Shown here: piece by piece, positions 1 through 42,531 of the stretch
Layout of the letters: every line of letters starts with the position of its first letter
Numbering within the stretch: position 1 is the first letter of the stretch
Assembly (NCBI GenBank): GCA_024137785.1
Contig: JAHRHZ010000062.1
Span: forward strand, 25,646,533 to 25,689,063
Origin: Ginglymostoma cirratum
Lineage: Eukaryota
Direction: 5' to 3'
Length of the DNA: 42,531 nucleotides
Notes under the pieces: generated by a model
The model's database searches: none
What the model was told of the DNA's origin: nothing
What the model saw: only the letters and a program-made list of their open reading frames with translations
Made by a program: the position numbers and the translations under genes

Positions 1-158
1 TAATCTCAGAGGATAATTCCTAAGGGCAATAAGAAGTAAACTGGAGTGCACAATATACATAGTTATAAAACATTGTCATGTCTGCTTTGTTTAATTTGTT
101 CCATATAAAATTTGCTTTGTTGGTTTGTGTAAAAGTGAAATCTTGTGATATATTCTAC

Positions 159-485
159 GGTACAGTAGCTCAGTGGCTAGCACTATTGCCTCATAGCACC
201 AGGGACCCAGATTCAATTCCAACCTTGGGTGACTGTGTGGAGTTTACACATTCTCCCCACGTTTGGGTTTCCTCCGGATGCTCCGGTTTCCTCCTGCAGT
301 CCAAAGAGGTGCAGGTTAGGTGGACTGCCCATGCTACATTGCCCACAGTGTCCGGGAATGTGCAGGCTGTGGGGATCAGCCATGTGAAATGCAGGGTTAC
401 AGGGATCGGGTAGGGTCTGGGCAGAAGGGTGGGTATGGACATGATGAACCAAATGGCCAGCTTCCACATTGTAGGGATTCTATGA
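159..485 (+). mobile_element. HE1-like tRNA-derived V-SINE
   Basis: A-box-like tagctcagtgg, B-box-like gattcaattcc, conserved core gggtttcctccggatgctccggtttcctcc, tail gtagggattctatga shared with five other copies. Confidence 0.85.
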
Positions 486-634
486 AATGGATCACTAGAC
501 CTAACTTAATGGACTAAACAACCTTCTTTACAAAAAATAAGTCAACTTAATGAACTTGAAACATCTGTCCATTCTAAATAATGTTTCAACATTCTGTAAT
601 TGCTACGCTGAAATCTTGTTGGAACCAGGCTTAC

Positions 635-955
635 CAAATATTGTCAAAACATGACTGGATGAGACAGGCTTATTTGAAGTCCCAGTGTGAAGAATTTGCA
701 TTTTGAACTCTTTTCCGTGGTCCACGTAAGTTGGAGTGAATGTCCTTTTGGACCATCGAGAGTACGACCCAGATGATCCATCGAATACAATGTCACCCAT
801 TTCAATTCCACCTTCAGTTTTCTCAAACCCTTTGAGCCAGAATATTTCGTTGTCTTTTGGATAGAAATCGTAAGCTTTACAGAAAAGGGTTACAGGTTTT
901 CCTACCTCCGGGTGAACAGGATCAACTGTAACTTCTGTTAGCTTTGGTGCTAGTA
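635..955 (-). CDS. NCR3LG1: Exon 8, Ig C1-like domain (post-TM); gene continues beyond the left edge
   Basis: Acceptor tttgtttgtctgcag|TA, donor TTTG|gtaagc, 321 nt. LAPKL...VTLFCKAYDFYP...IFWLK...DHGKEFKMQILH, with the F-strand Cys replaced by Met. An assembly gap (1151-1250) lies in the preceding intron. Confidence 0.85.
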
Positions 956-1105
956 CTGCAGACAAACAAAATAAACAGTATTTTTGAGTTTGTATTAATG
1001 AAAATGCCACTATTTTTAAAGATCTCAAGTATCCCTTAATAAATTGTCAACCGTTGTTTTCTTGAACAAAGTGTTGCATTTCACCGACCCTCATTTCCAC
1101 CCCCA

Positions 1106-1106
<1 letters not shown>

Positions 1107-1150
<44 letters not shown>
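1107..1150. repeat. (CA)n microsatellite, at least 22 units, abutting an N gap
   Basis: Read directly. Confidence 0.98.
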
Positions 1151-1250
1151 NNNNNNNNNNNNNNNNNNNNNNNNNNNNNNNNNNNNNNNNNNNNNNNNNN
1201 NNNNNNNNNNNNNNNNNNNNNNNNNNNNNNNNNNNNNNNNNNNNNNNNNN
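1151..1250. other. Assembly gap (100 N)
   Basis: Run of N. Confidence 1.
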
Positions 1251-1445
1251 GTTGCTGGAAAAGCTCAGCAGGTCTGGCAGCATCTGTGAAGGAGAGGACA
1301 GAGTTACCGTTTTGTGTCCGGTGACCCTTCCTCAGCGGTGACCCTTCCTCAGAACTGAGGAAGTGTCACCCGACCTGAAACGATCACTCTGTTTTTTCCT
1401 TCATAGATGCTGCCAGACCAGCTGAGCTTTTCCAGCAACTTTGTT
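1251..1445. mobile_element. Palindromic Penelope-like-element (PLE) terminal-repeat derivative, family A
   Basis: Arms gttgctggaaaagctcagcaggtctggcagcatct and agatgctgccagaccagctgagcttttccagcaac are reverse complements. The centre carries ctgaggaag...gaaacg. Confidence 0.7.
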
Positions 1446-2654
1446 ATTGAATATTGTGAGGCCATTCAAGCCTAATTTTCCACATACTTGGAGGTTGGAT
1501 TTTGTAACGGTGGCATCATGGTTCGTTTTGCGAAGGGGTTATAAAAACTAAATTAGGTATGACAGTCCTTCCAAAACCGTGATATAACCCAGTATATGTC
1601 AGACAGGCAGGGACCCGAGGAGTACCAATTGATCTTTGTATGCACTGTGCTGCTTTAGGACACAGAGCTTAAGTATTGAAATTATTTCAATGAAGCTATA
1701 ACCTTTTTTTTATTCTACCTCACCAGAGCTTATCATTCAAAAAGGTTCTACCCAAGTCTTTCTTTCTTATTTTTGTTTGCAATTATTTTGGGCTTTTGTT
1801 TTAATTCTTGTATTTTTAAACAACAAAGAATATCAAATGGAATAGATTTCATAGGCAGCAAACCAAAACAACTGCAATTTCCTCAGGAACTGAAAATAGA
1901 GGCAGAGGATGGCCATAAGTAAAAAGCTCATTTAGAGAGTTATTATACATTAGAATACAAGAATGATTCAACGAAGTACAGCACTGAGCCACAAAAGATG
2001 GCATTAGATCAAAGCTTAATCAAAGAGGGGGATTTTAGCAAGTCAGCAATAAGACCAAGTGAATGGGCTCTCGTACCCCAGTGGTAGAGAGGTGGTGCAG
2101 AAATGAGGGGCAATTTCATAATTCCGTCATTCTATAGAAGAAAACAACCAAGTTAATTCAATTTTTGGGTGCACCCTTATCTCAAATCAGATCACTTCAG
2201 GTTATTGGCCTTCTCCACAGACCCTTTACAATGCAAAAGTAGTCTGCTGGTAATTTCAGTCATTAATTTAAATTTGAATATTAGTTTCAGGTTTTTTTTT
2301 TCCTTAATTCATTTATGCATTTTTCAATCCCAACTACAGTATTTAATACCCAAGCCAGATTCTGTTGTTGAAATAATGATGATGCAAATGGTATGTGCTG
2401 CGATTGATCCAGAAAATTGCACAGAAAGATCAGTTAAAGGGTTGATGTCTGGCTTAGCTCATGCACGTAAAATGTACAGTCCAAGTTGCCATCAGATTTG
2501 TCAGCATACCACAAATGGTACAGAGCTGCTGAATTTATGTAACAATGGATGAACTAAACATGCCAGAGAGAATTTGGGCTGTTCTGAACTCACTGCAGAA
2601 AGTTACGAGGTTGATCTGAAGTCAGACAAGAAACCCATTGTGGATGATGGATTC

Positions 2655-3045
2655 AAGCAAAAGAACTTTAGGGAGCCTAAAAGGCAATTAAAATCGAGGA
2701 TGAACAAAAGACCAGAAATCAAGAGACGCAGAGGTCTTGGAGGGTTGTGGTGGTGGGTGGAATTACACAGGTAGGAGCAGGCGAGACCACAGATGGATAC
2801 AAAAACAAGGATGAAAATTTGAAAACCAAAACGTCGCTTCACAGTGAGCCATTGCAAGGTCAATGAGCACAGCGGTGAATGAAATAGGGATTTGATGAAA
2901 GTTAAAAGGGCAGCAACATTTTAGATGATCTCAAGTTAGCACAGTGTAGAACTTGGGAGACCAGTCAGGAATGCATTGGGACTGTCATGTCTAAAAGCTA
3001 ACAAATGTATGAATGAGAATTTCAACAGAGGAGCTAAGACAGAAA
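2655..3045 (-). mobile_element. Degenerate L2-type LINE fragment
   Basis: Similar to 37650-38285; purine-rich antisense of an L2-like ORF2 3' end. Family assigned from memory. Confidence 0.45.
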
Positions 3046-3239
3046 CAAAGTACTAAAAAATTAAAGTTTCTTCAGGCACTAATTGTTGACGACTTTAGGA
3101 AATCATCATTCCAAAGGCAATTTTTACATAACTTTTATCTTGCTTTTCCTCCATCTTTCCTGGACATTAAACTCTCCCAAGCAAGTCTTTATTTCCACTT
3201 CTATCCTTGTGCTGTAAATTTCAGCACCTGATGGTGACA

Positions 3240-4190
3240 CAGACACCAGTCACAACAATGCTGTAAATGTCTCACTGACATTTGGGACGAACGTCAAATT
3301 GGAAGATCTGTTCCATGGAATTGTCAAGCATCAACATGACATAGTTATACTCATAGAATTATAAAAGGCAGCCAACACCCTAGACTCATTGTTCATATTC
3401 CTGGGTATGTCCTTAATGAGCAACAAGACAGATCCACAGGAGACGACAAAGATTAGCCCTGGGTGTCTTCTATTTCAGTGGCATTAGCTTAAATATGGGC
3501 AAGGTAACCTCCTGCTGATTACCACCTATCGTTTGCTTTTGGCTGATCAATCAATACTTCTCAAACACAACTTATACAAAGGACTGAGACCTGCAAGGGC
3601 ATGGAATATACGCTCAGAAATGAAGAATGCATCAACTGCAAGTAGGGTAGCTGCAAGTAAGCCAATCAAAGTGAAGAAAAATCTTCCTTGATTGTAATAG
3701 ATATATTAGTGGAGAAGCAAATAGTTCAGTAAATGCCAGACTGGTTGGAGTGAAATCCTATCTTTACACAGAATATGCTCTCCACCATATTATGCAACAT
3801 GAATAATATGGTAAATGGGATAACATTAGCACAGATCTAGCAGCTTACAACTTTGCATCCATGAGGTGCAATAATTCACCACAATCAGTACTTCATGGCT
3901 GTCAATATCTTTTATCCGATCATTGCCAACAAGCTAGGTGATTAGGCCTAGTATAATAGGGAGTGTACTAGAGCATGCCAGGAGCAGCATCAGGAACACC
4001 TAAAAATAACAAAATGTCAACCTGGGGAAGCGACAAGAAAAGGCTACCATTTATGTGAAACTGCTGAAGTAGATGCTTCAGACAGAGAGGACAAATGACA
4101 ATACCAATGGACCAATATAAAGCTCTGTAGTGTTGCCATATGCAGTCATGAATACTGCTATCCAAATAAACAAGTAATGAGAGGAGAATC
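3240..4190 (+). mobile_element. Degenerate LINE endonuclease-region fragment (same family as 10100-12072)
   Basis: Colinear similarity with 10480-11470, e.g. gtcaagcatcaacatgacatagttatactc vs gtcaagcaacagccttacgtagtcata, and acagatctagcagcttacaac vs ggatctaccaactcaagac. Confidence 0.6.
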
Positions 4191-4346
4191 CTGCATGTTA
4201 TGTGCTTAAAAGTCTCTGAAATTTTAAACTGTTTATACAAATGTGTGAGAAAGACTTTAAGAGTTTGAACCAATTATAAAAGGATCAATTATAATTTTCT
4301 TGGGTACTATGAAATTCTAGTACATATGACTAGTAACCTGGCAACT

Positions 4347-4826
4347 TGTGAAGGTAACTGGCACACAGATACAGAAAGATAAACACAGATAACCCAGTGA
4401 GGACAGGAAAGAAATCACTTTCATGAAGTGATCAGTTTTTTGTTTCACAGGAAAAGAGATAGAAATCTTTGGGAGGCTCTGAACAACCTGGTTGAAAGCT
4501 CAGAGACACCAGAGAGCTTGGTGTTTTCCCAGAAGTGGCCAAACCATGAACCAGGTTGTTTTTGGTTGTTCAACTGAAAAGGAACTTTGAAAGCTACACA
4601 CTCAGGAATGTCAATGATGCAAGGAACAGAAGATACTGTAGGGGTGTGTGTTAATAGTGATGATAATTGTACCTGAACCTTGGAGGTGAAAGTTATTGTC
4701 AGGTAGGACTCCTGAACTACCCTGTGTGAATAAAGAACTTTTGAGCAATAAGTGAAGCAAACAGTTATGGTTGCATACGCTGTATCTTGTTGTATTAACT
4801 ATATAAAGCAAATTTACCTTTTCACA
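4347..4826 (+). mobile_element. Possible solo-LTR-like remnant
   Basis: tgtgaaggtaa ... ttaccttttcaca terminal inverted motif with an internal AATAAA at about 4729. No TSD found. Confidence 0.3.
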
Positions 4827-4933
4827 TGTCTGCTAATTCATGTTTAATTTGGTGGTTCTGATTTGTACCAATGTAAAGCTACAAAAAAAAAGTGGAATCT
4901 TGGTAATTTGTTTAATTTGGAGATTATTCACAT

Positions 4934-5290
4934 GGCACAGAGCTCCAGTAGTTAGCACTGCTGCCTCACAGCACCAGGGATCCAGGTTCCATTCCACCCT
5001 CGGGCAACCGTGCGTGTAGAGTTTGCACATTCTCCCCATTTCTATGTGGGTTTCCTCCAGGTGCTCTAGTTTCCTCCCAAAGTCCACAGATGTGCAGGTT
5101 GGATGGACTGGCCATGTTAAATTGTTCATATTGCCCAGGAATATGCTGGTTAGGTGAATTAGTCAAGGGAAATGCAGGGTTACAGGGATAAGGTTGGGAG
5201 GGGTGGATCTGGGTGGGATGTTCTTTGGAGGGTTGCTAATGGACTCAGCAGGCCAAACAGCCTGCTTTCACACTGTAGGGATTCTATGAT
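4934..5290 (+). mobile_element. HE1-like V-SINE
   Basis: Same head, core and tail as the other copies. Confidence 0.85.
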
Positions 5291-5347
5291 TTAGCAAGTT
5301 TCATTGTCTTATAGTTTCTGCATGATGATTTAACAATAGTTACTTAC

Positions 5348-5659
5348 TGAGTTGATCAACCACCCAGTCAACTTCCAATGGCTGTGCTAGACTTTCATGG
5401 CTTACTTGGCAAGTGTATTTCTTCCCAACATCAGTTCTGCTCAGTGTACTCTTTACACTAGTTGTCAGGTGATAGAGTCCATCAATTCCCAGAGTGGGCT
5501 CACTTTGTTCAAAATTTTCTGTCACTTTTTCACCTTGTTTCAACCATGTTATTGTGATTCCGGGAGGGTAAAAAGAACGTATTTGACATTGCAAAGTCAT
5601 GCACTCTCCTGCAACTGGTTTTTCTACATCACACACTATCCTGTCCAATTTTGGTCGGG
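5348..5659 (-). CDS. NCR3LG1: Exon 7, Ig C1 domain (post-TM)
   Basis: Acceptor tttctttttcag|CC, donor CTCA|gtaagt, 312 nt. ARPKL...TLQCQIRSFYP...ITWLK...DGLY...DVGKKYTCQVSHESL is a canonical C1. Confidence 0.9.
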
Positions 5660-5782
5660 CTGAAAAAGAAATGAAAAGATTAAATATACCATAGGCTTTT
5701 AACAGACAAAAATGAGAAAATGGTATCAGTAAACACATTTAATCCATAGTTCTATACAAGGGACGTCAGAAGAATGACATAC

Positions 5783-6157
5783 CTGTAATTTGCAGAAATG
5801 TATCTTTCTGCTTGATAGTGTCAGAGTCGTTATGTTTTACCTCACAGATATACCTTGTTTCTTGGTCTCGCAGTATATCTGGCAAAATAACTAGGACACT
5901 GGTAATACCATAGGATTTATCTTCATATTCTACTTCACTGATTTGATGATGATATTTGGGCTTGTTACCATTGTTAGTAGCAAAGATGGTCCTGTCCTGA
6001 TGCCATCGAACAAGTTCCACATTATTATCCTTCCTGATTTGTTGCCATGTGATTTGAAGAGATTTTGGTTTAAATCCAATTATTGAACAAATCAAGGCTG
6101 CAGGTTCATTATGATAGATATGAAGTGGCACCACAATGTTTGAAATCTTTGGTGGGA
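5783..6157 (-). CDS. NCR3LG1: Exon 6, Ig C1-like domain (post-TM)
   Basis: Acceptor tttccctttcctaaag|TC, donor ACAG|gtatgt, 375 nt. VPPKISNI...LICSIIGFKP...ITW...DQETRYICEVKH. Confidence 0.88.
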
Positions 6158-6397
6158 CTTTAGGAAAGGGAAACAAAATAAAAAAGTCATCTCTTGAAAC
6201 TGAAAGAATTTCCATGTATTAATAAGAACAAGAAAATATTAATATCACAGGTTGCATTTTCTATGATGTAGACAGACTCCAGGCGGCACTACTAACAATA
6301 TGTTACATTGTATGAACAAATACACAAGTTTACAAAAAAAAACAGAATGGATTCATGAAGCATAAAAAAACGTGAAAATAACGTGTACATGATTTAC

Positions 6398-6838
6398 CTG
6401 CTTTAACATCCAGTGTTATAGCTTTTGACTTGGGTTGGGAAACAGTATCATGATAAACTTGAAGAATTAATTCAGCCCCATTATCACTTTTCACATCAGG
6501 ACAGACTTTGACTGTGCCCTCTAACTTGAAAGTCCTATTACTGTTACAGGATAAAGTTGGTTCAGAAGGTGAAAAAGATTTATCCTCTTCACAACAATTT
6601 ATAAGAAGCCGCCCTTCATCTTCATTATTTCGGCACATTGATTGCACATTATTTATATTATACCCATCTGTGCTATTCCAATCTAAAATTTCTTTTCCAT
6701 TTCCATTCTCTCTCCTCTTCAAGATTAAAACAACTCGAATCTTCGAAGGTTTAAATCCATAGACTTGGTAATTGATGAAATTTTCTTCCAAATGGTGAAT
6801 GACGGAAGAGGGTTTCATTTCAATAATTTCTGGAGGAA
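6398..6838 (-). CDS. NCR3LG1: Exon 5, degenerate Ig C1-like domain (post-TM, predicted cytoplasmic) with a long insertion
   Basis: Acceptor cttctttattag|TT, donor GCAG|gtaaat, 441 nt open. VPPEII...FINYQVYGFKP...DNGAELILQVYH...ITLDVKA keeps the C1 pattern but lacks both canonical Cys and the C-strand Trp. Confidence 0.85.
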
Positions 6839-6964
6839 CTAATAAAGAAGATTAAAACTTAACAATATAAATGCTCTTATTTGCTTACTCTGTTTCTTTT
6901 CCTTGCTACGGTGCAGGCAGAGTGCAAATGTAAGTCAATGATTCTGTTTTTTTTTAAATTATTC

Positions 6965-7226
6965 TTTCATAGGATGAGGATGTCACTGGCAAAGCAAACA
7001 CTTGTGGCCCATGCTGAACTTCCCTTGAATGGAGGGACTTGCTCAGTCATTTCAAACAGCAGTTGAGATTCAAGTAAACTGGCGCACGTCTGGAGTCATA
7101 TGTAATTTTCAATTCTGGATTTATTAATTGAATTTAATTGCAATAGTTGGTGTGATGGGACTTGAACCAATGTTTTCCAAAGCATTAGCCTGGGCTTCTG
7201 GATTACTAGTCCAGTGACATTAGCAA
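6965..7226 (-). mobile_element. tRNA-derived SINE of the family seen at 31503-31868
   Basis: Reverse complement of the head (ctggattactagtccagtgac) and tail (ttcataggatgaggatgtcactggc) motifs. Confidence 0.55.
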
Positions 7227-8439
7227 ACACCAGATACATAAGCGAGAGTTTCAGAGAAGTTTATGCTGTCTTTTCTCAATCCAAAAACAGACGAAAAACA
7301 TGTAAATTACATCCAATGGAAACTTTGGCTGGGATTTTCCCCTCTTGATCTCAAAGCTAATACGTTAGGTAGCAGCTTACATGTCACCTACACCAGTGAG
7401 ATAACTCACCCTGTTGCCACAGAATCAGTTCATTAAGAGCTGAGCAAGAGCATCGGAGTCTCTGAGTCCCAGTGTCTGTTGGTCAAAATCTATTCTGCAG
7501 GTGATCCAGCAATGAGAAGTTGTGTCTTTTATCATCTTCTCACAAGATGTGGACATTTGTGGAGGAGGTGGTGATTGGCAAGGCTTTGGGGGATGGGGGG
7601 TGTTGTTGTCAAGCGGCAGAGAAATTTCAGAGGTGACCCTCTTGCAAGTAGGTCACCCTGATTTTCTATTTGGGAGACTAGCCACTGTTCTTCCTTCCTG
7701 GGGAGGTAGGTGATCAAGGAACTGGTGGGGCAATGCCCACAAATGGCGATTAATAGACCACTTTAGGTCCTTAACCTCTAGCGAGTAGAGAAAGTTGCCA
7801 ATAGCCATTGTCACATAGCACTTAATTTCAGAGGGAGCAAGCAAAAATTCTGTCTTTTGTGTTAGAAGCTGGTCCCATACCAAGATTTAATTAATCATTA
7901 CTACAACCCTACTAACTGGACCAATTGTGAGCTTTTGAGGAGCCTCTTAATATTAAGAATAATAAAAACTCAGCAGGGCACCAGCAACCACAGAGAGAAA
8001 ACACAATCAATGCTTCAGGTCAATATTCATTCAGCAGAACTTAGCTGGGTCTGCTGAGGTTTTCCAGCATTATCAGCTTATACTTTCGTATTTTCAGTAC
8101 CTGCAGTATTTTACTTTTCTCTCAAAATGAGCCTTTTTGAAAGATACATGGACACCAGCAGTCAAGATTTAAAAGCTTCTGAATATCATTTTTCTTTTAA
8201 ATTACTAAGAAACTGACTACTGCACACAAACAAAACTAATAAATTGTTCTCTATACATTTAAATTATTTTTTTTTTAACTTGGGTAATCTGCACCAAATG
8301 GACTGCAGCAGTTCAAGAAGGTAGGCCACTGCACTCCTTTTAACAGCAACTAGAAACAGGCAATAAATGCTAGCCCAAGACACTGATTAAATTGCTTTCA
8401 TTGTGAAATCCACAGTATACATATGCGTGAGAAAACTGC

Positions 8440-9672
8440 ACCAGCCTAGGTACTTTTGTTCCCAGGGATATGAGAGAGGTGCCAGGGAACTGAAGAATTA
8501 CAAAACCTGTTCAAAAAAATAACGAGGATAAATCCAGCAAATGAAAGCTTATCTGTTTAACCTCAGTGGTGTGGAAGCCTTGTTAATTTTCTCTCAAAAT
8601 CATCTCTCGATCAGTTGAACAAGCATAAATTTATTAAGGAAAGCCAGCACAGTTTTGCTCGAGGAAGATCACTTATTTTGAAGGGACAACTGAGACGATT
8701 GATGAAGGTGATGTAGTTGTACAATCTATGTGGATGTTCAAGAGGTGTTCAAAGAAGTGTCACTTAATAAACTTGTCGGCAAATGTGAAGCCCATGAAAT
8801 GAATGGGACACTGGCAGTGTGGATATGAAATTGGTTGAGTGACAGGAACCAGGCAGAGGTGGCAAATGATTGTTTCTCAGGCTGGAGCCAGATTATACAA
8901 TGGGGTTTCTCAGGGATTCAGTGGAGTTAAAAGCACAATCAGATCAACCATATGGTGCCAAATGCCTCTATTCCTAATTCTAATGCTCTTAAGCATCGGT
9001 ACTATAGACTGCTGCTTTTTGAGAGACATATTAACGACTTGGACTTGGGTGCACGGGAAAAAAACTTGAAAATCCTTAGATGACATACAATGTGGTAATT
9101 TAGTGAACTGTGACAAGGCTGCTGATACACTGCAAGAAGATATAGGCAGTCTGGAACAGTAGGTGGGCAAGTGGCTGAGAAACATCATGGAGGAAAGTCT
9201 GAAGTTTCACATTTTATTAAGAGGATACAGAAGTCAGGAATGGTTCCAGGGATGAAAGATTTCAATTACATCAAAAAAATTGGAGAAGCTGCGCTTGTCC
9301 TTGTCAGAGCACAGCAGGTTAGAAAGAGATTTGATACAGCCATTCAAAATCACGAGGGTCCAAACACGGCAGATGGACACTGTTTCCACTAGTGGAGGGG
9401 TCAAGAATCAAAGGGGGAAAAATCGTGGCAAAAGAAAAGCAAGGCCGAAATAAGGACAAATCTTTTTAAGCAGCAAATGTTCTTGAGATGGAATGCACTT
9501 CTTTAAAAGGATTCAAATAAGTCTTGCAAAAGACAATTTGATTTTTAAGTACTTGAAAAAGAGATTATGGGGGCAACAGGGAAAAGGCAGAATGAAACCA
9601 GCTGCATTGTTCTGAGAGACAGCCAGTATGGATTTAATCAAACAGCCTCCTTCTATACTGTAACCACGTTAT
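8440..9672 (+). mobile_element. Degenerate CR1 LINE 3' fragment
   Basis: RT-region remnants (aaggaaagccagcacagtttt, gtggatatgaaattggttgagtgacagg) and a CR1-type 3' tail (aacagcctccttctatactgtaac). Confidence 0.7.
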
Positions 9673-9773
9673 AATTTTAGCTTTACTATGCTTAAATAAA
9701 TTTAATTAAAAGAAAAATTTGAAAAGAAACAAAAAAATTGCTCTTAATCAATACCTGATTACCAAATGTAGAA

Positions 9774-10083
9774 GGCACGGTGGCTCAGTGGTTAGCACTG
9801 CAGCCTCACAGCACCAGGGACCCGGGTTTAATTCCAACCTCGGGCGACTGTCTGTGTGGAGTTTGCACATTCTCCCCATGTCTGTGTGGGTTTCCTCCGG
9901 ACGCTCCGGTTTCCTCCCACAGTCCAAAGATGTGCAGGCTAGGTGGACTGGCCATGCTAAATTGCCCATAGTGTTCAGGGGTGTGTGGGTTATAGGGGGG
10001 GTGGGTCTGGGTGGGATGCTCCAAGGGTCAGTGTGGACTTGTTGGGCCAAAGGGCCTGTTTCCACACTATAGGGATTCTATGA
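9774..10083 (+). mobile_element. HE1-like V-SINE (best preserved copy)
   Basis: ggcacggtggctcagtggttagcactgcagcctcacagcaccagggacccggg... with tail tccacactatagggattctatga. Confidence 0.9.
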
Positions 10084-10099
10084 AGACATGTGAAAGTGG

Positions 10100-12072
10100 G
10101 AGGGTGACGGCCCAGCAGTATTATCACTGGATTTCTAATCCAGAGACTCAGATAACATTCTGGGAACCCAGGTTCAAATCCCACGGTTAAAATTCTGGAA
10201 TTGAAAGGCTAATGACGACTGTGAAATTGTCAGGAAAACCCATCTTGCTCACTAATATCCTTTAGGGAGGAAACTGCTGCCATTACCTGGTCTGGCCTAC
10301 ATGCGACTCCAGGCCCAAAGTAATGTGGTTGACTCTTAACTGCCCTCTGAAATGGCCTAGCAAGACACTCAGTTGTATTAAGTGCTAGAAAGGTAAAAAG
10401 GAATTAAACCGAATGGAACGCCCGACATTGACAAGAACACTGGAAATGACAACAACAAACTTGTCATTCCTGCAAAGCACCCCTTATGAACACCTGCGAG
10501 CTAGTGTCAAAATTGAGAGAGCTATCCCACAGACTAGTCAAGCAACAGCCTTACGTAGTCATATATAACATCCCAGGCAACACCATCACCATCCCTGAAT
10601 ATGTCCTGTCCCATGCAGCACAATGGTATAAGGTCACGACGGAGCTGCCCTTCGTCTCCTCAACATTGACTTGACTCCCCATGTAACTCATGTCATCAGG
10701 TCACACACATACTCTGTATCCCCTATCCCCACCCGAACTGATGCATCAGGGTATCTCCATTTGAACGGCATTTGAAGGAAGCATTGAGGGTGGCAAAGGC
10801 ACATAATATACTCAGGATGGGGAAATTTCGACATCCATCACTAAGAATGGCTCAGCAGCAGCTCTACTGACTGAGTTGGCCAAGTCCTAAAGGAAATAGT
10901 TGCTGGACTGGGTCTGCAGCATGGTTGGTAAGGGGACCAATAAAAGGGAAAAGCATAGTTGATGTCATCCTCATCAATCTGACTGCCACAGATGATTCTG
11001 TCATGGCTATATCCATAGGAGTGAACGCTGCATTGACTCTGAAGACAAAGTCTTGCCTTCACATTGAGAATATACTCTATAATGTTGTGTGGCACTACCA
11101 CCGTGCTAAATGGGACAGATTTTGAAAGGATCTACCAACTCAAGACTGGGCATCCGTGAGGCATTGTGGGCCATCAACGGCAGCCGAACTGTACTCCAAA
11201 ACAACCTGCAACCTCATGGCCCAGCATATCTCCACCCCCCAACCCCCGCTCTACCATCAGCATCAAGCCAGGGGATCAACTCTGCTTCAATGGAGAGCGC
11301 AGGAGGATAAGCCCAGAGCAGCACCTGGCATATCTTAAAATGAGGAATTAACCAGGTGAAGCTACAGAACAGGAATAGCTTCATGCTAAACAGCATAAGC
11401 AGCAAGTGATAGACAGAGCTAAGTGATCCCACAAACAATGGATCAGATCTAAGCTCTGCAGTCCTGCCACATCCACTCACTGGAAGAGGAATGACCAGAA
11501 AATGTCCCCGTCCTCAATAGTGGGTGGCCCAACAGTCCTTGCAAAAACAAAAGTGAAGCATTGGCTGCCATTTTCAGCCAGAGCTGCCAAGTGGACAATT
11601 CATCTCTGCCTCCTTCGGAATCTTGACATGATCCATGTCAAGCAGCCTTGGCAATACATCGACAAACATTCAGTCTCTCTACTACAGGCACTCAGTAGCA
11701 GTAGTGTGCACCACCTACAAATTACATTTCAGAAATTCACCAATCATCCTTGGACAGTGCCTTTGATATCCACAATCACTACCATTTCAAAGAACAAGGA
11801 CAGCAGATACAATGGGAAAACCACCACCTGCAAGTCCCCCTCCAAGCTACTCACCATTCAGCTTTGGGCATCTCTCACAAGTCCTTTACTGTTGCCAGGC
11901 CAAAATCCTAGAACTTTCTTCCCTAACAGCATTGTGGGTGTACCAGCACTTAACGGACTGCAGTGGTTCAAGAGGTAGCCCACTGCAGCCCTTTCAAAAG
12001 TAACTAGAAAAAAGGCAATAAATGCTGGCTCAGGCAGCAACATCCACAAAACCTGAGTAAATTAGAAAAAAA
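10100..12072 (+). mobile_element. Internally deleted LINE with a tRNA-SINE-like 5' head
   Basis: Head with B-box ggttcaaatccc, then an APE-endonuclease remnant (KLRELSHRLVKQQPYVVI; VVWHYHRAKWDRF), then a 3' tail ggcaataaatgctggc and an A-rich end. Confidence 0.65.
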
Positions 12073-12202
12073 ACTTTGGCGTGAATCAACGCAATGTGCA
12101 ATGTGTGTTTGAATAGAAAAACTACAAACAAAACTATTTGTGACTGGATCGCCGATTGCAGCTAAAATGTAAACTCCAAGTTCCATATATAACACCAAAA
12201 TA

Positions 12203-12420
12203 GGAGCACAAACAGCTCAGTTGGCTTGAAAGCCGGTTTGTGATGCAATGTGACGCCAACAGTGTGGTTCAACTCCTGCATCGTCTTAAGTTACCATGAA
12301 GGCTCCTCTTTCTCAACCACTCCCCTCTTCTGAGGTGTGGTGACCCTCAGATTATACCACCAACAGTCAATCTCCCCCTAATGAGAGCACGGTCATCCGA
12401 GACTATGGGGACTTAACTTA
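12203..12420 (+). mobile_element. tRNA-derived SINE (separate family)
   Basis: A-box cagctcagttgg, B-box ggttcaactcc, about 220 bp ending gacttaactta. Confidence 0.5.
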
Positions 12421-12515
12421 AGGAACACAACCACCTCAAGGACTTTTATAGGTAATACATGCAAGAAGTAGCTAAAAAATGACAGGAATAATATATTCAC
12501 AAGTGGATATGGTAC

Positions 12516-12626
12516 CTTTTATAGTTCTCCAAAAGAACCATGCAATAAATAATACAGTTCCACAAACAACGAATGCACCAATTATGCTTCCAACAACTGC
12601 TCCAACTGAAGAATCTTTCTCAGGCT
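12516..12626 (-). CDS. NCR3LG1: Exon 4, transmembrane exon: EPEKDSSVGAVVGSIIGAFVVCGTVLFIAWFFWRTIK
   Basis: Not in the ORF track; read by hand. Acceptor gtttcaaatttcag|AG, donor AAAG|gtacca, 111 nt, phase 1-1. About 26 uncharged hydrophobic residues followed by an aromatic belt and an R/K stop-transfer. Confidence 0.88.
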
Positions 12627-12862
12627 CTGAAATTTGAAACACAAGAAGCAATTAATCTAAAATTACCACAAAAAATAAACTACCCCATGTGAACTGTCAC
12701 TGCTTTGCTGTGTGGTATTAAACAATAATTTAAGACAATTAAACACAATAAAGTTTTTAAAGAATTTGGAATAACAGTCCTGCACAGTTAACGTCCTCCC
12801 TTAAAAACAAAATCACGCTGGCTTCTGGCAGGAAGTTAAAAAGAGTTAAAAATGGCTCAAGT

Positions 12863-12980
12863 GGAGCTCTGGTGGTGCAGTGGTAGAGTCTACACCTGAG
12901 CCAGGAGACCCATGTTTATCTCCCAACTACTCTAGATGTGTGTCACAACTGATCTAAACAGGTTGATCAGAGAAAAAAAA
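12863..12980 (+). mobile_element. Short tRNA-derived SINE; second copy at about 16060-16175
   Basis: tggtgcagtggtag head and tctaaacaggttga tail shared with the 16060-16175 copy (tctgaacaggttga). Confidence 0.5.
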
Positions 12981-14174
12981 AGGCCCAAGCCTCATGCAGA
13001 GGAATCCACCGACCTCCCGGTATGTACTCACCAGCTATTTTTGTATCATTTGAAGTAAAAAAAAATTTCTAGGGTAGGGGGGGATAATCACAGAATGTCA
13101 CACTCATTATCACGGAAATGAAGTTACATCAACATTGTTATAATTTACGAAAATGATGACTGAAACTATTGTTTCAGAGCTGCACCCCGGTAAAGAATAC
13201 TGCTGGACAGTTTTGAAATTAAGGGAACTAGATTGAAACCATTAATGTTCATTTGGTATCACCAATACCAAATTTGGCACTAAGTGTTGCAAATAGACCT
13301 ATCTGGAGAACTAAAACAGTTCAACAATCCTGGGACCTTTTTTAAAATAAATAAGTGTGAATTTACACAGTACTTGTTATAGTCAGTGATTTATTTTATT
13401 TTGTACACTATTTTGGCTAGGAATGTACTGTGTCCCATGCGTATGGCACAATATTTCAATATGTTGGTTTTTCTAGGCAAATAAATGTTTTGGGAGTCTA
13501 AAGACGTCCAAAGGAACCCAACTCTCTCTTTAACACTGAATGCTATGGGAATCCATGGTTAACTTCAAGTTGTTACATCTAAAGTAGTGATTGTCAGGAA
13601 TGGAACTACAACATTAACCATAGACCTACCTGATATAATTAATCAGGTTTGTGTACCGATGATTGCCTCTTTTCCCCTCTAACTATTTTTCCAATCTTTA
13701 ATAAGTGTTTACCTCTATAACTCAGTTGGAGAATATCGACAGAAAAAAAATTAACCTTTTCTCGCCTTTTCCTAATATTTTCGATTTGGTTTGAACACTA
13801 TCAACCATATGAACATAAGCAGTCTCCACTGTACAGTCAACTTCAACATAACCCTACTTAATTATTTTTGCTAGCATTTTCATAAAAATCATTAAAACTG
13901 TTTCTAAAAGCAATTCATATGTAACTAACAGCTTTTGAACACGGGTATAGTTGGATCACATTTTGAGATTTAGAAATGTCATATCTAGTTAATCTTAATA
14001 GTCATTATTGAATGCAATAATAATTTAGTTGTGTAATAGGAAAAGAATGAACTCTTGATTTAAGTCAGACACATATTTCAGTTGAAATTCAACATTAGAC
14101 AAAGGGTATAAATTCCTTAAATGTGTATGTTTTAACAAAAACAGAGTAAAAAATATTTTTCAAAGAGAACATAC

Positions 14175-14495
14175 CTTTAACTGTGAGTCGAGTTGTCCTG
14201 ATAATATCTTTGGGACACGAACGGTGTTTCACGATACACCTGTACACATTACCATTATCTTTCAATGTTGGCTCAATCCATACTCTACTAGAAACACTGA
14301 AAGTTCTATTATCCATGGAAATTAGGGCACCAGTGCAGAAGTGATCTTTTAGTTCCTCAATTCCCTTAGTTGTTTCCTTTTCCCAGATGACATCAAGTTG
14401 GTTAGGGTAAAATCCTTTAACATTACAACTCACAGATCTCTCTGTTCCATTCTGAACAGTAATGTGATCTGTGGACAAATGGACCTCTGGTTCAG
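14175..14495 (-). CDS. NCR3LG1: Exon 3, extracellular IgC1 domain
   Basis: Acceptor tttgtctttaatgtag|CT, donor AAAG|gtatgt, 321 nt. AEPEVHL...VSCNVKGFYP...VIWEKET...TFSVSS...DNGNVYRCIVKH: C1-set with both Cys, Trp and GFYP. Sequons NGT and NRT. Confidence 0.93.
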
Positions 14496-14758
14496 CTACA
14501 TTAAAGACAAATGTAAGAATAGGTCAGAGAGGGAAAAAGTTTATTACCATAAAAATCCAGGTCCAAATTATTCTCAACAAATATGTGCTAAAAACAAAAA
14601 ACTTTCCGTGCTTCCATAATGTATTTAATAATCTACTACATTTCTTCAAGGAGGTGCACAACTACATCTAAAGTAAATTAACTAAGTTCTCCAAAGCCTC
14701 AAACTCCAAAATCCTCCATCAATTACAAGGAAATGAAGAAACGGGAGAAGAGACGAGT

Positions 14759-14913
14759 AAAAGCCAGAGGAGCTGAAAAAGATGATGAGGTACCCTCCTC
14801 ATCTTTCTTTTCAGCTCCTCCGGCTTTTTTTCACATTATTCTTATCTTTGGAGTTTTTATAAGGATATTGCTACCCTCCTTATGAAAACTCCAAAGATAA
14901 GAATAATGTGAAA
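14759..14913. repeat. Two abutting inverted repeats (32-bp and 37-bp arms)
   Basis: 14759-14790 pairs with 14797-14828 (4 mismatches). 14829-14865 pairs with 14877-14913 (1 mismatch). Confidence 0.9.
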
Positions 14914-15357
14914 CAAAGACTATATGTATCCATCACCCTTCACGAAATCAGGTCATCGCAAAGCGTTTTACAACCAATGAAGTATTTTAATGTGGAACAT
15001 AGAAATGTAGAAATCATTACAGCTAACTTAGACATAGCCTGATCCCATAAACAACATGGTAATGATTGGATAATCTGGTTTTGTGATGTTGATGCAACGA
15101 TAAATACTGTCTAGGAGACCAGAAGTAAATCCCTTCTCAGAAATAGAGCCTTGGAATCTTTTACAATTAACAGACAGGACAGATAAGATCTTCATTTAAT
15201 GTTTCATCCAAGAAACCGCACCTTTGACAGCGCAGTACTCTGCACGCTGGAGAGGGCGTTGTTTAGCTTTTTTGTCTCTAGTTCTGGAATGGAACTTAAA
15301 ACCACAAGCTTCTGATTCAGAGGCATGAGTGCTTCCAAATGAGCCTGAGCTAACACA
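14914..15357 (-). mobile_element. Deu-domain SINE (SacSINE1/AmnSINE1-like)
   Basis: Antisense of tactgcgctgtcaaaggtgcggtttcttggatgaaacattaaa (Deu-domain-like) and an L2-type tail tacttcattggttgtaaaacgctttg. tRNA-like head at the right end. Family assigned from memory. Confidence 0.65.
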
Positions 15358-15589
15358 GAATTGTTTATGGAGCAAATACCAAAATTAAGGGTTTAGGTTA
15401 CTCAGGAATTGTGAGATGGAGGAGCATAGGATATTAGGACATGCTGGTCAGAAGAATGAAAATTCTGGGTAAGGCTTGAAGGCCTGGAAAAATTTAGAGA
15501 TACGAAATAATCAGGCTAGAAATAAACAGTGAACTTATTTTAATGAACCATAGTTTATTACTATTTGGATCATAAATATTTCTTTAAAT

Positions 15590-16872
15590 GTAGGAATGTA
15601 AGAAACAGGACTAGGAGAAAACTGTACAGTCTGTTGAGCCATCTCCTCCATATAATACAATCATGGCTGATCTTGAGACCAAAAATCTATCAACCATAAA
15701 TAAATTCAATAATGACAACATGCCAACTGAGACAGAGAATTCCAAAAAGTCACATCCCTTTGAGAAAACTAAATTTCTCTTCATTTCGATCCTAAATGAT
15801 CAACTTCTCACTTGTGAGACTTTAACCCCAAGACTTTGACTCCCGAGACAGAGAGAAAAACAAACTCTCAGTATCTACCCTGTCAATGTTTATTATCATG
15901 AATTTTCATTAAGATCATCTCTTTGAGATCTTCTAAACTCCTGACAACAGAGTCTCAATTAATTCATCTTCTCATCGATGTACAATCCTCTCACCCTAGG
16001 GATCAACCTAATGAACCTTTAGTGTGCTGCCTCCAATGCAAGTGCAGCCTTCCTTAAAAGGGTCTTGTGGTGCCGTGGTGCTCTGGTAGTGTCCCTATCT
16101 CTGGGCCAGAAGGCATGAGTTCAAACACCCAGATGTATGTCATAACATATCTGAACAGGTTGACTTAAAAATATCCACTCTTAAGCATGGAGACGAAACC
16201 TACACACAGAATTCCAGACGTAGCCATACCAATGCCTCATACAATTGTGGCAAGATTTCTTCATTAGAATAGTGGAACATAACAAGAGTAGTGAGCCATA
16301 CAGCTTGTTAAGCCAGCTCAACTACTGCATTCTGGTCATAGGTGATCATCTACCTCAATGCCACTTCCATGTTCCATCTTCATGTTCATTTCAATTATTT
16401 ATCTCTGGAGATCTATTGATTGCTGTCTTGAACACACTCAATGATTGAGCTTTCCAGACCCCAGTAGGGGAGAACTTCAAAGATTCACTTCTGTCTGGTT
16501 GAAGAAATTCATCCTCACCTCAATCGTAAATGGCCAACCCCATATCCTGAGATTATTTCCCCTGGTTTTAGACTCATCAGTCAGGGGAAACATAGTCAAA
16601 GAGGTAAACAGCATAGAAAAAGGAACCATGGCCCATCAAGTCTGTGACAGTCAAAAACAACCACCTAACTATTCTAATCTCATTGTCCAGCACTTGGCCC
16701 CTAGCATTATACACCTTGAATCACAAGCATATTTCTAAATACTTCTTAAAGGTATGACATTTGTGCAGCTATGAATCTTCTAGGCATTGAGCTCAATACT
16801 TCCACCATCCTCTGGTGAAATTTTTTCCTGAATCTGAATCTATGTTCCTGGTCATTAATTCCTTAACCAAGG
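15590..16872 (-). mobile_element. Cluster of nested CR1 3'-end fragments
   Basis: Repeated antisense CR1 tail motifs (atcatggctgatc, gaagaaattcatcctcacctc, tatctaccctgtca). Confidence 0.65.
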
Positions 16873-18106
16873 TGTGATATTATAAACTTCAGAATGTTGA
16901 TAACTATTCATGGATTGAAGGAATCAACAAAAACATAAACTGTTACACACGGAAAGCAGCAGCAATAACTCTGTCTGGAAAAAAAACTGTCAAATCTGGA
17001 CAAGTGGAATTGGGGAATTAACGCACACATAGCTGTGCGGGTTCATATTATTTCTCATCTTGTTACAGTCTTGTGAAGACATGATAATCTTAAGCTGCGA
17101 TGGATGATGCATAAAGCAGTTCTATTACTCTATTTTTGTTTTGTGTGTGTTTATTTCTTTGTGCTTATTTCTCTTGCGATTCATTTACTGATCATTATTT
17201 TGTAATTCATTTCTTGATTATTGGCTTACTTGTATCTGCACTGCATAATGAAATGGTATATTTTTAAATTCAGCAGGGTGTAACAACTCAGCTTGGATAC
17301 GGACCAATTTGGTGGGATGTGGCCAATTTCTAGTGTTCGTTCATCATATTAAAGGATAACGAAAAGGGGAGGCTCTGTGATACTATAAACCACAGAACAC
17401 TAATAAGCGCACATTGATTGAATGAATCAACAAAACATAAACTGTTAAACACAGAAAGCCGCAGCAATAACTGTCTCTCGAATAAATATAAAGGGGCAAG
17501 GACAAACTTGTACTGGAATTGAAAACAATTAGCCACGTCTGGGGAAAGGAGGAGTCGAAGCTACATGAACAAAACCGCTTTGACCTCTGCTGGATGAACA
17601 GCTGCTTTATGCCACAAAGACAACTGACTGCCCCGCAGAAGAATTTAAGGAGTTAACTGCAGGAAAGCTATGTCTTCAAACAGACAGTTAAGACCAAATG
17701 TAACAAAGAACAACAAAGTTACTTCTGATAAGAAGGCAAGCTGCAGACTTGCAGTAACTTTGATAAAAGGACTTAGAAAGAAATTACTCATAATATCACG
17801 CATAGACCTGAAGAATGGAACTCTGTTTAAGAATCGAACACCAGAACTCTTCCTTTAGCAGAGCATAACACGAGGATCAAACTCTGGACACTTTCAGAGA
17901 TAGACACATGGAATTGTGGCCAAGTTCCACCATTAATTGGGTAATAGCCAAGTTGGGTTGTGAGGTTTAACTTGCTTACTTGAGGGGTCTTATTTTGGTT
18001 CCTATATGCAATAAAGTTTAAATCATTGTTTCAGTCCTTGCTTGTCTATGAGATTTCTTTATAAGTAGCCAAGTTAAAAGTAACTTGTGGTGATTTACCC
18101 ATAACA
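16873..18106 (+). mobile_element. Internally deleted LTR retroelement (5' LTR fragment, short internal remnant, PPT, 3' LTR 17376-18106)
   Basis: TG...CA ends. 4-bp TSD AAGG at 16869-16872 and 18107-18110. Both LTR starts read TGTGATA(T/C)TATAAAC and share about 110 bp. PPT gaaaaggggagg at 17361-17372. AATAAA near 18010. Confidence 0.75.
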
Positions 18107-18945
18107 AAGGAGAAAAGTTTCTTCCCATCTACCCTGTATATACCCACCATGATTTTACACATCTCAATCCTATTCCCCCCTCAGTCTCCTCTGCTCCAAG
18201 GAAAACAACCCCAGTCTATCAATAAAACTCACCAGCCTAGGCAACATCCTGATAAATCTCCTCTGCACCCTCTCCAATGCAATCTCATCCTTCCTATAAT
18301 GTGGATTCCAGAACTGCATACAATACTCTAGCTACATTTCAAACATATTCACTCGGTCACACGCTATAATGAAATTTATAAGTTTCAGTGAGGTCTCTCC
18401 TCATTCTTATGAACTCGAAGAAATACAGACCTAATTTCCTTAATCTCTCCTCATAAAGCCATCCCGTCATCCCAGCAAATAACTTTGTAGGCCTCTGTTG
18501 CACTCAAGTTTATGGAAAGTATAATCTTCCTTACATAAGAGATCTAAAACTACACACAATACTCCAAGATAACGAGGTGTAGAGCTGGATGAGCACAGCA
18601 GGCCAAGCAGCATCAGAGGAGCAGAAAAACTGACGTTTCGGGCCTAGACCCTTCTTCAAGTAAGGTTTCACCAAATCTTCATACAACTGCAGGAAGACAT
18701 ATTTACTGCTGCATTCAATTCCCTTTGCAATAAAAGCCAACCAGCCACTTGCCTTTCTAATTGTTTGCATGCTACAACGTATCTGTAATTACACTTAAGA
18801 GCTAGGATGCAGAAACCTGAACTTCCCAATCTCTCACCAGTTAAGAAATATTCTGCCTTTATGTTTTTTTCTACCTAAGTGAATAACTTCACACATTCAC
18901 ACTATATTACATATGCCATTTCCTAGTTCATTAACCAGTCTTAAT
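18107..18945 (-). mobile_element. CR1 LINE fragments (host of the LTR element and of a PLE piece)
   Basis: ORF 18531-18770 (IRKASGWLAFIAKGIECSSKYVFLQLYEDLVKPYL) is the CR1 ORF2 C-terminal region. Confidence 0.75.
18568..18658 (-). mobile_element. PLE terminal fragment, family B, with hammerhead-like motif
   Basis: Minus strand reads tgaagaagggtctaggcccgaaacgtcag. It interrupts the CR1 LEYCV motif, with caag on both sides. Confidence 0.65.
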
Positions 18946-19168
18946 GGTGAAAGTGCCAACCTTAAGACTGTTCAAGTCCCTATCACTGCTGGGAGCTGGA
19001 GTGCAACATCATCCCAAGAGCCTAGAATGCACTGAAGCTCGGGCTTCATGGTTGAAGAGGTAATCTGTAGCCCAAAGAACCACAAACATTAACTTGAGCA
19101 TGTTTGTTTTACACTTCTAAATTGGCATTTCCCTGACACAACAATAAATAGCAATTTAAGTATCTTAC

Positions 19169-19501
19169 CTGACACCTGTAGTTCTGAACTCTTTTCAGCT
19201 TTGAGAGGTGTGACAAATACAATACAAGTGTAGTTCCCTTCGTCTTCAATCTGTATATTTGGAAGAAAAAGTGAAGCATCTCCTTTCCGTAATCCAGCTT
19301 CAAAGATCTTTGCTCCTTGTCTTTTTGAAGTATGTTTGCTTCCATCAAAGGTATAGATCTCCTTTCTGGAGGGCCCAAACCACTGCACCCCAACATTTGT
19401 TAGGCTGAAGGCAGTAGAACCAGTAAATTTGCATTCCAGGGAAACATTTTCTGTCACAAAGACATTTGTTGGGTTTGAAAATATGGTCACATCCAAGGTT
19501 T
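19169..19501 (-). CDS. NCR3LG1: Exon 2, IgV domain of B7-H6/NCR3LG1-like protein
   Basis: Acceptor ttctctttatctag|AA, donor TCAG|gtaaga, 333 nt, phase 1-1. V-set hallmarks: VSLEC, VQW, DASLFLPNIQIEDEGNYTC. The GDASL.LP.IQ.E..G.Y.C.V.VTPLKA segment matches my recollection of the human B7-H6 V domain (compared from memory, no alignment run). Confidence 0.93.
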
Positions 19502-19689
19502 CTAGATAAAGAGAATAATTAACAACATTCAAATGTCAGAACCAGAAATAAAAGAAATTGAAGAAACTCAAAATATAGGATTTAAAGTGGAACACTTGCA
19601 CTTCAGACACTCAGTTCCTAAGCACAGTCGTGGAATGGTTAAAAGCAAGTCAGACTCTTGATTCCCTAATAAGATTTCTAAAATAAAAA

Positions 19690-20250
19690 TACTTTAATAG
19701 GATAAGGTGAGTTGTCTTCTTGAACCACTCCATTCCATGTGGTGCAGAACATCCACAATGCTTTTAGGGTGGATGCTCCAGGAATTCGATATTGCAGTAG
19801 ACAAAGAACAGCACTCTCGTTCTTTGACAGGGGATGACACGCAACTTGGAGGGAAATTTGAAGATGGTGGCATTCCAATGCGTATGCTCCCTTCTTTCTT
19901 CCAGCTGGATTCAGATGGTGCTTTCAAAAGGAATCTCAGCAGGTTGGAGCAGTGCAAGTTGTGGATGGTACACAGGCTGCTACTGCACATCAGTGGAGGA
20001 GGGACTGAATCTTTAAGGTGGTGGGTGTGCTGCTGTTCAATTAGACTGCCTTGTCATGGATGGCTCTGAGCTCCTTTAAGTATTGGGAGTTGCATTTGTC
20101 CAGATGAATGGCAAGTATTCCAACATATTTCTGATGGTGATTTGTAGATAGTGGACAGGCTTTGCACTCAGTATGATCCTAACCAATGGAAAGCATTCTT
20201 CAACTACCACTGACTTCACTTTTTGCCAGGTTCAGTTAAATGATGCCTTA
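19690..20250 (-). mobile_element. 3' fragment of the LINE family at 10100-12072
   Basis: ttcttgaaccactcccattcc is the reverse complement of ggactgcagtggttcaaga in the 11950 region. Confidence 0.55.
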
Positions 20251-20739
20251 TAGAGCCATAGAATCATATAACATGGAAACAGGAACTTTGGCCCAACTCA
20301 TCCATGCTAACTAGAATTCCGAAACTGAACCAGTCCCATTTTCCTACATTTGGCCCGAAACCTTTCCTATCTATGTATCTACTTAAAAGTCTTTTAAATG
20401 TTGTAATTGTAGCAATTACTCCTGTAGTAGCTCCTGTAGCAATGAGGATCACAACTATGTGGCCACTTTCTCCAGAGTGCAAACCCAGAAATCTTCTCAA
20501 CTGCATCTACTGCTTCGAGGATGAAAATCTGAACTTGTGCGTTGGTTAGAGAGGAGATAGAGTCTTGTAATAATCTTCCTTCAAACTATTGTATGACTCT
20601 AATCGAGTATGAAGTAAAAGATTGACTGCTTTCCTAATTCACCCTCTGGCTTTGGAATGAATTAACAACCCCCTTACCACCACCAGCACTGCTTTGTCTC
20701 CCCTTAAACATGAGGTGAGGCCGACTGCTCTTAACCATC

Positions 20740-21085
20740 AAAGCAGGAGGTTATTAAACTGGAAAGGATACAAAAATGATTGACAAGGATGTCACCCAGA
20801 TTGGAAGGTTTGAGTTTCAAGGAGAGACTCAATAGGCTGGGGCTTGTTTCTTTGGAATATAGGAAGTTGAGGGGTGACCTCATGGATGTTTATAAAATCA
20901 TGACAGGCATAGGCAAGATGAATAGCCAAGGTCTCTTCCCCAGGGTAGGGGAGTCCTAAACTAGACGGCATAGATTTAAGGTATGTGGGGAAAATGTTTA
21001 AAAGGAACCTCAGGGGTACCTTTTTCCACAAAGAGGCGAATATGGGATAAGCTGCCAGATGAAGTGGCAGAGGTGGGTACAATTC
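20740..21085 (+). mobile_element. CR1 3' fragment
   Basis: ttgaggggtgacctcatggatgtttataaaatcatg (LRGDL..VYKIM motif). Confidence 0.75.
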
Positions 21086-21089
21086 ATTC

Positions 21090-21317
21090 ACAGATAGTAA
21101 GAACTGCTGATACTGAAGTCAGTGATAACACAGTGTGGAGCTGGAGGAACACAGCAGGCCAGGCAGCATCAGAGGAGCAGGAAAGTTGATGTTTCGGGTC
21201 AGGAGGGACACTTCTTCAAAAATGGGGCTGAAGGGTCCCGACCCAAAATGTCAACTTTCCTGCTCCTCTGATGCTGTTTGGCCTGCTCTGCTTCTCTAGC
21301 TCCACACTCTGTTATCT
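21090..21317. mobile_element. Palindromic PLE-derived element, family B
   Basis: gataacacagtgtggagctggaggaacacagcaggcc pairs with ggcctgctctgcttctctagctccacactctgttatc. Confidence 0.7.
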
Positions 21318-21384
21318 ATATGGATACAATTCATGGCACCTCATGCTCCTCCAGACACCTCAAACTGTGTTCAGGTTCTAAAAC

Positions 21385-22020
21385 TATCAAATTCAGTATT
21401 GAGTCCGAAAGGCTGAAGGTTTTCCTAGCCGAAAATGAGGTGCTGTTCTTCCAGCTTGCGCTGCACCTCGCTGGAATGCTACAACAGAGCCCGAGACAGA
21501 ATTGTTGGCAAGGGAAAATGGTGACATGTTGAAGTGACGGGTAACTGAAAGCTTGGGGTAATTTTATCAGATGGAATGCAGATATTCTGCAAAGCAGTCA
21601 TCCAGCCTGCATTGCGTCTTCCCCGATACCTAGGTGGCACAGTGGTTCAGTGGTTAGCATGCTGTCTCACACTGTCAGGGGCCAAGGTTCAATTCCAGCC
21701 TCGGGCAACCATCTCTATGTTTACACATTCTCCCTGTGTCTGTGAGGGTTTCCTCTTACACTACAAAGCACGTGCAGGCTAATTGAATTAGCCACAGGAA
21801 ATACGGGTTATGGGATAGGGTGTGCGGCTAGGTCTGGGTGGGATTCTTTTCGGAAACTCAATGGGCTGAATGGCCTCTTTCTGCACTGTAGGGATTCTTT
21901 GTAGAGCAGACCACTTTATGAGTAGTAAATAATGTAAGGTAAATTGAATAAAGTGCAGGTAAATCACTGCTTCACCTGAAAGGTATGCCTGGAACCTTGG
22001 ATAGGCCAGAGGTAAGCAGG
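21385..22020 (-). mobile_element. Penelope-like element GIY-YIG endonuclease remnant, split by an HE1 SINE
   Basis: Minus-strand pieces translate to TFQVKQ.FTC...GLLY | ..G.T..RL.DCFAEYLHS ... QRKLEEQHLIF..LQPFGLNTEF, with frameshifts. Confidence 0.7.
21633..21899 (+). mobile_element. HE1-like V-SINE
   Basis: ggcacagtggttcagtggttagc ... ctgcactgtagggattc. Confidence 0.8.
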
Positions 22021-23524
22021 CAAGTGTGGAACCTTATATTGTTCTAGCTCTCATGAGTGATGTGAGCGATTATACAAAATGCACACTCTAGCCAGTATTC
22101 ATATGATTTGGCATTCGGGGAAATGCAAGATATGGCACGATTTAAATAATCAACCTGTTTAACTTATGCAAGGGTTGTAGATTTTAAAAATGTTCATTCT
22201 CAGGTTGTGTTTACCACTGACAAGTCCTTCATTTACTGCCAAATCCTTCTTGCATTGACATGGCCGTATTCACCACATCTTTAACTGACCCTGACACTGG
22301 CGGCAGCTGCTCTCTGCCCTTACTCACAACAATGGGACCACAGTGAGCAGTTCTATACAAGTTGATGGTTCCATGCAAGCTAATTAAGCTTAATGAAGAG
22401 CTAGTGTTCCATGGCACTTACAGCCTCTCTCAAACAGATACTCAGTTTTCGGTACTGTTGAAAAAGATTGTCTCTGAGGAAAATAGAAAAGACAGTCAGA
22501 TCTTGGGCACAAAATGTGAATTAGATGGGGTTTGACAAAAGTTAAAAGAATAATTGTTATCGGGGACTCTCCTATCAAGACCACAGACAAGAGATTCTTC
22601 AGCAGTCAGCACAAATCTAGGATAGTATGTTGCATTCCTGGTGCCAGGATTAAGGATGTCTCAGAATGTTTAAAGCTTATTGTTAAAGGAGAGAATGAGA
22701 AACCGGAAGTTATTGTATACGTTGGTAGGAAGGACATAGTTAGGGAAAAGATTAAGGCTTTACAGAGCAAATATAAGAGGTTAGGTAGAAGATTTAAAAA
22801 AAACCTCAAAAGTAGTAATCTCTGGTTTACTCCGGTGCCAAGCTTGAACGAGGGAAAGAATAAAAGGATAAAGGAGATAATTCAACAGCTGAAGAGATGG
22901 TGTAATGTTCAGGGATTCAGGTTCTTGCATCATCAGGATCTCTTCTGGGGCAGAAAACATCTGTTCAAAAGGGATGGGTTTCACCTCTACAGTAAACGGA
23001 CCAATATCCTAGCAGGGAGGTTTGGTAATTCAATTAAGGGAGACTAAACTATTAGAGAGGGGGAGTGGAGGGATCGTAGGTAGCAGACTAAATAGAAAGA
23101 TAGAGGAGGGCTGTTTTGAATCTGAAAAGAATAAGTTAATTAGACAAGACAGACAAGAGCAAGTCAGAGAATGAAGTAACTCTGCAGATTTAAACCGCAC
23201 TTATTTCAATGTAAGGGGTCATACAGGTAAGGCCGACAAACTCAGGGTATGTTTGGGAATATGGGATTGGGATATCAGAGGTATTGCAGAAACATGGCTG
23301 AGGAATGGACAGGTCTGGCACCTCAATCTTCTGGGTTTTAGATGCAACAGGAAGTATAGAAAGAGAGGCAAATGAGGATGGGAAGTGACAATTTTGATTA
23401 AGAAAAACATTAATGCTGTAACTAGAGAAGATATATCTGGAAAATCAACCTGTGAAAATATATGGGTTGAAATTAGAAATAAAAAAGGAATGACTGGGAT
23501 TGTACTACAGACCCATCAATAGTC

Positions 23525-23923
23525 CCCACCTCCCTAACCTGTTCTTCCTCTCACCTATCCCCTCCTCCCACCTCAAGCCGCACCCCCATCTCCTATCTAC
23601 TAACCTCATCCCGCCCCCTTGACCTGTCCGACCTCCCTGGACTGACCTATCTCCTCCCTACCTCCCCACCTACACTCACCTTTACTGGCTCCATCCCCGC
23701 CTCTTTGACTTGTCTGTCTCCTCTCCACCTATCCTCTCCTCTATCCATCTTCTATCCGCCTCACCCCTCTCCCTATTTATTTCGGAACCCTCTTCCCCTC
23801 CCCCATTTCTGATGAAGGGTCGAGGCCCGAAACGTCAAGCTTTCCTGCTCGGCCTGCTGTGTTCATCCAGCTCCACACCTCATTATCTCGGATTCTCCAG
23901 CATCTGCAGTACCTATTATCTCT
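23525..23923 (+). mobile_element. PLE 3'-terminal fragment (family B) inserted in the CR1 APE, with an intact minimal hammerhead motif
   Basis: TSD AATAGTC at 23518-23524 and 23924-23930. Pyrimidine-rich tract, then CTGATGAAGGGTCGAGGCCCGAAACGTC. Confidence 0.8.
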
Positions 23924-24611
23924 AATAGTCACAGGGAAACTGAGGAACAAATATGCAGAGTGATCTCAGATACATGTAAGAATAATAAGGTTGTGATAGT
24001 GGGTGATTTTAATTTTCCAAACATTGACTGGGACTGGCATAGTATGAAAAGTTTGGATCGTGAAAAATTCCTTAAATGTATTCAAGAAAAGTTTCTTTAT
24101 CAATATGTAAATGTTCCTACTAGAGAAGGAGCAAAACTTGATCTTCTCTTGGGTAGTAAAGACAGGGCAAGTGACTGAAATGATAGTAGGAGAACAATTT
24201 GAGTCTGGTGATCATTCTATTGGTTCTAAAATAGCTATGGAAAAAGATAAGACATCCATGAAAATTAAAGATTTCGACTGGAGTAAGGCAAATTTTAAAT
24301 GGTGTGAGACAAGAACGTTCAAAAATTGACTGGAGTAGACTGTTTGCAAATAAAGGGATGTCTGATCTGATTAGTGGAAGGCTTTCAAAAGTATGATAAC
24401 GAGAGTTCAGAGTCATTTTGTTCCTGTTAGAGTGAAAGGCAAGGTTGGTACGATTAAAGAACAATGGACAAATAAAGATATTGAGGTTCTAGTCAAGAGT
24501 AAAAAAGAATCGTATATTAGATATAGATAACTGGGTTAAAACTAATCTCCTTGAACAGTATGCAGCATGTAGAGGCATTCTTAAGAGAGAGATCAGGAAA
24601 GCAAAGAGAGG

Positions 24612-25505
24612 ATAGAAACATAGAAGATAGGAGCAGGAGGAGACCATTCGGCCCTTCAAGCCTGTTCCACCATTCTTCCTGATTATGGCTGATCCTCCAA
24701 CTCAACAGCCTAATCCTGCTTTTTCCTCATAACCTTTGATCTTATTCACCCTGAGTACTATATCTAGCTGCCTCTTGAATACACTGAATGTTCTGGCATC
24801 AACTACTTCCTGTGGTAATGATTTCCACAGGCTCACCACTCTTTGGGTGAAGAAATGTCTTCTCATCTCCGTCTTAAATGGTCCACGCCAAATCCTCAGA
24901 CTGTGACCCCTGATTCTAGACACGCTCACCATTGGGAATATCCTCCCTGTATCTACCTTGCATATTCCTGTTAGAATTTTACAAGTCACAATGAGATCCC
25001 ACCCCCATTCGTCTGAACTCCAACGAAAACAATCCTAACCTCGTCAAAGTCTCCTCAGTCCCACATCCCTGCAATCGGCCTGGTAAACTTTTGCTGCATT
25101 CCCTTGAGGGCAAGAAAAGGAGACTAAAATTGCACACAATATTCTAGGTATGGCCTCACCAAGGCCCTGTATAACTGCAACAAAACATCCCTGCTCCTGT
25201 ACTCAAAACTTCTCGCAATGAAGGCCAACATACCAACATGCCTTCTTTACCACCTGCTGCACCTGCATGCTTACCTTCAGTGACTGGTGCACAAGGATGC
25301 CCAGGTCCTGCTACACACTCCCTTCTCCAAATTTACAGCCATTCAGGTAGTATCTGCCGCCTTGTTTTTGCTTCCAAAGTGAATAATCTCACATTTATCC
25401 AAATTATACTGCATCTACCTTTGATATGCCCACTCACCCAACACATCCAGATCATGCTGAAGGATCTCTGCCAAAGTTCACCTTCCCATCGAACTTGTTT
25501 TCAAA
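24612..25505 (-). mobile_element. Inverted CR1 3' fragment nested in the larger CR1
   Basis: ORF 24702-24989 (RGHSLRIWRGPFKTEMRRHFFTQRVVSLWKSLP). The host reading resumes at about 25506. Confidence 0.85.
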
Positions 25506-26105
25506 CATATGAGATATCCTTTGCAAATAAGGCTAAGAATAATCCAAAGTGATTCTACAAGCACATTAGGAGCAAGAGAGCAATGACAGAGAAGGTGGGC
25601 CCCTTAAAGATCAAAGAGGTCATCTTTGTGTTGAACCTCAGGAGATGGGAAAGATATTATATGAATATTTTGTGTCAGTTTTTACTTCAGAGAAACAAAT
25701 GGAGGCTAGAGAACTCAGGGAAATAAATATTGATGTTCTGAAAACAGTTCACATTACAGAAGAGGAAGTGCTGGAAGTCTTAGAAAATATAAAAATAGAT
25801 AAATCCCCTGGATCTGATCTAGTGTATCCCAGGACATTGTGGGAAGTTAGAGAGAAAATTGCGAGGCCCCTTGCAGACACATTTGTACCATCTATAAATA
25901 CGGGTGAGGTGCTGGATGACTGGCGAGTGCTAATGGTGTGCCTTAGTTTATGAAGGAATCAAGGAAAAGCCTGAGAGCTATAGGCCTGTGAATCTGACCT
26001 TGGTAGCAGGTAAGTTGTTGGATTTGATTCTGAAAGATAGGATTTATGTATATTTAGAGAGGCAAGTCATGATTAGGGATGGTCAGCATGGTTTTGCGAG
26101 GGAAA

Positions 26106-26447
26106 TCATAGAATTCCTACAGTGTGGAAACAGGCCATTCAGCCCAACAAGTCTACACCGTTCCGCCAAAGAGTGTCCCACACAGGCCTATTCCCCCACC
26201 CCTGCATTTCCCATGTCTGACCCACCTAATCTACACATCCCTGAACACTATGGGTAATTTAGCACGGCCAATCTAGCTAACCTGCACATCTTTGGACTGT
26301 GGGAGGAAACCGGAGCACCTGGAGGAAATCCATGCAGATGTAGGGAGAATGTGCAATCTCCACACAGACAGTCACCCAAGGTGGAGTAAAACCCGTGTTC
26401 CTGGTGATGTAAGGCAGCAGTGCTAACCACTGAGCCACTGTGCTACC
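26106..26447 (-). mobile_element. HE1-like V-SINE nested in the CR1 RT
   Basis: Antisense copy that splits the host GKS|CLTNLI motif, with CAT on both flanks. Confidence 0.88.
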
Positions 26448-27641
26448 CTACATGTCTCACAAACTTGATTAAGTTTTTTGAGGAAGTAACCAAGAAGATT
26501 GAAGATGGCAGAGCAGCAGACATTGTTTATTTGGACTTTAGTGAAGTCTTTGACAAGGTTTTGCTTAGTAGACTAATTAGTAAAGTTAGATCACGTGGGA
26601 TTCGGGGTGAGCTTGCCGATTGAATATGAAATTAGCTCAATGGCATGGTGGAGGGTTGTTTTTTGGATTGAAATCCTGCGATCAGCACTGGGTCCATTGT
26701 TGTATGTCATTTAGAAGGCATGGTTAGTAAGTTTGGGGGGTGACACCAAGATTGGTGGTATAGTGGATGGTCAATAAGGTTATCTAAGATTACAAAGAGA
26801 TTTTGATCAATTGGGTCAATGGGCTGAACAGTGACAGATGGAGTTTAATTTGGAAAAATGTAATGAATTGCATTTTGGTAAAACAAACAAAGGGAAGACT
26901 TAACAAAGTAGGGCCTTGGGTAGTGTGACAGAACACAAATCTATGAGTTCAGGTGGATAATTCTTGGAAGTTTGCATCACGTATAGATAGGGTGGTTAAG
27001 AAGGCATTTAGCATGCTTGCCTTCATTGCTCAGACCTTTGAGTATAGGAGTCGGGATGCTATGTTGAGATTATACAGGGTGTTGGTGATGCCTCTTCTGG
27101 AGTACTGTGTTCAGGTTTGGTCACCCTATTATAGGAAGGATATTATTAAGCTGGAGAAGGTTCAGAAGAAATTTACCATGACGTTGCTGGGAATGGAGGG
27201 TTTGAGTTATGGGGAGAGGCTAGATTGGCTGGGACTTTTTTCACTGGAGCATATGAAATTGAGGGGTGACCTTACGGAGGTTTATAAAATCATAGGATTA
27301 TAAATTAGGTGAGTAGCAGGTGACTTTTCTCTATAGTAGGGTATTTCAAGCCCAAGGGCTTTTTTAGGGTGAGAAGAGAAACATTTAAAAAAAGACAGGA
27401 GGGGCAATTTATTTACACAGAGTAGTTAGTGTGTGGAATGTACTTTCAGACGAAGTTGTGGATGCTGGTACAGTTACAGCATTTAGGTAAGTATATAAAT
27501 AAGAAACGTTTGTGGGAATTGGGCCAAGTGCAGGCAGGTGTGACTAGTTTAGTTTGGGATTGTGGTAGGCATGGACTGATTAAAGAGAACGGTCCGTGCC
27601 GTATGACTCTACGTTGATTAAAACAAATCTACTTCTGTTTC

Positions 27642-27885
27642 ATAAACAGAACTGCGGATGCTGTAAATCAGAACCAGAAGCTGCTGCAATAACTCAGTAG
27701 GTCTGGCAGCATCTGTGAAGGTAAAAACCGGAGTTAGCATTTCGGGTCCGGTGACCTTTCATATTGAAATTGGCTCAATGGCACTGTGGAGGGACACCGG
27801 AGCCGAAACATTGCCTCTTCACCTTTTTCTTCACAAATGCTGCCAGACTGGCTGAGCTTTTCGAGCAACTCCCGTTTTTGTTCCT
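27642..27885. mobile_element. Palindromic PLE-derived element, family A
   Basis: agaactgcggatgctgtaaatcag head, then ggtctggcagcatctgtgaag / cttcacaaatgctgccagac arms. Confidence 0.7.
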
Positions 27886-28270
27886 TCCCTTTTTGTTTGT
27901 ATTAGATTTACATTGAGGCTAAAGAACTCAGGAATTACAGATTTAAAACAAAGGACACGCACATTTTGTTTGAACAAGAAAAGTAATGGCTTCCCACTTG
28001 GGCAATGGGTGTGGCAATATTCCTAGCGCTAGAAATTACTTTAATAGAAACCATAAGACACTCTCACGTGTATTTTCAGCAATAATTTACTGGCATTAAC
28101 TACAATACACAAAAACAAAGATTCTAAAATTGTTTAAAAGATAACAGTTAATGGGTTTGATAGAAACATATGATAAATGTTAGGACACCATTTTGAGAAT
28201 ATATTTTAAAGAGATGCTTTCCATTGTCATTTCTAGTGGAAGAGCATTCAGCACTTGGACCGTTCCTTAC

Positions 28271-28343
28271 CTGCGACACGGGCAAACCACAACGCGAACA
28301 CAGCGTACAACAGGAGAGCCTCAGCAGAAGCCTTAACTCTCAT
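28271..28343 (-). CDS. NCR3LG1: Exon 1 (signal peptide) of B7-H6/NCR3LG1-like gene: MRVKASAEALLLYAVFALWFARVA
   Basis: ATG at 28343, then a basic N-region, hydrophobic core and a small residue at the end. Ends in a consensus phase-1 donor GCAG|GTAAGG at 28271 that splices in frame to the V exon. Lies in a CpG-enriched stretch. In-frame upstream ATGs at 28370, 28382 and 28439 make the exact start uncertain. Confidence 0.82.
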
Positions 28344-28403
28344 TTGGAGATACCTTCTCTCCAGTAACATTCGCACGGCCATTTCGCAGAAGAAGAAAAA
28401 TAA

Positions 28404-28420
28404 TTTCACTTTCGATTTCC
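28404..28420 (-). promoter_or_regulatory. ISRE/IRF-E-like element GGAAATCGAAAGTGAAA
   Basis: Three GAAA units at 6-7 nt spacing, including GAAAGTGAAA, about 60 nt upstream of the likely ATG. An E-box CACGTG lies next to it at 28428-28433. Confidence 0.55.
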
Positions 28421-28651
28421 ACCTTCTCACGTGGTACATCGCTCCAACAAAGCTACTGCGTCTCAGTGTTGGTGGCTAAAGCACGGACGTTTAGCACGGC
28501 AAGCTCCACTGCTGTAACGATTTGTAACACGCCAACCGTAACACATCCTCGACGAATATGTGTATTGTTTTAAGTTTATTTAGTTCGATAGAGATGTTTC
28601 AGAAACTGACTTTGCGATCTTAGTTGAGGGATACGCCCAGCAAATAGGACA

Positions 28652-28676
28652 GGGTCAATGAACTTTCATGAGGTCA
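28652..28676. promoter_or_regulatory. Composite nuclear-receptor element (IR1 + ER6)
   Basis: GGGTCA-a-TGAACT-ttcatg-AGGTCA: three RGKTCA half-sites about 310 bp upstream of the ATG. Confidence 0.35.
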
Positions 28677-29463
28677 GAGTTACAAATAATCTGTATGATG
28701 CAACGGTGTATTGCCATTTCAGCTATTTACAACATTGAAATCAATCGTGTTTTCTGCCTTGATAATCAAGTGTACGTTTCTACATACGCCTTTAAGGGAA
28801 AGGGGTCGTTTTACAACTCTCAGAACCAGAGTCCTTGGCGATCAAAATTTCTGGTCAGGAAATCCTTGTTGTGCTATTGTAGTCATGGGAGGGATTTCCT
28901 GTGAAGAAGCTGCTTGTAAATAAAGTAAAGAAAGGCTGAGAAGATGGTAACCTTGTGAAATGAGACGGAAGTAAAGACTGCAACAGCAGAGGATTCAATT
29001 TACCCAGAAAAGTATTTAAGACACGCAGAAAAGACCAATACCCTGAGGTGATACTGCACGAAGAGCCCACCACCCGTTTTCTATCTTGGTGGCCCACATG
29101 GAGCAATTTTCTTTGGCAAGATCCACCAATTATCTTCTGGATCAAGGAATGGGAAGCATGGGTTCCTTTCACCAAACGTCATGTGTCAAGTGGCAGATTT
29201 TCAATTAAGGTGGGGGTAGTCCGCTCTAAGCTGTTTCAGGACATGTCAGGCCCTCTGTGCAACCAAGCTCCACTGCTGGATCCCCAGTACAAATGCCTTC
29301 TGCATTTGTGGAGAGGCACTAACAACCCTACACCTTATTGAGAGTGTCGCCTCTGCAGACTACATGGGGGAACTGAACACCTTAAACTCAACAATTGAAG
29401 AAGCTATTCTTGGCTCTGGGGATTCGTTAAATTCATTAAAAAATTACTGTAATACAATGCACA

Positions 29464-29812
29464 GGGAGGCAATAATTTAGTGGTATTAGTGTTAGACTGT
29501 TAATTCCAGGTTTGGAATTTGAGTTTAATAAAAATCTGGAATTAAGAATCTAATGACGACCATAAAACCACTGTTGGCTGTCAGAAGAACACAACTACTT
29601 CATTAATGTTGTCGAGGAAAAGAAATCTGTGTCCCTACTTGGTCAGGATGACATAATACTCCAGACCACAGCAATGTGGTTGACTTTTAACCACCCTCTG
29701 GAATGGCCTAGCAAGCTACTCAGTTGTAAAAATTACCACAAAATTTCAAAAAAGAAATGAAACTGGGCAGACCCAGGCACCATAAACAACAACAACAGCT
29801 CTGTTTACCCTG
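29464..29812 (+). mobile_element. 5' head of the SINE-headed LINE family
   Basis: Matches 10100-10475, including the sequence beyond ctcagttgta. Confidence 0.6.
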
Positions 29813-30219
29813 GAGCAGCTTGGTGGACTTTCAGCCTTGGAGCTGGGATAGTAACCTAGAGTAGTACATTGTCCAGGAAGAGGAGACCACCACTCAAACT
29901 TGGTTGGCCTTTTGCCTGCAGTAGGAAGACAAGCATTTGATTGTTGACAGGCTCCTGGGAAAGCTGGACTTCAGGGTCCAGAAGAGTTGGGGGGTGGGTG
30001 GGGAAGCGGGGAGGAAGGGGTGATCAAATGTTCCAGGTAGCTGACCTCAACTACTGACTATGTAGTCTGGTATTTCCCTTGTCTCCAGTTTAGCTCCTTC
30101 AGGGAAAAAGGGGTGTACCTTCCATCTCTCAATCCTTCAGAATCTTGCCACTGATCACCACAAAGGAACCATAAAGTAAGTATCCCAAATGCTTCCTTAA
30201 CCACTTTATCTACCCATCT

Positions 30220-30422
30220 AAAAACCAAAAGAACTGCGGATGCTGTAAATCAGGAATTAAAATAAAGTTGCTGGAAAAGCTCAGCAGGTCTGGCAGCATC
30301 TGTGAAGGAGAAAACGGTGTTAATGTTTTAGGTCCAGTGACCCTTCCTCAGAAGGTTAACTCTGTTTTCTCCTTCACAGATGCTGCCAGACCTGCTGAGC
30401 TTTCCCAGCAACTTTGTTTTTG
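30220..30422. mobile_element. Palindromic PLE-derived element, family A, with TSD
   Basis: Flanked by ttatc(t/g)acccatct at 30206-30219 and 30423-30436. Confidence 0.8.
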
Positions 30423-30436
30423 TTATCGACCCATCT

Positions 30437-31495
30437 GTTACCTTAAGGGATTGATGTACATGCACAGCAAGGTCCTACTGATCCTCCATGTTTCCCAGAC
30501 TCCTGTTGTTTGTCACGTATTCCCTTGCTTTGTTTATCCTGCCCAAGTGCATCACTTCACATTTATCTGGATTGAATTCCGTTTGTCACTGATCAGCCCA
30601 TCTGACCAGCCTGTCTAGATCCTCCTGCAGTCGAAGGCTATCCTCCTTACTATTTATCACCTGACCAGTTTTTGCATCATCTGCGAACTAACTGATCAAC
30701 CCTCCCATATTCGAGTCTAAATTGTTTGTACATACTATATACAGCAAGTGCCCCAACACTGTTCCCTGCAGAACCCAACTGGACATAGGCTTCCAATCAC
30801 AAAAACACCCTTCACCATCATCTTTGCTTCCTGCCACTCAGCCAACTCTGGATCCAATTTGCCAAATTTCCTTGGATCCCATGGGCTGTTACCTTCACTA
30901 TCAATCTCCCATGTGAAACCTTATCAAAAGCCTTGCTGAAGCCCAATTACACTATGTCAAATGCATTACCCTCAACTACATACTTGGTCACCTCTTCGAA
31001 AATTGATTCAAGTTGGTCAGCCATGATCACTCCTTAGCAGAACCAGGTTCTTGATTAATCTCTATCTCTCCAAGGGCAGATTAATACTGCTCCTCAGAAT
31101 TGCTTCCAGTAGGTTCTTTGCCACAGAGATGAGACTGACTGGCATGCAGATTCCTGGCTTATTCCCTGGTATCTTGAATAATGGTATCCAACTGGCAGTC
31201 CTCCAGTCCTCTGGCATCTCTTCTGGGGCCAGAAAGAAAGTGAAAATTATTGCCAGCACCCCTGCTATTTCCTCCTTTGCCTCACCCAACAGCCTGGGAT
31301 ACATTTCATCCAGCCCTGGAGATCTATCTACTTTTAAGACTGCCAGACACTCAGAATCACCTTTCTAGCTATGCTACTTTCTTTAAGTATATCACAGTTC
31401 TTCTCCCTGATTTCTAAACTGACATTGTTCCTCTCATCGTGAACACCGACACAAATTTAGAACCTTATATATGTCTAACATCTCTATGTACAAAT
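30437..31495 (-). mobile_element. CR1 RT fragment (continues, degenerate, to about 32870)
   Basis: ORF 31062-31304 (YPRLLGEAKEEIAGVL...PEDWRTA..IPLFK...PVSLISVAKNLLE). Confidence 0.85.
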
Positions 31496-31502
31496 TCGGC
31501 AG

Positions 31503-32077
31503 TGGGAGGCAACGGCCTAGTGGTATTATCACTTGACTGTTAATCCAAAGATCCAGATAATGTTCTGGGGACTCACTTTTGAATCCTGCCACAGCAGATG
31601 GTGGAATTTGAATTCAATAAATATCTGGAATTAAGAGTCTAATGACTATGAATCCATTGTCGATTGCTGGAAAAACCCATCTGGTTCACTAATGCCCTTT
31701 AGGGAAGAAAACTGCCATCCTTACCTGGTCTGGCATACATCTACATGTGACTCCAGACCCACAGCAATGCGGTTGATTCTTAACTGCCCTCTGGGCAATT
31801 AAGGATGGGCAATAATTGCTGCCTAGCCAGTGACACCCTCATCCTGAGAATGAATAACGAAAAAAAAATCTGGAGTTAAACTCTAATGATGACGATGAAA
31901 CCATTGGCAAAAAACCCATCTTGTTCACTAATGCCCTTTAGGGAAATACATTGCTATCCTTACCTGTGACTCCAGACCCACAGCAATGGGTTGACTCTTA
32001 ACTGCCCTTTGGGCAATTAGGGATGAGTAATAAATGCTGCCTATCTAGCAATGCCCTCATCCTATGAATGAATAAAA
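31503..32077 (+). mobile_element. tRNA-derived SINE (31503-31868) plus a tandem 5'-truncated copy (31869-32077)
   Basis: ggcctagtgg A-box, body gtgactccagacccacagcaatg, tail gggcaataa...gaatgaataa present twice. Confidence 0.75.
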
Positions 32078-32254
32078 CATCACCATTGTTGTCCTTAATA
32101 GGTTTCCTAGGTACCCCTTTATTCTTTATGTACTGTAAAATAACTTACAATTTTCCTGTATTTTACCTTCCATTATTCTTTCACGTCCCCTTTTTGCTCT
32201 CCTAATTTACTTTTAATGGTTCTCCTTGCACATTCTGCACTGCTTGAGGGTTTC

Positions 32255-32408
32255 GGAAAAAAAAAACCAAAAGAACTGCGGATGCTGTAAATCAGGATCC
32301 TCAGAAGGTTCCGAGGAAGGGTCACCGGACCCGGAACGTCAACTCTGTTTTCTCCTCCACAGATGCTGCCAGACCTGCTGAGCTTTACCAGCAACTTTGT
32401 TTTTGTTC
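32255..32408. mobile_element. PLE-derived element, family A, with 12-bp TSD
   Basis: CTTGAGGGTTTC at 32243-32254 and 32409-32420. Confidence 0.8.
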
Positions 32409-33637
32409 CTTGAGGGTTTCTGTTGTTTTGAGCCCCAAGTATCTGCCATAAGTCTCCCTTTTTCTCTTTATTCAGTTCTGTATATGTGAGGATTATGTGG
32501 CACAACCTGCCCAGGCAGTACTGCAAACTTGGCTGGAACATGAGGGTTTTAAAGGATATAGGCATTCTGGTAACTCCTGGGTTACTAAATCCACACTTCT
32601 AACAAGTGGAATTGATGATCACAGATCACTTGCACATTGATAGAATGGAAATCCTTTCTACGAACAAACTGAGCTGTTTTATGATACGGCTCTCTCAGTG
32701 CAATGTGTGTACAGCCAATTGCACTACACCTAGGCGAAGCCAGCTATGGCAGCAAATCCTACTCCCAAGCTGCAGCACTGACCTCGTCATAGGGTTATGC
32801 AATGAAACCGTGCAATCTGGCCCAAATATCATTGTTAACAGCCTTAATAAATTCCTGGGTGGATGATTGAGAAATCCAACAGATCCTCAGTGGTTCCTTG
32901 GAAGGAGCCTATCACATAAAAGTGCAACAGAGCTGGTGACATCTTGATGGTCACCCATACCTTCAGGTTTCAGGTTCCAGTTCAGTAGTTGCAATAATTC
33001 TGTGACAGTGTCCTAGGACATGATTAGTCTATACCAACATTGTGCCTTGCTCATCGGGAGGAAATGCCTTGAAAATTATTAGTTCTGGTACGTCCTCTGC
33101 ATTCTGAGCAGTCTTTCAGCTGTGACCTCTTCATGTGAAGGCTGGTCAACATCTGTTGGAGAGTGCTGCTGGTCCTGGGCATCATGGCACATCTGTTCCT
33201 CTTTCTTTTTTCTGCATCTTCTTTGCATTGCAGAAACAGTGATGAAATCTCTCCTGTGGTTGGATCCATCCATTATGCTTGCAATAAGCTGTCAACATTC
33301 ACATCACGCACAAATGACATACTCCTTCTTACAGTGCAACTGGAACATTCTGACAGTCAGTGGCATGGAATGACTCACAATTGGTCTCATTCTGATAAAT
33401 TCATCTCTGATTATGTCACAAAAAGACAGATTAAAAGCGTTGTGTGAGGACTGAACCTTTCTCCTCCCAGTCCCACATCACCCATGAGAAACTTCATAAC
33501 ATAACAGAAAGTTGCATTATAGTTATAATTCAAATTGGGACAGAATCATTTCCTTTCCCATATACAAACTCTGAGGTCTTGCTTTGGCTTTGTGTCCTCT
33601 GGCCCACAAGAATCATTTTTGAGGCCACCTAGAATTG

Positions 33638-33950
33638 GGGTGGCATGGTGGCTGAGTGGTTAGAGCCAGTACCTCACAGTGCCAGGGACTGGGTTCAATT
33701 CCAGCATTGGGTGACTGTCTATGTGGTGTTTGCACATTCTCCTTGTGTCTGTGTGGGTTTCCTCCCACAGTCCAAAGGTGTGCAGGTTAGGTGGATAGGC
33801 CATGCTAAATTGCCTGCAGTGTCCAGGTATGTTTGGCTCAGGAAATGCAGAGATAGCATAGGGGATTGAGTCTGAGTGGGATGCTCTTTAGAGAGTCGGT
33901 GTGGACTTGTTGGGCCAAATGGCCTGTTTCCACACTGTATGGATTCTTTG
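33638..33950 (+). mobile_element. HE1-like V-SINE
   Basis: Same head, core and tail as the other copies. Confidence 0.85.
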
Positions 33951-35820
33951 AATTACTTTAGCTTCACAAAGATATTTATCTTCAATCTACATGGACGAGA
34001 TTGTTTGCGATCAGTATTTGCACTGCCCGCAGTGATTCTATGATTGCAAATGACTACAGCCAGCACTCTGTAGGTACATAGTTGATGCAGTTACCCCTTG
34101 AAGGGCCTCCTGTTGCTCGGAAGCAGGGTCTATTCTTTTGGCAGGTAACAAACAATGACTGCCCATTGTAGGTATAGCCACAACTATTTTCCATTGTAAG
34201 TCACATTTAGGAATCCAGAGATCATGGACGGCAATGTAGGTCATGGAGGGCACCAGGTTCCCAGCATCATCACATTACCTGCCCCACTCCCGAAGCACCA
34301 TGTTCCGTTCCACCTGGAATTCCCTGGAGAACGTATCACTAGTGAACCCCTACATGTTCCCACCAGGCGCAAAGACTGCAGCTTTCATTATTACCTTTTG
34401 ATAGCACAGATGCCTTTTTGGGCCTAATCTGGGAAGCACAAAAATCCAGAATTAAGGGAGCAGAAGGATCTCAGGAGATTTGTAGGTCTGTTAAATGTCG
34501 AAGGTCTGTGATCACAGTTTTTAATATAGATACTTGACCATTTATAAAGGAAATTTCAGATCGTTTATTCAGCTTTTTAAGAAGAGATACTTAGATGTGA
34601 AATGTTAGTTAACTAGACAAAGAAGAGTATACAACGTGTGTCAATCAGAGAGTTTCACTGAAACCAGCGAAACAACAGGCTGTTGCTGCAAAGGTGCCAA
34701 TCTCAGTCAGGTTATGTGCTCTTTAGCTGGAGTGTTACTCTTTTCAGGTTTTTCCCTTAGTAATTCTGATCCATCTTCCATCTTAAGAAGACAGCTCCCT
34801 ACTGAGGACTGTCACGTGGCTGATATACCCTTTATGTAGGCGCTGCTTGTTTACGCTGCGTCAGTCACTTGTCTGAACCTTTTGAACAATCACCATCGGG
34901 CAGCTACTCATGATATCAGGATGATAGTTGTCCCCCTGTCAATCCTCACCTGAAGGCTAGTTGTCATGCTGAGACCAAAACTTCCAATTTTCCCAACCAT
35001 TGTGTTGATAATAAAGTACATATGGTACCAGATAATTCTTTGAAGTTAATTCAATGGCACAACATGAATTTGGTGCTTCCTGTTACCTTTCTTGTACTTT
35101 CTATTTGTCTTTATTTATTAGAACCCAGCGGTGAAATGAGAACTCAAGCTACACAGGAAATTGGAGAAATTTAGTTTTAAAGGGATGCCAATTTATAGAG
35201 GGGGTTTCAGAGAGGTTACAAGTTACATAGACAAGGAGATATAAAACTACAGAAGGACATGTAATGAGGGAAAATAATTTTGAAATCAATACTTTCCCAA
35301 TTTTATAGCCAACATACATCAATGAGTACAAGATTAAAAGGTGATTAGGTCTTAATAGACAATAGAGTTCGAGAGCTTGACCCTGTGTAATGTCTAAAGA
35401 GGGCTAATGGTATTTTGCTCGACAATGACTATGAGACCAAGATATGATTTGGCAATAAAGGTAACTCAACCACCAGTACTCAACATCTTGCCTAATGCAG
35501 TTACTTCGTTGGTTATTTTATCAAGTGATTGTTCAATATGGCAAAATAACTGCATGTTTAGTTGGCTGTGAGACAGGATCATTGATAGATACAAAGACAT
35601 AACATTGAATACAAGACTATCTTCTAAACATTCATAATGAACTAAAGAAAGATTCCCTGCCAAAATATACCATCCGCAATCTGGTCTGTACATTGAGAAT
35701 CTTCGTAATTGATGCTGAATTGAGAATCTGAATTATTTTACTCAATGTCACAGCACACTTTTGCACAGTGTAATTTGAACCACAGGCCACCCCGGTATCA
35801 CACAGAGACCAGGGGTTGTA

Positions 35821-36049
35821 CCGGTTGTTCTGCTATAACGCTTGTTTCGTTAATGTGAATTGGCTGTAACACGATTGATGAATAGTGGACACTGTTTGGA
35901 TAACATGAACTTTCTGCTGTACGGGTATAGTGTTTTTCTCCAGTGATCTCCCTATAACACAATTTTCTGTGGCGATTTTCTATAGTTCGATTTTCTATAT
36001 CGCAAGGTCACACAAGAATGCAACTATTGCATTATAGGAGAACTACCAG
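35821..36049. mobile_element. Tc1/mariner (Tigger/pogo-type) MITE
   Basis: TA on both flanks. TIR ccggttgttctgctataacgc vs reverse complement ctggtagttctcctataatgc (17/21). Confidence 0.7.
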
Positions 36050-36874
36050 TAGTTGGTTTTTAACCCCTTCATGTGTATTGCTGGAAGGGCAAAACAGAAA
36101 CATGCCTTTCAGAACTGCCTTTCTTTCGACTTACATAATATCCACAGTCTGGGTCACAAACCACGGGAGATCACAGTTCAGTGTTTTGAATACCGTCTCT
36201 CCCTTTGAAGTATTGTCTTCTGAAGTTCTTTTGACCACCTTTAGGTGAAACATTCCATGGTTTCTTCTCGGGTAACAGTTTAATCCACACAGGAATTTTA
36301 GCCAGCTCATGAGTCTACATCCTTAGTTTGCTGTGTTTGTCTCTTACATTTTGTACTTAAATGTTCAAATTATCAGTAGCTAACCCTGGATGATGATCTG
36401 TTTTTGTGATAATATTAGCTTCCTGGGCAAGTTAGATATTGTCTACATTAAGCATTAGGTCCACAGCACAAGCTCAAACTGCAGAATCCAAATGTTGCTG
36501 GTAGGGTCACAAATCCAGGCAAAAATATTAAATCTGGTGTAGTCTCTTGCAAGGTTAAGACCTTCAAGTTAAAACCTTTGTAAGGAATTTAAAAGGTATA
36601 AAACATATTTCAAGGGATAAATATTATTGTGAAATATACTTTCAAAGTTTATTTTGTACAATTTCTTAGAAATATTGAAGCTTGTAAAATACATCTCTGT
36701 TATTAAGACATTTCTCACAAGCTATTTACACATTGGGAAATAGCACTATTTTTATACAATAGATTGTATGAAATTGGCAGGCTTGCCTTATGTCATAATC
36801 TTACCCACACTAATCTTTGGTATTGTTCCTGTTTGTCACTGTATCAAACTATTTTTTTCACTGACTTGAATACT

Positions 36875-37531
36875 GGGTGGAATTTAATGAGTCTGGTGGC
36901 TGGACTGATATTTGCCACAAAACCTGTGGTACTGCTGTTGATTCAAACTACAGGAGCTCTAAGAGAATTGAGTGGGAACCCTGCTATCAGGTCTCCCACA
37001 AGGGACATTTAGTAGGAGGACGTCCCTCAATAGGAGAAAAATCTACAACCAGAGTCCATGATTGACAGTACCGCCAGGAGTTAATTCCCTTGATCCCTCA
37101 TCAGGTGAGTTCCCTGAAGTAAGAAAGTGACGGTGGGATAGCAGTGGTGAGGAGGGGAGTCACTGGTGAGGGGCAAGTGGAGGTAGTTGAATGAATGTAC
37201 AGGTGACTGGCCTTCAGAGGACATCCATTATCAAGGCACACAGTCAAGCCCAGAGAGCTGCTGAATGAGAGATGCCACTACAAGGCTGTAGGTGAGTCTG
37301 CTTGCTGCCTTGTCTACATGGTGGTTCCCCTGTGGGCCACTGAGTGATTACCAGCGGTGGCAGGATGACGCCCAATTGTCCACTTAAAGCCATCTCGATA
37401 GAGAGGGAACCTGCAAACTTTTATCTCCCCTGGACTAACTTGAAAGGAGGGTGTTGTGGGTTCCTCATCCACCCTCCAAATTAAATGAGGCACCAGCCTC
37501 AGAACGTGCCTCTGGGCAATAAATTCCACCT
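36875..37531. mobile_element. Non-autonomous DNA transposon, probably PIF/Harbinger-type
   Basis: TIR gggtggaatttaatg / caataaattccacct (13/15). Confidence 0.55.
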
Positions 37532-37649
37532 ATAAACACCGTTAACATTTTCTGCAAAATCTGCTCGATTTGCTGCGTGCTTTGAGAAGTTTATATTTCA
37601 GATATCCAGCACCAGCGGTATTTATATACTACCGTTTAGATGTTTCACA

Positions 37650-38283
37650 GAATATTATTACTCAAAATTTGACACTGAGAATTTCCATAAGATGACGTAA
37701 GAGAGGTGGTGAGGTTTGGGAAGACAAGTTGACAGTTCTGTGCCTTAGCATCTTAAAGGCGTGGTTATATGGTTGAAAGATTAGAAGATGCTCAAGAGGC
37801 CAGAATTAGAGGTGCTGAGATTTAACAGGAAGTTGTGTAGTTGGAGGAAATTCAAAGACTAGGATGTTTTAAGGCCATGCAAGGATTTAACAAGCAAGGA
37901 TAAGGATTTTAGAACACCGAACAATTTTAGTGAGTATGGTGGAGATGGTGAATAGGATTTGGTGCACGTTATGGCTCAAGTAGCAGAGTTTGGATATCTT
38001 GGATGCTGGTGAGGATTTTCAAATAATGGACATGCCCGCAGATAATAAAGACATTGATAAGAGTTTCAGAGTCAGATCAACTGACTTAGGGGTGTAGTCA
38101 GAGGACGTTACTGAGGTAGAAATAGAAAGTCTTCATGAAGATGTGGATGAGGTTGGATGCTCGTCTCATAGTTAAATATGAAACTAAGATTGTAAAAGAC
38201 ACAAGTCAGCCTCAGACAGTTGCCAGGGAAGGAGATGTGATCAGTGGCTAGGGAATTAACTTTATGGCATGAAAGAAAGACAG
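37650..38283 (-). mobile_element. Degenerate L2-type LINE fragment
   Basis: Similar to 2655-3045. Confidence 0.45.
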
Positions 38284-39716
38284 TGGGCTGAATCTTTTAA
38301 TTTTTTTAGCTGTGTCGTGTTTATGAAGGGATTTTGCTGCGAAACCTAGCAAGATTTCTTATCATATCTTACCAAACTTGCCTCATTATCTCAGCAGGTC
38401 TGCCAGCAAATGATATTGGCTCCATCTTACTACATGCTGTTTCCAGAACAAATCACCTCTCTGTAGATACCTGCTCAAAGACAGCCAATGAATTTACATT
38501 CTTAGCCATCCCATGCACTGCACCATCTTTGAAAGGCCACTGTGCACCCGAACAACTGTTGGCAATCCAGTGTTGTTCCTCACTAGCAATATCATGGCAT
38601 GTTAATCACAAAGGCACAATGCCCACAGCAGATAGCCAGCATGGCTGACCCTCCCTCATACATGCCACCCCGTTCTTTCACCCTACTCACTGTTTAACCA
38701 CTGCACCACACATTTTATCCTCCATTGTTACAATCTGTGTGAACACCTTCTACGTCAGCACTACTCTGTTCCCAGTGGCACTTGACACTTACAACTTGTC
38801 ACTGTCCAGTAGGGAAGTATCACATCCTGGCAAACAAATGGACAAATTTCAATGTGAGCACTTTCATCTGTCAAACTGACAATTATGCTGCCCACCTTGT
38901 GATTTTCTAGTAGCATTTCACATCTAAAGAATAGGAAGCAAACCAGGTTTCACCTGGTGATGACAAGCAACCTGTCGATATGTCTGCACTAAAGAGCACT
39001 TTAATACAGCAGCTCTGGTTGGAGCATCAATGCACGAACAATGCAAGGCATGGATGGCATGAGCATACGGGTGGGACTGACTGAGTGCTAAGACACAAGT
39101 GAGCAGTCCCAAGATGCAGCCTGGTTCAATCCATAAATTTGGTGTCTGGCCATGGGTGCAAAGTGTCTCTTTTGCAGCTTTTCGATGCTCAATGCCAGTG
39201 TGCCCCTGCAATGCGAGTCTTATGCTTTGTAAGCAGCTTACAAGTGTATTGTAAAGGTGTCAAGATGGTCATGAGGATTTGACACATGCCAGGTGCCAAT
39301 GTCCATGGATGAGGGGGTATTGTGACAGGTGGGCAAGGATCATGCCCTGAGCTGCAGTTTGTGCGTAAGCAACGTGGAGGTTATTTGGAGTAAGTTGTGA
39401 GTTAAAACTACCAGGCACCTACTCTGGTGTTCATGACAAGTTTTCTCGATGTCTAGCTTGTTTGTTGAGTTTGGTAAGACAGAAATCTAAATATTAATAA
39501 GGCAAGTTGGATTATCAACAAGGGGTTTAATAATCAGTAGTCCCCTTAATTGACATCTCAGCACGACTCGGTAAGAAACATGCCATACCTATTGTGACAA
39601 GTGTATTTGGCGACATGAGATGCTCTCAACATTGAGTTGAGTGTCACCAGACTTCTCATCTGATACTGCCACAAATCTCACTGGACCCAACATTGTTCTG
39701 GCTCAGATTCTGGCCA
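38284..39716. mobile_element. Probable decayed PIF/Harbinger-type DNA transposon
   Basis: Imperfect TIR tgggctgaatct / agattctggcca. No intact ORF. Confidence 0.4.
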
Positions 39717-41104
39717 ATGACTCTGCTTTTCCTAAAACCTATGTTCATGGGGGGAGGTTTCTGCTCTGCCTTATGAATCTGACAGCAAACCTTTGGTGAT
39801 TGGCAAAAGAAGTATAGTAATGGTGATATTGGAAAACATTTTTCTGCAATGAGTGGTTAGAACCTAGATTACATGGCCTGAGACTTGTGGTAGGGCCAAG
39901 GTCAACTAAAATTTCAAGGTGAATACAATCATTTAAAGAAAACATTTGGAAGTCTAGAGGGAGTGGCACTTGGTGAATTGTTCCTTCAAAGGGCCAGCAA
40001 AGAAATCATAGGTGAATTCTGAGCTGCAATCAGTCTATAGTTCCATCCAATGCACACAATATTCAGAACACATTAAATTTAAAAGAATTCACTTTCAAAT
40101 TCAGAATTGTTTCACAACCTTTACAAATTGGTCAGCAGCTCTCATGAATAGAAACTCCTCCCACTGAAGGATGGAGGTACAAACCTTACCTCACAAGGCC
40201 AGCCTGAGTAAAGCTGATCGTGGTGATTGAGGGGTGGGGTGCTACTGACTTAAAGGTGACAGCTGATCAGGAACAAATTTATTCTGTTGGTGGAGGGGTG
40301 AGGGCTGTTGGGTGAATGTTATGTCCCCTCTCTCATTTCTGTGAAATTCTGCCGTGTAACTGATTTTGCTGCTGCCCAGGGGACATGACTGATCTGATTA
40401 CTCTGCCATTAGAGAATAGGTTGGTAGATTGTACTGTTTCCATAGATTGGTACTGCTTCCGCTCATCATGGCTCTTGACAATCAATTTATGCTCCTTGGA
40501 GTGGCCCGTGATGACTTTCATCAAGCACTCAAAATTTTCCACCAGAGGAAACAGCATTAATACTAAACCAATAGTTATAAATTTACTGAACTAAATTGTT
40601 CAAAATGGCCAGTAACATCTGGCAATGATGATCCATCCACAGCTTCTTCAGTAACAGCAGAAAGCTCACATGACTCATTTAGTGTAGTTTGAGATCTCTT
40701 CACACCCATCAGTTCAACATGATCTTACGGTAGAAGAATATGTTGATGTGGTCGAAATGTCACAGCAAGTGTCCTTACACTTGATGGTTCACTATTGACT
40801 TGGATTCTCTATGGAAAGAAAATGAAATTCAATTATTGTTATTTTATAATTCAATTTTACCATCCATAAAAACAAACCTTCCGGTAATAGAATGGGCATT
40901 TAATTATGAGTAAGTTTCTAGTCAATTATCCTTGTCAAGTTAGTCTGAGCAGGAAGGCATGCTGTCATTACTATCCATGCAGGTTAACAAACTCCATTCT
41001 CACGGCAGTATATGTGTTACACTGTAGCCCACGAAAATAAGTCAGTAAGAAATAGAGATGTAAGAACAATTTAAAAGAATGAAACTCCACAGTTTGTTTT
41101 TGTT

Positions 41105-41800
41105 TGTTTACGCATGGGACGTGGATGCCACAGGCATGGCCAGAATTTATTGCACATTTTTACGTGTCTTCAACAAGATAATGGTGAGCTAACTTCCTGA
41201 AACTGCTGAAGTCAGTTTGGTATAGACACAGCAAGAGTGCTGTTACACAGGGAGTTCCAGAATGTTCACCCAGTTCAGGAACCGTAGTTGTGGGTTCCAA
41301 GTCAGGATGGTGTATAACTTAAAGGGGAACTTGTATGATGGTGTTCCACAAGTCTGCTGTTCTTATGCTTTGAAGTAATGGAGGTTATGGATTTGGAAGA
41401 ACCCGCCGAAAGAACCTCAATGAACTACTGTAGCACATTTTACAGGTAGTACATAGTGCTACCACAGCACGCCAAAGGTGGATATAAATGTTGAAGATGG
41501 TGGATGAGCTAAGTTGAAAACCAAGCAGCTGCTTTGTTCTTGGTGCTGTCAAATTATCAATGCAGTTGGGACTGTGCTGGTTCAGGCCTGTAGTGTCTTC
41601 CATCTTGTAGGTAGTGGAAAGGGTTTGGGGAGTTATGATGTGAGTTACCTGATGACAAATATTAAGCCTCTGAACTGCTCAAACAACCCAAGTTTCTGGA
41701 TGATCGCAGAACCACAGTTAGGTAATTCAGCAAGGGGCATGCCATTGAATGTAAAGGGAATGCTCTGAAATTCGCCACTGGAGAAAGCATTGGGATTCAG
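41105..41800 (-). mobile_element. 3' fragment of the LINE family at 10100-12072
   Basis: catgggacgtggatgccacaggcatggccagaatttattgc is the antisense of the gcaataaatgctggc tail. Confidence 0.6.
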
Positions 41801-42394
41801 CCTGAAGTCTCTACAAGGGGCAAGAAATTTTTGTGAAATAAATATATGCAATTTATGTAATTACTGTTTGATAAGCTGTTGTTTTGGAGTTTTGGGGAAA
41901 AGAAAAATCAAAACAACGGCAATTTAATGAAGACGGAAGAGAGACAAAGGTAGTGACAGCATGGGAAGTGAATCAAATGGAAAAATAAACCTGCTCTACT
42001 GTCTGAACCAGCAGTGAATCTGTACAGCTGACTGCCTCTGCTGTTTGATTTCAAGTAACTCTGGACATTGAGGTTCGTCTAAGAAAAGTAAACAAACAGC
42101 GAAATTCACAGCTGACCTTGGAGAAACTTGTGTGGTGGAGCTCACAACAGGGGACCAGCAAAGTGGCTAGTTTTAAAGTGCAATCTTACTTTTGTTTTGT
42201 AAATCTACAACAGTGAGCAGATTGGAGGTTTTTTTTGTATATTTTTATTGAGATCTGTCTCTTAATTAAACTTTAAAAGCATAAAAACACAGGTACTAAG
42301 TTAGCCTGGAGCAGTGTTTTTTTAGAGCAGTAAGACTGTGCTATTTTATGGGTCTGTAGATTGTTAAGGTGCAAAGATGGCATTTAGTAGAGTG

Positions 42395-42525
42395 AGAGAT
42401 AGTAGGAACTGCAGATGCTGGAGAATCTGAGATAACAAGGTGTAGAGCTGGATGAACACAGCAGGCCAAGCAGCATCAGAGGAGCAGGAAGGCTGACATT
42501 TTGGGCCTAGACCCTTCTTCAGAAA
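42395..42525 (-). mobile_element. PLE terminal fragment, family B
   Basis: Minus strand ctgaagaagggtctaggcccaaaatgtcag (CpG-decayed hammerhead motif). Near-identical to 18568-18658. Confidence 0.7.
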
Positions 42526-42531
42526 GACCCT

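What the first reader, a model, noticed from the sequence alone, without database searches (positions are those of the whole stretch)
635..12626. B7-H6-like receptor with an array of at least four Ig domains on the cytoplasmic side of the membrane
Seen: after leader, IgV and IgC1 comes a clear 111-nt TM exon (12516-12626) with a phase-1 donor. At least four more phase 1-1 Ig C1-like exons follow in frame, and I found no new leader exon between them. Established: C1-set domains (Ig, TCR, MHC, tapasin, SIRP, B7-H6) are normally extracellular or luminal, and human B7-H6 has a non-Ig tail derived from retroviral Gag. Inference: this shark NKp30-ligand homolog has topology V-C1-TM-(C1-like)x4+, an intracellular Ig scaffold of more than 480 aa that could act in reverse signalling, cytoskeletal anchoring or cytosolic sensing. 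I have an unverified recollection that some amphibian B7-H6 paralogs carry cytoplasmic Ig domains, so novelty needs checking. I know of no function for such a tail.
Basis: partly seen in the sequence, partly recalled or inferred. Interest (0 to 1): 0.92.

Follow-up and report, generated by a model that had tools for sequence, protein, structure and literature searches.

The report
Shark B7-H6 with intracellular Ig tail
This is the already deposited nurse-shark gene for B7-H6, the partner of the NK-cell receptor NKp30; seven antibody-like domains hang on the inside of the membrane, a layout shared from sharks to reptiles, and the first of them carries a conserved sorting-type signal that may control how much of the protein stays on the cell surface.

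Summary
Eight phase-1 exons give leader-V-C1-TM and four more Ig domains. The translation is identical to residues 1-771 of QTT61906.1, nurse-shark B7H6 (1092 aa), which crosses the TM-to-exon-5 junction and adds three more Ig domains with no second TM. The layout recurs in sharks, rays, bichir, coelacanth, lungfish, amphibians and reptiles, so it is probably the ancestral B7-H6 form; the human Gag-like tail would be derived.

Sequence evolution supports a cytosolic tail. The canonical Cys pair is kept in V (45/46) and C1 (47/48) but lost in five of seven tail domains. Sequons are enriched only before the TM. Basic residues follow the TM.

Added here: the hypervariable loop of the first tail domain holds a [DE]xxxL[LIM] motif in 48 of 85 homologues (3.7 by chance) and 24 of 29 later-fetched ones (1.3). 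My best mechanism is adaptor-dependent endocytic or lysosomal sorting that limits surface display of the NKp30 ligand; this is inferred, not shown.

The protein is known, and the tail may be described in three papers I could not read. No read-level evidence for the junction was obtained.

The parts
28271..28382 (-). Exon 1, leader (signal peptide); QTT61906.1 starts at the second in-frame ATG (28370)
   Evidence: hydrophobic core, phase-1 donor
19169..19501 (-). Exon 2, IgV domain with the B7-H6 FG-loop residues that contact NKp30
14175..14495 (-). Exon 3, extracellular IgC1 domain
12516..12626 (-). Exon 4, single transmembrane helix; 111 nt, phase 1-1, so it can be skipped in frame
6398..6838 (-). 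Exon 5, tail domain D1: divergent C-type Ig without the canonical Cys pair, with an inserted variable loop of about 30 aa
6603..6620 (-). Acidic dileucine motif ([DE]xxxLL; residues 362-367 of QTT61906.1) in the D1 loop, candidate adaptor-protein sorting signal
   Evidence: motif definition from PMC2173715
5783..6157 (-). Exon 6, tail domain D2 (C1-set, Cys pair kept)
5348..5659 (-). Exon 7, tail domain D3 (C1-set, Cys pair kept)
635..955 (-). Exon 8, tail domain D4 (C1-set, F-strand Cys lost). D5-D7 and the stop lie left of the window

Best explanation
The gene is nurse-shark B7-H6 (NCR3LG1), a type I membrane protein. Shown in sequence: a leader, a V-C1 ectodomain that keeps the main NKp30-contact residues, one TM helix, and seven C1-derived Ig domains that run to the C-terminus. 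Strongly inferred: the seven domains are cytosolic, and this is the ancestral jawed-vertebrate form of B7-H6. Inferred mechanism (about 0.6): the [DE]xxxL[LIM] motif in the loop of D1 binds the clathrin adaptors AP-1/2/3 and sends the protein to endosomes or lysosomes, so that little NKp30 ligand is displayed until stress or infection blocks that sorting. D2-D7 most likely form a rod-like scaffold or spacer for cytosolic partners (about 0.4; no partner identified). The confidence below is for identity, topology and a trafficking role together; identity and topology alone are about 0.9.
For: Junction: QTT61906.1 contains it. Identity: the best PDB match is human B7-H6, E 2.7e-32, against 1.5e-18 for B7-H3; model-to-3pv6 TM-score 0.90 by target length, rmsd 2.1 A; 7 of 11 NKp30-contact residues of PMC3135353 Table II are identical, including T127, P128 and K130. 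Range: 106 of 181 proteins held (isoforms included) have V + C1 + TM + at least one Ig after the TM; named ones span sharks, rays, bichir, coelacanth, lungfish, caecilian, newt, axolotl, frogs, gharial, turtles, snakes and lizards, many named NCR3LG1 by NCBI. Topology, on 49 proteins chosen from the 181: both canonical Cys in V 45/46, C1 47/48, D1 1/48, D2 42/45, D3 44/45, D4 0/40, D5 9/34, D6 2/32, D7 0/29; sequons 110 observed against 75.7 expected before the TM, 173 against 164.3 after it; net charge more positive after the TM in 39 of 45. Fold: seven separate post-TM beta-sandwiches, mean pLDDT 84.8. Motif: 48 of 85 D1 loops against 3.7 in shuffled loops; 13 of 23 against 1.1 after thinning to under 35% identity; acid at position -4 in 77% of 57 loops that have L[LIM], background 17%, other positions 5-32%; 24 of 29 later-fetched loops against 1.3. 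Loop identity is 15%, against 28% for the rest of D1.
Against: No experiment on topology or trafficking, and no reads were laid across the junction. D2 and D3 keep both cysteines. The motif is missing in 37 of 85 loops (strict [DE]xxxL[LI] in only 35 of 85). It was spotted by eye before it was tested, and the later set is related to sequences that seeded its search. The two models disagree on the loop: pLDDT under 50 over 347-371 in the full-length model, but 67-77 with a helix and a short strand over the motif in the D1-only model, so the leucines could pack on the domain. The motif lies about 80 residues from the TM. TM-less database models exist. NKp30 binding by the shark protein is untested, and 4 of 11 contact residues differ.
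Confidence: 0.62

Rival explanations
1. The tail is cytosolic but works mainly as a signalling or pathogen-sensing scaffold (reverse signalling, or bait for viral or host proteins); the dileucine is structural or secondary.
For: Tail content changes fast: D1 x7 in Heterodontus, D4 x6 in Mobula, D2 absent in reptiles; tachylectin after D1 in a Xenopus model; CARD-NACHT-LRR after a post-TM Ig in a Mustelus B7-like model; a Gag-like tail with ITIM, SH2 and SH3 motifs in human B7-H6 (PMC2715080). Seven domains are far more than sorting needs.
Against: No conserved tyrosine motif: the linker SxYxxL-type motif is in 4 of the 49 aligned proteins, all sharks. The exact -4 acid register fits an adaptor signal better than core packing. 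No partner was identified.
Confidence: 0.25
2. The Ig array matters mainly in a TM-skipped, secreted form (V-C1-D1...D7) that acts as a soluble NKp30 decoy; the membrane form is incidental.
For: The TM exon is symmetric and skippable. V-C1-tail models without a TM: 7 of 181 (among them RefSeq X2 isoforms P0032 and P0033 of a shark paralogue, joined exactly at the exon boundary), plus P0214 and P0215 among the 39 new proteins. D2 and D3 keep their cysteines.
Against: TM-containing models outnumber them 106 to 7. Five of seven tail domains have lost the disulfide, and tail sequons are at chance level. The deposited nurse-shark protein has the TM. TM-less rows do not form one group, and some may be prediction errors. 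A minor secreted isoform beside the membrane form remains plausible (about 0.35).
Confidence: 0.08
3. Exons 5-8 belong to a separate downstream gene, and the join is an annotation chimera.
For: The intron after the TM exon is 5.7 kb; I obtained no reads across it; most homologues are computational gene models.
Against: The same junction appears in QTT61906.1 and in independently annotated genomes from sharks to reptiles, with D1 starting right after the TM. There is no leader candidate in the intron.
Confidence: 0.02
4. Inverted topology: the hydrophobic segment acts as a signal anchor and puts the Ig array in the lumen.
For: C1-set domains are normally lumenal (established knowledge); D2 and D3 keep the Cys pair.
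Against: V and C1 keep their disulfides and enriched sequons and follow a leader; positive-inside bias in 39 of 45; no second TM in QTT61906.1.
Confidence: 0.03

Closest known systems
Nurse-shark B7H6, GenBank QTT61906.1 / UniRef100_A0A8A9WSM4
   Same: Identical over all 771 residues that the window encodes, TM-to-D1 junction included.
   Different: Nothing. The record has 321 further residues whose exons lie outside the window.
Human B7-H6 (NCR3LG1; PDB 3PV6, 4ZSO, 6YJP)
   Same: Leader-V-C1-TM type I layout; best PDB match; FG-loop T-P-L-K and two glycine contacts identical.
   Different: The human protein has 454 aa and a Gag-homologous tail with ITIM, SH2 and SH3 motifs (PMC2715080); this one has about 800 aa of seven Ig domains.
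Reptile and amphibian NCR3LG1 gene models (gharial, turtles, snakes, lizards, Rhinophrynus, axolotl)
   Same: V-C1-TM-D1 followed by the same ordered tail domains, with the dileucine motif in most.
   Different: Reptiles lack D2; many frog paralogues keep only D1; a kiwi model stops inside D1.
[DE]XXXL[LI] sorting signals (LIMP-II, HIV-1 Nef loop)
   Same: Fixed acid at -4, LL/LI/LM pair, variable flanks; in Nef the signal also sits in a loop of a folded cytosolic domain (PMC2173715).
   Different: Here it is inserted in a cytosolic Ig domain about 80 residues from the TM; adaptor binding is untested.
Intracellular Ig arrays (titin, myosin-binding protein C; recalled) and IGSF1
   Same: Tandem Ig domains that work without the canonical disulfide (recalled); titin I65-I70 is the top whole-chain Foldseek row, for a generic tandem-Ig reason (rmsd 52 A).
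   Different: Those are I-set domains in soluble proteins; here the domains are C1-derived and in the tail of an immune surface ligand. IGSF1 keeps its Ig domains lumenal through extra membrane segments (recalled); none exists here.

Membership tests
B7-H6 / NCR3LG1 | Leader, IgV, IgC1, single TM | tested here: met
B7-H6 / NCR3LG1 | Ectodomain closer to B7-H6 than to other B7 or tapasin-like proteins | tested here: met
   PDB phmmer: B7-H6 E 2.7e-32, B7-H3 1.5e-18, TAPBPR 3.5e-15. The V exon alone scores B7-H3 (two repeats summed) slightly above B7-H6
B7-H6 / NCR3LG1 | NKp30-contact residues, above all FG-loop Thr127, Pro128, Lys130 | tested here: met
   7 of 11 identical; S60, M61, F82 and V125 differ. 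FG-loop [TS]P in 88 of 106 homologues
B7-H6 / NCR3LG1 | Binds NKp30 and activates NK cells | not testable with these tools
B7-H6 / NCR3LG1 | Conserved synteny with the human NCR3LG1 locus | not tested
   no neighbouring gene recognised in the window; the genome was not searched
B7-H6 / NCR3LG1 | Gag-like cytoplasmic tail (a feature of the human protein, not of the family) | tested here: not met
   the tail is seven Ig domains
Ig C1-set domain | C-type beta-sandwich fold or Pfam C1-set match | tested here: met
   D2-D4 by Pfam; D1 by fold; D5-D7 by model and mutual similarity
Ig C1-set domain | B-strand to F-strand disulfide | tested here: not met
   the Cys pair is absent in D1 and D4-D7 of this protein and present in D2 and D3. 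They are C1-derived domains, not canonical members
[DE]XXXL[LI] adaptor signal | Acid at -4 and a dileucine pair, conserved against variable flanks | tested here: met
[DE]XXXL[LI] adaptor signal | Exposed, unstructured and cytosolic | tested here: inconclusive
   disordered in the model, partly ordered in the model
[DE]XXXL[LI] adaptor signal | Binds AP-1/2/3 and directs sorting | not testable with these tools
   needs a binding or trafficking assay

The most novel reading that the evidence does not exclude
Ancestral B7-H6 is a self-limiting NK ligand. A cytosolic array of disulfide-free C1 domains carries an adaptor signal in D1 that keeps the ligand off the surface, and the array senses stress or infection (by partner binding, cleavage or viral attack) and masks or removes that signal, exposing the cell to NKp30. 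Tail swaps in other lineages (Gag-like, lectin, NLR) would be exchangeable sensors on one ligand. The probability covers both being true and the sorting part being unpublished.
Probability: 0.2. Interest if true: 0.85.

Novelty: already known. Interest (0 to 1): 0.5.

Why it matters
C1-set domains are textbook extracellular modules of adaptive immunity. Here a string of them appears to have lived in the cytosol since the last common ancestor of sharks and reptiles, shedding its disulfides. The protein itself is on record, so the layout is not a discovery. What may be new is (a) quantitative support for the cytosolic topology, (b) the range from sharks to reptiles, which makes the human Gag-like tail the derived state, and (c) a conserved sorting motif. 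The motif gives a two-residue test of how an NK-activating ligand is kept off healthy cells in non-mammals, and raises the question of what replaced that control in humans.

Tried and rejected
Read-level support for the junction was not obtained, so splicing rests on the deposited protein and on database models. The whole genome was not available as a file and was not searched, so D5-D7 exons and synteny are unmapped.

The three papers most likely to describe the tail (Flajnik 2012 PMC3709836, Ohta and Flajnik 2015 PMC4594805, Kinlein 2021 PMC8273117) are not held; I saw only their titles in reference lists, and their supplements may bear on novelty. Nine searches on B7-H6 evolution or tail showed no listing or passage describing cytoplasmic Ig domains or a dileucine motif in B7-H6; one search was swamped by unrelated papers, and only 30 of 92 and 30 of 481 rows were listed. 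The elephant-shark supplement had 0 hits. Earlier scan findings: nothing.

ITIM or tyrosine signalling was rejected as the conserved function. A second TM was rejected: the only other hydrophobic peak, in D2 of the catshark rows, is a beta-strand. A hidden leader exon was rejected. Whole-chain Foldseek was dominated by generic tandem-Ig matches. The ESM Atlas gave chordate V/C1 clusters at 0.90-0.92 without alignments. The V-domain tree is a quick tree on 121 columns with many open forks and no outgroup; the careful run did not finish. Rfam gave 0 matches. No complex prediction was run.
Full report
Observation. The minus strand carries eight exons, all GT-AG and phase 1: leader 28382-28271, V 19501-19169, C1 14495-14175, TM 12626-12516, then 6838-6398, 6157-5783, 5659-5348 and 955-635. 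Spliced, they give 775 residues without a stop, with one strong hydrophobic segment after the leader (Kyte-Doolittle peak 2.49). Exons 6-8 pass the Pfam C1-set cut-off; exon 5 has no Pfam match. A scan of the TM-to-exon-5 intron found no leader-like exon, while the true leader passed the same filter. Tblastn of all proteins then held hit only the bins of these exons.

Identity. [quoted passage not shown] The window's translation equals its first 771 residues. The record crosses the TM-to-exon-5 junction and continues with three more Ig domains to the C-terminus, with no second TM. I could not see whether the record comes from a cDNA, and I have no reads across the junction. Human B7-H6 is the best PDB match (E 2.7e-32; B7-H3 1.5e-18). 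Seven of the 11 NKp30-contact residues in Table II of PMC3135353 (passages read) are identical in the alignment, including Thr127 and Pro128, which that paper credits with 44% of contacts and both hydrogen bonds, and Lys130 of the salt bridge. AlphaFold2 with 49 sequences gives V, C1, a TM helix and seven separate post-TM sandwiches (mean pLDDT 84.8, pTM 0.42). D1 alone (pLDDT 87.2) matches C-type Ig domains at Z 10.5-10.9.

Range. Searches returned the layout in 14 named shark species and 6 rays or skates, bichir and reedfish, coelacanth, lungfish, caecilian, newt and frogs, and axolotl, gharial, turtles, snakes, lizards and geckos, many named NCR3LG1 by NCBI. Of 181 proteins held, isoforms included, 106 have V, C1, TM and at least one Ig after it; 7 have V, C1 and tail domains without a TM; 26 have post-TM Ig domains with another or incomplete ectodomain. 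The order D1 to D7 is kept in sharks, frogs and axolotl; reptiles lack D2. No mammal appeared in these word-limited searches, which is weak evidence. Human B7-H6 is 454 aa with a Gag-homologous tail (PMC2715080, passages). By parsimony the Ig tail is ancestral and the human tail derived (inference; the tree is quick and unrooted).

Topology. On 49 proteins chosen from the 181 for long tails, both canonical cysteines are present in V 45/46 and C1 47/48, but in D1 1/48, D4 0/40, D5 9/34, D6 2/32 and D7 0/29. D2 (42/45) and D3 (44/45) keep them, which this reading does not explain; buried free thiols or a second, secreted form are the options. Sequons number 110 against 75.7 expected before the TM and 173 against 164.3 after it. 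Net charge is higher after the TM in 39 of 45. The rows are related, so these are not independent events, but all three signals change at the TM as a cytosolic tail predicts.

Mechanism. D1 has an inserted loop (10-40 aa, mean 26) that is less conserved than the rest of the domain (15% against 28% identity). From 87 proteins with C1-TM-D1 (11 isoform or duplicate ids dropped), 85 had a loop of 10 residues or more. Of these, 48 hold [DE]xxxL[LIM], against 3.7 (max 12) in 2000 shuffles of the loops; after thinning to under 35% identity it is 13 of 23 against 1.1. Anchored only on the L[LIM] pair (57 loops), position -4 is acidic in 77%, against a background of 17% and 5-32% at other positions. 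Among 39 proteins fetched afterwards, 29 had TM-D1, and 24 of these hold the motif (18 in the strict form) against 1.3; they are related to seeds of that search. PMC2173715 (passages) defines [DE]XXXL[LI] as a cytosolic signal for endosomes and lysosomes bound by AP complexes, notes LL, LV and LM variants in Nef, and places the Nef signal in an exposed loop. I infer adaptor-dependent sorting that limits surface display of the NKp30 ligand. Against this: the motif is absent in 37 of 85 loops, it was seen by eye first, the two models disagree on whether the loop is ordered, and nothing was tested at the bench. For D2-D7 I can only propose a scaffold; no tyrosine motif is conserved.

Rivals. A signalling or sensing scaffold (0.25) is favoured by rapid change of tail content: D1 x7, D4 x6, tachylectin, and an NLR in a B7-like model. 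A mainly secreted TM-skipped form (0.08) is allowed by the symmetric exon and by TM-less models but conflicts with disulfide loss; a minor secreted isoform is plausible. A separate gene (0.02) and an inverted topology (0.03) fit poorly.

Novelty. The protein is deposited and named, so the finding is filed as already known. Those three papers are not held; I saw their titles only, in reference lists. Nine library searches gave no listing or passage on such a tail or on a dileucine motif. Other papers were seen as passages only and added nothing on the tail: PMC12227049, PMC10751288, PMC10450919, PMC11599192, PMC6373925, PMC12272517, PMC13297526, PMC12983459; for PMC3964593 only a supplement search, with 0 hits.

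Verdict. The feature is real, the topology is well supported, and the gene is known and widespread. The disulfide-loss pattern and the sorting motif are the parts that may be new, and the motif is directly testable. Interest 0.5.

Noticed in passing
P0239 (Mustelus asterias LOC144492602 isoform X2, 1346 aa): B7-like V-C1-TM-Ig followed in one model by CARD, NACHT, NLRC4-HD2 and LRR: a membrane-tethered NLR if real, a gene-model fusion if not. The cluster has 5 member sequences.
   Followed up: partly
P0133 (Xenopus laevis): V-C1-TM-D1 followed by a tachylectin domain on the post-TM side.
   Followed up: partly
P0085, P0109, P0130 and relatives (frogs): A second group, V-C-C-TM-(C1-like)n with up to about 8 post-TM domains, forms its own branch of V domains (support 94) apart from the B7H6 rows.
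   Followed up: partly
P0080 (Pogona), P0100 (bichir), P0121 (eel): V-C1-TM with three post-TM Ig domains, falling outside the main B7H6 branch: possibly a paralogous family with the same topology.
   Followed up: partly
P0034 (Heterodontus), P0022 (Mobula), P0021 and P0024 (skates): Lineage-specific exon amplification: D1 x7 in near-identical copies, D4 x6, and a doubled V-C1 ectodomain in skates.
   Followed up: no
P0032, P0033, P0214, P0215: RefSeq isoforms without the TM (shark paralogue, sea turtle, boa) suggest a secreted B7H6 form.
   Followed up: partly
P0031, P0224, P0057, P0226: Sharks and rays have further paralogues with the same layout; the whale-shark one has a locus number next to the orthologue's.
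   Followed up: no
window 1107-1250: (CA)22 microsatellite beside a 100-base assembly gap in the D3-D4 intron; QTT61906.1 shows that no coding exon is missing there.
   Followed up: yes
window about 22500-27300 and 30200-31400: Broken ORFs that look like CR1-type LINE fragments in intron 1 and upstream (label recalled, not tested).
   Followed up: no
window about 32600-34300 and 38300-40600: Degenerate stretches that look like Harbinger-type transposase remnants (by eye; label recalled, not tested). No other protein-coding gene was recognised upstream.
   Followed up: no

Follow-up and report, generated by a model that had tools for sequence, protein, structure and literature searches.

The nurse shark (Ginglymostoma cirratum) B7H6 protein probably carries a cytosolic array of seven Ig domains (D1-D7) in which disulfides have been relaxed, together with a predicted adaptor-recruiting dileucine loop. 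Folded cytosolic Ig domains are, to our knowledge, a great rarity among type I membrane proteins, and the C1 set is a signature class of the ectodomains of antigen receptors and MHC molecules. The gene itself is already known: the protein was deposited as QTT61906.1 under the name nurse shark B7H6, with an architecture visible to its depositors, and Kinlein et al. 2021 is presumably the paper behind the entry. In the literature searched, which did not include the likeliest papers on the nurse shark tail, we found no description of cytosolic Ig domains in B7H6 and no report of either the cysteine pattern or the dileucine motif, while the elephant shark genome supplement gave 0 matches for B7H6, NCR3LG1 or NKp30.

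Gene model and identity

The spliced 12-exon frame is identical to QTT61906.1 (P0001; UniRef100_A0A8A9WSM4) across all 1092 residues. Exons 1-8 lie on the minus strand of the window (the whole 42,531-nucleotide stretch analysed) and the remaining exons beyond it (Table 1). The protein reads in order signal, V, C1, single transmembrane (TM) segment and seven C1-like domains; exon 8 terminates in a splice donor, and D5, D6, a short linker exon, D7 and the stop codon follow outside the window. Exons 5-8 have AG/GT boundaries and phase 1, and the Ig exons and the TM exon are all phase 1-1. The original prediction that frames and splice sites are intact holds over all 12 exons. Hydrophobic frames in the introns were considered as a second TM exon and rejected, such frames arising by chance and none being present in the deposited protein.

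Table 1. Features of the nurse shark B7H6 gene located in the window
Feature	Position	Strand	Details
Exon 1, signal-peptide-like leader, residues 1-33 of QTT61906.1	28271..28370	-	100% match to P0001, GT donor
Exon 2, V domain	19169..19501	-	C57-W74-C126 intact, two sequons
Exon 3, ectodomain C1	14175..14495	-	C168-W182-C231 intact, extra conserved C198, two sequons
Exon 4, sole TM, residues 261-284, then RTIK	12516..12626	-	Hydropathy peak 2.49
Exon 5, post-TM D1	6398..6838	-	Tyr, Leu, Leu at Cys-Trp-Cys sites; C1-like fold, disordered insert
Acidic dileucine motif DEGRLL / EGRLLI, residues 362-368, D1 loop	6600..6620	-	Predicted clathrin-adaptor signal
Exon 6, post-TM D2	5783..6157	-	Cys-Trp-Cys present; Pfam C1-set E 1.2e-08
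Exon 7, post-TM D3	5348..5659	-	Cys-Trp-Cys present; Pfam C1-set E 1.3e-17
Exon 8, post-TM D4	635..955	-	B Cys and Trp present, Met at F Cys site; GT donor; Pfam C1-set E 4.3e-08

The V plus C1 ectodomain is closest to human B7-H6 (58 bits in one stretch, versus at most 34 per domain for CD276), which is also the top single-domain PDB sequence match of the V domain (58 bits), and its model fits the human structure 3pv7 with an RMSD of 1.8 over 221 columns (TM-score 0.90 by target). The leader, recognized by hydropathy (peak of 1.64 at residues 18-36), and the one TM after the C1 domain are likewise B7H6 / NCR3LG1 traits. The locus sits in a cluster of at least 4 paralogs, with an RPS13 exon 0.5 Mb off and a KCNJ11-like gene 10 Mb off on the same contig; we take RPS13, NUCB2 and KCNJ11 to flank human NCR3LG1. 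Five runs guessed to be RNA contain 0.66-0.70 of the words of 5343-6838, where the exons alone predict 0.71, a hint that this region is expressed.

Cysteine pattern and fold of the post-TM domains

In D1 the B-strand Cys, C-strand Trp and F-strand Cys sites are occupied by Y312 (6770-6768), L326 (6728-6726) and L414 (6464-6462), while D4 has C690, W704 and M750 (701-699). These are the losses that the original prediction had described for exons 5 and 8, and its quoted peptides (FINYQVYGFKP, IRVVL, AELILQVYH and EFKMQILH) are all found on the minus strand where it placed them; its numbering and limits for exons 5-8 are exact, and the Cys-Trp-Cys that it assigned to both ectodomain exons and to exons 6 and 7 (D2, D3) is present. 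It understated the extent of the loss, because the gene continues past exon 8 with D5 (C,W,F at the three sites), D6 (V,W,C) and D7 (C,W,V), all outside the window. The B-F pair is thus missing from five of the seven post-TM domains (D1, D4, D5, D6 and D7), and not from two of four; the C-strand Trp is missing in D1.

The confinement of the loss to the post-TM side, also part of that prediction, extends to the 68 homologs scored, the named ones of which span sharks to amphibians: the pair is present in 133 of the 134 pre-TM domains scored versus 129 of the 309 post-TM ones, 2 and 6 gapped segments, respectively, having been left out. A tree covering 56 of the 62 rows requires 1 change at the 4 pre-TM cysteine sites and 33 at the 14 post-TM sites. 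The post-TM counts are not independent, as the sequences indicate that the losses trace to few ancient events (D1-F, D4-F and D6-B take one change each). Both cysteines are retained in 49 of 56 domains homologous to D2 and 60 of 69 homologous to D3 (together about 87%, with 4 changes over their 4 sites), and in 2 of 40 homologous to D4. The corresponding 0 of 56 for D1 is inflated, since that class was picked by likeness to nurse shark D1; by position, the D1 F cysteine is found in 9 of 55 rows. Where a cysteine is replaced the residue is hydrophobic (V, I, F, L, W, M, Y or A) in 211 of 218 cases, and the C-strand Trp is retained in 251 of 253 D2-D7 domains. Cysteine number is narrow in V (exactly two in 47 of 55) and ranges from 0 to 9 in post-TM domains, a scatter like that described for titin M-band domains (PMC6922384). 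In a more distant set, all 23 domains of three relatives with a C-terminal TM have the pair, and the other 93 proteins have it in 84 of 90 pre-TM versus 91 of 146 post-TM domains.

These patterns leave almost no room for simple decay of redundant exons in the nurse shark copy. In most comparisons no Ig domain is less conserved than D1 (35% identity to Callorhinchus), and bamboo shark gene models lack D5-D6 or D4-D6, as decay might produce; the frames, however, are open and the splice sites intact, and the aligned orthologs share identical losses at identical positions, with the same hydrophobic replacements in sharks, rays, chimaera, coelacanth, lungfish, reedfish and amphibians. By per-domain protein identity, the measure used to check for decay, D4 and D7 match V in conservation among cartilaginous fish; identity to Callorhinchus is 52% for D4, whereas V reaches 47% and C1 41%. 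At the protein level it is therefore not the case that orthologs keep the cysteines while this copy decays, and the post-TM loss is, on the aligned sequences, a shared one.

The cysteines might instead have been relocated, non-canonical ones forming alternative disulfides or serving in metal or redox sites, in which case the pattern would say little about the compartment. Cysteine density is 0.030 per residue post-TM versus 0.023 pre-TM, and conserved extra sites occur in D1 (394/396), D4 (675/700), D5 (833) and D7 (1002/1043/1070), with C1002 in 30 of 30 and C1070 in 16 of 22. D1 394 and 396 do tend to appear together (17 both, 1 and 15 single, 25 neither), but the extra sites are uncoupled from the canonical cysteine that is left, as seen for D1 312 and 396 (23 both, 12 and 8 single, 14 neither) and D4 690 and 675 (22, 24, 2, 1); nurse shark D4 has a single cysteine, and the count is odd in about half of post-TM domains, although the ectodomain C1 is odd too. 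We regard relocation as quite unlikely.

Loss of the bond is predicted not to have cost the fold. AlphaFold gives beta sandwiches in all nine domains (mean pLDDT 88.2), so that each of the seven post-TM domains is predicted to fold as an Ig sandwich, D1 included (pLDDT 86.7). By fold D1 is closest to the human B7-H6 IgC domain (Z 12.8; 98 residues aligned at an RMSD of 1.7), on a par with MHC class II (Z 12.7) and others. The Pfam C1-set profile scores above cut-off for D2, D3 and D4, and the profile search gave no Pfam Ig match for D1. Among D1-D7 the canonical C1-set trait of B-F pair plus C-strand Trp is present in D2 and D3 only; D1, D4, D5, D6 and D7 are C1-like but non-canonical. Pfam matches to P0001 are to Ig families only, with no Gag-like cytoplasmic region, the tail consisting of Ig domains throughout. 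A fold search with the full-length model gave, apart from B7-H6, mostly long Ig chains at an uninformative RMSD >17, and an Atlas search with a frog relative returned only Ig clusters, NCR3LG1 among them. Complex prediction for two D1-D4 copies gave a score of 0.00 and a mark of 0.32, which bears neither way on the array.

Membrane topology and the D1 dileucine loop

Three further features point to a cytosolic location of D1-D7. Firstly, N-glycan sequons across the 68 homologs are enriched pre-TM (210 observed versus 121 expected) and not post-TM (233 versus 223), with the density higher on the pre-TM side in 57 of 68 proteins, although P0001 itself has five post-TM sequons and four pre-TM. 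Secondly, the post-TM flank is the more positive in 53 of 68 (9 equal, 6 less), and P0001 has no hydropathy peak >1.3 anywhere downstream of the exon 4 TM. From these features we infer a type I topology.

Thirdly, D1 contains an acidic dileucine motif (DEGRLL / EGRLLI) within a segment of pLDDT <50 (347-370), so that the [DE]XXXL[LI] consensus is matched at an exposed, disordered and conserved position. Signals of this type work in the cytosolic tails of proteins, and that of Nef does so from a loop that is exposed and unstructured (PMC2173715). The motif, which was spotted in the alignment before its enrichment was tested, occurs in 26 of 46 D1 inserts versus 2.1 expected, and at 60-115 residues after the TM in 28 of 70 versus 5.2 expected, being absent from the other 42. 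Five other post-TM windows (5/71, 10/65, 6/64, 2/59 and 1/53) and four ectodomain windows (2/82, 8/82, 8/81 and 2/76) are near expectation and the basic-for-acidic version is found in 0 of 70, while the adjacent spacing [DE]xxL[LI] is enriched too (21 of 70 versus 5.4 expected). The motif supports a cytosolic D1 as a separate, sequence-level sign, and on balance we favor its being a working sorting motif. A tyrosine motif in the D6-D7 linker (SPYSNL) is matched in just 5 of 25 D7-bearing homologs and was not counted as support.

If the TM were a type II anchor, or if there were a second span, D1-D7 would lie outside the cell as domains that tolerate bond loss. Bond-less extracellular Ig domains do exist, among them the CD2 and CEA N-domains and 6 of 90 pre-TM domains in the more distant relatives, and C1-set domains are otherwise known from ectodomains. 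Against such a reversal stand the leader-like exon 1, the one TM and the positive-inside bias, as well as the intact disulfides and sequon enrichment of V and C1, the fit of the ectodomain model to 3pv7 and the post-TM position of the dileucine motif, which together make it highly improbable. The original prediction had taken cysteine loss as support for a cytoplasmic location: alone it is weak evidence, limited also by the few events behind the losses and by the intact pair of D2 and D3, but sequons, charge and dileucine motif agree with it. We consider it very likely that D1-D7 lie in the cytosol and, with confidence only slightly lower, that relaxed disulfide selection explains the cysteine pattern, the five domains likely lacking the pair because they are located inside the cell.

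The persistence of the pair in D2 and D3 could alternatively reflect dual use, in which the membrane form is cytosolic as proposed while a TM-skipped, secreted isoform selects for the D2 and D3 disulfides. Skipping would preserve frame because the Ig and TM exons are all phase 1-1, RefSeq isoforms without the TM exon are present in Heterodontus (P0183) and Microcaecilia (P0186), P0013, P0032 and P0070 likewise lack it, and D2 and D3 are precisely the pair-keeping domains. However, the TM-less entries are gene models, sequons are not enriched post-TM, a secreted form would carry five bond-less domains anyway, and cytosolic Ig domains may retain B and F cysteines regardless (PMC6922384). Dual use is thus unlikely, though less so than relocation.

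Proposed mechanism and comparison with known systems

In the mechanism that we propose and regard as fairly likely, D1-D7 are probably cytosolic, and in that compartment the B-F bond likely fails to form, so that selection on the disulfide would have relaxed while core packing remained constrained; because of this a hydrophobic residue would replace the canonical cysteine in five domains, and the cysteines of D2 and D3 would stay as buried, probably reduced, core residues. The ectodomain would bind shark NKp30, for which the paralogs of the cluster, at least 4, are candidates. With AP-1, AP-2 or AP-3 as adaptor, the D1 motif would divert the protein at the surface or the TGN to endosomes/lysosomes, and this routing would set the ligand level visible to NK or T cells. 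By analogy with titin the Ig array could serve as a cytosolic scaffold, a role that we consider possible but doubtful.

Six or seven post-TM Ig domains are maintained across cartilaginous fish, lobe-finned fish, reedfish and amphibians. A broader reading, tentative and with somewhat less than even chances, is that ancestral jawed-vertebrate B7H6 was a membrane ligand with a cytosolic C1-set array that has been shedding disulfides since before the shark/bony-fish split and an adaptor-binding dileucine loop that rationed surface ligand, the array being multiplied in frogs and replaced by a Gag-like tail in the human lineage. The family would offer a natural series for following the adaptation of a disulfide-dependent fold to a reducing compartment, of relevance to intrabody design, and the D1 dileucine pair a direct handle on control of NKp30-ligand surface level in non-mammals.

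Human B7-H6 (NCR3LG1), the NKp30 ligand, has a V + C1 ectodomain and one TM like the shark protein, and the B7-H6 structures 3pv7, 3pv6, 4zso and 6yjp (31-32% identity) are the only low-RMSD matches of the full shark model. The human protein is described in PMC11476788 as 454 aa long and as having an ITIM-like motif and a cytoplasmic region that is Gag-like. The shark protein instead has as its tail about 800 residues in seven Ig domains and lacks the Gag-like region, a human trait that orthology does not require. Titin-type cytosolic arrays resemble D1-D7 in their tandem Ig domains and non-conserved cysteines, some with B and F retained; PMC6922384 describes a scattered cysteine pattern in the titin M-band domains, with the B and F cysteines of one domain 4.0 Å apart. 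Those arrays, however, are soluble I-set filaments, whereas D1-D7 are C1-set-like and directly follow the TM of a type I membrane protein. Shark UrIg2, SIRP, IgH and MHC C1 share the C1-set fold and rank among the best matches of D1 and D3 by sequence and by fold, but UrIg2, as described in PMC12227049, has V plus nine C1 domains all upstream of the TM.

Gene model and membrane topology of nurse shark B7H6

The stretch carrying the noted cysteine losses comprises exons 5-8 of a minus-strand gene, and a search with exon 6 recovered a 1092-aa protein at 100% identity, B7H6 of Ginglymostoma cirratum (QTT61906.1, here P0001). All B7H6 exons mapped in the window (Table) have GT donors, AG acceptors and phase 1, while four further exons lying up to ~9.5 kb beyond the window start encode D5, D6, a linker of 16 codons and D7, where the stop codon lies. 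The spliced 12-exon frame reproduces the deposited protein exactly. An in-frame ATG at 28382-28380 (-), 12 bases 5' of the deposited start, gives MAVR-, matching the Stegostoma model, and may be the true start. Human B7-H6 is the best single-domain PDB match of the V domain and aligns with the ectodomain model at an rmsd of 1.8. RPS13 (0.5 Mb away) and a KCNJ11-like gene (10 Mb away) lie on the same contig; RPS13 and KCNJ11 are neighbours of human NCR3LG1.

Features of the B7H6 locus, with residues at the B-strand Cys, C-strand Trp and F-strand Cys sites (exons mapped from QTT61906.1; V and C1, ectodomain Ig domains; TM, membrane span; D1-D7, C1-like Ig domains after TM)
Feature	Window position	Strand	B, C, F sites	Both cysteines in homologs	Remark
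Leader exon	28370-28271	minus			
V exon	19501-19169	minus	CWC		
C1 exon	14495-14175	minus	CWC		
TM exon	12626-12516	minus			
D1 exon	6838-6398	minus	YLL	0/56	biased low, domains being classed by likeness
Acidic dileucine motif	6620-6600	minus			disordered D1 loop
D2 exon	6157-5783	minus	CWC	49/56	
D3 exon	5659-5348	minus	CWC	60/69	
D4 exon	955-635	minus	CWM	2/40	
D5			CWF	8/35	
D6			VWC	2/28	
D7			CWV	8/25	F site assigned from alignment alone
Paralogs B, C	27-90 kb past start			 	contig ~25.556-25.620 Mb; V-C1-TM + six post-TM Ig domains
Fourth paralog, upstream				 	contig ~25.821-25.832 Mb; V, C1, TM exons read, 70-75% identical to P0080

The representative-library search gave 1720 matches, the best 150 of which were used. 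Twenty matches were identified by name and come from rays, chimaera, sharks, coelacanth, lungfish, reedfish, newt, caecilian and frogs; most have V-C1-TM with Ig domains after it. From 161 proteins (P0001-P0161) we defined 68 homologs in which V, C1 and a single TM precede two or more further Ig domains. P0001 has one TM, and the flank after TM is the more positive in 53/68 homologs (equal in 9, less in 6). Across the 68, sequons are enriched before TM (210 observed vs 121 by shuffling, 15,517 residues) and near expectation after it (233 vs 223, 38,705 residues), and aligned sequon columns at ≥20% occur only before TM; in P0001 itself the count is 4 before TM and 5 after. Both cysteines are present in 133/134 pre-TM vs 129/309 post-TM domains (8 gapped segments excluded). 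The other 93 proteins keep the pair in 84/90 pre-TM vs 91/146 post-TM domains, and in three relatives whose TM is C-terminal it is intact in 23/23. The original prediction took post-TM disulfide loss as a sign of the cytosol; sequon, charge and pair asymmetry agree with it, but the 6 pre-TM losses mean that cysteine loss by itself is no proof of compartment. B7H6 is most likely a type I protein with V-C1 outside and D1-D7 in the cytosol.

Conservation of the cysteine pattern

Re-reading the sequence bore out the peptides and sites quoted for D1 and D4. The claim that some post-TM domains have lost the pair stands for these two and was incomplete, since D5-D7, outside the window, also lack it; the canonical B-F bond is impossible in 5 of the 7 post-TM domains.

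Decay of redundant exons would account for such losses, yet they are common to homologs, as scoring of orthologs confirmed. Scored by position, D1 has the F cysteine in 9/55 rows. In a FastTree phylogeny built from 56 of the 62 rows (6 without ectodomain left out), 1 change is needed across four pre-TM sites vs 33 across fourteen post-TM sites; D1-F, D4-F and D6-B each need a single change, so the evidence amounts to tens of events, not hundreds. The replacements are hydrophobic in 211/218 cases. Identity to Callorhinchus is 47% (V), 41% (C1), 35% (D1), 44% (D2), 40% (D3), 52% (D4), 38% (D5), 47% (D6) and 46% (D7). The AlphaFold2 model of P0001 has a mean pLDDT of 88.2, low only in the leader, TM and residues 347-370 and 983-995, and D1 modelled by itself also folds (pLDDT 86.7). 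Of 48,161 chains, the human B7-H6 IgC domain matches the D1 model best (Z 12.8, rmsd 1.7 over 98 residues), in a tie with MHC class II, SIRP-gamma and Necl-4. Decay is thus ruled out at the protein level. The cysteine pattern is real and conserved; the best interpretation is that C1-like domains have adapted to the cytosol, the gene itself being known and its tail unusual. That reading leaves unaccounted for the high conservation of additional D7 cysteines outside the window (C1002 in 30/30 rows, C1043 in 9/13, C1070 in 16/22), possibly a metal or redox site. Ectodomain C1 has an additional cysteine, C198 (14337-14335, -), kept in 53/58 rows, which, if unpaired, could link a covalent dimer.

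The two tandem downstream paralogs are matched in other cartilaginous fish by P0019 (Pristis) and P0035 (Pristiophorus). Paralog B reads CWV in D1 and D4, CWF in D5 and VWC in D6, while paralog C keeps more cysteines overall, with both present in D1 and D6 and not in D4; from these differing states, losses were stepwise and some predate these duplications. The long tail of P0080 has no Pfam match. In P0036 (Heterodontus), P0049, P0053 and P0065 the tail repeats the cysteine-less D1 alone, with 7 near-identical copies in P0036. Long relatives alternating cysteine-less and intact domains form a frog expansion (P0059, P0073, P0100 and 60 further matches) with up to 14 post-TM Ig domains detected. 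P0107 has V-C1-TM-D1 and then a tachylectin domain (Pfam E 6e-30), which may be a gene-model fusion.

A dileucine motif in the D1 loop

Paired leucines after acids in the disordered D1 loop were spotted in the alignment first and tested second. [DE]xxxL[LI] occurs in 26/46 D1 inserts vs 2.1 expected and, in a fixed window 60-115 residues past TM, in 28/70 vs 5.2 expected, counts drawn from related, non-independent sequences, although the loop surrounding the motif otherwise defies alignment between clades. Nine other windows lie near expectation (highest 10/65 vs 6.2 and 8/82 vs 4.2). Control patterns gave 11/70 (reversed), 21/70 (one residue shorter), 11/70 (one longer), 8/70 (two longer) and 0/70 (basic replacing acidic), with 3.6-5.4 of 70 expected for all motif controls. 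Paralog B has EQQKLI, and 5/14 long frog-type relatives carry the motif within the first 170 post-TM residues. A database isoform, P0003 (Rhincodon X2), skips the D1 exon and thus the motif. The linker exon between D6 and D7 (P0001 980-995), ~3.2 kb past the window start, encodes an ITIM-like SPYSNL; a similar tyrosine motif occurs in only 5/25 homologs, all sharks.

Proposed mechanism and comparison with known systems

Outside the cell, V-C1 would be oxidised and glycosylated. D1 begins four residues past TM; with the bond absent in the cytosol, selection would retain core packing while allowing Val, Ile, Phe, Leu or Met to take the place of cysteine. The D2 and D3 cysteines are probably retained as buried thiols, resembling one titin M-band domain described as keeping its pair (PMC6922384). 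The main alternative is that a TM-less isoform explains the D2/D3 pairs, and RefSeq models skipping the TM exon do exist (P0183, Heterodontus; P0186, Microcaecilia). Acidic dileucine signals are described as acting through AP complexes in cytosolic tails, and the signal of Nef as sitting in a loop that is exposed and unstructured (PMC2173715). With D1-D7 in the cytosol, the D1 loop could likewise link the ligand to clathrin adaptors, which would restrict its surface display, and the post-TM Ig array would serve as a scaffold; these roles are inferred.

The literature search, its reach stopping short of the shark-B7H6 group's own papers, found no account of cytosolic Ig domains in B7H6, the cysteine pattern or the motif; those papers and supplements may already show the post-TM architecture. 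NCR3LG1 is placed beside tapasin in a 2026 survey, of which the accessible portion leaves cytosolic domains unmentioned (PMC13262535). Human B7-H6, of 454 aa, is described as having a Gag-like cytoplasmic part (PMC11476788), whereas the tail of nurse shark B7H6 consists of seven Ig domains.
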